A stretch of 47,265 bases of DNA from the IMG/VR virus record IMGVR_UViG_3300011443_000007, positions 1-47,265 of that record. One strand, written 5' to 3'. Under the pieces are notes generated by a model. That model did not search any database, was not told the DNA's origin, and saw only the letters and a program-made list of their open reading frames with translations. The DNA comes from a virus (taxonomy: Duplodnaviria > Caudoviricetes). This document shows, piece after piece, positions 1 through 47,265 of the stretch (its first letter is position 1; every line of letters starts with the position of its first letter). The position numbers and the translations under genes are program-made.

Positions 1-123
1 CGACGAATACCGGCATCGTGTTCGCGTATCTGGCAAGCAAGTGGCGTGAAGTAGCGAGGACTTAACATGGCGATTGACTGGGGCAAGCTGTTTGAAAAGA
101 ATCTCCCGACCGGCCTCATGGCG
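1..123. repeat. 123-bp direct repeat identical to 47143-47265 (circular overlap)
   Basis: CGACGAATACC...CCTCATGGCG is present at both window ends, and ORFs continue across the junction. Confidence 0.95.
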
Positions 124-903
124 GGCCTGAGCCTGCTCGGGGGTGATGAAACTGACCAGCCCACCGATATGCGGGCCGACTACCGCGGGACGGGTGCGGA
201 TGGCGTCCGAACGATGACGAACCACATCGGGGCGATCGAGAACCTGATGAAGGGAATCCAATCCCGGGGGCCCGCCACGCTCGGGAACTATGACAAAGCT
301 GGACAGAGGCTCGACCTCAACAACCAGCCGACGGGTGAGGTGGGGAAGGCCCAATCCCCCGCAAGCTCATTCCCCGACATCTTCGGCTCACTTGGCCGGG
401 TCGCGCAGTCGCGCGCCCCTCTCGCATCGTCGGTGAACCCGACCCAGGCGACGAACGAGGCTGAGCTGAACCAGATGAACGCCAATCTCAAAGGCGAGCA
501 GTGGTATCAGGACTTCTTCAACCAGCAAGGGATCAACCCGAACAAGGTCAAGCTCTCCGACACGCAACGGGAGCAGCTTACCCAGATCGCCGCGATGAAT
601 GGGATCAAACTCGGTGATAGGATGAAGTTCGACCAAGCCGGGAACATGAACCAGAAGGGTGGATGGGCTGGAATGAGCCCGTTGATGAAAACCCTCCTCG
701 GCGGTGCAGCCGCCGTCGGCACGCTCGGTATCGCGGCTCCGGGAGCATTCGGGGCGCTCGGTGGATTGCTCGGTGGTGGTGGTGGATCCGCCGCTGCTGG
801 TGGGGCTGGATCGGCTGTTGCTAATCAAGCTCTGAGTGGCGGATCGGAGTTTCTGGTGGATCAGTTCGCCAACAAAACCCGTCGGCGGAATCCAAGAGGT
901 TAA
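67..903 (+). CDS. Gly/Ala-rich putative internal virion (ejection) protein
   Basis: GAGG RBS; follows the tail genes; hydrophobic Gly/Ala-rich C-terminal segment; TAATG overlap with the next gene. Confidence 0.5.
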   Translation: MAIDWGKLFEKNLPTGLMAGLSLLGGDETDQPTDMRADYRGTGADGVRTMTNHIGAIENLMKGIQSRGPATLGNYDKAGQRLDLNNQPTGEVGKAQSPASSFPDIFGSLGRVAQSRAPLASSVNPTQATNEAELNQMNANLKGEQWYQDFFNQQGINPNKVKLSDTQREQLTQIAAMNGIKLGDRMKFDQAGNMNQKGGWAGMSPLMKTLLGGAAAVGTLGIAAPGAFGALGGLLGGGGGSAAAGGAGSAVANQALSGGSEFLVDQFANKTRRRNPRG

Positions 904-2165
904 TGATGGCAACACTCCGCAATCCCTACGCAGGTTACGAGGACGACTACAACCAGATGCCGGAGACGGATCCCAGTGGGGGGATGCCGCAACAGCCGGC
1001 TCAGCCCGAGGCACAGGCTCCCGAGCCCGCACCCCTCCCACAAGCCCCGATTGTGACGGGAGCCCCTGCTCCCCAGCAAGCCGGGGGATGGGACCTGGAA
1101 CGCTTCAGGAAAGAATGGACCGCGCCGGGGATCGGGTCGAAAGTCGGTGCGGGTGAGCTGCAAAAGTTCATCGCTGACCATCCCGAATTCACTCAGGGAG
1201 CCACACTGAGCAAGTCCGGTGACGCGCTGTTTAAGGATGGCAAATTCGTCGCGGATCTGATCGCCGATGTCGGAGGCAAAAACACTCGCGGGTTTCTTGA
1301 CCACATCGGATCGAACGGCAAAGCCCGACCCCCGAAGGCTCCGAAGGCTCCGAAGGGTGGTATCAACCCGCCCGGTCCGGGAAATCTCCCGAAAGCTCCC
1401 GCTGGTCCTGCCGCGGGGCCTGCACCCGGCCCAACAGCGGCTCCGGGCCTAACTCCAGCTCCGAGCTTGACCCCGGATGTAGAATCGAACCAAGCGAAGA
1501 TCATGGAAACGCTCAAAGCTCTGATGGGCGATGGCGGGTTCAACTCCGGCGCGGTGACGGCCCGGATCAGCGCCGCGGATGACGCCCTTAACCGAGGCCG
1601 GAAATCCCGCCTTGCGACCAACAGGGCCGCCCTTGCCGAACGCGGCTTGCTCGGCTCGGGGGCCGAGACTAGCTCGCAGAACCGGATGGAAGGCGACTTG
1701 TACGACTCCTACGCGGGAGCCGTCCGGGACATCCACACCAACGAGTCCGAACAGGCCGATGCCCGGAAGATGCAGGCCATCCAAACCGCTACGGGGATGA
1801 CCGCTGAGCAGGCCCGGAACATCGTTGACCAGTTCAATGCCACCACCGGGCGGATCGGCACGGAAGGGAACCTTGCCCTCGGTAAAGGCCGTCTCGGCCT
1901 GGATACCGAACTCGGTCGGGGCAACCTAGCCCTCGGCAACAAGCGCCTGTCCCTCGATGAGCTCCTCGGCAAGGGGCAGCTTTCTCTTGGCAATCGCAAC
2001 GCCGGGATCCAGGAACGGCTCGGGCAAGGCAATCTCGACCTCGGCTGGGGGAACCTCAACCTAAACCGCGACCAGTATTTGAGCGGTGAGTCAAACCAAG
2101 ACTACGACCGGATGATCGAACTCCTTAAACTTTACGGAAACGCTGCTAACACCACAGGACGATAA
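903..2165 (+). CDS. Putative ejection/DNA-pilot protein with Pro-rich linkers and 18-aa GxLxLG repeats
   Basis: Position after the tail genes; helical Q/A/R-rich middle; repeats GNLALGKGRLGLDTELGR / GNLALGNKRLSLDELLGK / GQLSLGNRNAGIQERLGQ. Confidence 0.55.
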   Translation: MMATLRNPYAGYEDDYNQMPETDPSGGMPQQPAQPEAQAPEPAPLPQAPIVTGAPAPQQAGGWDLERFRKEWTAPGIGSKVGAGELQKFIADHPEFTQGATLSKSGDALFKDGKFVADLIADVGGKNTRGFLDHIGSNGKARPPKAPKAPKGGINPPGPGNLPKAPAGPAAGPAPGPTAAPGLTPAPSLTPDVESNQAKIMETLKALMGDGGFNSGAVTARISAADDALNRGRKSRLATNRAALAERGLLGSGAETSSQNRMEGDLYDSYAGAVRDIHTNESEQADARKMQAIQTATGMTAEQARNIVDQFNATTGRIGTEGNLALGKGRLGLDTELGRGNLALGNKRLSLDELLGKGQLSLGNRNAGIQERLGQGNLDLGWGNLNLNRDQYLSGESNQDYDRMIELLKLYGNAANTTGR

Positions 2166-2167
2166 CA

Positions 2168-2743
2168 ATGGCAAGAGCTAAAGAAGTAGATCAATACGGT
2201 AACGAGATCGAGGAAATCGGTGGAGGGGATCCCTCCTCAAACCTCCCCGCGGGTGTCGAATACGCTGGTGGGCCTGGGATGAGCCCGGCACCGGATGACT
2301 CCGAGTTGGTTGACCCGCTTGTTGACCTCGGCGGATCCGGCGCAGCCGGGAGTGAATCGCCTCGTGATCGCGGTGGGCTCGGAAGCGCCGATACCGGATC
2401 ACGTGGGCATGAAGGCCCCCGTGATCGGGGTCGCAAACGTCCGCCGACGATCAACCCACCCGCTGCTCCAAGGCCGGAAGATCCCCCGATGGTTCCGGGG
2501 CCCCCGGGTGGTCCTTCTGGAGCACCGCCTCAGTCTCCCGAACCCAATCCCCAGCCGGGTAGACCCGGGTCTGTTGATCCCCCATCTTCTCCGGTGTTCG
2601 GTGGCTCGTCCAAGCGTCGCGCCCCGGCACTGTTCGGCTCGATGGGCGGCTTGCAGGGCGGCGGGCTTGGTGTCCCGATGGAAGCCAGCACGGGTGATGA
2701 ATCCGATCCGATGGCCCTGCTGAAGAAACTGATGGGAGAGTAA
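2168..2743 (+). CDS. Pro/Gly-rich disordered protein, probably internal virion
   Basis: Tight packing in the operon; low-complexity composition. Confidence 0.5.
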   Translation: MARAKEVDQYGNEIEEIGGGDPSSNLPAGVEYAGGPGMSPAPDDSELVDPLVDLGGSGAAGSESPRDRGGLGSADTGSRGHEGPRDRGRKRPPTINPPAAPRPEDPPMVPGPPGGPSGAPPQSPEPNPQPGRPGSVDPPSSPVFGGSSKRRAPALFGSMGGLQGGGLGVPMEASTGDESDPMALLKKLMGE

Positions 2744-2744
2744 C

Positions 2745-3956
2745 GTGGCAAAGCTGCGTCGTCTTGGCAATATCGCGGAGATGTTCCTCAGAACCCATCT
2801 CGCCGATCGCGCGAATGAGCAGGAATCGGAGCGCGTGAAGCAACGGCAGTTGGAGGTCGCGGGCTATAACCGTGACGCCATCGCGCAACAGGCTGAACAG
2901 GATCGAATCAAGGAATTCCTCTCAGCAGGGTTGAAGGATCCCAAGCAGTTCGAACTGATGGACCGCGCCGGAATGATGATGGGGGATATCGCCCCCAAGT
3001 CCTTCCGACCAGCGGATGAGAAGATCCTCGCCCAGCTCGGGGCGGGGTATGCCACGGCGAAGGAAGATGAACTCCCGACAGACCTGGGGATCGAAAACCA
3101 ACTCCGCACCCAATGGGGTGGTGAGGAGATGGCGAAGAATCCCAACAACCTCCTCCCACTGATGAATGCCCGGGATTCCCGTCAAGCGTCTCTTGAGGGC
3201 CTTGCTACGACTCAGGCGGAGCGGAAGGGTGAGGAATCGCGCCTCACAGCCTACGGAACCGCCACGGGGAATGAACAAGCCGATGCCGAGAACTTCCCCG
3301 CTAAGCTTGAACGGGACTTGGAAGCCTATCGGCAACAAAGCCCCCTCGAAGCCCAACGTGCCGGGATGACGGCGGGAGCTAGTGCTGCGGCTCAGCAACC
3401 GTATCAGATCCAAATGGAGCGGCTTCGCCAGGCTGATCGTCTGGAGATGGAGAAAGTCAAGCGCGCCGATGAACGTGCCAAGCTTCCTCCGGGACTGGCT
3501 GAGAGAGTCGCGGGAGCGGATAGCTCCCTCGATGTCCTTGATGAGCTTGAGTTACTCTTCAACACCAAGGACGTAAGCTCGATGGTCGGACCAGCTGAAG
3601 GCCGCGCACGGGCACTCGCACAAGCCGTGCCGATCCTCCCGACAGATCCATCCTTCAATACCTTCCTCGCCAACGAAGCGACACTGACCAACTCGATGAT
3701 CAAATCGATCACCGGCGCTCAGATGTCCGAACCCGAAGCGAAACGGATCATGAGGCAGATCCCCTCCCACAAGGATAAGCCCGAAGTCTGGGCCGCAAAA
3801 GCCCGGGCGACGAGGGAAAACTCCATCATGCTTCGGAACAAGATCATCGAAATGAGCGGGTCTACCCTCCCCTTGACTGAGATGCCGGCTGAGCAAGCAC
3901 CCCCAGCCCCCAACCCACGTCTTGAAGCCGCCCGCGCTAAACTGAGGGCACGATAA
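2745..3956 (+). CDS. Alpha-helical putative ejection protein
   Basis: GTG start after GGAG; coiled-coil-like; C-terminal ITGAQMSEPEAKR segment of a kind seen in podovirus internal proteins. Confidence 0.55.
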   Translation: MAKLRRLGNIAEMFLRTHLADRANEQESERVKQRQLEVAGYNRDAIAQQAEQDRIKEFLSAGLKDPKQFELMDRAGMMMGDIAPKSFRPADEKILAQLGAGYATAKEDELPTDLGIENQLRTQWGGEEMAKNPNNLLPLMNARDSRQASLEGLATTQAERKGEESRLTAYGTATGNEQADAENFPAKLERDLEAYRQQSPLEAQRAGMTAGASAAAQQPYQIQMERLRQADRLEMEKVKRADERAKLPPGLAERVAGADSSLDVLDELELLFNTKDVSSMVGPAEGRARALAQAVPILPTDPSFNTFLANEATLTNSMIKSITGAQMSEPEAKRIMRQIPSHKDKPEVWAAKARATRENSIMLRNKIIEMSGSTLPLTEMPAEQAPPAPNPRLEAARAKLRAR

Positions 3957-4822
3957 TGGCCGACACACGACTTACCCCTGAGGATATCGAACTCCTCGTC
4001 GAAGCTGGGGATATCACCCAGGACAACATGGCGGACCTCCTCCCGGACATGCGGGACGCTCACATCGCGATCAACGCGATGCAGAAGTATGGCCAAGATC
4101 CGATGGGAGCCGAAAGCACCGCCGCTGTAATGGGCGGCGGGCTCGCGTCGAAGCTTGTTGCTCCCGCGATCGGCAAAGCTACCGGTGCGATGAAGAACAT
4201 CACCTCCGGCATGGGCGGGTTGAAAGGCACTGCGGCCCAGATGGGCGTCGATGCCATCGGGCAATCCCTCGGCCTGCCGTGGTATATCACCGGCCCGATC
4301 TCCGCGAAGGTCGGGGGGATGTTCAACAAAGGCCCCGTGTCCGGGCCCAAACCCGCCCCTAGTAGGCACGCAGCGCCCAAGAAGCCTTCCAACCTAATCC
4401 GGCAAGGCAACGTCACCAATCCCGGTCCAGGTGGCACAGGAAGCCCGTCAACGCCCTCTAAAGGGGCTAAGACAACTTGGAACCAGGACCCATCCGAGAC
4501 TCCCAAGCCCTCCGTAGAGAGACGATCCCCCGGCGGGGAACGCTTTGTTCGCCCGAATGTATCCCCTGCGGCTGTGGAAGGGTTCAACAAGCGCCACGAT
4601 GAGCTCCTCGACAAATTCGGGGGCACGAAGGGGAAAGCCGTCGGGGTCAGGAGCCCGGATAAGGCCCATTCCGGGAGTGGGTTGAAACGCCAGAGCCCCA
4701 CTGAGGACTTCGATGAGGCCGATAAGCGTGAAGTGATGTTCGGCGGTGCCGGGGATATGTCCAAGCCAAAGGATCGGGGCCCGATCAAGAAAGCTCGCGT
4801 GGTGCGTCGTCGTGCCAAGTAA
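3956..4822 (+). CDS. Putative internal virion protein (Gly-rich helices, basic disordered C-terminus)
   Basis: TAATG coupling to the upstream gene; composition. Confidence 0.5.
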   Translation: MADTRLTPEDIELLVEAGDITQDNMADLLPDMRDAHIAINAMQKYGQDPMGAESTAAVMGGGLASKLVAPAIGKATGAMKNITSGMGGLKGTAAQMGVDAIGQSLGLPWYITGPISAKVGGMFNKGPVSGPKPAPSRHAAPKKPSNLIRQGNVTNPGPGGTGSPSTPSKGAKTTWNQDPSETPKPSVERRSPGGERFVRPNVSPAAVEGFNKRHDELLDKFGGTKGKAVGVRSPDKAHSGSGLKRQSPTEDFDEADKREVMFGGAGDMSKPKDRGPIKKARVVRRRAK

Positions 4823-5030
4823 TGAGATCCTCATCGCCGCTGCTGGGGCTGTCGGCACCTGGGCCGTCTGGGTTTCCAAGACCGTCAACACCCATCACGC
4901 TGTCATCGAGAAGCTAGATAAACTCGTCGATCTACTCATCGAGGAGCGCCTTGCCCAAGCTGCTGATCAAGACCGGCGTCAAGCCGAAGAGCCTGACTAT
5001 CGCCGCGGCGGTTATAAACACCGTTACTGA
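4812..5030 (+). CDS. Putative holin (one TM segment plus coiled coil; start uncertain)
   Basis: ILIAAAGAVGTWAVWV hydrophobic stretch, immediately upstream of and overlapping the endolysin. Confidence 0.4.
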   Translation: MPSNEILIAAAGAVGTWAVWVSKTVNTHHAVIEKLDKLVDLLIEERLAQAADQDRRQAEEPDYRRGGYKHRY

Positions 5031-5253
5031 GGGCGGGTTCGGGTTCGATCCGGTGATCACATCCGGGAACGACTCCAAGCACATGGCCGGGAGTAAGCAC
5101 TACACTCATAATGCGCTGGATATCCGAACGTCGAACATCCCCCCCGCAAGCCGGGAAGGGTTCAAAGCGGCGCTCAAGCAACGGCTCGGGACTGACTATG
5201 ACCTAATCGATGAGGGTGATCACATTCACCTTGAATACGACCCCAAAGCGTGA
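4951..5253 (+). CDS. Endolysin, peptidase M15 (Zn DD-peptidase/Hedgehog fold)
   Basis: ITSG..., SKHYTHNALD (H-x6-D) and DHIHLE Zn-binding motifs. Confidence 0.8.
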   Translation: MPKLLIKTGVKPKSLTIAAAVINTVTEGGFGFDPVITSGNDSKHMAGSKHYTHNALDIRTSNIPPASREGFKAALKQRLGTDYDLIDEGDHIHLEYDPKA

Positions 5254-5259
5254 TATAAT
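5231..5259 (+). promoter_or_regulatory. Sigma70-type promoter, TTGAAT-N17-TATAAT with extended TG
   Basis: Sequence match; ATG at 5270 lies 10 nt downstream. Confidence 0.65.
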
Positions 5260-5269
5260 CACCGATACA

Positions 5270-6034
5270 ATGGAAAAATTCATCGCCCTGTTTGATCTCC
5301 ACTACGGCTACGAGAACCGGGGTGGGCACAAGGTCAGTCTCCACGATCCAAAGGCACTCAGCGTGGCGACTCAGTTCATGAAAGACTTCCGCCCCGATCA
5401 CGTCATTCTCGGCGGGGATATGCTCGATTGCGGCGCGGTGAGTCATCACAACAAGGGCAAGTCGGGGCAGGTAGAGGGGCTCCGTTTATTCGCCGATGCG
5501 AAGGAGTTACGTGAAGTATTACTCAACCCCATCGAAGGGCTTAAAACCAAGTCCCTCACGTATCACATCGGTAATCACGAGGACTGGCTCAACCAGCTCA
5601 CCGATGAAACCCCAGGACTCAAAGGCATCGTCGAAGCTGAGAACCTTCTGGCGCTGGATAAGTGGAAGGTGATCCCCCAAGGCGAGCACTCCAAGCTCGG
5701 TAAGCTCGTCTTTGTCCACGGCGATCAAGTCAAGGGAGGCGAGCATGTGGCAAAAGCTGCGACAGTTAATTGGGAAGCGAATATCCGCTTTGGGCATCAT
5801 CACACCTTCCAGCTCTACACCAAAACGAGTCCGAAAGACGCTAACGGCCATACCGGTATGTCTGTGCCTTGTCTGTGCCGGAAGGGACCCTCGTACGGTA
5901 AAGGCGCTCCCAATCGATGGATGCAAGGATTCCTCTGGGGGTATGTGAATGGGCCTGAGGGCCTCTTCAACGACTATGCGACGATCATCGTAAACGGGAA
6001 AGCGATCATCAACGGTAAGACATACAAAGGATAA
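5270..6034 (+). CDS. Calcineurin-like metallophosphoesterase
   Basis: DLH, GGD, GNHE, HG and GHHH motifs in canonical order. Confidence 0.85.
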   Translation: MEKFIALFDLHYGYENRGGHKVSLHDPKALSVATQFMKDFRPDHVILGGDMLDCGAVSHHNKGKSGQVEGLRLFADAKELREVLLNPIEGLKTKSLTYHIGNHEDWLNQLTDETPGLKGIVEAENLLALDKWKVIPQGEHSKLGKLVFVHGDQVKGGEHVAKAATVNWEANIRFGHHHTFQLYTKTSPKDANGHTGMSVPCLCRKGPSYGKGAPNRWMQGFLWGYVNGPEGLFNDYATIIVNGKAIINGKTYKG

Positions 6035-6038
6035 GAAC

Positions 6039-6125
6039 ATGAAAAGCTGGCTCAAAAGAATGCTCGCAAAAGCTGGTAAATGGATCCTGGAAAAGGCAAA
6101 GGAAGAAGCCAAGGAACGGCTCTAA
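6039..6125 (+). CDS. 28-aa cationic amphipathic peptide (MKSWLKRMLAKAGKWILEKAKEEAKERL)
   Basis: Fills the intergenic gap; AAGGA RBS; TAATG overlap with the next gene; not in the ORF track. Confidence 0.6.
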   Translation: MKSWLKRMLAKAGKWILEKAKEEAKERL

Positions 6126-6451
6126 TGAGCCCGTCATCCAAACCCTTCGTGGAAGTCAGTTGGTGGGACGCTGAGGACTACCACACGTCCGGTTGGGCTA
6201 CCCAGGAGGAAACGGAGGACTTTACCAAGAAAGCCTGCCTCATCATCACCCGAGGCTGGCTTGTCTATCGATCCAAGCACTACGTAAGTCTCGCCCGCGA
6301 TCTCGCCCTCACCGGCGAACCGTATTGGGGCGGAGTGATCAAGATCCCGAAGAAGATGATTGTGGGCCCAATAGTGGTCCTGCCTCTTCCAGGGCCGGTG
6401 GGAGGGCCTACTCCCCCCGCATCATCTCTTGACATTCCGCCTCAATCGTGA
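6125..6451 (+). CDS. Phage protein of unknown function (VxWxDA...GW...GWL...IP type)
   Basis: Motif pattern common in small phage proteins; coupled start. Confidence 0.6.
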   Translation: MSPSSKPFVEVSWWDAEDYHTSGWATQEETEDFTKKACLIITRGWLVYRSKHYVSLARDLALTGEPYWGGVIKIPKKMIVGPIVVLPLPGPVGGPTPPASSLDIPPQS

Positions 6452-6457
6452 TATAAT
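6429..6457 (+). promoter_or_regulatory. Consensus sigma70 promoter, TTGACA-N17-TATAAT with extended TG
   Basis: Perfect consensus. Confidence 0.85.
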
Positions 6458-6503
6458 CCCCACATACCCCCCATCTTGGGGGTCACGCTCACTCCCCGAT
6501 GGT

Positions 6504-6530
6504 GGCCGGCTCAATGGGCCGGCCTTTTTT
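6504..6530 (+). terminator. Intrinsic terminator
   Basis: GGCCGGC/GCCGGCC stem followed by TTTTTT. Confidence 0.8.
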
Positions 6531-6549
6531 GTATGTAAAGGGCACTCGT

Positions 6550-7287
6550 ATGAAAAAGCTTCGCTACCTGCTGCTGTCCCTCCTGTTGGCCTTGGCTGTT
6601 GGATGTGCTGGACATAAGGTCCCGGTTACTGTGGTGGAAAACCTCGCCCCAGGCTACCTTGCCGCAATCAGGCCAGTCCAGTATCTTGGTGAGGGCGGCC
6701 AGTCCCTCCGCAATGGGTGTACCGCGAGCTCGATTAACCGCGACGAACACCTTTGGATCACCGCCTTTCACTGCGTGGCCGAAGGGGAGATGTTCATCCA
6801 AGCTAGCCCTGCCTTTCTTGTCGAAGGCGACAAGACCACCGACATCGCCGTGATCAGCGTCCCCAACTACACCGCGGGTGGGCAGATCCCGCTCGCCACG
6901 GTCGGCCCCAAGTGGCTTGAGCACATCATCATCGCCGGGCACCCGTTCGGGTATGAGGACATCTTCGTCACCCAAGGCTGGGTCGCCAACCCGAAGGCAT
7001 TCGTTGATGGGATCGAAGGGGTCGCCTTCATGGTGTTCAACGTCGCCGCAGCGCCTGGTAACAGCGGGAGCCCGGTCCTAAACTTGAAGGGGGAGATGGT
7101 ATCGATCCTCCAGATCGGCTGGAGCCGGGACTTCAGCCCGGTTAGTGCTGGAGCGCCCTTCGCAAACCTGGAATGGTACAAGCGATACTTCAGCGCACCG
7201 GCCTTTTCCACAAAAGGCCCGATGAGCTTGGAAGAAATTGAAAATTGGCAACCGGGTAATGATTGGGGCTGGAACGGGAACAAGTAA
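6550..7287 (+). CDS. Trypsin-like (PA clan) serine protease, lipoprotein
   Basis: Signal MKKLRYLLLSLLLALAVG-C with lipobox; triad motifs TAFHC, TDIAV, GNSGSP. Confidence 0.85.
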   Translation: MKKLRYLLLSLLLALAVGCAGHKVPVTVVENLAPGYLAAIRPVQYLGEGGQSLRNGCTASSINRDEHLWITAFHCVAEGEMFIQASPAFLVEGDKTTDIAVISVPNYTAGGQIPLATVGPKWLEHIIIAGHPFGYEDIFVTQGWVANPKAFVDGIEGVAFMVFNVAAAPGNSGSPVLNLKGEMVSILQIGWSRDFSPVSAGAPFANLEWYKRYFSAPAFSTKGPMSLEEIENWQPGNDWGWNGNK

Positions 7288-7312
7288 CAATGAGTCAGTG
7301 GGGAAGGAAGCG

Positions 7313-7522
7313 ATGGACGAAGCCATTATACATCTCAACAACGTGCTTGACCGCCTTGCGCGGTGGCAGGCAGGTGAAGAGGAAGTCACCCCGGAGACTC
7401 TTACCCTGGTGGAAGAAGATATCCGCACAGCGATTGATCTTATTACCCAAACCACATCGCAAATGGGGCCGATGACGGGGAGGATGAATTCCCGGTTACG
7501 GACCCCAACTATGGGGGGCTAA
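7313..7522 (+). CDS. Small hypothetical protein
   Basis: GGAAGG RBS; helical composition. Confidence 0.4.
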   Translation: MDEAIIHLNNVLDRLARWQAGEEEVTPETLTLVEEDIRTAIDLITQTTSQMGPMTGRMNSRLRTPTMGG

Positions 7523-7548
7523 GGCTTCGCCCGCCCCCCGGCCTTTAG

Positions 7549-8670
7549 TTAGGCCAATTCCGCGAACCACTCCCTCCCACAGGCTTTCTCAACCTCATTC
7601 CACATCCGGGAGAACACCCCGCCTGGGGTGTGGAACACAACCCCGCAACAAGTCCCCCTCGCGCTCCCTGCCATCATCCTTGCCTGGGCGGGGTTGGAGA
7701 GCGTCGATCCACCTTTTGTAGGATCAGATGGGTCCGCGAACTTCTGGGGCTCACCTTGTAGGAGAGCCTTACCACGATACCGATACTCTGGGTGGGCCGT
7801 GGCGACCAGATCCGCGCAATACTTAAACCCCTCCGCATTGTGCCCATCACGCGGGCTATGAAAGTCATGCATCCTCTCCCAACCTGGGACGGGACGAAGC
7901 TCATTACCAAGCTTGTCATTATACGACCCGCCGCTGAACGCAACCCCCGTCGGTTCCGGGAAGGCGTTCGGGTTATCCGTCGCGTTGGAGTGAGCATACG
8001 GCTCATTGACAAGCTCGCCAAGGGTGTTGGATGACTGCCGAAGGGCTACCAGGACCTTGTTGTAATGCGCGACTTGTGTCGCTTGGCCCGGCATGACAAT
8101 CTGAGTATCAGCGAACACGGTGAAGTAGACATACAAGCCGTAGTAGGAACACAACGCGAAGAAGTTGGGGAGCTCATCGTAGTAACGATCCCCGTACTCC
8201 TGGGGATACCAGTGCGAGAAGCTCGACACCATGCCGATAACGCGCACACAATTCGCGCCCATCGCTGATCGCTCTGCCAGTAACGGGCGGATGTCCTCCC
8301 CATCGAGGAACCGCTTGTAGAGGAGAAAGTCCGTGACCCCCTTCATAAACCATCGCCCGTCCTCGGTGCGGAGATCATGGCCTTCAACCCAGACCCGCTT
8401 GAGCGGGGCCCTGAGCAACGTGATGGTCATGTCATCCCCGTTGAGCGCATCGACAGCAAGAGGCTGGTAGGCCGGCTTGACATCGGATGTGTTCACCCAC
8501 AGGGTGTAGGGCCGCTCTGGGAAATACGGCACGGGCCAGCCGGTGTTCCCGGCATCGTCCGTGGACACGTCGAAGAACGCACTGTCGCTGTCCTGGCCCT
8601 GCTCGGCGATTCGGATACGGATATCAGGCAGAGCCTCCCCGATCGGCCCGCGGACCTTAATTTGACTCAT
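7549..8670 (-). CDS. Clan GH-A (GH5-like) glycoside hydrolase with small N-terminal beta-sandwich
   Basis: GANCVRV, GLYVYFTVF, ELVNEP (acid/base Glu) and QGEP (candidate nucleophile) TIM-barrel pattern. Confidence 0.65.
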   Translation of the reverse strand: MSQIKVRGPIGEALPDIRIRIAEQGQDSDSAFFDVSTDDAGNTGWPVPYFPERPYTLWVNTSDVKPAYQPLAVDALNGDDMTITLLRAPLKRVWVEGHDLRTEDGRWFMKGVTDFLLYKRFLDGEDIRPLLAERSAMGANCVRVIGMVSSFSHWYPQEYGDRYYDELPNFFALCSYYGLYVYFTVFADTQIVMPGQATQVAHYNKVLVALRQSSNTLGELVNEPYAHSNATDNPNAFPEPTGVAFSGGSYNDKLGNELRPVPGWERMHDFHSPRDGHNAEGFKYCADLVATAHPEYRYRGKALLQGEPQKFADPSDPTKGGSTLSNPAQARMMAGSARGTCCGVVFHTPGGVFSRMWNEVEKACGREWFAELA

Positions 8671-9061
8671 TCTCTATCTCCTTCTGAAGGTTAGCCAAGG
8701 CCCGCCACGCGGCTTTAGCACTGTGCCGAACCCCGTCACTATCCAGTTTGCCCCTCTCCAGCAAGTGCCTCCCACACGCGTCAGCTTCGTCCTGGGACTT
8801 CGATCTATCCCAGTGAAGGGGTGTGCCTGGGTTATGCTGCTCGTTGCCCTTGTAGGAGCAGTAGGCCACCTCCAGGAGGGCATCGGGGAAGTAGTCCAGC
8901 ACTCCTGTCACCAATGGCCGTTCCTTCCGCCACTTCGCATCCTTGATCACCTTCCTTGGGCGTTGGGTCAAACCCGCGGCGACATCCCCCAACCGGTGTA
9001 GCTCACACACCCACCCAGCTCCCTCATCACATCCGCACGGTTGGGCGCTATTATTCTCCAA
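8657..9061 (-). CDS. dATP/dGTP diphosphohydrolase-like (DUF5664-type); start uncertain
   Basis: YFPDALLEVA..S.KGNEQH...LHWDR.KS...RHL...D.DG.RH...AWRALA pattern. Confidence 0.75.
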   Translation of the reverse strand: MENNSAQPCGCDEGAGWVCELHRLGDVAAGLTQRPRKVIKDAKWRKERPLVTGVLDYFPDALLEVAYCSYKGNEQHNPGTPLHWDRSKSQDEADACGRHLLERGKLDSDGVRHSAKAAWRALANLQKEIENESN

Positions 9062-9446
9062 TCTCAGCCTCGTATCGTTTAAGATATTCGATTGCTCCCT
9101 CGATTGTATCAAGCTCCGCCTCCCCAAGTAGCGCAAAGATGTTCCCCCTCGGTCCGACGGTGATGAAAGGGATGTTATTGGCGAGGGCGATCCCCGTCTC
9201 GACCGCCTTGCCTTCAGACATCTGGAGGTTAAACACTACCAGGAAGTCCGCGCTGATCACATCCTCGTAGTCCTCAAGGGCTTGATGGCGGATCTCGTCA
9301 TCGGGCTTGTCACAGCCAGTTGACGACCCACCCTCCCCATGCCTGAACCACCGAGAGGTGATCACATGCCCTGCGGCACCGATCTGCTTAGCAAAGGCCT
9401 CGACCTCATCCTTCCTAGCCCAAGGCCCCGCGACGTATACTCTCAT
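9051..9446 (-). CDS. Nucleoside 2-deoxyribosyltransferase / nucleotide N-hydrolase-like protein
   Basis: VYVAGP, D..DV..AD and G..VE.G.A motifs. Confidence 0.75.
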   Translation of the reverse strand: MRVYVAGPWARKDEVEAFAKQIGAAGHVITSRWFRHGEGGSSTGCDKPDDEIRHQALEDYEDVISADFLVVFNLQMSEGKAVETGIALANNIPFITVGPRGNIFALLGEAELDTIEGAIEYLKRYEAEIGE

Positions 9447-9586
9447 TGTGCTCCCTTCCAGAACCCCACCATGGAGAGGCAATAGCAGCCCCAAACCCAC
9501 ACCATCCACGGTTGATTGTTAAGCCAGAATTGAATGCCAATTATAGCATACAGCACGGCAAGGAGCAAGAAGAAAATCGGGTTCAT
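9443..9586 (-). CDS. 47-aa two-TM membrane protein
   Basis: MNPIFFLLLAVLYAIIGIQFW...; ATGA overlaps at both ends; not in the ORF track. Confidence 0.6.
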   Translation of the reverse strand: MNPIFFLLLAVLYAIIGIQFWLNNQPWMVWVWGCYCLSMVGFWKGAQ

Positions 9587-10644
9587 CGCATCGCTCCCCA
9601 GCTTGTGCCGACCTTCGCTTCAGTCCCGATGGTCAGGTATTCCCCCATGCCCCAGGACGGGTCAAGGGGCAGTTCCGGGATCGGCTCTTCCATCACAGCC
9701 CGGCTTACTGCCAGGCATGTGTCAAGGCCCGCAAGGTCACACTCGCCGAAAATCTCATCATGGATCAGGAGCCGGAGACTCTGGCCCACCCACGGGTAAT
9801 CGTACCAGATCCGCTTCGTCGCTCGCTTGATGATCGCTGCCGCGGTTGACTGTGGGAGGAAGCTGACAAGGCGCTTGGCGTCCTCCCCGAACGATGACAC
9901 CCACTCGGCCTTCCCTTCATACTCAATCCGGTCCCAGTTCAGGACGTTGTAGAATCGGTGCGTATACCCGAAGGGGTTCCGAGCGTGGCAAACTCCAAGG
10001 GTCCAAGGGTCAATGTGCCCGTCCTCAATCCCTTCGCTTGTTCGGCGCTTAGTCCCATCAACCCGCTCACAGAGCTGATGGTGCCATCGCTTGATTGCAG
10101 GGAAAATGTCAAAGTATAGACCTTGTAAGTCTGCGGCTTTCTTGACTGTGGGGAAGGTTTCGGGATATTCAAAGGCCATCTTTCTGGGAGTCATCATGTA
10201 GTTGCTCCCGTGAACGATCCGTTTCGCGGTGTCGTAGGTTGTCTTGTCCTGCTTCACTTCCTTAATCGCCGCTCGGATATCAGCATCGCTCCACTGAAAA
10301 TCAAAAGGCCTTCCAAGCATATGACCAGCGAGGAAGGCATGGACGCCGAGACCCGCAGCGCGAGTGTAGATAGGGCAACCAGCAAAATAACCCACCAGCT
10401 TCGCCTCAATGCCGCTGTAATCTCTTGCCCAGAAAGTCCTCCCAGCAGGGGCTTGGAACATGCCCTTAACCCATCTCTGAACCTCACTGTCATTGCCACG
10501 AGGGAGGTTCTGTAGGTTCGGATCAACGCTCGACAGGCGTAGGCTAGAAGGATTATGGGTGAACACAGTATGAATGCGCCCATCATTACCGACAGGAAAG
10601 CCGCCAGTAATAGGATAGCGTTGGTCAGTGCGGTCATTGTCCAC
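9583..10644 (-). CDS. polA: Family A DNA polymerase, palm/fingers part
   Basis: DGRIH, RLSS.DPNLQNLP, motif A DYSGIE, motif B KRIVHGSNY, PQSTAA, motif C IHDE. Confidence 0.92.
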   Translation of the reverse strand: MDNDRTDQRYPITGGFPVGNDGRIHTVFTHNPSSLRLSSVDPNLQNLPRGNDSEVQRWVKGMFQAPAGRTFWARDYSGIEAKLVGYFAGCPIYTRAAGLGVHAFLAGHMLGRPFDFQWSDADIRAAIKEVKQDKTTYDTAKRIVHGSNYMMTPRKMAFEYPETFPTVKKAADLQGLYFDIFPAIKRWHHQLCERVDGTKRRTSEGIEDGHIDPWTLGVCHARNPFGYTHRFYNVLNWDRIEYEGKAEWVSSFGEDAKRLVSFLPQSTAAAIIKRATKRIWYDYPWVGQSLRLLIHDEIFGECDLAGLDTCLAVSRAVMEEPIPELPLDPSWGMGEYLTIGTEAKVGTSWGAMR

Positions 10645-12145
10645 CCGGCCTCCCGATGTAAGTCCCAGCGAGTTTGTCTAGCTCCCGGTAAGTGAGGATC
10701 ATATTATACACCGGATCGTCCGGGTATTTCAAGATCAATGTCTTGATCGCCTTCTCGTCCGTGGTCAAGCGCATCTGGCCCGACTTCTTATCCCGTGTCG
10801 TCGGCGTCCGTCGCTTCAGGAAGTCGTTGTATCGGATGAGCTGCTCTCGGCTTGGCTTGAACGCAGCAAGGCGATAGTATTCGACAACGCTTTGTTCAAC
10901 CTCAACAGCGACTCCATCAGCGCAGGGGTTAATCTTCTTGACAAACCGTTTGAAGTGATCTTTCCTAGGCCGTGTTGCGCCGCAATTAGGACAGACCTTA
11001 ACCAATCTAGTTCCTGGTCGAGTAAGGAGCCCTTCGGTATCGGCTGGGGTGTTGACATAGACATGTTCTACCTTCCTTGTCGGGAGAGGCATCAGGCTTT
11101 CGAGATCCCGATGGGTCGCCTTTAGCCGGCTATCGAGCTCCACCGCGGAGCGGTGTCGGGTCTCGGCATCGATTGGCATCCCCTGTTCGGACATGAAGTT
11201 GAGTATGGGGTCGAGGTCCAGCACATCCCGCTGGTATACGTCCCACAACTCATGCTCCCGCAGCTTAGCTTCGATGGCAATCATCGACCTTAACTCGACA
11301 TCAGCGTCAGTGCAGTTATAAAAAGCAGGCCGAGCATGAGACAGATGCTTCCAAGGAGATTGATCAGGGCACGTAAAGGTTGCCACGAAACCGAGACCCT
11401 TTGGAAGATCGCTGTGTAGCACATGCCAAGCAACCATGCCATCGTGGATAAGGCCAGCAATCTTAACGCCATTGAACCTAACACGAGGGGTGTCGAATCC
11501 GCTGTTCCAGACAACCTTATCACCTTCACTTTCCAGGAGAAGCTTGATCGCGGGCAGGTAGGGGCCTTCCCAGGGTATGCTCATCCCGGTGTAGGGTTTG
11601 AACGAGAACCCGATCCGGTCGATTTTGTAGGTGACATCCACCGAAGGGTCTAGATCCCCTTCGTCCGCGCCCTTGTAGGGGGTTTCGATATCATACGCCA
11701 GGAACCGCGCGCCACTCGCACGATATCGCTTCGCCCACTCATAAGCCTGTCCAGGCAAGGGGTCCAGTAGATACTCAAGAGGGTGGAACGGAAGCCCGTC
11801 TCGGGCAATCTCCGTCGCTTTTTGGATGTCGTGGATGAACGCTGCTGCATATTTGCTCTGCCCCTGTCTGATGAATAACGGGTGAACTGTCGGAATGACA
11901 TGCACCCCCTGCCCATCGTGGACGTAACCTCGCCGGTCTAACACCGATCCGGGACCGAGCACCGACTCCATCGGCCCTTGACCCATCGGCACTACCACCC
12001 GTGTGGAAGGGGGGATTGGATCCCCCACTCCCACGACGGTGAATCCCCGCGGGTCGAAACCCGCCCACTCGATCAACCTCTGATAGGTAAACCGAGCCCG
12101 GCTGTCGGAAAGAGAGCCATCGTCAACCAGTGTAACCAACGACAT
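10634..12145 (-). CDS. polA: Family A DNA polymerase, N-terminal part: UDG-like domain + 3'-5' exonuclease + thumb with Zn-finger insert
   Basis: IPTVHP (UDG-like); Exo I DIET, Exo II WN..FD, Exo III YN..D; GMPID; YRELDKL.GTY. Confidence 0.88.
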   Translation of the reverse strand: MSLVTLVDDGSLSDSRARFTYQRLIEWAGFDPRGFTVVGVGDPIPPSTRVVVPMGQGPMESVLGPGSVLDRRGYVHDGQGVHVIPTVHPLFIRQGQSKYAAAFIHDIQKATEIARDGLPFHPLEYLLDPLPGQAYEWAKRYRASGARFLAYDIETPYKGADEGDLDPSVDVTYKIDRIGFSFKPYTGMSIPWEGPYLPAIKLLLESEGDKVVWNSGFDTPRVRFNGVKIAGLIHDGMVAWHVLHSDLPKGLGFVATFTCPDQSPWKHLSHARPAFYNCTDADVELRSMIAIEAKLREHELWDVYQRDVLDLDPILNFMSEQGMPIDAETRHRSAVELDSRLKATHRDLESLMPLPTRKVEHVYVNTPADTEGLLTRPGTRLVKVCPNCGATRPRKDHFKRFVKKINPCADGVAVEVEQSVVEYYRLAAFKPSREQLIRYNDFLKRRTPTTRDKKSGQMRLTTDEKAIKTLILKYPDDPVYNMILTYRELDKLAGTYIGRPGGQ

Positions 12146-12674
12146 CCTTCCTCCAGTCCCACCACTTCGCCGTGCCGCCGGTTAGGGGGCCGTAGATACA
12201 CAACGCACTTTCATGATCCGGACTGTTCTTCTCTGGTCCCGATGGATCCACAAAGCGGACACGCCCGCTTAGGAAGATGATATCGGCGTAGGGGACAATC
12301 CCCTTCTGCCACCACCGGGTCCCGGTCCTCGCCGGGACGAGGGCCACAACGGTTCCACCACTTAATTGCTGGGCGTGGAATTCTTCTAGCCACTTCTCGA
12401 TCCCCTTCCCGTAGGGTGGATTGCACCAAGCGGGTGAGAACCACTTGGGAACATCCAAGGCGTCGGTGTTGTACGATGACCCTGGCCCATACCAGAAAGG
12501 GGACAGGTGATTCGACTCATTCGCCGCAGCGTCCACTTGGAAGCCGTAGATGGAATCCAAGTATGTGTAAAGAGCAACGGGGGTCTGCCACTCCGTGAAC
12601 GTCTTGGTCTTGGTATAAGGGTTGAACGTCTCTTCTGCGATCTCCTTCTCCAGTAACATCTGAGAGAACGTCAT
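12123..12674 (-). CDS. Phage N6-adenine DNA methyltransferase (phage Dam family)
   Basis: WQTP, DAAA, WCNPPYG, LVPART..WW and GRVRF motifs. Confidence 0.9.
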   Translation of the reverse strand: MTFSQMLLEKEIAEETFNPYTKTKTFTEWQTPVALYTYLDSIYGFQVDAAANESNHLSPFWYGPGSSYNTDALDVPKWFSPAWCNPPYGKGIEKWLEEFHAQQLSGGTVVALVPARTGTRWWQKGIVPYADIIFLSGRVRFVDPSGPEKNSPDHESALCIYGPLTGGTAKWWDWRKDVVGYTG

Positions 12675-12899
12675 CTAATGCACCTGCCCTTCCGTGAAGT
12701 AAACCCCGAGCCAATCGGAGAGGTGTTGGATGAATGTGATCTCCTTCTCCTCTCCCAGCTCGGGCTCAGTCAACCGGACCATCACTAGCATCGCCGCGAC
12801 GATCCCCATGCCGAGGGGGATCCCCTCCCCCTCTAACATGGTGATGATCCGATCCGCGAGTAGTGAGGTTTCCTTATATGGCAACCTCACCACCTGCAT
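12675..12899 (-). CDS. Small hypothetical protein
   Basis: Fills the operon gap; helical with a hydrophobic segment. Confidence 0.5.
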   Translation of the reverse strand: MQVVRLPYKETSLLADRIITMLEGEGIPLGMGIVAAMLVMVRLTEPELGEEKEITFIQHLSDWLGVYFTEGQVH

Positions 12900-12906
12900 C
12901 CCGTTA

Positions 12907-13545
12907 CTACTTCCGGTTGGGATCGACAAAGAACCGCACCCTGGCATTGGCGAACAGGACCGGGGATGTGACCTTTGCCTCCGCGCCTTCCTTGGTTCGA
13001 TAGGTGTCACCTTCCTTGAGCACGGTTTTCTTCATGCCCGGACGAAGCGGGTCATCGGGGAAGTTCGCATACCCTTCCACAACCTCACCCGTGTCCTTGT
13101 TCCGGGCCTGCCAGTCGATGGTAAACGCCGCGACCTTTCCCGCCGCGAGCTTCATCGCCGCATCATACTCCACCGTCCGCTGGGGCTTGGCGGTGATCCC
13201 CACCGACTTGAGCAAGTTCCCGACCATCGAGGCGTTGATCGGCTTGCCGTCCTTACCCGCCCACTTCTTCACCGATGCACGGGTGAAACGGATCTGGTAT
13301 CCATCACTCTCCCCAGACCGAACGAGGACGATCGGGTCAAGCAAGTATTGCCTCAACTGCGTCGTGGCGCTGATCTCCTCCACAATCACCTTCGGCAGCG
13401 TGCCGTAGAAGATCGTCGACGTGAGCTTCCCATCGGGGCCGAGCACGCCACACTGCGGCGGGGGAGCATACTTGGACGAGGGGTTGTAGTGATCCCAATC
13501 CATCTGCTCCGGCTCGGTATACTTAAGTCCTGCTGTATCTGCCAT
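12907..13545 (-). CDS. Probable single-stranded DNA-binding protein
   Basis: AAGGAG RBS; lies directly after the Sak4-like ATPase, a common synteny; beta-rich. Confidence 0.45.
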   Translation of the reverse strand: MADTAGLKYTEPEQMDWDHYNPSSKYAPPPQCGVLGPDGKLTSTIFYGTLPKVIVEEISATTQLRQYLLDPIVLVRSGESDGYQIRFTRASVKKWAGKDGKPINASMVGNLLKSVGITAKPQRTVEYDAAMKLAAGKVAAFTIDWQARNKDTGEVVEGYANFPDDPLRPGMKKTVLKEGDTYRTKEGAEAKVTSPVLFANARVRFFVDPNRK

Positions 13546-13561
13546 TCAGTTACTCTCCTTG

Positions 13562-14416
13562 TTAGATGCCCAACTCAGCCCGGGCATTCACCCCGGCTTG
13601 ATCGTGGGCTTGTTGTAGAAGTTCGATTGCGTTGCTCAGAGAAGCTGGTTCGATGTAAAGGGGGCAAGGAACATCTGCCCCCAGAGGGTAACGACTATTG
13701 GCATAATAAGTCGCCATCCCCATCGAGTCGGGCTGAGACTGGAGCAACAGTTTGTGAACGGGCGCACTGCCAGATGTAACCTCCTTCAACAACGGAAAGG
13801 TATACTTGAACCACTTCGGCATCAGCGGGGTCAGGGCCTTCCCTGCCACCTGCGGTCCGTAGATGGGCGTATCCTGTTGGGATTCCCCTCGGTATAAACC
13901 GAAGGTCCAAAGCACATCACCGAACTTCGCCAGCCATGTCGATCTCCATATGTTATCCCTCATCACACCCTGAACGGTGAGGTAGTGGGAATCCACATTG
14001 GAGCCGATCTTAATCTGCTTGTCAACAGGACCTTTCTTGTTGATGATAAACTTCGGAGCGGGCCTCCCTCCGATGTCCTCCCCGCCCGCACTAAGCTTGG
14101 CGCATGACGACAGTAATTGTTCTGCCATCGATGTGCCAGAGTCGAAGGCAAACAGGCCGTAAGCATTGACATCTACCCCCCTTGCCTCAACCGCCCCATT
14201 AATCCACGACCAAGGATCGTCAACTGATGGATCGTAACTAATGGGATCGACCACGGACCCAACAAGATGATCAATAGAATCAAACCCGCCCAGGTCCGAC
14301 GAGAACAAGCACGTCCGCTTGCCTGTGGTCTTGTAGACCCACTTGGCATACTCACCTATCTGGGTGGTTTTACCCCCACCCGATTCGCTGTAGAGGGCGA
14401 TAGTTCGCCCGCTCAT
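13562..14416 (-). CDS. Sak4-like / AAA_24 P-loop ATPase (recombination)
   Basis: ALYSESGGGKTT Walker A and FAFDSGT Walker B; flanked by nuclease and SSB genes. Confidence 0.7.
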   Translation of the reverse strand: MSGRTIALYSESGGGKTTQIGEYAKWVYKTTGKRTCLFSSDLGGFDSIDHLVGSVVDPISYDPSVDDPWSWINGAVEARGVDVNAYGLFAFDSGTSMAEQLLSSCAKLSAGGEDIGGRPAPKFIINKKGPVDKQIKIGSNVDSHYLTVQGVMRDNIWRSTWLAKFGDVLWTFGLYRGESQQDTPIYGPQVAGKALTPLMPKWFKYTFPLLKEVTSGSAPVHKLLLQSQPDSMGMATYYANSRYPLGADVPCPLYIEPASLSNAIELLQQAHDQAGVNARAELGI

Positions 14417-14481
14417 CCGTGCCGCCGGCTTGCGCTTAGGAGGATCATCATGATGATCAACCCTAGGAAAACAAAACTCAT
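14413..14481 (-). CDS. 22-aa hydrophobic micropeptide (MSFVFLGLIIMMILLSASRRHG)
   Basis: AAGGAG RBS; first ORF after a consensus promoter; ATGA overlap with the ATPase start. Confidence 0.6.
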   Translation of the reverse strand: MSFVFLGLIIMMILLSASRRHG

Positions 14482-14503
14482 GTAGTCTCCTTGGGAAAGA
14501 GCG

Positions 14504-14532
14504 ATTATACCACGGGGCCTCCCCCCTGTCAA
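14504..14532 (-). promoter_or_regulatory. Consensus sigma70 promoter, TTGACA-N17-TATAAT with extended TG, driving the replication operon
   Basis: + strand reads ATTATA-N17-TGTCAA. Confidence 0.85.
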
Positions 14533-14708
14533 CAACCTTCCCCCTTTTTTTGATGGTACTTTTTGATTGACAAGTGACCATCCTCATCAACCGTGAGTCG
14601 AAGGAACGACCCCACTTTCCAGCCGAAGAAGTCGATGATCTGCTGGTCGATCAGCACCATCCCCCCATCACCGATTGGGGCTTTCTTAAGCTGGACTCTC
14701 TTGTTCAC
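14529..14708 (-). CDS. AbrB/MazE/SpoVT-like DNA-binding protein
   Basis: IGDGGMVLID...FGWKVGSFLRLTV..GHLSIKK swapped-hairpin pattern; GGAGG RBS. Confidence 0.6.
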   Translation of the reverse strand: MNKRVQLKKAPIGDGGMVLIDQQIIDFFGWKVGSFLRLTVDEDGHLSIKKYHQKKGEGC

Positions 14709-14709
14709 T

Positions 14710-14910
14710 CTAACCCTCCTCCTCAAGCAACCGAACAACCTCATCGAGGATCCGCTCCGGGTCGGGGAATTCGATGGACAGGATCTGGATCGTCCTCACC
14801 AGTGCTGCGATCAGTTCCTCACTCGTCACTTCATCACTGAACGTGGCAAGGATCTCATCCTTGATCTCCTCCGTCAGTTTGTTTTGCTCCAGTAGGTGCT
14901 TCATTACCAC
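14710..14910 (-). CDS. Small acidic helical protein
   Basis: ORF in the operon with GAGG RBS. Confidence 0.5.
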   Translation of the reverse strand: MVMKHLLEQNKLTEEIKDEILATFSDEVTSEELIAALVRTIQILSIEFPDPERILDEVVRLLEEEG

Positions 14911-15979
14911 CGCCTCTCATCAGGGTGATCTCCACTTCGTGATGGGGAGTCCTCTTCACATACAACCCACTCCCCAAGGGGTCATCTTGCACGCTTTTGT
15001 TAAAGCAACATGCCCGATACTGACACGGGGGTCCGACGTAGGGCTTGCATTGGGAGAAGCGTTGTTCGAAATGCGACTCACGAACCTTCCAATCCGTAGC
15101 CGCCCGCTTCTCATAGCCCCAGATTTCCATCTCCCGAATCTTCCTCCGCCTCACCAACCCCTCAACCAACCGGGGATCGAGGAAGATCGGCGCGCTGGAG
15201 ACGAACTGCTCCGCACAGAAGTCCTCCCCGCATCGCTCAATCCACCCCTCGATCCCGGAATCATACTCCCACACTGGCCGGATGTCAAGCCCGTATTTGT
15301 ACTCCGGTTGCCACCAATCCTCCCGGGTATAGGCATGGACGAACGGGTGCATCAGCCGACCCTTGCGGTAATCACCCTTCGGCAGGCCGACAATCTGTCC
15401 GTAAGCGACAGGTTCACCCGTCTCTTCCTCCAGCCCCTTCAACCCTAGGTGGACTTGGACGGCTGAATCCCAATGCTCAACCCAGGAAGGAGATGTATTG
15501 CCAGTCGTCTTGTATTCCTTATACACCAACTTCCCGTAGGTGTCAAGGGATTTATTAATACCCCGCAACACCAGATCAGGAGTATAAGCAATCCAAAGCG
15601 GGGATCGATCCAAGATAAGCTCCCCTTCGACTTTAACCATCTCAAAGTCTCGACTCCACCTGGGCCAGACGTACTTTGCGAAGGCGATGATCCACCCCCG
15701 GAGCCGAGAATCCCGCTCCCGTGAAGCATAGTCCAACCCAGAAGGATCAGGTAAGCTCGCCAGGATATCCTGATACGGCACTCCCTCCGCGACCGCGGAG
15801 AGCGTGTCATGGATCTGCCGGCCCACTTCGAAATAGATCGGTTCCTCCACCGGGACGATGCCACTCCCACCCTCCTTTCGATTCCACCAGTAAGCCATCC
15901 CGCACTTCCAGTCCGTCTCGATCCCACTACGGTCGGCGTAGAGGATGTTAGAAGGGGGTTTCGATATCGACCGCAACAT
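14855..15979 (-). CDS. PD-(D/E)xK exonuclease, RecB/Cas4-like, probably Fe-S
   Basis: G...H, PDLV, EYKT and Q motifs; one N-terminal Cys plus C-terminal C-x7-C-x4-CC. Confidence 0.8.
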   Translation of the reverse strand: MLRSISKPPSNILYADRSGIETDWKCGMAYWWNRKEGGSGIVPVEEPIYFEVGRQIHDTLSAVAEGVPYQDILASLPDPSGLDYASRERDSRLRGWIIAFAKYVWPRWSRDFEMVKVEGELILDRSPLWIAYTPDLVLRGINKSLDTYGKLVYKEYKTTGNTSPSWVEHWDSAVQVHLGLKGLEEETGEPVAYGQIVGLPKGDYRKGRLMHPFVHAYTREDWWQPEYKYGLDIRPVWEYDSGIEGWIERCGEDFCAEQFVSSAPIFLDPRLVEGLVRRRKIREMEIWGYEKRAATDWKVRESHFEQRFSQCKPYVGPPCQYRACCFNKSVQDDPLGSGLYVKRTPHHEVEITLMRGGGNEAPTGAKQTDGGDQG

Positions 15980-16769
15980 TCTTCTCCTCCTTCTTGTTCG
16001 TGGGCATGTCGTTGCTGGGGCCAACACCCATCCCGCCGTAGATGTCCATCGCCTTCTTCATCGTATCGAAGGTGAGTGCCCCACCAGCAGTGGTCGGGAC
16101 TTGCGCTGACCACAGGATTGACTGCTCCTGTTCCTTCGCCTGCTCAGCTTGGATAAGAAGGGTCTGGTATTTCGCAACCTTCCCATGCCAATACTCCAGG
16201 TTCAGTGAGTGCTCGGTTCCCTTGTAGTACTCCACCTTCGCTTTCGAGTGTGCCAGGAACAGCTTCAACTCATCGATGCTTGGGTTCTTTGTAGCATGAA
16301 GGACGGCCTTCTTATCCAGCACCAACCCAGGCTTCGGCCAGGCCACATCAGCTTTTACTTCCCAATTTTTTTTGGCAAGGGGGCGCGTCACTTGACGTGC
16401 ATCGATCTTCACCGTCAGCCCGATGGTATGCGCTGCCCTTGCGACATGCTTGTCGAAGTGATCCCACTCACTCTCGGGAGGCAGGACTACATAATCCCGA
16501 TCGTCCCTTGACCGGGCACTGCCCCCGACGATACCGCCAAAGGCATGACCCCGAATGACTTCAACCGTCTTGGCCTTCCGTTTCCGCCGACCCTCATACG
16601 CCTCAGCCTGCTCAGTCTGGGACATGTCCGGGCGTTCCGATGGGCTGTCAGGCCCCCGTAGGCCGGTAATCAAATCCCACAACTTCCGGCTGTTCGGGTT
16701 GTGGGCGATGACATCCCCCATGAAAGACCGCAACTCCGGCCACGTTGCCTTCCTTGAGTTGATCTCCAT
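15948..16769 (-). CDS. Unknown protein with WD-x4-LRGPD domain (paralogue A)
   Basis: Aligns by eye with 24652..25122. Confidence 0.65.
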   Translation of the reverse strand: MEINSRKATWPELRSFMGDVIAHNPNSRKLWDLITGLRGPDSPSERPDMSQTEQAEAYEGRRKRKAKTVEVIRGHAFGGIVGGSARSRDDRDYVVLPPESEWDHFDKHVARAAHTIGLTVKIDARQVTRPLAKKNWEVKADVAWPKPGLVLDKKAVLHATKNPSIDELKLFLAHSKAKVEYYKGTEHSLNLEYWHGKVAKYQTLLIQAEQAKEQEQSILWSAQVPTTAGGALTFDTMKKAMDIYGGMGVGPSNDMPTNKKEEKNVAVDIETPF

Positions 16770-17059
16770 CACTGTATCACCTTTCCCTTGGTCGAGGGTT
16801 TCTTCCCCGCAACAGCGATAAGCACCTGGAGGGTGTTGATCGTATCCCGATACTGCCTGATCGCCTCGGGGGTGTAATAGAATGTCCCCGCTGGCTTCTG
16901 TGCCGCTTGGGTGAGGAGGCCCGATATGGTAACCAGCTCGTGCCCTACCTTCTTGTATCTGGCGGTTGTCCACTTCACCGTCGCCTTCTTCTCCACCTGG
17001 GTATCGTCGGCGCTCTTGATCAGGTCGGTCAAATCTGTTGACGTGCTCGCAGCCTTCAT
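16769..17059 (-). CDS. Hypothetical protein
   Basis: GGGGAG RBS; TGATG coupling to the next gene. Confidence 0.55.
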   Translation of the reverse strand: MKAASTSTDLTDLIKSADDTQVEKKATVKWTTARYKKVGHELVTISGLLTQAAQKPAGTFYYTPEAIRQYRDTINTLQVLIAVAGKKPSTKGKVIQ

Positions 17060-17067
17060 GCTATAAT
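17038..17067 (+). promoter_or_regulatory. Sigma70-type promoter, TTGACG-N18-TATAAT with extended TG, for the helicase
   Basis: Sequence match; ATG 10 nt downstream with no SD. Confidence 0.7.
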
Positions 17068-17077
17068 CTCCCCTTCA

Positions 17078-17962
17078 ATGACAACAATTGTTTCCGGTGC
17101 GGATTACTTGTCCCTGCCCCGTAGCCCTGAGACGTGGCTGGTTGAGCCCCTCATCCCCGTCGGGGGAGCGGCGCTGATTTACGGCGACCCGAAAGCCGGT
17201 AAATCCTACGCAGCCCTCCAGCTGGCGTTGTCTCTACAAGCTGGAAGTGAATGGCTGGGTTTTCATATTCCACGCCCAGTTCGCCCAATCTATATTCAGC
17301 TAGACACGCCTCGATCCCTGTGGGCAGATAGGTTAGAGACCCTAACTCGTCATGGGACGATGGGTATTGACTCTCTCCTGTTTGGCGATCTCGGAACATT
17401 CGATACATGGCCCTTTGATATCCTTAACCCTTTACATGCTGAGTTACTCGCCAGGGCTGTAAAGGAAACCCAAGCCGATGTTGTGTTCATCGATACGTTG
17501 AGAGAGTGCCATTCGGGGGAGGAGAACGACTCTACCACGATGAAGGCGGTGATGTCAAGCTTAATCGCAGCCTGCCACCCCGCGGCGATGGTGTTGATCC
17601 ATCATAGTAAAAAGCCGAGCGTTGACCGTAATGGAAATCCAGTACCCATCGACCTTCTTAACGACGCAAGAGGAGGATACATCGTCGGGAAAATGGACGC
17701 CATTGTTCGCGTCACTGGGAACCCAGTAGGTAAACTCGACTTCATCGGTCGGTCGATAGAACAGGACTCTCTCCCCCTGGAACGGGTCAGCGATGGGACC
17801 TGGAAAGTCCTCGGCACGGAGTATGATCATTGGCTCCCCTCGGTGATGGCGAATGGCAACCTCAACTCCATCGAGGCTAAGGCGCAAGCCTTAGCCGACC
17901 TTACTTCCCGACCTGTTTGCCTTTGCCGGCCACAGATACGACGGGCTTGGCAGACAAGCTGA
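17078..17962 (+). CDS. RepA-like SF4 helicase (AAA_25), no primase domain
   Basis: WLVEPLIP, GDPKAGKS, VFIDTL and LIHHSKK motifs. Confidence 0.85.
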   Translation: MTTIVSGADYLSLPRSPETWLVEPLIPVGGAALIYGDPKAGKSYAALQLALSLQAGSEWLGFHIPRPVRPIYIQLDTPRSLWADRLETLTRHGTMGIDSLLFGDLGTFDTWPFDILNPLHAELLARAVKETQADVVFIDTLRECHSGEENDSTTMKAVMSSLIAACHPAAMVLIHHSKKPSVDRNGNPVPIDLLNDARGGYIVGKMDAIVRVTGNPVGKLDFIGRSIEQDSLPLERVSDGTWKVLGTEYDHWLPSVMANGNLNSIEAKAQALADLTSRPVCLCRPQIRRAWQTS

Positions 17963-18194
17963 GCTCGTAGACCTTCCCCCGCTCGACCAATCCCAACAAC
18001 GCCTTGCCTATCGTCCCGGACACCTGCTGGCAGTAGCCGGCGGTCTCCACCGTCCCATCAGCCGTATCCTTCCACGTCACCCCACCATCGTTCGACACCT
18101 GCTTCTTAGTCAGGGTCGGCTTCTTGTCGAAGATGAAGTACTGCTCCCCCGAACCGAACTCCGACTTCTCCCGGATTACGTAAAGTTTCATCAC
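17901..18194 (-). CDS. Hypothetical protein
   Basis: GGAG RBS; coupled to the upstream gene. Confidence 0.55.
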   Translation of the reverse strand: MMKLYVIREKSEFGSGEQYFIFDKKPTLTKKQVSNDGGVTWKDTADGTVETAGYCQQVSGTIGKALLGLVERGKVYELSLSAKPVVSVAGKGKQVGK

Positions 18195-18412
18195 CGTCTC
18201 CCTTCCAGGCAGGGTTCCTCGACGCGGGTGATCACCGTATCGTAAACCGGCTGCGGGGCCTTGACGATGACTTCAACCTCGGTTGAGACGACGCGATGGA
18301 TGCTCCCCTTCTGGGCAGTGGCCTTGGTGACCGCGGCCTTGGCTGCTTCCTCGGCATCATCGTAGAACGGCCCAACTCCAGGGCCACGGACGATGTAGTA
18401 TTGTCTTTTCAT
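18191..18412 (-). CDS. Hypothetical protein
   Basis: Strong TAAGGAGG RBS. Confidence 0.6.
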   Translation of the reverse strand: MKRQYYIVRGPGVGPFYDDAEEAAKAAVTKATAQKGSIHRVVSTEVEVIVKAPQPVYDTVITRVEEPCLEGRR

Positions 18413-18454
18413 GCGATGGGCCTCCTTAGCCCTTGACAGGTGTGATATAATAGA

Positions 18455-18670
18455 ACAAAGAAAACGGAAAGGGCGCTCCTGGCCCGCAGTCCAAAACGGA
18501 GGGCTGTGTCGGTATCGGAGACCGACGTTGAGAGATTATTGATCCAACCTGATGAGGCCCGTTCAACGGCTTGCGCCTCCCGCGCCTCCCAGAGTTCTCC
18601 CTATCCCCGCACGTCTGCGGGACCAAGTCTTTAGTTCGAGACCATCACCAAGGTCCGCTTGGCGCGGGAT
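18455..18670. ncRNA. Candidate structured non-coding RNA
   Basis: Intergenic; 9-bp closing stem 18578-18586/18661-18669 enclosing three hairpins, plus two further hairpins. Confidence 0.35.
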
Positions 18671-18690
18671 TTTATACGGGTCCGATGGTG

Positions 18691-19041
18691 TCACTTGACA
18701 CGGGGGCCGGGGGCTTGGGCCTTCGGCCCCGCCCCCTCATCTTGGGCGTCCCTCAACATGCGCTCAAGCACTTTTAGAACTGACGGGGTAATGCTAGGGT
18801 AATAACCAACGCTCTGCCCTTTCCTCCTTGCTTCGATGAGCGCCCGCTCACGTTCCACAAACGCAATCAACTGCACCTGCACTGGCTCCTGTGCGCGAAG
18901 GGCGTCACGAGCCTCAGCAATGGCGAACACAGCCGTTACCGCATCCATCCTGTCCGACCAGTTCGGAATTACTTTGTAGATAAGGTCGATTGCTGCGTCC
19001 AACTTGTCTCGCAGGCTCAGGCTCCGTGTCTCAGACATCAC
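18691..19041 (-). CDS. Hypothetical protein
   Basis: Member of a chain of coupled small ORFs. Confidence 0.5.
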   Translation of the reverse strand: MMSETRSLSLRDKLDAAIDLIYKVIPNWSDRMDAVTAVFAIAEARDALRAQEPVQVQLIAFVERERALIEARRKGQSVGYYPSITPSVLKVLERMLRDAQDEGAGPKAQAPGPRVK

Positions 19042-19189
19042 TTCCCTCTAACTTTTCTACCCGCCAGAATTTCAGGGCATACACGCAGCCAACACAATAC
19101 CGTCGCCAGTATTCATGGTCGCTTATCTCGAAACGCCACATCGGGTAGTAGCCGACTATCCACGGGCGTCCAAACAACAGGAACTTCAT
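19031..19189 (-). CDS. Small aromatic-rich hypothetical protein
   Basis: AGGAG RBS. Confidence 0.45.
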   Translation of the reverse strand: MKFLLFGRPWIVGYYPMWRFEISDHEYWRRYCVGCVYALKFWRVEKLEGSDV

Positions 19190-19190
19190 C

Positions 19191-19784
19191 TCACTTCTCC
19201 TGTCTCGCTCGAATGGCCGCCGCAATCTTGTCCTGTGCTGATTTGAAGCCGCGACGATGCGGGTCTACAGGCAAGCCGTCGAACATCGCGGTCTCGGCTA
19301 TCCGCGCATCCTCTTCCCTGACTTGATGGGCGATTCGTTCGATAAGCTCAATACGACCATTGCCGTTGTCGTTTGGAAACCCAACTACCCTGTCCACAGC
19401 ATCTAACTGCCGTTGTAGACAGGCCAGTTGCTTCTCATACCCCTTGGCGAGGGTGGTGAGGGCGGATTCGATGAGTGGGGCCAACTGCTCAACATGCTCA
19501 TTCGTCCACTTTGCTGCCGTCTCTTCAGCTAACTGGCGTCTCGACGTGTCGGTCTGGGTCATGGCTTCCACTTCCTTCTCACGAGCAGCCCAATACTCTC
19601 GGTCAGCTTTCGTATCGAGTTTCCGCGTCAGCTTGGTCTGGATCATAGGGTTGCACTTCGTGCATTTGCAAGGAACCATCTCGGCATCCCCGCCTTTGCA
19701 GCCGTCGCCGCAGAATCCGCCACTATCGATAGGAAACCCACACGTCTTGCAGTTGGGAAATGGTCCGTGTTTGGTCTGGGTCAT
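19191..19784 (-). CDS. Mosaic hypothetical protein with Cys-rich N-terminus
   Basis: ATGA coupling; three internal M(T/I)QT repeats. Confidence 0.55.
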   Translation of the reverse strand: MTQTKHGPFPNCKTCGFPIDSGGFCGDGCKGGDAEMVPCKCTKCNPMIQTKLTRKLDTKADREYWAAREKEVEAMTQTDTSRRQLAEETAAKWTNEHVEQLAPLIESALTTLAKGYEKQLACLQRQLDAVDRVVGFPNDNGNGRIELIERIAHQVREEDARIAETAMFDGLPVDPHRRGFKSAQDKIAAAIRARQEK

Positions 19785-19984
19785 GGGTGGGTTACCTCTA
19801 ACTCTGGCAACAGAAACTCGATGTTGCCGGGATGCCCGCCTATCGATTTTGCAAACGGCGGAGGCGTCCAACTTGCTTCGTCGTCTTGGTCAAGGTCGCA
19901 CCACGCATTCCATTCGTCACGGTGCTCAGCCTCAACGAGATACCAATGTGAGTCTTGGTCGGTGTCGAGGAAATACTTCTTCAT
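19781..19984 (-). CDS. Small acidic hypothetical protein
   Basis: GGAG RBS; ATGA overlaps. Confidence 0.55.
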   Translation of the reverse strand: MKKYFLDTDQDSHWYLVEAEHRDEWNAWCDLDQDDEASWTPPPFAKSIGGHPGNIEFLLPELEVTHP

Positions 19985-20439
19985 GGCGTCTCCGTGGCAT
20001 CGAGGACCGATTTCGCGCTTGCCTGTTCGCCGCTTGGCGTCTCGTGTTGCCGGATGATGCGCCGCGCTGATTCGTGCCGCGATTCGCCCGGCACCTTGTT
20101 CGCCACTTCGTAGAGCAGTTCGTGATACAGCGCTTTGTAATCCGGCGTCTCAGTAGGCGTGGCATCGAGGAGGGCCAGAACGTCGTCCAGTCGAACAACT
20201 GTTTGCCCTTCCCACTCTGGTTCACGATAACGGTGGTCGTGGATGTCGCGTAAATCGTTGGGGAAATCGTTCTGGGATAACTGCTCAATCTGCGCTCGCA
20301 AGGAGGTGGCCTCTGGGGTGGCCCCTGCCTCCTCCTCCTGTTGCGTATGGCAAGGACAATCGCACGTCCACGGCGGGACCGCGTTCGCATGTCTCGCCAT
20401 ACAACACAGTCCACGGTCCTGTTGGGGTGTGCTCGTCAT
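19981..20439 (-). CDS. Mosaic hypothetical protein
   Basis: Coupled ORF; repeated LDAT(PT)ETP linker. Confidence 0.5.
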   Translation of the reverse strand: MTSTPQQDRGLCCMARHANAVPPWTCDCPCHTQQEEEAGATPEATSLRAQIEQLSQNDFPNDLRDIHDHRYREPEWEGQTVVRLDDVLALLDATPTETPDYKALYHELLYEVANKVPGESRHESARRIIRQHETPSGEQASAKSVLDATETP

Positions 20440-20443
20440 CGCT

Positions 20444-21490
20444 TTAGCCTTTCAGCCGCTCCTGGTAGGGTTTCGCTGATGGGCGATCTAGTTTGAGGAA
20501 GGCTTCCTTGAAGTTGGTGATGTCCTGGACAGATTCCGAATCCGCCTTCCGTTTCAAGAACTTCGCCACGGTATCGATGTACTGGTGTTGTTCGATGGAC
20601 TCGATCGCCCGGGGGCAGTGAATCGCCCGGAGATGGGTGATGGCGTCCGCTGCCCCGTATTCGGGATTGCAGACCATCATCAGGCATACGGCTGTTGTGC
20701 CGGAGCGACCATGACCCCCTTGACAGTTCGTGACGACCTTGCCTTTCAGGACCGATGCCAGTGCCAGCCAGAATTCCGGCTTGACATTCGGCGCTTTCCG
20801 GTCATCCCAGTTGATCTTAATCACCTGCGGGCCAGTAAACGCCGCGGTGGTGTAGGAGTCGAGGGCATCCACCATCCATTCCGGGCCGGTCAAGATGCTC
20901 TTGGACCGGGTGGCGTACATGTCGGAGATCACATCCCCGCAGTCGATCACGAAGTCGAAGGATTCCTTGTGCTTCCTGACACCCTCGGCGTCGGCGATGA
21001 ACAGGTCGAAAGCGTCGTGGATCTGCACTTTCTTGTTCATCAACCGGGATGCAGCGAAGAGTGGCTTGGCCGCAGGGTCATGGTGACACCACTGGGATAG
21101 CGAACCCCCTGAGCTGATGAGCTTGGGAGTGGCGCTCCCGCTGGCGATGGACCCTCCCCATCCCGATGCCCTTCCAGGCGATCCCGGCAGCTCGGTGTGG
21201 GGTGTCAGGTTGAACCGGACCAGTTCGCCCGACTTGCGCTTGATGACCCAGTAGAGCAGGTCATCCAGCACGTAAGGGAATACCGGCCCGGTTGGGAGAT
21301 TGGGTTGAGTTGATGTCACTGGTAGCGTCTCCTTGAGTGATGCGGATAATGAGCCTTGATCGTACGCCGGATCCATCGGCGCGTGGGTATCGAGTGAGGT
21401 GATGGTGTGATCGACGTCACAGTTGTGACAGTGATACACCCCCGCACCGGGGATCCATTGGAGATAGTAAGAACACTCTGGGCACTTCAT
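20444..21490 (-). CDS. Dual-specificity/tyrosine phosphatase (CX5R) with N-terminal Zn ribbon
   Basis: WDD general-acid loop, CQGGHGRSGT P-loop, R...CPRAIES.EQ; N-terminal CPEC...CHNC. Confidence 0.85.
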   Translation of the reverse strand: MKCPECSYYLQWIPGAGVYHCHNCDVDHTITSLDTHAPMDPAYDQGSLSASLKETLPVTSTQPNLPTGPVFPYVLDDLLYWVIKRKSGELVRFNLTPHTELPGSPGRASGWGGSIASGSATPKLISSGGSLSQWCHHDPAAKPLFAASRLMNKKVQIHDAFDLFIADAEGVRKHKESFDFVIDCGDVISDMYATRSKSILTGPEWMVDALDSYTTAAFTGPQVIKINWDDRKAPNVKPEFWLALASVLKGKVVTNCQGGHGRSGTTAVCLMMVCNPEYGAADAITHLRAIHCPRAIESIEQHQYIDTVAKFLKRKADSESVQDITNFKEAFLKLDRPSAKPYQERLKG

Positions 21491-21494
21491 TGGG

Positions 21495-23387
21495 CTACTC
21501 CCCAAGCAATGCCTGTTCGGTCCAGATCATCTTCTTGACCCCGTTCTTGTGCCGCAGTTCGACCCCCCATCCGGTCGGAGTTGGGATGACGTAGAAGGTT
21601 CCGCCGATTGCCTTGGCAAGGGCCGCGGTGCTGATCTCAATCGTTTTCTCCATCCCCTTCAAGCCGCGGGGTTTGACCCTCAGCACCATCGCCGGGATTG
21701 GGGGAAGGTGCTCGACCTTTGCGGTATCCAGGCGGAGGGGGGTGAATCCCGTCACGGGCCACGATGCCCATTCGTTCTGCCGTTTGTCGATGTACGGGGC
21801 AGTAGTGGCCTGGTAGATGGAGTTGAAGGCCAGCATCGTTGGTACGCCGGTAAGGATGTGATGGAGCGACCCGGTTTGAATCGCCGTGAACATCTCCTCC
21901 CCTGTGAACTTGTTCATCCACCATCCCCCATTGTGGGCCTGGTCGACGGCGACATTCAGCGCCCGGATCAGTTTCTGCACAGGCTCAGGACCAGGTTCGC
22001 GGGCGAGCTCCGATACGGCGTTGAACAGGGGCATGAGAGATGCCCCACAACGGGCCCACTTCTCTCCGCCGATCGATCCACCGTTGAAGCCATAGCGGAG
22101 GATGTTGGTCAGGCGATTGCACCTGGCTCGGTGTCTCGATAACGTGAAGGGGTAGCAGCGATGATACACCTCCGACCGTTCCAGCTTCTGCTTGACGTGC
22201 GGATGGGGGAAGTATCCGACCACATGCCGGGCTTCACCGGAGAGGGCGACTGAACCGAACCGGAGCATCATCGAGGCAGCAAGGCCCAGCCACTTGCCGT
22301 TCTCGCCACCCATCGCGGATGCGTTGTAGAGTGCCGTGAGCATGAGGGCGATTTGTGATCCGGTTTTGCCAGAGGGGATGTCCATCTTCTCCCCCGCAAC
22401 TAGGCCCTTCAGCACGGCGAGGGGATCGGGGATCACATCCTCGGATTCTTTTTCGAGCACATCGCCTGGTGTCAGTTGACGCCCATCGAGCACAACTGGG
22501 ATCCCAAACGTCCGAGCGTGGACAGTGTAGTGATCCGTGAAGGAACCCCCGGGATGGTTCACGACGATGCCGAGAGTCTCGGAATGAGCTTTGATCACCC
22601 GCTCCCACTCAAGAAGGGAACCCTTCGCTTCCAGGACCTTCTCCACCGTCACCGTGGATGGGATGTAGTTCGCGGTGATCGCACCCATCCTTGGACCCGA
22701 CCGGAGCTGGGTGAAGTAGATCGTATCCCACTCCCCGGCGACGATCTCCATATACGGATCATCGTTCGGTGGGATCTCCGCTGCGGTGAGGAGCTTGGAT
22801 GGGAGATGCTCTCGCATCAACGGAATCGACACCGTATCGGACCCGTTCGTGGCCCCGTCGTTCCCCTTGCCGGCGGTGATGGATGTCGGGGTCCAGACAA
22901 CGTTCCATTTCGGCTTGGGGACGGGCTCCATCACCATCACCTCACCGTTCGGATCCGCCGCGAGGGTCTCGGTGAGCATCGCCTTCAGCTCATCGGAGGT
23001 GGTGATCACCTTACTGTCCACGAATCCGTGTCTGGGCGTGAGCGGGCACGGGCGGGCGAAGTAATCGCGGGGGAATCCAACCTTGACCATCCCATCCAGC
23101 GCAGTCAGGAACCCGTACACGCCTGGGACGCTGACCCCGTGGCTTGAGCCAATCCCGTGCTTTTTCAGGGCGATGACCCCTTTCCCCTTCTGCGTACGGG
23201 GGGTGAGGGACCATCCCGGGACGACCGCTGGGGTGGCCTCGTCCTGGATCTGCTGCCAGGTTTTGGTGATCTTCCCCGTCGCCGCATCGATCAGGTAATG
23301 CCCGTAATCCTTCTCGCACGCGTGGCATTTTTTGTGATTCCCACACCACGAACCGCCGCAGTTGAAGCACTTCGCTTGTGTGCCCAT
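21495..23387 (-). CDS. PPDK/PEP-synthase-like phosphotransferase: ATP-grasp-like + phospho-His swivel + unassigned C-terminal domain
   Basis: FARPCP..RHGFVDS and YFTQLR (ATP-grasp-like); GGSFTDHYTVHARTFGIP resembles the GGxTSHAAIVARxxGIP swivel motif. Confidence 0.75.
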   Translation of the reverse strand: MGTQAKCFNCGGSWCGNHKKCHACEKDYGHYLIDAATGKITKTWQQIQDEATPAVVPGWSLTPRTQKGKGVIALKKHGIGSSHGVSVPGVYGFLTALDGMVKVGFPRDYFARPCPLTPRHGFVDSKVITTSDELKAMLTETLAADPNGEVMVMEPVPKPKWNVVWTPTSITAGKGNDGATNGSDTVSIPLMREHLPSKLLTAAEIPPNDDPYMEIVAGEWDTIYFTQLRSGPRMGAITANYIPSTVTVEKVLEAKGSLLEWERVIKAHSETLGIVVNHPGGSFTDHYTVHARTFGIPVVLDGRQLTPGDVLEKESEDVIPDPLAVLKGLVAGEKMDIPSGKTGSQIALMLTALYNASAMGGENGKWLGLAASMMLRFGSVALSGEARHVVGYFPHPHVKQKLERSEVYHRCYPFTLSRHRARCNRLTNILRYGFNGGSIGGEKWARCGASLMPLFNAVSELAREPGPEPVQKLIRALNVAVDQAHNGGWWMNKFTGEEMFTAIQTGSLHHILTGVPTMLAFNSIYQATTAPYIDKRQNEWASWPVTGFTPLRLDTAKVEHLPPIPAMVLRVKPRGLKGMEKTIEISTAALAKAIGGTFYVIPTPTGWGVELRHKNGVKKMIWTEQALLGE

Positions 23388-23393
23388 CTGTTG

Positions 23394-23603
23394 TTATCTC
23401 CTTCTTTTCTTGTAGATGAGGTAAACCGCCTCGACACCCACCAGGTCCGGGTAAATGCGCCGGTCCGTCGGTGATGGAGTGACCGTTGACATGAACAGAT
23501 TCGTTGTCTCCTTGTACGTATCCCCGTCACCGAGCATCGCGGCCCGATGCGCCCCACATACCCAGGCGGGGATGTAAGTCATCGTCACCGGCGGCCGGTC
23601 CAT
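23394..23603 (-). CDS. Small hypothetical protein
   Basis: TAATG coupling. Confidence 0.5.
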   Translation of the reverse strand: MDRPPVTMTYIPAWVCGAHRAAMLGDGDTYKETTNLFMSTVTPSPTDRRIYPDLVGVEAVYLIYKKRRR

Positions 23604-23995
23604 TACTTCGCACCCGATCCGGGCTTGATCGGTTGGTAGACAACCTCTACCGATTCGATCTCATCCACCAGCGGCTGCGGGAGGGTGATCGAGAGCAGGT
23701 CGACGGGGATCGAGAAGTGAATCCCATCGGCCTGGGTGACACCCTTCCCGCCACCTTCCTTCTCCAACCGGCGATGGGCGAAGTTGATCCAGTTCGGCAC
23801 TGGGCCGGCGGGTGAGTATTTGGTGATGACGATTTCTTTCTTGTTATCTGTTTTCATCTCCTCCGCTTCCTTTGCGGCGGCATCGAGCCCCGCGGCGCTG
23901 AAGATGTCCTCACACTGATCGCACTCCCACCATTCGTCGTATCCCACACACGGGAAGAGGGTGTCAAGGCCACAGGTCGGACACTTGGTGTACAT
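23603..23995 (-). CDS. Zn-finger-containing hypothetical protein
   Basis: CPTC...CDQC; a second GGAG-ATG start is possible internally. Confidence 0.5.
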   Translation of the reverse strand: MYTKCPTCGLDTLFPCVGYDEWWECDQCEDIFSAAGLDAAAKEAEEMKTDNKKEIVITKYSPAGPVPNWINFAHRRLEKEGGGKGVTQADGIHFSIPVDLLSITLPQPLVDEIESVEVVYQPIKPGSGAK

Positions 23996-23999
23996 CGGT

Positions 24000-24263
24000 C
24001 TAACTCCCGTGATACGGGTCAGTGAGGGTGTGGGGTTTCAGGGCGATCCATATCTCATCCACCCCGCCGAGGACGAAGAATCGGGACCGATCCATGTCCT
24101 CGATCTTCAAGTGCATGACGACGTTTCCATCCTTATCCAGGGTGACCGACCCCCGGCCCAGGTGCGCGACTTGAGCGAGCAGATATGGCACTTCCGGCCA
24201 GAGGGTAGATGTCGAGAACTTCATCTTCGGCTCGGGCATCGCAGCGGTTGTGTCGATGATCAT
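24000..24263 (-). CDS. Hypothetical protein
   Basis: Coupled to the RapZ-like gene. Confidence 0.45.
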   Translation of the reverse strand: MIIDTTAAMPEPKMKFSTSTLWPEVPYLLAQVAHLGRGSVTLDKDGNVVMHLKIEDMDRSRFFVLGGVDEIWIALKPHTLTDPYHGS

Positions 24264-24646
24264 CACGTCCCCGCTACGTGGAGGAAGGAGTGATGGGACT
24301 TGGCGACGGCGTATCCGTTTGCATCGAGGTCCGCGAGAGCCAGCTCGACCATCGCGGTGGAGATCCACTTACCGTGATAGTCGTGGAAGGCGATGGTTGT
24401 CCAGTTCTGGCGCTCGGCTGCGATCATCCGGATGGCGTGTAGGATCGGCTCGACGCGGGGATCCTTGATGAGGAAATCCTGGACTTCCTTATCCCGCCCA
24501 TCCTTCCCGCGAAGGTGATGCTGCCCGATGGGGTCGCGTAGGCGGGAACAGTCAACCCGCCAGTGGAAGATGATCTGTGGCGTCGGCCGGGAGGTCGGGA
24601 TTGAGTACAACCCGACCTTCGCAAGCCCGATGGTTGTGATTGGCAT
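24263..24646 (-). CDS. RapZ C-terminal-domain-like protein, degenerate copy
   Basis: DCSRLRDP...LR..DG.D.EV..F, but DYHGKWIS replaces CxGGxHRS. Confidence 0.6.
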   Translation of the reverse strand: MPITTIGLAKVGLYSIPTSRPTPQIIFHWRVDCSRLRDPIGQHHLRGKDGRDKEVQDFLIKDPRVEPILHAIRMIAAERQNWTTIAFHDYHGKWISTAMVELALADLDANGYAVAKSHHSFLHVAGT

Positions 24647-24651
24647 GGTGA

Positions 24652-25122
24652 TCAGTATCCTAACCCGGCGAGATGCCGTTCAAGTTCTTGCTTCTTCTTG
24701 CCCTTCAGCAGGGTGAGGAAGTGCTTCCCCGCATGACCGTACGATCCCGACAACACCGATGAGTACTCAACCGTGCCGACATACGCGGTAGGGATGTTGA
24801 GGATCTCCGCAGCTTCCTGAAGATGTGTGAAGAAGTGATACCCATCGAACAAACCACCCGATGCGATAGTGAGAGGGTCAGGGAGCACGATTAGGTTGAG
24901 GTCCTGGTTGATCATCCCCCCAACCCTCATCACCTTCCGCAGCTTGCCGCGGATGACTGATGTGCCGTACCACTTGATCACCTCCGGGTGCTTGCAGTCA
25001 GGGCCTCGGAGGGCGACGATGACATCCCACTGCTGCTTAGGGGTGAACATCGCCCACTCGATCGGTGTCAGCGGCACCATCCTTCCTTCCCCCGTCGGCG
25101 GGGGGATGTCGTCAGTCGACAT
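24652..25122 (-). CDS. Unknown protein with WD-x4-LRGPD domain (paralogue B)
   Basis: Aligns by eye with 15948..16769. Confidence 0.65.
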   Translation of the reverse strand: MSTDDIPPPTGEGRMVPLTPIEWAMFTPKQQWDVIVALRGPDCKHPEVIKWYGTSVIRGKLRKVMRVGGMINQDLNLIVLPDPLTIASGGLFDGYHFFTHLQEAAEILNIPTAYVGTVEYSSVLSGSYGHAGKHFLTLLKGKKKQELERHLAGLGY

Positions 25123-25423
25123 GCTTCCAATCCTTTCCCGCCTTGAGTTGAGCGGTGATCTTCGCCTGATCCTTGAGCAGTGCTTCCTTCACCTGCGCCG
25201 GGGTGCGTTCCTTGAGCAGGTCGGGATGGGTGTCCATCTCCTTCCGAATCCGCTTCCCGATCTTGATCGATATCGTGATGTAATCGGGAGTGTCAGTTGA
25301 CTTCTTCCCTGAGTGGAGCCCAGCGGCCTCGATGTCATCGGCCAGGGCCAGGAACGGAGCGATCTCCTCCGGCTCCAGATGCACCTTCACCCCAGGGTAC
25401 TTGCCGCGTCGTTCGATCTTCAT
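25112..25423 (-). CDS. Basic hypothetical protein
   Basis: GGAG RBS; ATGA overlap. Confidence 0.55.
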   Translation of the reverse strand: MKIERRGKYPGVKVHLEPEEIAPFLALADDIEAAGLHSGKKSTDTPDYITISIKIGKRIRKEMDTHPDLLKERTPAQVKEALLKDQAKITAQLKAGKDWKHVD

Positions 25424-25566
25424 CGCTTCTCCAGTCCCTTGATGAGCAGATACATTCCCGACACGGCATAGGTGAGCTTGTCGATGGGGAATACGAACGA
25501 CAACATCCACACACCGACGCCGATGAAAAGGAGATCCAGCAGCAAGAGGATGATTATCATTGTCAT
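25420..25566 (-). CDS. Small two-TM membrane protein
   Basis: IIILLLLDLLFIGVGVWMLSFVF; ATGA overlaps. Confidence 0.55.
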   Translation of the reverse strand: MTMIIILLLLDLLFIGVGVWMLSFVFPIDKLTYAVSGMYLLIKGLEKR

Positions 25567-25850
25567 CGCCCCTTCCCATCCTTCCCGGGCCAGCCTGTGC
25601 CCTTGAGTGCGAACGACATCGCCCGTGGATGCCATTCCATCGGTTCGTTGCAAGCATCGCAGGTTGGCTGAACCGTCTGCACCAGCGGCGATTGCTCCGT
25701 CTCCTTGTGTGCCCCGCATCGGGGGCAGAGCCATTCCTTTATCACATGCACCCTCCTTTCAAAGATGGCGGCCTTGGGAACCTTCGGGATCTCTTCGGCG
25801 TTTACTGTGGTGATGGGGGATGGGGATTGAACCCATCCGCACGCGCTCAC
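25563..25850 (-). CDS. FmdB-like zinc-ribbon protein (true start probably later)
   Basis: CPRCG...CDAC..PM...F.LKGTGW pattern. Confidence 0.7.
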   Translation of the reverse strand: MSACGWVQSPSPITTVNAEEIPKVPKAAIFERRVHVIKEWLCPRCGAHKETEQSPLVQTVQPTCDACNEPMEWHPRAMSFALKGTGWPGKDGKGR

Positions 25851-25922
25851 AGACTCGCGGGGGAAGTCATGGGGATGGTGGGCACTCCACCCCCCGGCTT
25901 CTCCGGTGAATCTACCGAGTCA

Positions 25923-26120
25923 TCAATCCAACCCAAGATGGTTATGCGCCCTGATTAATGGTATCGCACCGCCCGAGTTGTTCACCTTTCGGTATCTCTT
26001 GTAACGTGCCCGTTCTGCTGCCTTGCGGCACTTGACACAGTATCGCGTGCCGGCGAATCGGGATTGGAAGAAGCGCCGACAGTCGTTGACCAATCTTGGA
26101 CACACGCGATACGATGCCAT
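25923..26120 (-). CDS. Small Cys-rich basic protein
   Basis: C-x6-C...YCVKC; TGATG coupling. Confidence 0.5.
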   Translation of the reverse strand: MASYRVCPRLVNDCRRFFQSRFAGTRYCVKCRKAAERARYKRYRKVNNSGGAIPLIRAHNHLGLD

Positions 26121-26632
26121 CACTTCGCCCCAGGACCGTTCGTCGTGACTGATGCCCATCCCCTTTGCCGCAGCTCCTCGGCCAGGATGTGCTTCATCGC
26201 ACGGCTGCGATGGATGCCATGCGCGCACATCGTGGCGATGATCACAGGCTTTGCGTACGGGGTGGTGTTTCCCAACCGACGGGTCGGGATCTGGTGAATC
26301 CCGTCCTCGATGATCTGGATGAACGAGTCGATGAACTTCCTCGACCGCAGCTTCACCCAGGCGATCACCTCGCCATCATCGCCAGTGAGGGTGGCAAGCT
26401 TCGGTTCCAGGAATGGGTTGGGGATCGGCCTGCAATCGAGGTAGTAATCCGCGCGGGGCATGGGGTGGTTATTCCCAACCCTCTTCCATCCATCGTTGAT
26501 GAGCACGATCTGCGCGACGTGCTTGGGCTTGATCATCGCTTGATCCAATTGTTTCCTCCAGGCTTCGTATCCGATGTTGGCGTAAAGTGCGAGCAGGTTG
26601 TCCATCATCACCAGAGATGTTTTAGATACCAC
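26120..26632 (-). CDS. RapZ C-terminal-domain-like protein, intact motif
   Basis: LDCRPIPNP...L..LTG.D..V and IATMCAHGIHRS...LAE.L match the RapZ/YvcJ C-terminal pattern. Confidence 0.75.
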   Translation of the reverse strand: MVSKTSLVMMDNLLALYANIGYEAWRKQLDQAMIKPKHVAQIVLINDGWKRVGNNHPMPRADYYLDCRPIPNPFLEPKLATLTGDDGEVIAWVKLRSRKFIDSFIQIIEDGIHQIPTRRLGNTTPYAKPVIIATMCAHGIHRSRAMKHILAEELRQRGWASVTTNGPGAK

Positions 26633-26802
26633 ACATCCACATCACGAAGATATCGTGATACGAATTGCTCAGCGGTTACTGGGTTTTCAAATCGATGAGC
26701 GCGGTGGATAGCGCGTGTCCAATACCAAGCTTCCTCATCATCCTCTAACCACGCAATATACCGTGCCGTGTTAGCAGATGTGACAATAACCCGGTTCATC
26801 AT
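26608..26802 (-). CDS. Small hypothetical protein
   Basis: ATGA coupling. Confidence 0.45.
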   Translation of the reverse strand: MMNRVIVTSANTARYIAWLEDDEEAWYWTRAIHRAHRFENPVTAEQFVSRYLRDVDVWYLKHLW

Positions 26803-27080
26803 CGCCCCTGCTGGGAATTGTACAAGGCCGCACCGCATCCCGCACCGGCGAGGGCGATGGGGAGGATTGCCTTTCCCTTCCCCGATGGCGTCTTGAACCA
26901 CACCATCATCGCGGCGGTGTTGATGGTGAGTTTGAATCCAATCCGTCGGGATTTGGTCTGGAGAAACGGATTACCTTCCCGCAGTTGGTTAGAGCGATTG
27001 AGTGCCCGTTCGGTTGAGACGAAATCCGCGGCCTGGCATCCAATCCAAGCTGCGAGGATGATTGAGGATCCGATGCCCAT
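26799..27080 (-). CDS. Membrane protein, DUF5658-like
   Basis: AD..ST..AL....E.NP motif with hydrophobic helices. Confidence 0.55.
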   Translation of the reverse strand: MGIGSSIILAAWIGCQAADFVSTERALNRSNQLREGNPFLQTKSRRIGFKLTINTAAMMVWFKTPSGKGKAILPIALAGAGCGAALYNSQQGR

Positions 27081-27162
27081 GCCTCACGCTTCCTTTCGTA
27101 GATGGTTTGGGGTGGGTTGAACAGGTAATCGATGATCTCCTCAACCCAAGATCGTAGTGTCA

Positions 27163-27516
27163 TCAGTCAATCCCTAACAAGATCCGTTCGATGGATGTGA
27201 GGGCGGGCACGAGCCCGCCCGACTCATCCGATGATGTGAATCGACCCCCACCGATTCCCATCACCATCCGCGCTGTCTTGGCACGCTGCTCCCATCCCCA
27301 TCGAGTGGATGGGTTTGGGGTGACGATTGCTTTGAATCCAACCGGCACGGGAGCCATCGTCTTGGCGATGGTCTGGGAAAGGGAAGGGAATCCCACATCC
27401 ATCCGTCTCGCCTGGGGTTGGGCAAACCCGCGTGTATCGTCCCGTAACTGTGCTGGTAAACCGTTCTGGCAGTGAGCGCAGAATGCGATGGGTAATCCCG
27501 TGTGATAGCAGTTCAT
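27163..27516 (-). CDS. Hypothetical protein with N-terminal C-x-H...C-x2-C
   Basis: GGGAG RBS. Confidence 0.5.
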   Translation of the reverse strand: MNCYHTGLPIAFCAHCQNGLPAQLRDDTRGFAQPQARRMDVGFPSLSQTIAKTMAPVPVGFKAIVTPNPSTRWGWEQRAKTARMVMGIGGGRFTSSDESGGLVPALTSIERILLGID

Positions 27517-27629
27517 CGGATGCGCTCCCTGGGAGGTTGATAAATCTACCGTTTCATCATCATCGCCGCGATAGGTGATGAATCCATCATCCCTCGCAAG
27601 CCTGGGTGATATCTAACCGATCTGCTGAG

Positions 27630-27661
27630 AAAAAGGATGAGGGGCGGGATTGCCCCTCATC
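27630..27661 (-). terminator. Intrinsic terminator after the first leftward gene
   Basis: 10-bp stem GATGAGGGGC/GCCCCTCATC with a T5 tail on the - strand. Confidence 0.75.
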
Positions 27662-27710
27662 TGTCGGTGGCGTGGAGGGGCGACTAACTCCCTCACTAGG
27701 TCGGTTGTTT

Positions 27711-28160
27711 TTACGCCTTCTTCGCTGACGTGATCCGGTTTACCACGTCGCCGAGTGCCATCAGTTTGTCCATTTGGCTGAGCGTGCCGAACACCGCTTC
27801 CGTGCTGGACTGCTGGCCAAGCGTGAACATGGTTCGCTTTTCCTTGGCGAGCTGTTCCGCCGCTTCCAGATCCTTCGCTTTGCGCTCGTTTGCCCGCTGG
27901 TCCTTGACTGCCGCGACTGCCGCTGACTCTTCGTTCCCGACAGGTTCGCGGGTGATATACAGGCTAATCGACGCGACAACGGGTGTGTCCCCGATCTTGA
28001 TCGTGCGCTTGATCCGCTCCGAGCAGAGCACAACCCCTGCTTGCGTGAACTCGGTCGACTCGCCGGGACCGAATGACTCCAGCCACGTTCGGGGAAGCTG
28101 AACGGGACCGAGCAGGATCGACTCCTCAGCGACGGCGGGCAATTCTGTCTTTTTCGCCAT
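27711..28160 (-). CDS. First leftward early protein (unknown function, coiled-coil C-terminal half)
   Basis: Clean ORF between the control region and a terminator. Confidence 0.7.
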   Translation of the reverse strand: MAKKTELPAVAEESILLGPVQLPRTWLESFGPGESTEFTQAGVVLCSERIKRTIKIGDTPVVASISLYITREPVGNEESAAVAAVKDQRANERKAKDLEAAEQLAKEKRTMFTLGQQSSTEAVFGTLSQMDKLMALGDVVNRITSAKKA

Positions 28161-28282
28161 TGTGTGTGTGTGCCTTTCTACCGTGCGCCTTATTGCGTCT
28201 TATCGGTGTGTGTGTGGGCCCATGCCCATGCGCTCGCATACGTGCGTGTATGCTTGCGTCTGTGTGTGTGTGTGTGTGTGTG
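28161..28282. repeat. (TG)n/(CA)n microsatellite tracts
   Basis: (TG)6 at 28161-28172, (TG)5 at 28207-28216, (TG)11 at 28261-28282. Confidence 0.95.
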
Positions 28283-28349
28283 CGCTGTCGGTGTGCCGTG
28301 GTGCAGTGGAGCTAGGCGGTGGAGCTAGGGGAACCGACGGCCGGGACTA

Positions 28350-28365
28350 AGCACGGCGCATGCCA
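28350..28365 (-). promoter_or_regulatory. Sigma54 -24/-12 box 1 (TGGCATGCGCCGTGCT)
   Basis: GG-N10-GC with TGGCAY. Confidence 0.6.
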
Positions 28366-28549
28366 AGTTCCGGGACCGGGGCAGAGCAGCCCCAAACCGC
28401 CGGAAGTGTCAGCCCCAGAACAGGCCTGAGAAGGGGCCTAGCGTGCCTCAGGAGCGGCGATCGGCTATTCCGGCGGCCTGCCCCTTCATAGCTTCGCTTT
28501 TCGGGCGAAGGTATGGCTTATAACGCGCCGGTGTGTCAGACAGTCCTAC

Positions 28550-28565
28550 AGGCATAGGGTTTGCT
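28550..28565 (+). promoter_or_regulatory. Sigma54 -24/-12 box 2 (AGGCATAGGGTTTGCT)
   Basis: GG-N10-GC with TTGCT. Confidence 0.65.
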
Positions 28566-28698
28566 TACAGGCTAACCTATTGGCCGATCTTACCGCCTGG
28601 GGCGTAAGCCCTTTCCTTTCAACAGGATACAACAGGCTAAGATCTTGCCTATACCGGCCAAGATCTTGACCGGTTCATCCTAAGACACCGACACGGCA

Positions 28699-28714
28699 TG
28701 GCATGGAGTTTGCA
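28699..28714 (+). promoter_or_regulatory. Sigma54 -24/-12 box 3 (TGGCATGGAGTTTGCA)
   Basis: Near-consensus match. Confidence 0.7.
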
Positions 28715-28725
28715 AGGGGCAAACC

Positions 28726-28741
28726 TGGCACGGCGTTTGCT
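28726..28741 (+). promoter_or_regulatory. Sigma54 -24/-12 box 4 (TGGCACGGCGTTTGCT)
   Basis: Perfect TGGCACG-N4-TTGCW. Confidence 0.8.
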
Positions 28742-28757
28742 TACACCATACCGGACT

Positions 28758-28773
28758 AGCATAACCCGTGCCA
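28758..28773 (-). promoter_or_regulatory. Sigma54 -24/-12 box 5 (TGGCACGGGTTATGCT)
   Basis: Near-consensus match. Confidence 0.7.
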
Positions 28774-28810
28774 TTCGCCTTTCCTTCCCTGTGTCGATCC
28801 TGCCAAAGAG

Positions 28811-28896
28811 TGTGGTTAGATTACCACACCGATAAGTGGCTGAGCCTACAGGCTTTACACGTAATCGGCGTATGATGGTGTGGTAAACTTACCACA
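28811..28896. promoter_or_regulatory. Pair of 18-bp palindromic operators, TGTGGTWA-NN-TTACCACA
   Basis: Copies at 28811-28828 and 28879-28896. Confidence 0.7.
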
Positions 28897-28946
28897 GTGC
28901 GGGCTAGGTGACGGTTGGATCTCCCCTCTAACTGAAGCAAATCCGA

Positions 28947-28962
28947 TGGCATAGGGGTTGCT
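28947..28962 (+). promoter_or_regulatory. Sigma54 -24/-12 box 6 (TGGCATAGGGGTTGCT)
   Basis: Near-consensus; predicted +1 near 28973, then an RBS and ATG at 28988. Confidence 0.75.
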
Positions 28963-28987
28963 TATGTAATGGGTGAAGGGAGACCGT

Positions 28988-29098
28988 ATGAGCCACTACA
29001 TGTTAATCGCGTTGGGCGTCTCACTGGTGTTCAGCGTCGGGTTTGTGGTCGGAGCGGCATGGGCTGGGCTCAGAAGGGAGAATGATGATGACGTTTGA
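28988..29098 (+). CDS. 36-aa single-TM micropeptide (MSHYMLIALGVSLVFSVGFVVGAAWAGLRRENDDDV)
   Basis: GGGAG RBS directly after box 6; not in the ORF track. Confidence 0.55.
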   Translation: MSHYMLIALGVSLVFSVGFVVGAAWAGLRRENDDDV

Positions 29099-29118
29099 GA
29101 CCCTGTGGCGCAAGTGGA

Positions 29119-29134
29119 TGGCACACCGCTTGCA
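29119..29134 (+). promoter_or_regulatory. Sigma54 -24/-12 box 7 (TGGCACACCGCTTGCA)
   Basis: Near-consensus; upstream of the wHTH gene. Confidence 0.7.
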
Positions 29135-29249
29135 GTGCTGGAAGCTAGGGCGGATCAAGAGTCGGATCGTCGTCAGAGCGTGAGTGAAAGTCAGACCGGA
29201 ATCCGCGTTAGTAGATAGGCGGCAATAACGCCGCGAAAAGGGGCAGACA

Positions 29250-29663
29250 ATGAAAAAGACCACCCGCAAGACCCACACGGCCACGGCCACGTCACCCAAG
29301 GCGATCCCCGCCGCGATCGTCGCCGCTGGCCCCGTTCCAACCCCGTCACTGACAATGACGGACATGATCGCCGCACTTCACTCCCTGGGGCTGAGGATCG
29401 TTCCCGGAGCAGGGGCAGAGCAGCCCAAGCCAAACACACTTCCGATCATGTCGGGTCCGCGCGTGCTTTACTCGGTCCCGAAAAACCCCGTTCCCCCGTT
29501 CGGGGAGTCGGCACTCGCCGTGTTCGAGTGGCTCAAAGCGCATCCCCACGCCAGCCAAGGCGATCTCGAAACGGGAACGGGTATGACGGAAGGGCAGATC
29601 AAAGGGGCGATTCGTCAGCTTGCGCTCGCCGGTTATGTCGTCAAGGAACGCGCCGAGCAGTAA
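29250..29663 (+). CDS. Winged-helix DNA-binding protein with basic N-terminal tail
   Basis: VFEWLKAHP.ASQGDLETGTGMTEGQIKGAIRQLALAGYV. Confidence 0.7.
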   Translation: MKKTTRKTHTATATSPKAIPAAIVAAGPVPTPSLTMTDMIAALHSLGLRIVPGAGAEQPKPNTLPIMSGPRVLYSVPKNPVPPFGESALAVFEWLKAHPHASQGDLETGTGMTEGQIKGAIRQLALAGYVVKERAEQ

Positions 29664-30048
29664 GATCGATCATGGGGCTGGAGCACAATGCTCCAGCCCC
29701 ACCCCCCCAACCCATCACGAAAAAATCACCATAAAAACAAAAGACTCGATCGCCCTGCTCGCACTGGCCGGAATGGTGTGGATCATTCTGCTGGTGTTGA
29801 CGACAGGCTGCACGTCGATCAACCCCGTCGCACCGACTCCAGCCCCAGTTCCGATCCCCTCTCAGCCAATGGACGTTCCTGCGTTCGTCGACCCCGCCAG
29901 CCTGCCCGTTGTGGTTGTGGCTCCCAACCCGACCCCGACCCCGATCCCGCCGCATGCCGATCCCGTCGTCGTGACATGTCAGGCATTGTGCATTCCCGGT
30001 TACAGGCCAACCGCCGACGGTTGCGGGTGTGTGAAGGTGCGCAAGTGA
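29620..30048 (+). CDS. Pro-rich lipoprotein with C-terminal Cys motif (start uncertain)
   Basis: Hydrophobic signal ending LTTG-C; PVAPTPAP linker; CQALC...GCGC. Confidence 0.55.
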   Translation: MRSPVMSSRNAPSSKIDHGAGAQCSSPTPPTHHEKITIKTKDSIALLALAGMVWIILLVLTTGCTSINPVAPTPAPVPIPSQPMDVPAFVDPASLPVVVVAPNPTPTPIPPHADPVVVTCQALCIPGYRPTADGCGCVKVRK

Positions 30049-30175
30049 GCCGCCACTCGACGGCGCATAACCCGCCGATCCACTTGATGCTGATGATCAT
30101 GGAGCAAACACCGCGCCCGCCCAGGAAGCCACGTAAACCCCGCACGTAGTAAGCGACACAACCCCGCACTCACAC

Positions 30176-30215
30176 AAGGGCGATTAGGCTAACAACCTAG
30201 TCGCCCTTTCTTTTT
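30176..30215 (+). terminator. Intrinsic terminator
   Basis: AAGGGCGATTAGG/CCTAGTCGCCCTT stem followed by TCTTTTT. Confidence 0.85.
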
Positions 30216-30380
30216 GCCCGCATGCCGTCGATGCATCCGCATCCCATCTGACATGCTCCCATCCCATCCGGGGGGAGGGGGGATTAGGATGAGGATGCAT
30301 CCGCGCCTAGCCATCCGCGAAATTATTGCCCCGATTGCATGTCAACTGACACCGGGGGGTGGGGGTGTCATCGTTGTCAC

Positions 30381-30410
30381 TTGACATTCACATGCTTTGT
30401 ATGATACAAT
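30381..30410 (+). promoter_or_regulatory. Sigma70-type promoter, TTGACA-N18-TACAAT with extended TG, for the packaging operon
   Basis: Sequence match; ATG 8 nt downstream. Confidence 0.7.
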
Positions 30411-30418
30411 CCTCTCCC

Positions 30419-30784
30419 ATGTCAAGTACTTTTCTCCAGCAGGGCCCGCATCCAGGTAACGGGGCTGAGCCCTCAGACCCCGATACCTCCTTTACCCCAA
30501 TCCCCTCCTCGGGCGTCTCGCGGACCCCGACCCTTGCCCCCGCTAGTGCCTCCACCATCACCCAGCTCATCTGCGATGAGCGGGCTATAGCGTCCCTGCT
30601 GGAGAACCTTCTCTACCGGTCTGGCCTTACCTTGAACGAAGCCGCACGTAGGCTGGGCATCACTCCCTCGACGTTGAGGCAGTATACATCCGGGCGCAGG
30701 AGCAGGCCCAGCCTAATTTGGTTCGTCCGGTTTGCCTCGATGTGCGGGGCGCGGATCTCCCTTGACCTGCCGGAGAAACGGTGA
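30419..30784 (+). CDS. XRE-family HTH protein
   Basis: SGLTLNEAARRLGITPSTLRQYTSGRR.RPSL. Confidence 0.8.
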   Translation: MSSTFLQQGPHPGNGAEPSDPDTSFTPIPSSGVSRTPTLAPASASTITQLICDERAIASLLENLLYRSGLTLNEAARRLGITPSTLRQYTSGRRSRPSLIWFVRFASMCGARISLDLPEKR

Positions 30785-31110
30785 TCTACAAGCTCTGGCT
30801 GCGGATTCAGGCAGATGCGATCGGGAGCGATGGCTGTACTCATGCGCTCGAACTCGCCCGGGATTGCTGCCTTGAACATGACCTTGGCTACTACTACGGG
30901 CGAGACCCCAGGAGTGCCTATCGCCTGTTCAGGCAAAACCTAGTTCCGGCTGGGATCAGCCACTTTGACAACGCATCCCCCATCACCCGCGGGGAGGTCG
31001 ATGCCCGGTTCCGGCGCTGTAACCCGCCCCTAGTCGGGTGGTATCGGTGGATCGCAGTCCGCATCGGTGGAAGGAGAGCATGGAAGAGACATCGTTCCCA
31101 GCGCCCGTAG
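30781..31110 (+). CDS. Prokaryotic phospholipase A2-fold (DUF1353-like) protein
   Basis: DGCT, CCLEHDLGY, VDARF and AVR.GG motifs. Confidence 0.65.
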   Translation: MIYKLWLRIQADAIGSDGCTHALELARDCCLEHDLGYYYGRDPRSAYRLFRQNLVPAGISHFDNASPITRGEVDARFRRCNPPLVGWYRWIAVRIGGRRAWKRHRSQRP

Positions 31111-31556
31111 TAAAGGCCACCCTGCCGAGTGAGGATGAGGCGAACCAGTTTTGCATCATGTTGAGTGCGGGTCTGCCCCCCGAGCAGGCGATACTCTACT
31201 TCACCACCGAGGACGACGCGGGGATCATCGCGGAGATGTTGAGGAAGTGGATCAGGTCCCGGGCGGTGCAGAAAGCCCAGCGCGCCCTCCTTGGCAAAGC
31301 ATGGCAGGACATGACTCTTGATGAACGGATCGAGCATGGTCTTACACAGCATTACAATTCGCTTGCGTATCTCCTGTTCAGCCAGAACTATAGCTCTGTG
31401 GGACCAGCCGATAAAGCGAAGCTGGATTCCGCTCGGCAAGCACTTGAGGCGAAGAAAGCTGGCACGGCTGGCCAGGGAACACCGCTGGATAGATTCCTAG
31501 ACGACATGCGGAGCGGGAAGATCAAGACCATGCCCCAGCCGGTGAAGGCGCATTAG
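31080..31556 (+). CDS. Probable terminase small subunit
   Basis: AGGAG RBS; helical; directly upstream of the large subunit. Confidence 0.5.
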   Translation: MEETSFPAPVVKATLPSEDEANQFCIMLSAGLPPEQAILYFTTEDDAGIIAEMLRKWIRSRAVQKAQRALLGKAWQDMTLDERIEHGLTQHYNSLAYLLFSQNYSSVGPADKAKLDSARQALEAKKAGTAGQGTPLDRFLDDMRSGKIKTMPQPVKAH

Positions 31557-33085
31557 TGGCTGGGAAGGTATCCAACGACGATCGGGACACCATCATCAGC
31601 TCCTTCCGGGAGCGGGTGTGTGAGCAGATGGGCGTCGCCCCGTTTCTCCACCAGAGGGAAGTCTGGGCGGCATCGGATGGGCTGGAGCTGACCTATGAAG
31701 AACCAACCCCCGGGGTTGATGGACTTACTATCCGCACTGAGAGCGGAGAGATTCAGCGAATTGGATACACTCCTCGCAAGGCTGGCCGTGCGCGGTTCCT
31801 CAGCGATCTCGGAGCGTTCAAGATCGGAAAAAGCTACGGAGCCGCTCTCTGGGCATCCGGATTCGCCGCCGTCCCCGGAGCAGTCGTCAACCTAGTCGGG
31901 CTGGAATACGACATCTGCGAGCCAGAGTTTACCTACCTGTGTGAGTTCCTCCTCTCTGCCGATGGGATGAACATGTCCAAGGGCTCGACTTGGACAAACC
32001 GGGCACGCGACGGGAAGATGTTCATGGATCTCGTCACGGGGGCCAAGTTCGTCGCCCGGTCGTGGGAGCGGAAAGATACCCTGAAAGGAAAGGAAATCGA
32101 TGCCTACGTATACTGCGAGGCTTACCAGCTTCCAGGTATTGAGTGCTTTACGTCATTTAGCCAAAATCTCCGAGCTCGACGAGGATACGCATACTTCGCT
32201 ACGACTCCAGATCGACCTTGGATCAAGCTACTCCACGAGCTTGGTCATGGAGGCGATCCCGAGTGGCATTGCACCTGTAGCGTCCCCGCCGATGCCAACC
32301 CCTACACCTTCGATCAAATAAGCAAGGATCGTGACAAGAAGCTGATGACGACGGAGAAGTATCTGATCCACTACGAGGGTCAGATGGGGGATTTCATCGG
32401 GCGGGTGTTCAACTACGCGAAGGGCCAGTATGTATTCACGCCTGCGAGCCATCCTCAGTTGTTTGACGACCACGGCCAGCTTCGTGTCCCAGCTCATTGG
32501 GAGGTTGTGGGCGGGGCTGACACTGGAACCTATCACTCCGCCCTCCTTGTGGCCTTTGATCCGGATGGGAACGCCTATGTGCTCTCCGAACACCCGAACT
32601 ACCGTTACGTCGCGGGATCTCTTGAAAGAGATGAATCTCTTACTATCCCCGCATGGGGTCGTGCTATCAGTCGTACCGCACTTGGGTACGGAGGAAGGAC
32701 TACCTTCTGGGCTGATAGTAACAGTCAGTTCAAAGGAGAACTTCGGAATTACGGCGTCGTACTTCTCCCTGCGAAGGTCCCGGTTGAAACAAGAACTGAG
32801 ATCACGCGGGAATACTTCGAACACCGAAGGGTGTTCCTAGCTCCGTGGTTGGATGTGCTCCCTTTCGAACTGGAGAACGCATCCTGGCCTGAAGAGGCGA
32901 CCGCATCGGGGAAGTTCGCTAGGATCAAAGACCGCGATCACACCCTCGACTGCCTTGAGCACATCCTGGCCCGTCGGCCGTTCGGACGGACCAACCCCCA
33001 CACGCAACGGACCGGCTCCTGGGCGGCATCGATGGGGTTTAGGAAGAAACAGTTATCACACAACGTTCACATGGGGAGAATGTAG
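31556..33085 (+). CDS. terL: Terminase large subunit
   Basis: GAFKIGKS Walker A, YVYCEA Walker B variant, FATTP, nuclease motifs GADTG and DHTLD. Confidence 0.85.
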   Translation: MAGKVSNDDRDTIISSFRERVCEQMGVAPFLHQREVWAASDGLELTYEEPTPGVDGLTIRTESGEIQRIGYTPRKAGRARFLSDLGAFKIGKSYGAALWASGFAAVPGAVVNLVGLEYDICEPEFTYLCEFLLSADGMNMSKGSTWTNRARDGKMFMDLVTGAKFVARSWERKDTLKGKEIDAYVYCEAYQLPGIECFTSFSQNLRARRGYAYFATTPDRPWIKLLHELGHGGDPEWHCTCSVPADANPYTFDQISKDRDKKLMTTEKYLIHYEGQMGDFIGRVFNYAKGQYVFTPASHPQLFDDHGQLRVPAHWEVVGGADTGTYHSALLVAFDPDGNAYVLSEHPNYRYVAGSLERDESLTIPAWGRAISRTALGYGGRTTFWADSNSQFKGELRNYGVVLLPAKVPVETRTEITREYFEHRRVFLAPWLDVLPFELENASWPEEATASGKFARIKDRDHTLDCLEHILARRPFGRTNPHTQRTGSWAASMGFRKKQLSHNVHMGRM

Positions 33086-33088
33086 ACA

Positions 33089-33337
33089 ATGGCATCCTAC
33101 CAGGATCTCGAAACCAGAATGCGCGTCGTTGAAGCGAAGATTGATCTTGTGATGAAGTCGTTCCAGATCACGAAACGATACGAGCACCCGCTCGTCCCGG
33201 GGCAGGTGATCGAGGAACGGAAGTCCCTCCTCGACGTATACCACGAACTGAACCATCACGGGATCACGGTCGAGAATCCGCCCCCGATGGTTAACACCGA
33301 CCCGACTACAGAGCAGGTAACGGACAATGGCGAATAG
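33089..33337 (+). CDS. Small hypothetical protein
   Basis: Lies between terL and portal. Confidence 0.55.
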   Translation: MASYQDLETRMRVVEAKIDLVMKSFQITKRYEHPLVPGQVIEERKSLLDVYHELNHHGITVENPPPMVNTDPTTEQVTDNGE

Positions 33338-35648
33338 TTACGAGAACGATAAGGGCCTGGAGGCCAATGGGCCGGCAGTCAGCCACACCCCCGATACCGG
33401 GGATGGGCTCCTAGAGGAGCTGGAGAAGGATTTCGAGCGCCTCAAGGCCCAGAAAGCTCGACCCACCGGCGGTGTCGAGGGATCGGTGCTCCTGCACCTT
33501 TCCTTTCTCGATGATGAGCAGTATACCAACTACAAGAACAAAACCCTCTCCCTTGAGGCCCAGGATGCGAATAAGCTTTACCTGACCTTCAACTTGATCA
33601 CCCCCCGGTGGAACAAGCTGCTGGGACGGCTGAGCGCGTTCAACGCTCCCTTCAAGGCTCGGCCGAACAAGAAAGACCCCCAGGCGCTTGAGGAAGCCGA
33701 GATCGTCGACCGGATGACCATCGCCCTTGACGAGAAGCTGGATGACCCAAGCCGGCTCCGGGAGACGCTCTGGTGGATGGGCGTGGGCGGGACTTCCTTC
33801 CGCCACATCACATGGATCCCCAACGCGACGATCGAGCCGAATCCTCAGTTTGATGAGGCCGGCGAGTTGTTGTTCAAGTTCGACACGCCTGACGGCCCGA
33901 TGACCGTCACGGAGACTGAACGGGATGAGATGATCGAAGCAGGGATGTATCCCCCGGAAGCGTTTGAAGTCTACGAGGAAGTCGAACTTGTCGGGGAGGT
34001 CGGTGACGAGACACTGAACCCCCTCCAGGTGTTCATCGACCAGACCGTCCGCTCGGTCCAAGACCTCGCTCCGGATCAGTGGGTGCACGTCGCCGTGCCG
34101 CGGACACTGGGATGGATCAAGGAGAACTTCAACGAGGATGTCGAACCCCAGTCGGAGATCAACATCATCACCTCCAAGATCCGGGCTGAAGGCGAGTCTG
34201 GTGGCGGGAGGAACCTCAAGGACCTGATCCCCCTCATCCAAGGCTCGTGTGACGAGAACGATCCGAAGATGGCCCTCGTGATCCAGTCCTACCAATGCGC
34301 CTCCACTGATCAGCCCAAGGGTCGCTACGTGTGCTGGATCCCGAAGGATCGCATTCTCCACGATGCTGATAACCCGTATGAGGAAATCCCCCTCGTTGAC
34401 TTCCACTGGTCGCCAGTGACAACCTCGTTCTGGACGAAAGGTTACATCGCCCCACTCATCGCCCCGCAGCGGTTCATTAACAAGCGCATGTCCCAGCTTG
34501 GCGAACAGTCCAATGCCGCGATCTACTCCAACATCCTCCTCGGCGGCGGACTCAAGGCCGGTGATATCCCCGCTGACTTCCCCGGCGTGGTCGAGAACGG
34601 GATCGACGAGAACGGAATGCCGAACATCCAGCGCACACCCCCGCCCGAGCTCGGGTCGTGGTTCCTCCCCTCGATCGAGATGGCGGTCAAGATGTTCAAT
34701 GACTCCGCCGGCGGAGCCGACCTGATGGAGGACAACAAGTTCCCCGGCCAGCTCCGGGGACCGATGGCCGTCCCGATGCTCCAGGAGATCATGGACACCC
34801 AATGGGGGCCGTTATTCGCCCACCTGGGTGAACGCCTCAGCCGGGTCAAGCAGATGCGCCTGAACCGGGTCAAGCAGTTCTACCCGCCGCTTCGGACCCT
34901 CCACTACACCTCCAAGGACCAACGCGATGAGGTGATTACCTTCCACACCGAGGAGGTGCTCAGGTCCGGGACGAACTTCTCCATCACCGTCGAACGCGGC
35001 GCGATGATGCCGGAGCTCCGTGCCTTGCGTGAGGCTCGGGTCAGCGAACGGATGGCAGGCCCCCTTGCGATCCTCTACATGGACGAACGCACTGGCCGGC
35101 CCGACAAGAGCAAAATCGCCGCGGATCTCCAGTTCGGGGATGTCGGCAGGGAGGCAAGAGAGTCACAATACCGGAAGCTCGCACTGGAGATCATCAAGAT
35201 GCTCTGGTCGGGTAAGACCCTACCCCCCGTCCAGCCCTTCTACGACCATGGCGTGATGCTTGATGAGCTCGAAAGTGCGATGGCGACGACGGAGTTTCTC
35301 AAAGCAAGCCCCCAGATCCAGCAAATATTCAGCGATCGCTGGTCCCAGCACACCCAGTATCTGCAACAGGAAGCGATGGCCCAGCAACAGTCAATGCAAA
35401 ATGGGATGATCCACAACGCCGTCGCCCAGGCAACCCAGCAAGCAGCCGCCACTGCCGCCGCCCAAGCTATCGAACAGGCATCGTTCCAGCAGCAGGCCCA
35501 GAATGCCCAACCGACGGATCAATACATGGCCCAGGCTCAGGCTCAGGCTCAGGCCGGAGCACAAGCCCAGCAGGTAACGGAGCAAAGGGCACCGAAACCG
35601 AAGGCTAAATCGCGCAAAATCACCCTAGAAGAGAAAGGCGGCGACTGA
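33327..35648 (+). CDS. Portal protein (podovirus type, Gln/Ala-rich C-terminal barrel)
   Basis: Size, position after terL, L...Q..IN motif and long Q/A helix. Confidence 0.8.
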   Translation: MANSYENDKGLEANGPAVSHTPDTGDGLLEELEKDFERLKAQKARPTGGVEGSVLLHLSFLDDEQYTNYKNKTLSLEAQDANKLYLTFNLITPRWNKLLGRLSAFNAPFKARPNKKDPQALEEAEIVDRMTIALDEKLDDPSRLRETLWWMGVGGTSFRHITWIPNATIEPNPQFDEAGELLFKFDTPDGPMTVTETERDEMIEAGMYPPEAFEVYEEVELVGEVGDETLNPLQVFIDQTVRSVQDLAPDQWVHVAVPRTLGWIKENFNEDVEPQSEINIITSKIRAEGESGGGRNLKDLIPLIQGSCDENDPKMALVIQSYQCASTDQPKGRYVCWIPKDRILHDADNPYEEIPLVDFHWSPVTTSFWTKGYIAPLIAPQRFINKRMSQLGEQSNAAIYSNILLGGGLKAGDIPADFPGVVENGIDENGMPNIQRTPPPELGSWFLPSIEMAVKMFNDSAGGADLMEDNKFPGQLRGPMAVPMLQEIMDTQWGPLFAHLGERLSRVKQMRLNRVKQFYPPLRTLHYTSKDQRDEVITFHTEEVLRSGTNFSITVERGAMMPELRALREARVSERMAGPLAILYMDERTGRPDKSKIAADLQFGDVGREARESQYRKLALEIIKMLWSGKTLPPVQPFYDHGVMLDELESAMATTEFLKASPQIQQIFSDRWSQHTQYLQQEAMAQQQSMQNGMIHNAVAQATQQAAATAAAQAIEQASFQQQAQNAQPTDQYMAQAQAQAQAGAQAQQVTEQRAPKPKAKSRKITLEEKGGD

Positions 35649-35650
35649 TC

Positions 35651-35848
35651 ATGCTCAAAGAACGCATCGATGCGGCTCTCCTCGACCTCGATACGGCTAT
35701 TGAGAGGGAAAAAGCCGATAACGCCGCTACCCTCGCCTCGATGAGGGCCAAGAAAGCCGCCCTGGTCGAGGCCAAGAAGGCAATCACCCCGGAACTGGAG
35801 GCGATGGTGCTCGCGCTCCAAAAACTCGGGTTTCTCAGCAGGTTGTAA
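35651..35848 (+). CDS. Small coiled-coil protein
   Basis: ORF directly after the portal. Confidence 0.55.
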   Translation: MLKERIDAALLDLDTAIEREKADNAATLASMRAKKAALVEAKKAITPELEAMVLALQKLGFLSRL

Positions 35849-35856
35849 CCAGCCTC

Positions 35857-35885
35857 TTGACAAGCCCGGCATAATATGGTAAGAT
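35857..35885 (+). promoter_or_regulatory. Sigma70-type promoter, TTGACA-N17-TAAGAT with extended TG, for the capsid operon
   Basis: Sequence match in the intergenic region before the scaffold gene. Confidence 0.7.
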
Positions 35886-36021
35886 AGCATCCTCCAATGG
35901 GAGTGTCCTTGTCCACACTCCCACGAACAAGCCCACAGACAAGCAGGTCGGACTCGACTCAGGCCGAGCGAACAACCGATCGTAGCCCCTTAACCGGCCC
36001 TCGATAGAAGGACTTCACACA

Positions 36022-36879
36022 ATGGCATTTTCTACGACTGAGTTTCTCGAAACACCTGGAGATGGCGGGAGTGGCGGGGGATCGTTCTCCCCACCCAGCG
36101 GTCCCAACACTGGATCGAGTCAGCCAACCGGGGGGAGTTCGGAGTCTACATCCCCAACGGTCTATGACATTAACGATGACACGATGATTCGTGTCAAAGG
36201 GAATGACAAACCAGTCAGATTCACCGATCACGTAAAAGGCTTCCAGTCCCAGATGACCCGGGCGACCCAAAGGGCTGCCCAAATCCAGCGAGAGCTGGAA
36301 CAAGCAAAGCAGGAAAGGGCGGAGTATCAGCGGCAGGTTGAACAGGCTCAGCACGGCCAAGGAAACGGTCAGCCGAGCATCGTAGACCAGTTGAATGAGC
36401 TCCCTTACTTGAGCGGTCGAGATGCCGCGCAGGTAATCCAAAACATCTCCACCCAGTTCGCACAGAGGGATCAGATCCTCCTGGCGGCTCTCCAGCGCAT
36501 GAAACAGATGCAGGAAGTCGTCAACAACCTCAACACCAACCATGTTAACACGGGCTTTGACTCGAAAATCAACAGGTGGCTAGAGGAAGGCGGATACCCG
36601 AAGGAAGCGGCTGACTTGATGAAGGAAGTCTACCTCGCGTATGAGGGCGATGACCTTGATGAGGAATTCCCGGGAATCTTCCGGGATAGGTGGAATGGGA
36701 TCCAGAAAGCTCTTGAAGGCGCACGGCAGGCGAAGGTCAATGCAGCACGCAAGACCCCGTTTGTGCCGGGCAGGGGTGGGCACGCAAACCCATCCAAGCC
36801 GTTACAGTTCAAAGGCGGCGAGTCAGCTCGCCAGATGGCCGATGAGCTGTGGGATCAGATGAAAGGGACTGACACGTAG
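36022..36879 (+). CDS. Capsid scaffolding protein
   Basis: Disordered N-terminus, coiled coils, position before the major capsid gene. Confidence 0.7.
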   Translation: MAFSTTEFLETPGDGGSGGGSFSPPSGPNTGSSQPTGGSSESTSPTVYDINDDTMIRVKGNDKPVRFTDHVKGFQSQMTRATQRAAQIQRELEQAKQERAEYQRQVEQAQHGQGNGQPSIVDQLNELPYLSGRDAAQVIQNISTQFAQRDQILLAALQRMKQMQEVVNNLNTNHVNTGFDSKINRWLEEGGYPKEAADLMKEVYLAYEGDDLDEEFPGIFRDRWNGIQKALEGARQAKVNAARKTPFVPGRGGHANPSKPLQFKGGESARQMADELWDQMKGTDT

Positions 36880-36919
36880 GGTTTAAGGGGACCCCCTCCC
36901 CTTGTAATGGATTAGGATA

Positions 36920-38197
36920 ATGGCAAACACAACGACAGCGGTTCAGGAGGCCCTTAAGTACACTTACGGGACCAACCGCGTGCTTTACCTGTTTAACCAG
37001 GAAAGCGTCATGTTCAATATCCTCTCCCGTGTGAAGAAACCAGTCGGCGGTCGTGGGCAGTTCATTATGCCCATCATGGTTAAGAACCCCGGTGGTTTCA
37101 GCGGCGTTGCGGAAGGCGGGACCATCCCGACTGCCCTCGATGCCGACACGACAGAGGCTACGTTCTCGCTCCAGGAATTCGTTGCGACCTACTCGGTGTC
37201 TTGGAAGCTCATCCAGGATGCACGCACCGACAAGTTCGCGTTCCAGCAGGCGATTCAGATGCTCGATGAGGGCCTGAAGCGTCGGATCATGCGGAATCTC
37301 AACAGTGACCTGATCGACGATGGCCGTGGCCGTCTCGCGGTCCTCACCGGCGCTGATGCGTCGGGTGTGGTCACTTCGGCGTTTCTCCCCCGCGTCGAAG
37401 TCGGGATGGTCGTCGACCTGAACGACACCGATAACGATACCCAGCACGCAGCGGATCAGACGGTCACTGCCGTCGACCCGATCGCTCGCACGGTCACCCT
37501 CTCGGGTGGCGCGGTGTCGAACGAAGCAGCTGGTGACTACCTCGTCATCGCCAACACCGTCGACGTGACGGATGTTGTCGGCCTCCACACCAACGGCATC
37601 CTCGGCGTCATCGATGATGGCGACCCGGCGGCTACGGTGGTTGGCAACTATGGCGGGATTGATCGTGACACCGCTGGCAACCAGTTCTGGAAGTCAGTGG
37701 TCCTGTCCAACTCCGGCACGAACCGTCCCCTGACCGAGGATCTCCTCCTCCAGGCGATGGACGGCGCACGCGAGAAGGGCAGCGGGATGCTGACGCACTG
37801 GATCAGCAACCTCCCGATCGTTCGTCGTTATCACGAGATGCTCGCGTCGGAACGGTATTTCTCGCTCTCCCAGCCCGGAGCCATCGGTGGCGGCATTGGC
37901 CGCAAGAAGATGGGCGAAGGCGAAGATGGCAAGACGCCGTACGAATTCAGCGGCATCCCCTGGCATGTGGATCCCTACTTCACGAACAACACGATCGTGG
38001 GTCTGGATTCCTCGCACTTCTTCCTCGGCGTCGGCGAGAACGATGTCCCGCGTCCGATCTCGGAGATTTTCGATGGTGTCGAATTCTTCAAGCGCGGCAC
38101 GACGACGACGTTCCAGGTCGAGTGGTATTACCAGCTTGAGCTCCTGTCGGATAACCCGGCGGCGGGCGTCAAGTTGGAAGACATCGCAGAGAGCTAA
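36920..38197 (+). CDS. Major capsid protein (presumed HK97 fold)
   Basis: 425 aa; AEGGTIP and IDR.T..FWKS patterns; position; AGGA RBS. Confidence 0.85.
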   Translation: MANTTTAVQEALKYTYGTNRVLYLFNQESVMFNILSRVKKPVGGRGQFIMPIMVKNPGGFSGVAEGGTIPTALDADTTEATFSLQEFVATYSVSWKLIQDARTDKFAFQQAIQMLDEGLKRRIMRNLNSDLIDDGRGRLAVLTGADASGVVTSAFLPRVEVGMVVDLNDTDNDTQHAADQTVTAVDPIARTVTLSGGAVSNEAAGDYLVIANTVDVTDVVGLHTNGILGVIDDGDPAATVVGNYGGIDRDTAGNQFWKSVVLSNSGTNRPLTEDLLLQAMDGAREKGSGMLTHWISNLPIVRRYHEMLASERYFSLSQPGAIGGGIGRKKMGEGEDGKTPYEFSGIPWHVDPYFTNNTIVGLDSSHFFLGVGENDVPRPISEIFDGVEFFKRGTTTTFQVEWYYQLELLSDNPAAGVKLEDIAES

Positions 38198-38209
38198 AGG
38201 AGGCTGATA

Positions 38210-38944
38210 ATGGGTATTTTCAGAAATCGGCCTACTGCAACTGCGGACGCTAACTACTCCGACGCAGCTCCGGGTCGTCATGGTGTGTATGGGGATGCGT
38301 ATGTCGTTCCCGTCGCAGACGGCTGGAAGAACGCCGCGGATGAGGGATCGTATTACGTTGGCACGAACGCAGCGCTGGGGACGCCCGTCGCGGGCCACGC
38401 AGCGCCGGCGCTTGCCGACAACGACGATACGCCTACCAAAGCGCTGTTGCATATCTTCAATACTGGCCAGCGCAACATCGCAATGGACTACGTGAAGCTC
38501 CAGTTTGAGACGGTGAATGCTTCATCGACCTCAACCGGGTTCACGATGTTCGTCGACAACATGGGTCAGACTGGTCGGACTAGTGCAGGAACGTCTGTTG
38601 TGCCGGTCAACACCAACTCGGGTTGTTCCGTCGCAACGGGCGCTGCTTGCTACTTCGGTGCAGTGGCCACCTCGGTGACGGCGAACTTGGCGAAGAAAAT
38701 CGGCCAGTGGACGGCTCGTCCGGTTATCGCAGTGACGGAGGATCAAATCCTGTTCCGCTTCGGACAGGGCGCGGCTCTCAATGCTCACGGCGTCATCACC
38801 GGCACGACCGTTGCGTCGATCCTCGTCAGTGTCGCTCCGGTGGTTATCGCTCCAGGAGGTAACTTCTACCTCTGCGAGAACTATCCCTCGGGCGCGATCA
38901 CTGCCGCGACGTACGAATTCGAATTCGGATTCGTCGAGCGGTAA
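38210..38944 (+). CDS. Capsid decoration / minor structural protein
   Basis: AAGGAGG RBS right after the major capsid gene; Ala/Thr/Gly beta-rich. Confidence 0.5.
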   Translation: MGIFRNRPTATADANYSDAAPGRHGVYGDAYVVPVADGWKNAADEGSYYVGTNAALGTPVAGHAAPALADNDDTPTKALLHIFNTGQRNIAMDYVKLQFETVNASSTSTGFTMFVDNMGQTGRTSAGTSVVPVNTNSGCSVATGAACYFGAVATSVTANLAKKIGQWTARPVIAVTEDQILFRFGQGAALNAHGVITGTTVASILVSVAPVVIAPGGNFYLCENYPSGAITAATYEFEFGFVER

Positions 38945-39342
38945 TGTATAAGGAGATCCGGAAGGGGGTTGACGTAACCCCCTTCCTTTCTCTGATCGAT
39001 CTGATCGACATCCGGTGGAATCCCCCCGGATGGGGATCCATCACCTCCCTAGACCTTCGGGGGCCTTTTGGCCCCCTCATCGAAGGGGAATGGGTTCAGG
39101 CAATGCTAGTGGGGATGAAACCCCTTTCCCTGATCCCCCTTCATGTGGACGCACCACAGAGAAGGAAAACCCGGCGGATCCACACGGTTCTTACCACTAA
39201 CCCGGGTTGTTGGTCATTTCATAACGGAGATTGGATCCAGCTTCTAGCAGGCTACCAATACGAGATGGACGAAACCCAGCCACACGGGTCCGTCAACATG
39301 GGGGACACAACCCGATACCATCTGATTGTTGATCTCCTCTAG
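38944..39342 (+). CDS. 2OG-Fe(II) dioxygenase, Asp/Asn/Pro beta-hydroxylase family
   Basis: IPLHVD (HxD), RIH..L.TN, PHGSVN.G...R.HLIVD. Confidence 0.8.
   Translation: MYKEIRKGVDVTPFLSLIDLIDIRWNPPGWGSITSLDLRGPFGPLIEGEWVQAMLVGMKPLSLIPLHVDAPQRRKTRRIHTVLTTNPGCWSFHNGDWIQLLAGYQYEMDETQPHGSVNMGDTTRYHLIVDLL
38960..38992 (+). terminator. Terminator-like hairpin inside the 5' end of the dioxygenase gene
   Basis: 11-bp stem GGAAGGGGGTT/AACCCCCTTCC followed by TTTCTC. Confidence 0.55.
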
Positions 39343-39357
39343 AAGAAAGGCCACCTT

Positions 39358-39573
39358 ATGTGGTCTTTACGCATCGTCACGGAGTATAACATTCTGTGGC
39401 GGAATTTCCCGACCGAGAACGACGCTAGGAAGTTTGTAGAAGATATCTTCCTAAAAAACCACGGGCTCTGGTTCACGGAAATAACAGAAACCCAATCCTT
39501 CGGCGGTTTTCCCACCTTCGTCCCGGATCGTTACATGAGGTGGATTGAACTCCACAACCACCCAGCACCTTAA
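39358..39573 (+). CDS. Small hypothetical protein
   Basis: AAAGG RBS. Confidence 0.5.
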   Translation: MWSLRIVTEYNILWRNFPTENDARKFVEDIFLKNHGLWFTEITETQSFGGFPTFVPDRYMRWIELHNHPAP

Positions 39574-39624
39574 CCCTACCGACGCTGCGGGGGATAATAG
39601 CAGCCTCATTCAAAGGACACTAAG

Positions 39625-40170
39625 ATGGCATTTCTCATCAAGAAATCCAACAACTCCCGCGGCGCTGTCGCCGGCGGTCAGAACGCGGTTGTCAGCCAGT
39701 ATATCCAAGTCTCCCGTGCGGCAAAGGCCCTTCCCCAGTCGGGCGTATCTGCCACGGAGCAGCTTTTCCGCGTCTACGGTGGACGCGTGTTCATCAAGTT
39801 CCTCGTCGCGGAAGTGACGACCGTCATCGAGGGCACGGATCCGGTGATCAAGGTCTCGGTATCGTCCCTGACCGACGCGGGCGTGCTTCAGGGCACGGCC
39901 TACGACATCGCTTCGACCATCAACCTGTCCTCGGATGAGGTTGGCTCGCTCTACATGGTCGAGGGTGATGGCACGGCGATTAACACCGGCAACCAGACCT
40001 CGGGTTCAATCGAAGCCTTCTCCACGGGCTTCATTATGAAACAGGGTCAGATCTACCTCACCACTGGTGCGGATAAGACCGGCGCGTTGAAGTGGGACCT
40101 TTGGTATCAGCCCCTTGATGCCGGCGCGTATGTTCTCCCGGTGAACACTGTAACGGCGGCGATCACGTAG
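39625..40170 (+). CDS. Beta-rich structural protein
   Basis: AAGGA RBS; followed by a hairpin at 40191-40210. Confidence 0.5.
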   Translation: MAFLIKKSNNSRGAVAGGQNAVVSQYIQVSRAAKALPQSGVSATEQLFRVYGGRVFIKFLVAEVTTVIEGTDPVIKVSVSSLTDAGVLQGTAYDIASTINLSSDEVGSLYMVEGDGTAINTGNQTSGSIEAFSTGFIMKQGQIYLTTGADKTGALKWDLWYQPLDAGAYVLPVNTVTAAIT

Positions 40171-40244
40171 TAACTTAACACAGGCCGAGGGGGAGGCAAT
40201 CCTGCCTCCCTCCCTTTCTGCGTATCAGAAGTAAGGCACAGACA

Positions 40245-40919
40245 ATGGATCAATTGAATCAGTTCGACCCGGTTACGTTCTCACACGAGGAAAACACCTG
40301 GCTCCTGGAACATCTCGGCGAGCCGACGGTCATTGCCCTCCGGAATCTCCGAGACGGCGTTAATCGCAAGCAGGTGAAGGAACTTCTCGATCGCGTGCAG
40401 GAGCTTGAGGAAATCAAGAAACACGAAGGACTCGATTGGATCGGCATCGATGCGATCAAGGCCGCGATCAAGACTTACCTGAGCACGGACTCCAAGTGGG
40501 AGCAGGATCACAAGCGCAACCCACGCGCTCCGAGGTTCCCATCCCTCTACAGCTTCGACAGCAAGGGTCGGGCACACATCGGCGGGCCGGGATCGGATAG
40601 TGGCCGGGTTCGGACTTACTTCGACGCCAAGGGGAATCGCGTCCCCTTTGCGATCAACCTTACCGTCGATAACATCCCCGACTGGGCCCCGCCTGGGTTC
40701 GGTGACGGCGGCACTGAGAAGGTCGAGAACGGCCTCGTGGTCAATGACACCGCGAACCGCATCGAGTGCTTCTGCGGCCACACGGAGCAGTTCAAGGCAT
40801 CGTCCCGGTCATCGTTCGCCGCGGCTCGTGCAAGGATCAGCAAGCATCTCCGACGCGCCACTGAGAACACCGATCAGCATCGGGAGCTCTACACTGCCGA
40901 GTTCGGGGGGTCAGACTGA
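40245..40919 (+). CDS. Hypothetical protein with C-terminal C2H2-like motif
   Basis: CFCGH...ISKHL...H. Confidence 0.55.
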   Translation: MDQLNQFDPVTFSHEENTWLLEHLGEPTVIALRNLRDGVNRKQVKELLDRVQELEEIKKHEGLDWIGIDAIKAAIKTYLSTDSKWEQDHKRNPRAPRFPSLYSFDSKGRAHIGGPGSDSGRVRTYFDAKGNRVPFAINLTVDNIPDWAPPGFGDGGTEKVENGLVVNDTANRIECFCGHTEQFKASSRSSFAAARARISKHLRRATENTDQHRELYTAEFGGSD

Positions 40920-41440
40920 TGTATCGCCAGCCCCAGCAGTTCAAACAGCCGATCGCACGGCCCAAGGCGCTTGGCCCGGAGTTTAACCCCTGGTTCTGGA
41001 ATCCCAACAATGTCTCCGCCCAGTTTGCGCCGGATCACTTCCGGCGCAGGCTGTGGAGGGAGATGGATCCCCAGCTTGATGTAACGTGGAACCCCATCAA
41101 CCAACGCTGGCAGGTGTGGGCCCGTAGCGAGAGGATGCAAAACCCCGTCTGCCGCGGATGGCGGTTATTGTTCATCCACAACGGCCCGGAAGGCGAATAC
41201 CTCCCACTCGATGAACGCGTCTTTGCCCGTCTCCTTTACGCGTCGGCTGATGTCCACGGCTCGGCGAAGGCTTACTTCGACCGAATCGCGTCGGAATACC
41301 AACGGGATCGGGAAAAAACCGAGAAGAAAAACCTCGACGATCAGATTGATATGGCGATGCCTTACTTCGAGCATTCCCAGATCAAAGTAAGCGGGTTCGG
41401 CAAGTCGAACGGAAATAAGTTCGCCACCTATCACCAATAA
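40919..41440 (+). CDS. Hypothetical protein in the head-tail region
   Basis: TGATG coupling. Confidence 0.55.
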   Translation: MYRQPQQFKQPIARPKALGPEFNPWFWNPNNVSAQFAPDHFRRRLWREMDPQLDVTWNPINQRWQVWARSERMQNPVCRGWRLLFIHNGPEGEYLPLDERVFARLLYASADVHGSAKAYFDRIASEYQRDREKTEKKNLDDQIDMAMPYFEHSQIKVSGFGKSNGNKFATYHQ

Positions 41441-41448
41441 GGCCTACG

Positions 41449-42318
41449 ATGTCCGAGCAAAAATTCATCTACACCGACGAGACGGGATCTTTCCACTGGG
41501 AGCCGACCGGGACTGGGATTAAGATCCGCACCGGTGGGATCAACCTCACCGGCACGCAAGCCGCCGCTGCTGGCACCCCTGTCGCCGGCACGCTCACCGC
41601 GGTAGCATCGACCGTATCGGGGGATATCACCTCCACCGCAGGCAATCTCGTGATGGGCGCAACGACCCTCAGTGAGACCGACCTGGCGAAGATCGATGGG
41701 ATCACGAACGGCACCGCAGCGGTGTCCAAAGCGTTAGTGTTGGATTCAAGTGGTGACTTGACGATGGTCGCCAGCCGAACGCTGAACATGAATGGCGGCC
41801 CGATAAGTAATATCGGCTCCATCACCGCTGGTAAGGTGAACCTTCGCTATGACCTAGCCAGCGGTTCCACAGGTGGAAACCAAGGTTCCTACCACTCCAT
41901 CATCAAGCGGTCCTCAGCCAACATCAACAACAACACGGCAACCACGGTCCTGACCGCTTCGGTGCCGAACCTGAACAACTCAGCAACTATCAGGCTCAAG
42001 TTCCTAGCCACACTCGGTTTAACGGATGCCTTTGAATCAACCCGGTATGCTGAAGCGTTCATCGTCGTAGCGCGTATCGCGGGTGGTGCCACAGTAGTTA
42101 CAGCCTCCGCACTTGCGAATGAAGCGATTGCAACCACTTCTGGTGGTGCGACCCTCACCCTCGCCTACGCGACGGGCGCTATCACAGGGGCAGACAGCGC
42201 AACCCAGACCTTCACCATCACGGTCACCATCGTCGCATCTGGCGCTACGAACAGCAATACCTGTCTCACGGTGGCCGAAGTGATGAATGAGACCAACAGC
42301 GGCGTCACTGTCAGCTAA
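41449..42318 (+). CDS. Fibre/spike-like virion protein
   Basis: Thr/Ala/Ser/Gly-rich; IDGITNGTA..SKALVLD shaft-like segment. Confidence 0.55.
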   Translation: MSEQKFIYTDETGSFHWEPTGTGIKIRTGGINLTGTQAAAAGTPVAGTLTAVASTVSGDITSTAGNLVMGATTLSETDLAKIDGITNGTAAVSKALVLDSSGDLTMVASRTLNMNGGPISNIGSITAGKVNLRYDLASGSTGGNQGSYHSIIKRSSANINNNTATTVLTASVPNLNNSATIRLKFLATLGLTDAFESTRYAEAFIVVARIAGGATVVTASALANEAIATTSGGATLTLAYATGAITGADSATQTFTITVTIVASGATNSNTCLTVAEVMNETNSGVTVS

Positions 42319-42348
42319 TCAGAACTGAATGGCATCTAAAGGACCTCG

Positions 42349-43020
42349 ATGACCGGACAAGACCTCCTCGACCGGATGGAACTCCTCAACCAGGAATTCC
42401 AACTCCAAGCAGGCGAAGCCGACACGACAAGGGGCTTGCTTGCGATCAACGTCGCCATCGATTACTTTGAAGGCCTCGCCGCGGCCAAGAAGGGCATCCT
42501 CGGCGGGTCAACGGGGCAGCTTACGACATCCGCGTCTACCGAAACGACGACCTTCCCCAGTGGGGTCCTCCGTATCGACCGGCTTCATCTCCTGACCGGC
42601 AACGCCGGCTCCCCCAAACGGGAGCTTACCCGCGTTCATCGCACCGGTGGGCATGTGATGAACTCCTTCTGGCCCCATAACTTGCTGGAATCGACCTCCA
42701 CCGGCGAGCCCCGCGGGTATTGGACCAACGGCACGAACATCTACTGGGCCCCTCTCCCCGATGGAACCTACTACATCCGCTACTACGGCTTCTCGTCCCA
42801 TGCAACGATGGTGGCCGCGACGACCTTCGCCTACCCCGACATCGTCGCCCTGCCCATCGCTGCGATGGCGGTCAAGCTGCTGAAAACCGGCATCGACGAC
42901 GACACCGAATCCCTCGACTCGATCGCCGCGATTACCTTCAAACCCGTGCTTGACACCCTGTCGAACTTCAACCGCGACGGGGCGAAGCCGTTTGAATACA
43001 CCCAGGTGCATAACACATGA
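42349..43020 (+). CDS. Head-tail adaptor (T7 gp11 / P22 gp4-like position)
   Basis: N-terminal helices, G.P..Y and P.PDG.Y motifs, size. Confidence 0.65.
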   Translation: MTGQDLLDRMELLNQEFQLQAGEADTTRGLLAINVAIDYFEGLAAAKKGILGGSTGQLTTSASTETTTFPSGVLRIDRLHLLTGNAGSPKRELTRVHRTGGHVMNSFWPHNLLESTSTGEPRGYWTNGTNIYWAPLPDGTYYIRYYGFSSHATMVAATTFAYPDIVALPIAAMAVKLLKTGIDDDTESLDSIAAITFKPVLDTLSNFNRDGAKPFEYTQVHNT

Positions 43021-43970
43021 GTATCTCAGTTCTTAATACTGATGCCGGGCTCTCCGGCAAGACCATCGCCAACCTGGAAGATGCCCAGAACGTCACCGGC
43101 CTGAAGTCCTTCAACCGTTCCCCGAACGCCCCCTTCGCAGTCCAAGCGGCATCGGCGGTTGTGCCGAACCTCATCGCCGAATCGCTCTCCGGCGGTAGCG
43201 TGGCTGCGACGACCGGCACGTTTTCCAGCACTCTCGCCGTAACGGGAGTCATCACGGGCCGCACATACACCCCCTACACCAACACCGAAACAGGCTCTAA
43301 AAACAACTGGGCACCTACGGGGATCATCGTTGGGAATAACTACATCCAATGGAGTGGCGCATCGGACCTGACTGTCACGGGATTCTCGGGCGGCTCCGTT
43401 GGACAAACCCTGACTTTTCACAACTCAGGTAGCTCTGTTGCTCGTTTTGCCCACGCTAGTGGCTCATCCACCGCAGCCAACACTTTCTACAACACCGTCA
43501 CATCCTCCAGCACTCCGGTTGCAGCGGGTGGACATGCTACGTGGGTTCACAACGGTGCGGTGTGGGTGATGGTTGAACACACCCAAGGTGCTGCTATCAC
43601 AGTTGCTCACTCAGATGCCAACTTTTCGGCTGATGGGGTCGACGCGGATTGGGCTGTCGCAGTAGGGGATCAGGCTGCTTTTTTCTACACAGTCGAAAAC
43701 AGAACCATCCGTGTGACACTTCAACTGGCGACAACAACGGTGGCAAGCACCCCAGCTGCGTTGAATGTGGTGGTGCCGGGTGGATTTTCGCTTGCTGTTA
43801 CTGCAACCCAATATGTGTCTGTAGCATACGGTAACGATAACGGAACCGTACGCGACTGCATAGCTTATGGGACAGGAACGAATATATATCTCATTGTCGT
43901 TGGCACGACCTGGGCTAACTCTACCGATGGGACTTTTATCTACTTCTGTGGCACCTTCGACATAACCTAA
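43017..43970 (+). CDS. Tail fibre / receptor-binding protein
   Basis: Q.VTGLK.F repeat type, beta-sandwich modules, lower-GC C-terminal half. Confidence 0.6.
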   Translation: MSISVLNTDAGLSGKTIANLEDAQNVTGLKSFNRSPNAPFAVQAASAVVPNLIAESLSGGSVAATTGTFSSTLAVTGVITGRTYTPYTNTETGSKNNWAPTGIIVGNNYIQWSGASDLTVTGFSGGSVGQTLTFHNSGSSVARFAHASGSSTAANTFYNTVTSSSTPVAAGGHATWVHNGAVWVMVEHTQGAAITVAHSDANFSADGVDADWAVAVGDQAAFFYTVENRTIRVTLQLATTTVASTPAALNVVVPGGFSLAVTATQYVSVAYGNDNGTVRDCIAYGTGTNIYLIVVGTTWANSTDGTFIYFCGTFDIT

Positions 43971-45979
43971 TGCCAGTTCCGATTCAAATCCAGCTCTACG
44001 ATGCCTTCCTAGGCACGCAGGAGGGGATTCATTCGATCATCCTCCCGGACATATTCAGCTCCGGCGGGTCGAAGAATGTCTACATTGACAAATTCGCCCG
44101 TGTCGCGCAGATCGAAGGCTACGACAACGCGAACAGCGCGGCTTACACCACCGATACCGGCGCGACTGCGGCGAGAATCCGGGGTCTGATCCCGTATCGG
44201 TCCACGTCAGGGGGTTCGATCACCCGCAAGTTGTTGTTTGTGCTCGATGATGCAGTGAATGAGTGGGAAATCTGGGTTTCCAGCGACAACGGCGCAACCG
44301 GGACGTTTCTCTACGACGACGGTGCGGATGCGGTGGGGATCTCCCCCGACGCAGCTCAGTTCGGCGATGACATCTACATCACCAACGGCAAGATGGTCCC
44401 CCGGGTGTATGATGGGAGCACGATCGCCGCGGCTGGTGGGACACAAAGCCCGACCATCACCGCTACCGAGAGTGCGAACACCGGAAACCTCACCGGCAAT
44501 TACCGATACAAGCTAGTATCGACGATCGCAGGTGCGCGGCAGATTGGCTCTGTCGCCTCGACCTCCGTTCTCTGCTCCGGCAAGCAGGTAAGCCTTGATT
44601 GGACCGATGATGCGGACACGGATGTCGATGGGTATGAAATCTACCGCACGACCGGGACCGGGACAACCTACTATTACCTAACCAGTATCGACGGTCGCAC
44701 CAACTCGCTATACACCGACAACATCAGCGACATCACCCTGCTGGAACAGCGGATCATGGAGGAGCATGGCGATGCCCCTCCCGAAGTCTACTTCTGCGAG
44801 CCGCATAAATCCCGCATGTGGTGGATGAAGACCGATACTTACCCGACGCGGGGTTATTGGTCGGATCCGGGCGACCCGGAATCAGTATACGAGGAAAACT
44901 ACCTCGACTTCTCCGATTCTGAAACCGTCGGTGATGAAATCACCGGCGCGCTCGGTAACTACGAAGGCTTGCTGGTGGTGTTCACCGAGAAAGCCGTCTG
45001 GACCGTAAGCGGCACCGGCACAATTATCGGCGACATCGTTGACTTCACCAAGACACGCACAAACGTCGGTGTTGGGTCGGTAAGCCACCGGACTTGCGTA
45101 AGGATCCCCGCTGGGAGCAAGTATTCGGATAGTGAAGGCAAGAAGCAAACCACCACAGTCGCGTCCCTGGCATACTTCACCCCTCTTGGTGATATCCGGC
45201 TGTTTGAAGGGGATAATGACCAGATCGTAAGCCACCCGGTTCGGGATACGCTCAGTGAGTTCAACTACGCGCAAAGGAAAAAGTTCTGGGCGATGGTCGA
45301 CACGGCCAACGACCAGGCGATGTGGTTCTTCGCTACCGGCGCGAACGGGGAGTGTAACAAGGCTGTAGTGTGGAACTATCGCCACGGTGTGTGGTATGAA
45401 TGGACCCCGCTCTCGATGTCGCATGGGGTCAACCTCGACTCATCCACCGATCACAGTGTCCTCCTGACCGGCGAGGCTTCCACTACCACCGGGGCGTTTA
45501 TCTACAACTTCTTCACCGGGGACAGCTTCAACGGCTCTAACATCGAAGCGATCTGGATGACCAAGACCCTCTACGGGGTCGATGACCAAGGCAAGCCGGC
45601 GATGAGCCACCGCAAACGGTGGCGATGGATCGATGTCCTCTTCCGCATCGACGCGGATCGGGATGTGACGATCGAATGGCTCCAAGGCGGGTCGCCCAAC
45701 AACGCATCGGCGATTGGATCGGCGACGATCACTCCTGATGCGGAATTGCTCATCACGGCGGACGGATCCACGATCCTCACCGCCGACGGGAGCTCCATCC
45801 TCCTCGCTGCGGCGACCGCCCAGGAGAAAGCCTTCCTCCACACCGCCGCGGGCGATTACCTGCACGATGAGGGGCTCAGGCTCCGGATCAGCACCAACGA
45901 CACCCTCGGGGGATGGGCTCTTGAGGCATTCCAACTCGCGTACCAGATCATGCCGGGACTGAAGAGAAGGGACCAGTAA
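43970..45979 (+). CDS. Tail nozzle/hub protein (T7 gp12 / P22 gp10-like propeller with FN3-like insert)
   Basis: H..RMW, YWSDPGDPE, GDEITG...LVVF.E.AVW, VG.VS patterns; GYEIYRT insert. Confidence 0.75.
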   Translation: MPVPIQIQLYDAFLGTQEGIHSIILPDIFSSGGSKNVYIDKFARVAQIEGYDNANSAAYTTDTGATAARIRGLIPYRSTSGGSITRKLLFVLDDAVNEWEIWVSSDNGATGTFLYDDGADAVGISPDAAQFGDDIYITNGKMVPRVYDGSTIAAAGGTQSPTITATESANTGNLTGNYRYKLVSTIAGARQIGSVASTSVLCSGKQVSLDWTDDADTDVDGYEIYRTTGTGTTYYYLTSIDGRTNSLYTDNISDITLLEQRIMEEHGDAPPEVYFCEPHKSRMWWMKTDTYPTRGYWSDPGDPESVYEENYLDFSDSETVGDEITGALGNYEGLLVVFTEKAVWTVSGTGTIIGDIVDFTKTRTNVGVGSVSHRTCVRIPAGSKYSDSEGKKQTTTVASLAYFTPLGDIRLFEGDNDQIVSHPVRDTLSEFNYAQRKKFWAMVDTANDQAMWFFATGANGECNKAVVWNYRHGVWYEWTPLSMSHGVNLDSSTDHSVLLTGEASTTTGAFIYNFFTGDSFNGSNIEAIWMTKTLYGVDDQGKPAMSHRKRWRWIDVLFRIDADRDVTIEWLQGGSPNNASAIGSATITPDAELLITADGSTILTADGSSILLAAATAQEKAFLHTAAGDYLHDEGLRLRISTNDTLGGWALEAFQLAYQIMPGLKRRDQ

Positions 45980-45980
45980 G

Positions 45981-46187
45981 ATGCCAAAGCGTAAAGACCT
46001 CGGAACCGGCCCAGAGCCGATGGGGTTCGGGGCAAGGCTCCGATCCCTGATCCAGCAAAAAGGCGACATCGAGCTCCCCAATGAATCCGGGCAGATCGAC
46101 CCCCGCATCCCCCGCACGGGTGAGGCGCTGCTCAAGGCGATGAAAACCTTCCGGGACATCAACCGGCGTCAGGCGGAGAAAAAGTAA
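45981..46187 (+). CDS. Small basic protein
   Basis: TAATG coupling. Confidence 0.5.
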   Translation: MPKRKDLGTGPEPMGFGARLRSLIQQKGDIELPNESGQIDPRIPRTGEALLKAMKTFRDINRRQAEKK

Positions 46188-46738
46188 TGGCCTCCCTTCG
46201 TAAACCCCTCGGCACCGATACGATGATCGACCCCCCGATGGGGCCGGCACGGCCCCGGATGATCACCCCTCCTGGGCCCAAGCTGATGCCTCCAGGAGGC
46301 CTGCGGCCCCAACCGAAGGGGATAACCCCACCCGGACCGCCAAACCTTCCCAGAGGGCCTGTGAGCCCTCCTGGACCCCCTTTGATGCCGCGGGCAGGCC
46401 AAGGACTCGGCAAAGCTGGTCAAGGGGCCGGTGTTCCCGGGAATCCCAACGCAGGCCGGCCTGTTGCAAGGCCAGTGCCGAGGTCGATTACGCCCCCGGG
46501 ACCGAAAAATCTCCCCCCAGCAAGGCCAAAGCCTATGCCGAGGATATCACCCCCGGGGCCTCCGAACATGCCCCCCAACCCGGTTGATGGGATCAACCCG
46601 CCCGGACCGCCCAATCTACCCCCGGTGCATGGTGGTGGTTTCAGCGACCGTGGGCCAATCCCCGAGCCTCCAATGGAATTCGGTGACTTCGGCAACAACG
46701 AGTGGCTAGGCCAGTTGATGAGAATGTTCGCCCAATAA
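46187..46738 (+). CDS. Extremely Pro-rich protein with six xxPPGP repeats
   Basis: ITPPGPKLMP, ITPPGPPNLP, VSPPGPPLMP, ITPPGPKNLP, ISPPGPPNMP, INPPGPPNLP. Confidence 0.6.
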   Translation: MASLRKPLGTDTMIDPPMGPARPRMITPPGPKLMPPGGLRPQPKGITPPGPPNLPRGPVSPPGPPLMPRAGQGLGKAGQGAGVPGNPNAGRPVARPVPRSITPPGPKNLPPARPKPMPRISPPGPPNMPPNPVDGINPPGPPNLPPVHGGGFSDRGPIPEPPMEFGDFGNNEWLGQLMRMFAQ

Positions 46739-46739
46739 C

Positions 46740-47207
46740 ATGGCTGTTAACCAGACCGTAGAAAGCCCAAATTTCGACAAGATCGCCTCCGAAGCAGGCC
46801 AAGTCACATCCGACGCAATCAATCTGCTCTGGTTGGCGATCAATGACTCCCGGGCGACCGAGCGGCGGAATGCCCGGCTCAATCAAGAGCGAGTATACCC
46901 AAAAGTCCTGGTGATGGTCCCGACCGCGACCGTAACAGACCTTGACTTACAAGGGGCATCTGTGCTATCATTCACAGGCACGACAGCAGTGAATGTGACG
47001 GGTTTCATCGCCCCGGAAACCAACCAGACCCGGATTGTGTTCTGCCAAGTAAGCGGATCAGCCACGATCACCTTTCAGAACGCTGTCACATCCCAGACCG
47101 CAAACCAATTAGTGCTCAGCACTGGTGCGGATACTGCCCGGGCGACGAATACCGGCATCGTGTTCGCGTATCTGGCAAGCAAGTGGCGTGAAGTAGCGAG
47201 GACTTAA
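46740..47207 (+). CDS. Small tail protein sharing a beta module with the 43017..43970 fibre
   Basis: F.G....VTGF....Q......SGS....F pattern in both proteins. Confidence 0.55.
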   Translation: MAVNQTVESPNFDKIASEAGQVTSDAINLLWLAINDSRATERRNARLNQERVYPKVLVMVPTATVTDLDLQGASVLSFTGTTAVNVTGFIAPETNQTRIVFCQVSGSATITFQNAVTSQTANQLVLSTGADTARATNTGIVFAYLASKWREVART

Positions 47208-47265
47208 CATGGCGATTGACTGGGGCAAGCTGTTTGAAAAGAATCTCCCGACCGGCCTCATGGCG

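Follow-up and report, generated by a model that had tools for sequence, protein, structure and literature searches.

The window, meaning the whole 47,265-nt stretch of DNA analysed here, is a phage genome with genes for a portal, a major head protein, DNA polymerase A and a Dam methylase (Pfam and PHROG matches), and an identical 123-nt repeat lies at both of its ends. Ahead of the replication genes, a series of genes on the minus strand includes an ORF of 630 aa (21495-23387), which begins with ATG, has an AAGGAG ribosome site upstream and encodes a fused dikinase-type protein with 291 homologues (full-length model: pLDDT 89.6, pTM 0.87). From its N-terminus, this protein consists of a Cys-rich, zinc-ribbon-like segment (aa 1-25; 23313-23387), which is variable and modelled at low confidence (pLDDT 43-53), with one or more CxxC motifs among the first 60 aa in 66 of 120 homologues; a compact ATP-grasp domain (aa 60-235; 22683-23210); a swivel phosphohistidine-type domain (aa 238-315; 22443-22676); an all-helical domain (aa 318-545; 21753-22436), the likely acceptor-binding site; and a small, lineage-specific beta-sheet domain (aa 551-625; 21513-21737), all on the minus strand. 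This last domain is modelled as strands without helices; it has no Pfam match, is poorly conserved (0 of 118 columns at 90% or more), and its profile matches 112 of 211 fused-family proteins. Four nucleotides past the dikinase stop begins a cysteine phosphatase of 348 aa (20444-21490, minus strand; Pfam PTP-SAK, E 4e-5). Two minus-strand genes for RapZ C-terminal-domain proteins are also present: one with a CAHGIHRS motif, a possible optional partner (26120-26632; Pfam PapZ_C, E 8e-15), and another whose motif Cys is lost in the alignment (24263-24646; PapZ_C, E 5e-8).

The ATP-grasp domain retains K67 (in QKxxG), R112, HGFVDS, GNDGAT, E214 and Q227-x-R229 in invariant or nearly invariant columns. 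Pfam PPDK_N finds no sequence match in the window protein or in 45 members of the family; by structure, the nucleotide-binding domain of pyruvate phosphate dikinase (PPDK) and PEP synthase is recognizable, both in the Atlas structure rows for this part (PPDK_N / ATP-grasp) and in a Foldseek search with the full model, which ranked RPH 5fbs first (E 5e-4), followed by VanA (9e-4), PPDK 1kbl (9.5e-4) and then other ATP-grasp ligases. The adjoining swivel-type segment, HPGGSFTDHY, carries His286, which is present in 120/120 homologues. The Pfam model PEP-utilizers (PF00391) scores 15.1 bits here (E 0.017), under its 23.1 cut-off, and matches 4 of 45 members, so that a central swivel His, as in PPDK and PEP synthase, is weak by score and consistent by motif and position. 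Because ATP-to-ADP ligases (VanA, Ddl, CPS) rank as high as RPH and PPDK in Foldseek, we infer conversion of ATP to AMP from the swivel His alone, by likeness to known swivel-His enzymes.

The region after the swivel domain was described in an earlier note, made from the sequence alone, as a helical replacement for the PPDK/enzyme I TIM barrel with three motifs of catalytic appearance. All three are encoded in the ORF: GEARH (aa 384-388; 22224-22238), GGSIGGEKWARC (aa 436-447; 22047-22082) and DQAHNGGWWMNK (aa 482-493; 21909-21944). In an alignment of the best 120 of the 291 homologues, E385, R387, G440, G441, W444, H485 and G488 are invariant, and H388, R404, N478, N486, N492 and K493 are at least 90% conserved. 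Among 45 more distant homologues (17-34% identity), E385, R387, R404, G440, G441 and W444 are again invariant, and H388, H485, N486, G488 and K493 are conserved to at least 90%. Columns of 90% conservation or more make up 25 of 193 in the helical core vs 28 of 176 in the ATP-grasp domain. By their conservation, the three motifs are more than chance. The Asp that had been counted among the putative catalytic D/H/N/K residues is not the family residue, since position 482 is Asn in 101/120 homologues; position 354, Tyr in the window protein, is His in 105/120. Residues 316-548 are modelled with high confidence as helices throughout (pLDDT 90.2, pTM 0.90) and hence do not form a TIM barrel, in agreement with the first description. 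The interval once treated as one domain (21495-22430; aa 320-630) is helical from about 318 to 545, but its remainder is the separate C-terminal beta domain (about 551-625). No match to the PEP-utiliser C-terminal barrel was found, and structure searches of the helical model gave no clear match to solved structures among the matches listed; the rifampin-binding domain is not among these either, an absence that does not exclude it.

An exhaustive search with the helical domain returned 399 cluster representatives, 150 of them listed, and the domain architecture was counted in 211 proteins. ATP-grasp, swivel and helical domains occur together in 202 of the 211; the remaining nine start within the swivel or helical domain or a little ahead of it, as if truncated at the 5' end. 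An N-terminal left-handed beta-helix of hexapeptide repeats is present in some of the fused dikinases (L005:7146-8000, L007:7356-8000, P0115). The family is phage-centred: 54 loci were compared, 50 of them viral, and only four came from the GTDB scan. A phosphatase gene is found in 53 of the 54, the sole exception stopping at a contig edge, and in 52 of the 54 it lies on the dikinase strand within 711 nt (49 downstream, and upstream in three near-identical loci); the phosphatase profile was seeded with 17 sequences from these same 54 loci, five of which are near-duplicates. The loci carrying it span GC contents of 0.31-0.71. One of them (L049:4561-16866) has, opposite the dikinase strand, three paralogues of the phosphatase together with a gene of the RapZ-C family and another partial match to the helical domain.

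The window phosphatase has the CX5R loop (P-loop CQGGHGRSG, 20699-20725), general-acid Asp loop (W-D-D) and Gln loop (ExxxQ) of a class I Cys phosphatase; all 50 of 50 family sequences retain the Cys, Arg, WPD-loop Asp and Gln, and the family profile matches 230 PDB sequences, which include PTPs, archaeal TkPTP/SsoPTP and DUSP23. The alignment also reveals additional conserved Cys and His residues (an N-terminal CxH, a P-loop His and a CxxAVE Cys), which could form a metal site or a redox switch. This near-obligate partner, missed in the earlier note, is the strongest clue to function. The RapZ C-terminal-domain family occurs within 8 kb in 7 of the 54 fused-family loci and abuts the dikinase start in three (L001, L021 and L031); apart from it, no enzyme family other than replication or lineage genes recurs within 8 kb across the 54 loci.

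Stand-alone homologues of the helical domain, for which the earlier note suggested a search, do exist, both in cultured phages and in IMG/VR loci (profile searches). In Vibrio phage J26, a gene published as a PPDK lies two genes from a PTP (PMC12038007). The fused-family profile does not match the tail of this PPDK; it matches the hypothetical protein that follows the PTP, in J26 (WYC17969.1, E 7e-13), RcZahn (gp10, E 1e-12) and DLP5 (gp142, E 1e-10; values from an 18-protein set), all three of which belong to PHROG 20946. Alignment of the fused and stand-alone profiles by HHalign gave 98.3% (E 1.4e-14, 116 columns), the motifs RExRH, GGxxW and HNNG..FNK are collinear between the fused family and PHROG 20946, and R/E/R/H, GGxxW, HN and NK are invariant in 32 stand-alone proteins. 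The stand-alone profile matches 79 of the 211 fused proteins at E<1e-3; the window protein is not among them, and the link therefore runs through the family profiles. Nor does the window protein match any PHROG profile at E<=0.01; on sequence grounds it is a distant homologue of PHROG 20946, not a member.

Forty-one GenBank phage records carry the stand-alone gene, and at least 38 of these also have a PPDK match (60 of 63 PPDK matches listed). In the metagenomic set of 46 IMG/VR split loci (L059-L104), the fused-family profile finds the stand-alone protein in 45, a PPDK-like gene is present in 41 (partial or in pieces in a few, and the other five loci are cut upstream by a contig end), and a phosphatase is present in 45, with two phosphatases in 42. 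The downstream phosphatase has GGHGRTG in 38/38 sequences and the CxxAVE-type Cys in 37/38 (fused phosphatases, 48/50), a signature found in 0/36 upstream paralogues. A shared polymerase accompanies 41 of the 46 loci; most of them represent a single syntenic phage lineage, and together they amount to hardly more than one event. Several smaller components also recur in the split cassette: a protein of about 80 aa (43/46 loci), a CsrA-labelled protein of about 100 aa (42/46) and a phrog_25950-type protein (42/46) that is labelled pyruvate decarboxylase in J26 and has no Pfam match. Both PHROGs and the DLP5 record label Cys phosphatases of the cassette (L055:15057-15605, L057:7894-8146; phrog_17568) as 'thymidylate synthase', and gp141 of DLP3 is termed a tyrosine phosphatase in the DLP3 paper (PMC7326821).

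Split PPDKs end 173-262 residues past the His (32 full-length sequences), with no conserved column in this tail, and Pfam PEP-utilizers_C finds no match in the three cultured examples (J26, RcZahn and DLP5), which argues that they have no catalytic acceptor domain of their own. Bacillus phage G encodes a barrel-less PPDK with neither helical partner nor phosphatase within 4 kb. Compared by HHalign, the fused engine and the split phage PPDK give 0.7% for the ATP-grasp domain and 22% for the swivel domain, and between the two ATP-grasp domains no sequence relationship is detectable. Two engines with no detectable shared sequence beyond short motifs both travel with the helical domain and with the same phosphatase subtype.

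Among known systems, PPDK and PEP synthase (1KBL, 1DIK) share with the phage protein the order of ATP-grasp domain, swivel His and third domain, as well as LxQxR and SHxAVxA-type motifs. They differ in that the phage ATP-grasp domain is compact (about 175 aa), with no Pfam PPDK_N, in its near-obligate phosphatase partner, and in the third domain, where residues 318-545 form helices only (pLDDT 90); membership was rejected on the absence of the C-terminal pyruvate/PEP TIM barrel. Glucan water dikinase (GWD), which pairs with the glucan phosphatases SEX4 and LSF2, offers the analogy of a His-swivel dikinase that adds and a Cys phosphatase that removes phosphate on one substrate, whereas it is a plant enzyme that acts on starch, with another domain order and carbohydrate-binding modules, and no sequence link to it was found. 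RPH (5FBS), the top Foldseek match, is likewise a swivel-His dikinase with a non-barrel acceptor domain, in which R666, E667 and K670 form the phosphate site (PMC4844700). Its order of ATP-grasp, RIF-binding and C-terminal His swivel domains places last the His domain that is central in the phage protein, and on this ground membership was rejected; the RIF-binding domain has no match to the helical domain among the rows listed, and the available text on RPH describes no phosphatase partner (PMC4844700). VadK (Rv1127c) is a PPDK relative without a pyruvate domain that autophosphorylates its own His from ATP, but it is a cellular regulatory kinase, described with neither helical partner nor phosphatase in the available part of the source (PMC13400623). 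Closest is the cassette of PHROG 18609 ('PPDK'), 20946 and 17568 in J26, SIO-2, RcZahn, DLP3/DLP5 and RHph phages, which has the same three parts, with a homologous helical domain and the same GGHGR phosphatase subtype, and differs in its separate genes, conventional PPDK-like engine, two phosphatases and extra small genes; it is labelled metabolic. By analogy, the phage gene may work like RPH or GWD, yet it belongs to neither the PPDKs (no barrel) nor the RPHs (domain order).

Given two engines with so little sequence in common, and the lack of a conserved acceptor site in the split one, the role of acceptor site is most simply assigned to the helical domain, a reading that we consider probable. 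The earlier proposal of a new acceptor specificity for a dikinase-type enzyme holds insofar as the PEP-utiliser barrel is missing and the helical domain is tied to an ATP-grasp and swivel-His engine (fused in 202/211 proteins, split in 41/46 loci), whereas the binding of an acceptor is something that we infer. A dikinase-type phosphotransferase whose helical domain would hold the phosphate acceptor, and whose transfer the phosphatase would reverse, is a somewhat better than even proposition. Following the chemistry of PEP synthase, RPH and GWD, the reaction would be ATP + H2O + X-OH -> AMP + Pi + X-O-P, with His286 as the carrier of the beta-phosphate and the swivel arm swinging to a predicted pocket of E385/R387/H388, W444, H485/N486 and N492/K493. 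The Glu, Arg and Lys of the helical domain may play the part of E667, R666 and K670 in RPH (analogy only), and the cysteine phosphatase would remove the transferred phosphate again; dikinase and phosphatase are likely to act together as a switch by which a target gains and loses phosphate. Within this explanation, a small, host-independent acceptor (a nucleotide, sugar-phosphate or nucleic-acid end) is modestly favoured over a protein side chain, because deep conservation across phages that differ in GC and hosts suits a small invariant molecule better than a host protein surface. A protein-directed role is possible, as VadK illustrates.

Two alternatives are about equally improbable. One is a phospho-relay from His286 through His485 or His388 of a helical carrier to the Cys of a phosphatase-like protein and on to a target, comparable to the phosphotransferase system, where enzyme I passes phosphate to IIA and IIB and where helical IIA and Cys-loop IIB proteins occur. 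Two conserved His residues in an all-helical domain, and a helical protein that has its own gene, flanked in 42 of 46 split loci by two phosphatase genes, would suit such a relay, but the WPD-loop Asp and the Gln loop, which PTPs use for hydrolysis, are retained in the partner, and neither an IIA nor an HPt chain appears in the 50 best VIA rows or in the listed Foldseek rows. The other, equally unlikely, is a biosynthetic step in DNA or nucleotide modification, in which phosphorylation would activate a nucleotide or base and the phosphatase would trim an intermediate, with PigC- or Cj1418-type dikinases as models. Consistent with this, DNA of DLP3, which has the split cassette, resists 15 restriction enzymes (PMC7326821), and the window has genes for a dATP/dGTP diphosphohydrolase N-domain and for a nucleoside deoxyribosyltransferase-like protein; against it, RapZ-C (7/54) and replication or lineage genes alone recur within 8 kb of fused loci, and DLP3 has a glycosyltransferase elsewhere that its authors discuss as a possible DNA modifier (PMC7326821).

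Much less probable is a helical domain that works as an enzyme or ligand-binding module in its own right, for example a HEPN-like bundle acting on RNA or nucleotides, and that is regulated by the dikinase rather than serving as its acceptor site. RxxxxH, the catalytic motif of HEPN domains, is not among the motifs conserved in the helical domain (ExRH and HNxG..NK). Interconversion of pyruvate and PEP by an ordinary auxiliary metabolic PPDK or PEP synthase, as published for the split form in J26, is hardly tenable, because although ORF98 of J26 was called a PPDK and had PEP docked into it (PMC12038007), in keeping with GenBank labels, models of the window protein contain no TIM barrel, PEP-utilizers_C is absent from J26, RcZahn and DLP5 (Pfam), and the overlap of the J26 protein with PPDK 1GGO covers residues 1-527 of 691 (PMC12038007).

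Returning to the reading of the helical domain as acceptor site, the lack of a pyruvate barrel and the company of a helical domain and a phosphatase suggest that the phage 'PPDK', a published auxiliary metabolic gene, is misannotated. No description of the three-part system was found in the literature searched (Burroughs and Aravind 2023 lies outside its coverage). A wider proposal, which we regard as tentative and on balance doubtful, would have hundreds of phage lineages using one kind of ATP-driven, reversible phosphorylation switch, built from a swivel-His dikinase, an acceptor fold not described before and its own Cys phosphatase. The switch would target a nucleotide signal of the host or the end of a nucleic acid, to steer infection or overcome defence, and the 'PPDK' found in cultured phages of Vibrio, Rhodobacter and Stenotrophomonas would be its split version rather than a gene of carbon metabolism. 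Swivel-His dikinases gain new chemistry by swapping acceptor domains, and here the conserved candidate acceptor domain has no clear structural relative; the split form in cultured phages opens the way to direct testing, for example with RcZahn on Rhodobacter capsulatus.

Other features of the window merit mention. DNA polymerase A (9583-12145, minus strand) is encoded by two overlapping ORFs (503 and 353 aa) that correspond to consecutive parts of phrog_17, a candidate natural split or assembly slip. The dATP/dGTP diphosphohydrolase N-domain gene (E 8e-9) and the nucleoside 2-deoxyribosyltransferase-like gene (E 4e-4) lie by the polymerase (8657-9509, minus strand). On the plus strand, an Asp/Asn beta-hydroxylase-like gene (38944-39342; E 3e-7) is located among the virion genes, following the one for the major head protein, and a trypsin-like peptidase gene (6499-7287; E 5e-11) stands at the end of a plus-strand block.

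Follow-up and report, generated by a model that had tools for sequence, protein, structure and literature searches.

What might a phage gain from seven sigma54-like boxes of the TGGCAY-N5-TTGCW type, set in both orientations within 785 bp (28350-29134) of its genome? The window, i.e., the whole stretch of DNA analyzed here, is an entire virus record of 47,265 bp whose completeness was put at 100% by CheckV. It has a podovirus-like gene layout with two arms diverging from a gap: the leftward arm, which starts at 28160, comprises small genes and replication genes, and the structural arm runs rightwards from 30359. The genome also encodes an SU10-type adaptor and an internal virion protein, and no tRNA genes were found in its 47,265 bp. 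Near-identical DNA was present in three freshwater-sediment runs and one groundwater run. Comparisons of terminase, capsid, portal, or polymerase identified neither a close cultured relative nor a host, a search of 185,579 prokaryote genomes with only two peptide patterns retrieved no terminase relative, and the array DNA had no meaningful match in the phage collection. Terminase relatives were obtained at 160 loci from viral and metagenome collections, 81 of which were non-redundant. The landmarks of the genome are as follows:

27711..28160, minus strand: opening gene of the leftward arm, encoding a 149-aa protein of no family; a terminator-like hairpin (27661-27636) comes after it
30381..30410, plus strand: sigma70-type promoter TTGACA-18-TACAAT ahead of the genes for a conserved HTH protein and the small-terminase-like and large-terminase-like proteins
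31556..33085, plus strand: large-terminase-like gene, the anchor for the relatives, which precedes the portal gene
33327-35648, structural arm: portal
36920-38197, structural arm: major capsid

The large-terminase-like gene has no Pfam or PHROG match and matches an annotated terminase weakly (E 7e-5). Atlas matches of the 149-aa protein were all under 0.8 and uninformative on function. A family A DNA polymerase is split over two adjacent ORFs (9583-12145), and homologs of both halves occur in G001 and G002. Among the products of the small-gene block are two proteins with a RapZ C-terminal domain and a protein-tyrosine-phosphatase-like protein (24263-24646, 26120-26632, and 20444-21505), and a small-gene block with RapZ-domain genes is common to the window and its relative L008. 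In many bacteria, rapZ sits in the rpoN operon. L008 likewise encodes a homolog of a 630-aa ORF (21495-23387) that lacks Pfam and PHROG matches, and in which a motif resembles, by eye, the phosphohistidine swivel of PEP-utilizing enzymes.

The seven boxes are distributed over the array as follows:

28350..28365, minus strand: box 1, TGGCATGCGCCGTGCT, predicted start 28339
28550..28565, plus strand: box 2, AGGCATAGGGTTTGCT, the weakest of the seven (AGG for TGG), with no gene start after it
28699..28714, plus strand: box 3, TGGCATGGAGTTTGCA, perfect, predicted start 28725, abutting box 4
28726..28741, plus strand: box 4, TGGCACGGCGTTTGCT, perfect, 27 bp after box 3, predicted start 28752
28758..28773, minus strand: box 5, TGGCACGGGTTATGCT, facing box 4 (offset 32) and pointing into the early arm, predicted start 28747
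28947..28962, plus strand: box 6, TGGCATAGGGGTTGCT, perfect, predicted start 28973
29119..29134, plus strand: box 7, TGGCACACCGCTTGCA, perfect, inside a 33-aa ORF

A preliminary description of this DNA had reported seven such boxes, and all of them were recovered, position and strand alike, with the refinement that boxes 1-6 lie within the non-coding gap 28161-28987 and box 7 within the 33-codon ORF. Five of the seven point away from the early arm. All four perfect TGGCAY-N5-TTGCW matches of the genome, and seven of its ten matches with at most one mismatch, fall inside the 785-bp stretch. In 5,000 dinucleotide shuffles of 28161-29249 the mean was 0.07 boxes and the maximum three, and the Poisson probability of at least seven boxes at the genome background rate is ~1e-11, corrected for 60 windows. 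The weight-matrix scan that had been proposed as a check on enrichment gave a concordant result: with a matrix trained on 557 boxes from other viral contigs, six of the boxes rank 1st-6th genome-wide and the seventh ranks 8th.

In the boxes, whose context is TGGCAY-N5-TTGCW, exactly 10 bases separate the GG at -25/-24 from the GC at -13/-12. Two positions that were not in the search pattern show preferences of their own: -27 is a pyrimidine in 71% of the boxes from the terminase family (n = 42) and in 84% of boxes from arrays (n = 339), and -20 is a purine in 73 and 96% of the same sets, respectively. A hand tally of the E. coli sites OS01-OS42 gave a pyrimidine at -27 in 30/42 and a purine at -20 in 36/42 (PMC4591121, Table 1). 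In the family boxes, information is limited to the span from -27 to -10 and the spacer letters are free; such confinement, together with the E. coli-like preferences at unsearched positions, fits a host factor and not a phage iteron. Moreover, the 16 letters of box 7 are those of the ChIP-mapped E. coli glnK sigma54 site (PMC4591121, Table 1, OS03). Sigma54 is near-universal in LPS diderms (PMC3162934); in vivo it is mostly bound as inactive holoenzyme, and an ATPase is needed to open the DNA (PMC4591121; PMC2731916). The genome has no match at E<=1 either to PF00158, the activator domain, consistent with the earlier remark that no phage enhancer-binding ATPase was seen, or to PF04552, the sigma54 DNA-binding domain, and neither family exceeded its cut-off in 28 other related or array-bearing records, of which 15 are at least 90% complete. 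These data support the interpretation of the boxes as host sigma54 sites for which the phage supplies no activator of its own. The activator is taken to be a host protein.

The other elements and the small genes of the region are:

28635..28671: two GG..AAGATCTT..CC palindromes, 21 bp apart, containing the sole AAGATCTT copies of the genome
28811-28828 and 28879-28896: two perfect TGTGGT-N6-ACCACA palindromes between the divergent boxes 5 and 6
28988-29098 and 29082-29183, plus strand: two small ORFs of 36 aa (with a hydrophobic stretch) and 33 aa, without homolog in related loci
29250..29663, plus strand: protein of 137 aa with a winged HTH at its C-terminus, which resembles MarR but scores below the Pfam cut-off

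A downstream gene start with a ribosome site follows box 6 and, with longer leaders, boxes 1 and 7, but not boxes 2, 3, and 4. Box 6 appears to be the best promoter candidate of the array: it is followed by AAGGGAG and by an ATG at 28988, 25 nt past the box. Box 1 is the likely promoter of the early arm, with a 179-nt CA-rich leader from its predicted start, AGAAAGG, and then the ATG of the first leftward gene. This leader does not fold better than its shuffles (z = -0.76), and no structured RNA with an Rfam match at E<=1 was detected in 27400-30800. CA-repeat leaders between an inward box and the first early gene occur in the window (28161-28290) and in the distant relatives L022, L031, and L117. 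For box 7, the next ATG is 105 nt from the predicted start. Boxes 3, 4, and 5 had been judged too crowded for independent use, with boxes 4 and 5 facing each other, and their geometry bears this out: boxes 3 and 4 are 27 bp apart, and the predicted starts of boxes 4 and 5 (28752 on the plus and 28747 on the minus strand) cross by 5 bp.

The TGTGGT-N6-ACCACA pair is centered ~70-150 bp upstream of the predicted starts of boxes 5 and 6, and TGTG-N10-CACA has no other copies in the genome besides this pair in 28811..28896. Sites arranged as TGT-N12-ACA are characteristic of several Fis-type activators. The pair is a candidate shared enhancer, and the AAGATCTT palindromes are a candidate activator site for boxes 3-4 or the operator of a phage HTH protein; indeed, all candidate enhancers of the window could instead be operators of such a protein. 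Activators typically bind ~150 bp upstream (PMC2731916), and both palindrome pairs are placed at distances that would suit activator sites ~80-150 bp from a promoter. Neither type of palindrome is conserved in the relatives, among which no family-wide enhancer motif was found. The 137-aa winged-HTH protein has only three homologs and is absent from related loci. IHF sites with at most one mismatch are lacking in 28100-30400 of the window, and consensus or one-mismatch sites lie near the G-motif described below in some relatives, L089, L105, and L117 among them.

In agreement with the preliminary description, there is no consensus sigma70 promoter in 27400-30380, and the sole one in 27400-30800, at 30381, faces the packaging genes. 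Strong sigma70 matches at 17558, 17038, 15288, 14532, and 10732 serve replication genes, and those at 30381 and 35857 serve the structural arm; for the block 17,900-28,160, no strong site was found, and two 9-of-12 matches are the only ones there. The match at 17038 is that of an AAA_25 helicase-like gene (17078-17962), which lies on the plus strand within the leftward arm. Since replication and structural genes have their own sigma70 sites, the sigma54 sites would govern the terminal small-gene block and a short rightward operon (28988-30149, ending at a hairpin at 30176-30208), not the whole program. The earlier suggestion that early transcription is gated by a host signal therefore has to be narrowed: it is favored for part of the array, by the geometry at boxes 1 and 6 and by a sigma54/sigma70 swap in sister relatives (see below), but the gate would extend to the terminal small-gene block only.

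The position of the array relative to the genome end was deduced from two features:

30115..30359: probable terminal repeat or genome end, 245 bp, a separate contig in run X1
30270-30282: GGGGGGAGGGGGG, the G-motif, within the high-depth segment

The segment 30115-30359 has a depth of 37.2 vs. 12.4 elsewhere in run X1, from which the contig may stem; in run X3 its depth is 6.6 vs. ~2-5, and runs X2 and X4 show nothing clear, so that the depth signal is present in one of four runs and weakly in a second. The segment, which contains the rightward terminator-like hairpin at 30176-30208, is probably a terminal repeat, although G-runs can break assemblies on their own. GGGGGGAGGGGGG occurs in 51 of the 81 non-redundant relatives, typically 70-110 bp before the sigma70 promoter of the HTH-terminase genes, and 15 of these 51 contigs begin within ~250 bp of it. 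The motif is a candidate terminase or end signal. With 30115-30359 as the terminal repeat, the array would lie 1.0-1.8 kb inside one end; from the G-motif it is 1.15-1.9 kb away, behind a block of small genes. A 4,253-bp end repeat of G001 was also considered as terminus evidence and dropped, as it does not start at the G-motif. A contig of run X4 (depth 2.4) departs from the window at 16 sites in 29686-29739, with A>G and C>T changes and a hairpin loop that is inverted. In the sequence of this contig, the hairpin 29673-29701 is followed by a T-tail, and a lipoprotein-like ORF that ends at 30048 has a Shine-Dalgarno sequence and an ATG at 29731; the version in the window, also found in X1, could result from a hairpin-induced miscall or could be a decayed allele.

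The proposal to look for the array in related phages proved fruitful: nine of the ten nearest relatives keep boxes in the gap, with one to six each. In the 2 kb left of the G-motif, boxes with the 5-bp spacer number 41 in 61,649 bp, or 6.65 per 10 kb, a count that includes the seven of the window and refers to the 51 non-redundant loci with the motif; off this region the density is 0.42 per 10 kb, and spacers of 3, 4, 6, and 7 bp gave 0.32-0.65. Across the family, the window included, the boxes number one to seven in either orientation, and tandem spacings of 25-30 bp occur in the window, L003, L008, L085, and L086. Start codons lie 23-25 nt past the box in four family boxes, namely box 6 of the window and three in L089. 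A Shine-Dalgarno sequence and start 14-60 nt downstream accompany 6/41 family boxes, compared to 1/41 in the reverse direction, and 35/41 have no close gene start behind them. In a quick rather than careful terminase tree of the 37 loci with the anchor and enough upstream DNA, which left out 44 of the 81 and has long branches in the clade of the window, boxes are present in 10 of the 11 members of this clade (window included) and in 7 of the 26 members of a distant clade. The distant clade has a single inward box 144-198 bp from the G-motif, followed by a 75-90 nt leader and the first gene. ATCCA-N6-TGGAT palindromes lie upstream of the box in 5 of the 17 box-bearing loci, all in one subclade, and in none of the 20 box-less loci; the figure of 17 includes L098, which is counted because GG was allowed in place of GC at -12.

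Where the box is missing, a leftward sigma70 promoter may take its place. By a strict rule, set after the sequences had been inspected, such a promoter stands at the place of the box in 5/20 box-less vs. 0/17 box-bearing loci, 15 of the 20 box-less loci being without one; a looser rule gave 9/20 vs. 3/15, and as the loci are related, neither contrast is a test on independent samples. In the sister pair L116, with a box, and L135, with TTGACA-17-TAGGGT, the first ATG is 254 and 253 nt from the G-motif, respectively, and here a sigma70 promoter directly replaces the sigma54 box. A GGTCA..TGACC-like element was rejected as a sigma54 enhancer, as it occurs in 3/17 box-bearing and 4/20 box-less loci. 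Repeated GG(G/T)CA..TGACC elements, in up to four copies, are found left of the G-motif in L044, L123, L156, L117, and L098, with or without sigma54 boxes, and are a possible operator of the conserved HTH protein. In L013, a 28-bp tandem of perfect boxes is located 4480 and 4508 bp after the terminase start on the minus strand, antisense to the structural arm.

Such arrays are not confined to this family. The tandem-pair pattern is estimated to occur in ~1,600 stretches of IMG/VR compared to ~140 for a wrong-spacer control (~11x), these values being extrapolated from 5/64 and 56/64 parts, respectively, of the collection; 90 of 100 distinct control matches were spaced in multiples of three, like coding repeats. 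Facing pairs 17-22 bp apart, a pattern without a matched control, occur in ~1,100 viral stretches. Viral arrays contain as many as 22 boxes, pointing both ways, within ~680 bp, and the unrelated phages that bear them share the consensus while spanning 28-65% G+C. In prokaryote genomes, the tandem pattern was found in ~2,000 stretches in 596 billion bases. At least four boxes were present in 10 of the 120 prokaryotic matches seen, all of them on one strand, vs. 51 of 125 viral loci, and none of these 120 matches was a mixed-orientation array. A gene start lies close behind 6/216 boxes in the dense arrays of other phages (control 4/214). Among arrays of at least four boxes with long flanks, 16/37 lie upstream of a terminase gene that faces away from them, at a distance of no more than ~4 kb, a count for which 72 of 113 flanking ORFs were scanned and in which ~8 of the 16 look like one family.

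The spacing of neighboring boxes follows a rule. Adjacent tandem spacings at 99 independent viral loci comprise 56 of 25-29 bp, 7 of 30-34 bp, and 29 of 35-39 bp, with P = 3e-4 for the trough at 30-34 bp, and 102 loci that had not been selected for tandem spacing gave 12, 1, and 4, respectively. As the peaks include 26, 28, 29, 35, and 37 bp, codon periodicity does not explain them. Spacings of ~2.5 and ~3.5 helical turns place neighbors on opposite faces of the DNA, and the avoidance of three turns may reflect selection for sites that a bulky protein can occupy simultaneously. With its 27 bp, the pair of boxes 3 and 4 falls into the main peak, the commonest spacing class of phage arrays. Two unannotated families, phrog_1392 and phrog_1617, recur beside arrays (L174, L182, L228, L231, and L253), as do amidoligase genes (L200, L202, L235, and L252). 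BLAST of three dense arrays against cultured phages yielded only short matches at chance level. The Vibrio phage Wyman (OQ095915.1; L667), a cultured T5-like phage, was rejected as an array bearer, as it has single boxes instead of an array; its two perfect boxes are in the terminal repeat at 518-533 and 3739-3754, one 518 bp from the left end and the other upstream of the A2 gene.

Taking the sequence evidence together, we see about an even chance that the array is a host sigma54-holoenzyme promoter and polymerase-loading hub for the terminal early genes, near the probable end of a linear genome. Several boxes at a time would be occupied by host sigma54 holoenzyme in silent closed complexes; a host activator would later switch on some of these boxes. 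The leftward block of small early genes would be driven by boxes 1 and 5, and transcription from boxes 6 and 7 would cover the short rightward operon up to the hairpin in the terminal repeat; the terminator-like hairpin behind the first early gene counts against this reading. A host enhancer-binding protein might bind the TGTGGT-N6-ACCACA palindromes that separate boxes 5 and 6 or might work from solution, and the tight boxes 2-4, instead of being independent promoters, may hold extra holoenzyme on alternate helix faces, either as a local reserve or as a mutual-exclusion element. If general packaging rules apply, the array end would enter the cell first. A more far-reaching interpretation, which is tentative and less likely than not, is that in many environmental phages the first DNA to be injected is a helically phased deck of sigma54 sites. 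Such a deck would capture several host polymerases in silent closed complexes, would start the takeover genes only once a host enhancer-binding protein signals a favorable physiological state, and after replication would act as a sponge that shuts down the host sigma54 regulon. If true, a lytic phage could first sense and later silence its host purely in cis, without any protein of its own.

Four other explanations have to be weighed against the loading hub. Boxes that are ordinary multiple promoters, every one firing alternately or as part of a switch (the 3/4 tandem, the 4/5 facing pair) with nothing held in reserve, would account for the promoter geometry at boxes 1, 6, and 7 and for the single-box relatives with a leader, Shine-Dalgarno sequence, and upstream palindromes, and the left end of LUZ19 has five strong host promoters (bioRxiv 10.1101/2023.10.13.562163). 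We nevertheless consider this unlikely, as alternate use needs no helical phasing, yet spacings of 30-34 bp are avoided, and arrays of up to 22 boxes in ~680 bp and facing pairs 17-22 bp apart have no gene starts.

It is quite unlikely that the array is a pure decoy that titrates sigma54 or its holoenzyme off host promoters, e.g., of the envelope-stress or RNA-repair regulons, and has no part in phage transcription. A decoy had already been proposed in the preliminary description, and the tight pairs indeed look built for simultaneous binding; phased packing in both orientations, the variable copy number, the ~11x excess over the wrong-spacer control in viral contigs with no mixed-orientation array among the 120 prokaryotic matches, and the inactive state of bound holoenzyme in vivo (PMC4591121) all agree with it. 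As a sink at entry, however, it is weak: seven sites per genome face >250 estimated for E. coli (PMC4591121), too few for depletion, so that titration could matter only after replication. Besides, several relatives keep only one well-placed box, and others have a sigma70 promoter in its place.

A structural role at the genome end, in which bound holoenzyme would anchor or pull the entering DNA, shield it from nucleases, or mark the replication or packaging end, could explain why the nearest box in relatives is often 31-200 bp from the G-motif and why 16/37 dense arrays of other phages are found upstream of a terminase gene pointing away. It is very unlikely, though, given that the array of the window is 1.15-1.9 kb from the motif, 20/37 relatives have no box there, the box cluster of the Alteromonas phage discussed below is far from its terminase gene, and roadblocking by sigma54 was not seen in E. 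coli. Finally, that the boxes are iterons or operators of a phage-encoded protein that resemble the sigma54 consensus is highly improbable, despite two-orientation repeats beside a probable genome end and two HTH genes nearby, because they do not look like full-length element-specific repeats for an element-encoded protein: spacer letters vary freely, unrelated phages share the consensus and its E. coli-like preferences, PF04552 is unmatched in the window and the 28 other records, relatives lack the winged-HTH gene, and the conserved HTH, present in 66 family loci or stretches, is far more widespread than the boxes.

Returning to the loading hub, its sites have much in common with known sigma54 promoters. 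The E. coli sites have the same motif with rigid GG-N10-GC spacing, box 7 equaling the glnK site, and those in the tables of that study are single or in divergent pairs >100 bp apart, in contrast to seven in 785 bp in the window (PMC4591121). Like host sigma54 promoters, boxes of the window have short leaders and candidate palindromic enhancers ~70-150 bp upstream; unlike the E. coli sites, they include a 27-bp tandem and a facing pair, in a phage genome without an activator gene. The T7 promoters A1-A3 are tandem host-polymerase promoters at the first-entering end. However, T7-like promoters are of the sigma70 type, activator-free, and mostly one-way, whereas the boxes of the window are two-way, too tight for independent firing, and, as proposed here, silent until activated. 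In a 2008 study of the Pseudomonas phage YuA, sigma54 sites reportedly serve the structural region. In the window, by contrast, sigma70 sites accompany the structural and the replication genes, and it is the small-gene block that has the boxes at its head. YuA resembles the window in relying on host sigma54 besides sigma70, so that phage use of this factor is already known, and in the portion of the ONT-cappable-seq report that covers it, it has one sigma54-like promoter and no array is described (bioRxiv 10.1101/2023.10.13.562163). The promoters P002-P006 of LUZ19 form, as in the window, a host-promoter cluster near the genome end ahead of small early genes (bioRxiv 10.1101/2023.10.13.562163). 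Repeated sites on synthetic DNA decoys or sponges can sequester a regulator, a sigma factor (ECF11) included; these decoys have tens to hundreds of copies, and the relevant sections of that article describe no natural phage sigma54 sponge (PMC7686491).

In the literature searched, mostly open papers without their supplements, no description of sigma54 site arrays in phages was found. New here are the periodicity in box spacing, the exchange of a sigma54 box for a sigma70 promoter, and the depth signal that points to a terminal repeat. Given ~1,600 tandem-pair and ~1,100 facing-pair viral stretches, the arrays would be a common part of phage biology that this literature leaves undescribed, and as sigma54 needs a signal-controlled host ATPase, first genes behind such sites would tie infection to host physiology with no sensor encoded. 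The closest counterpart in a cultured phage is the Alteromonas phage vB_AmeM_PT11-V22 (MN877442), with four boxes (69888 minus, 70202 plus, 70230 plus, and 70248 minus) in a gene-free block at 69366-70986. They form a 28-bp tandem and an 18-bp facing pair, like the tandem and facing pair of the window, but V22 is an unrelated myovirus, its sites are not annotated in MN877442, and the cluster is not beside the terminase gene. The spacing rule and the sigma54/sigma70 swap lend themselves to direct tests, and V22 offers a cultured phage that possesses the module.
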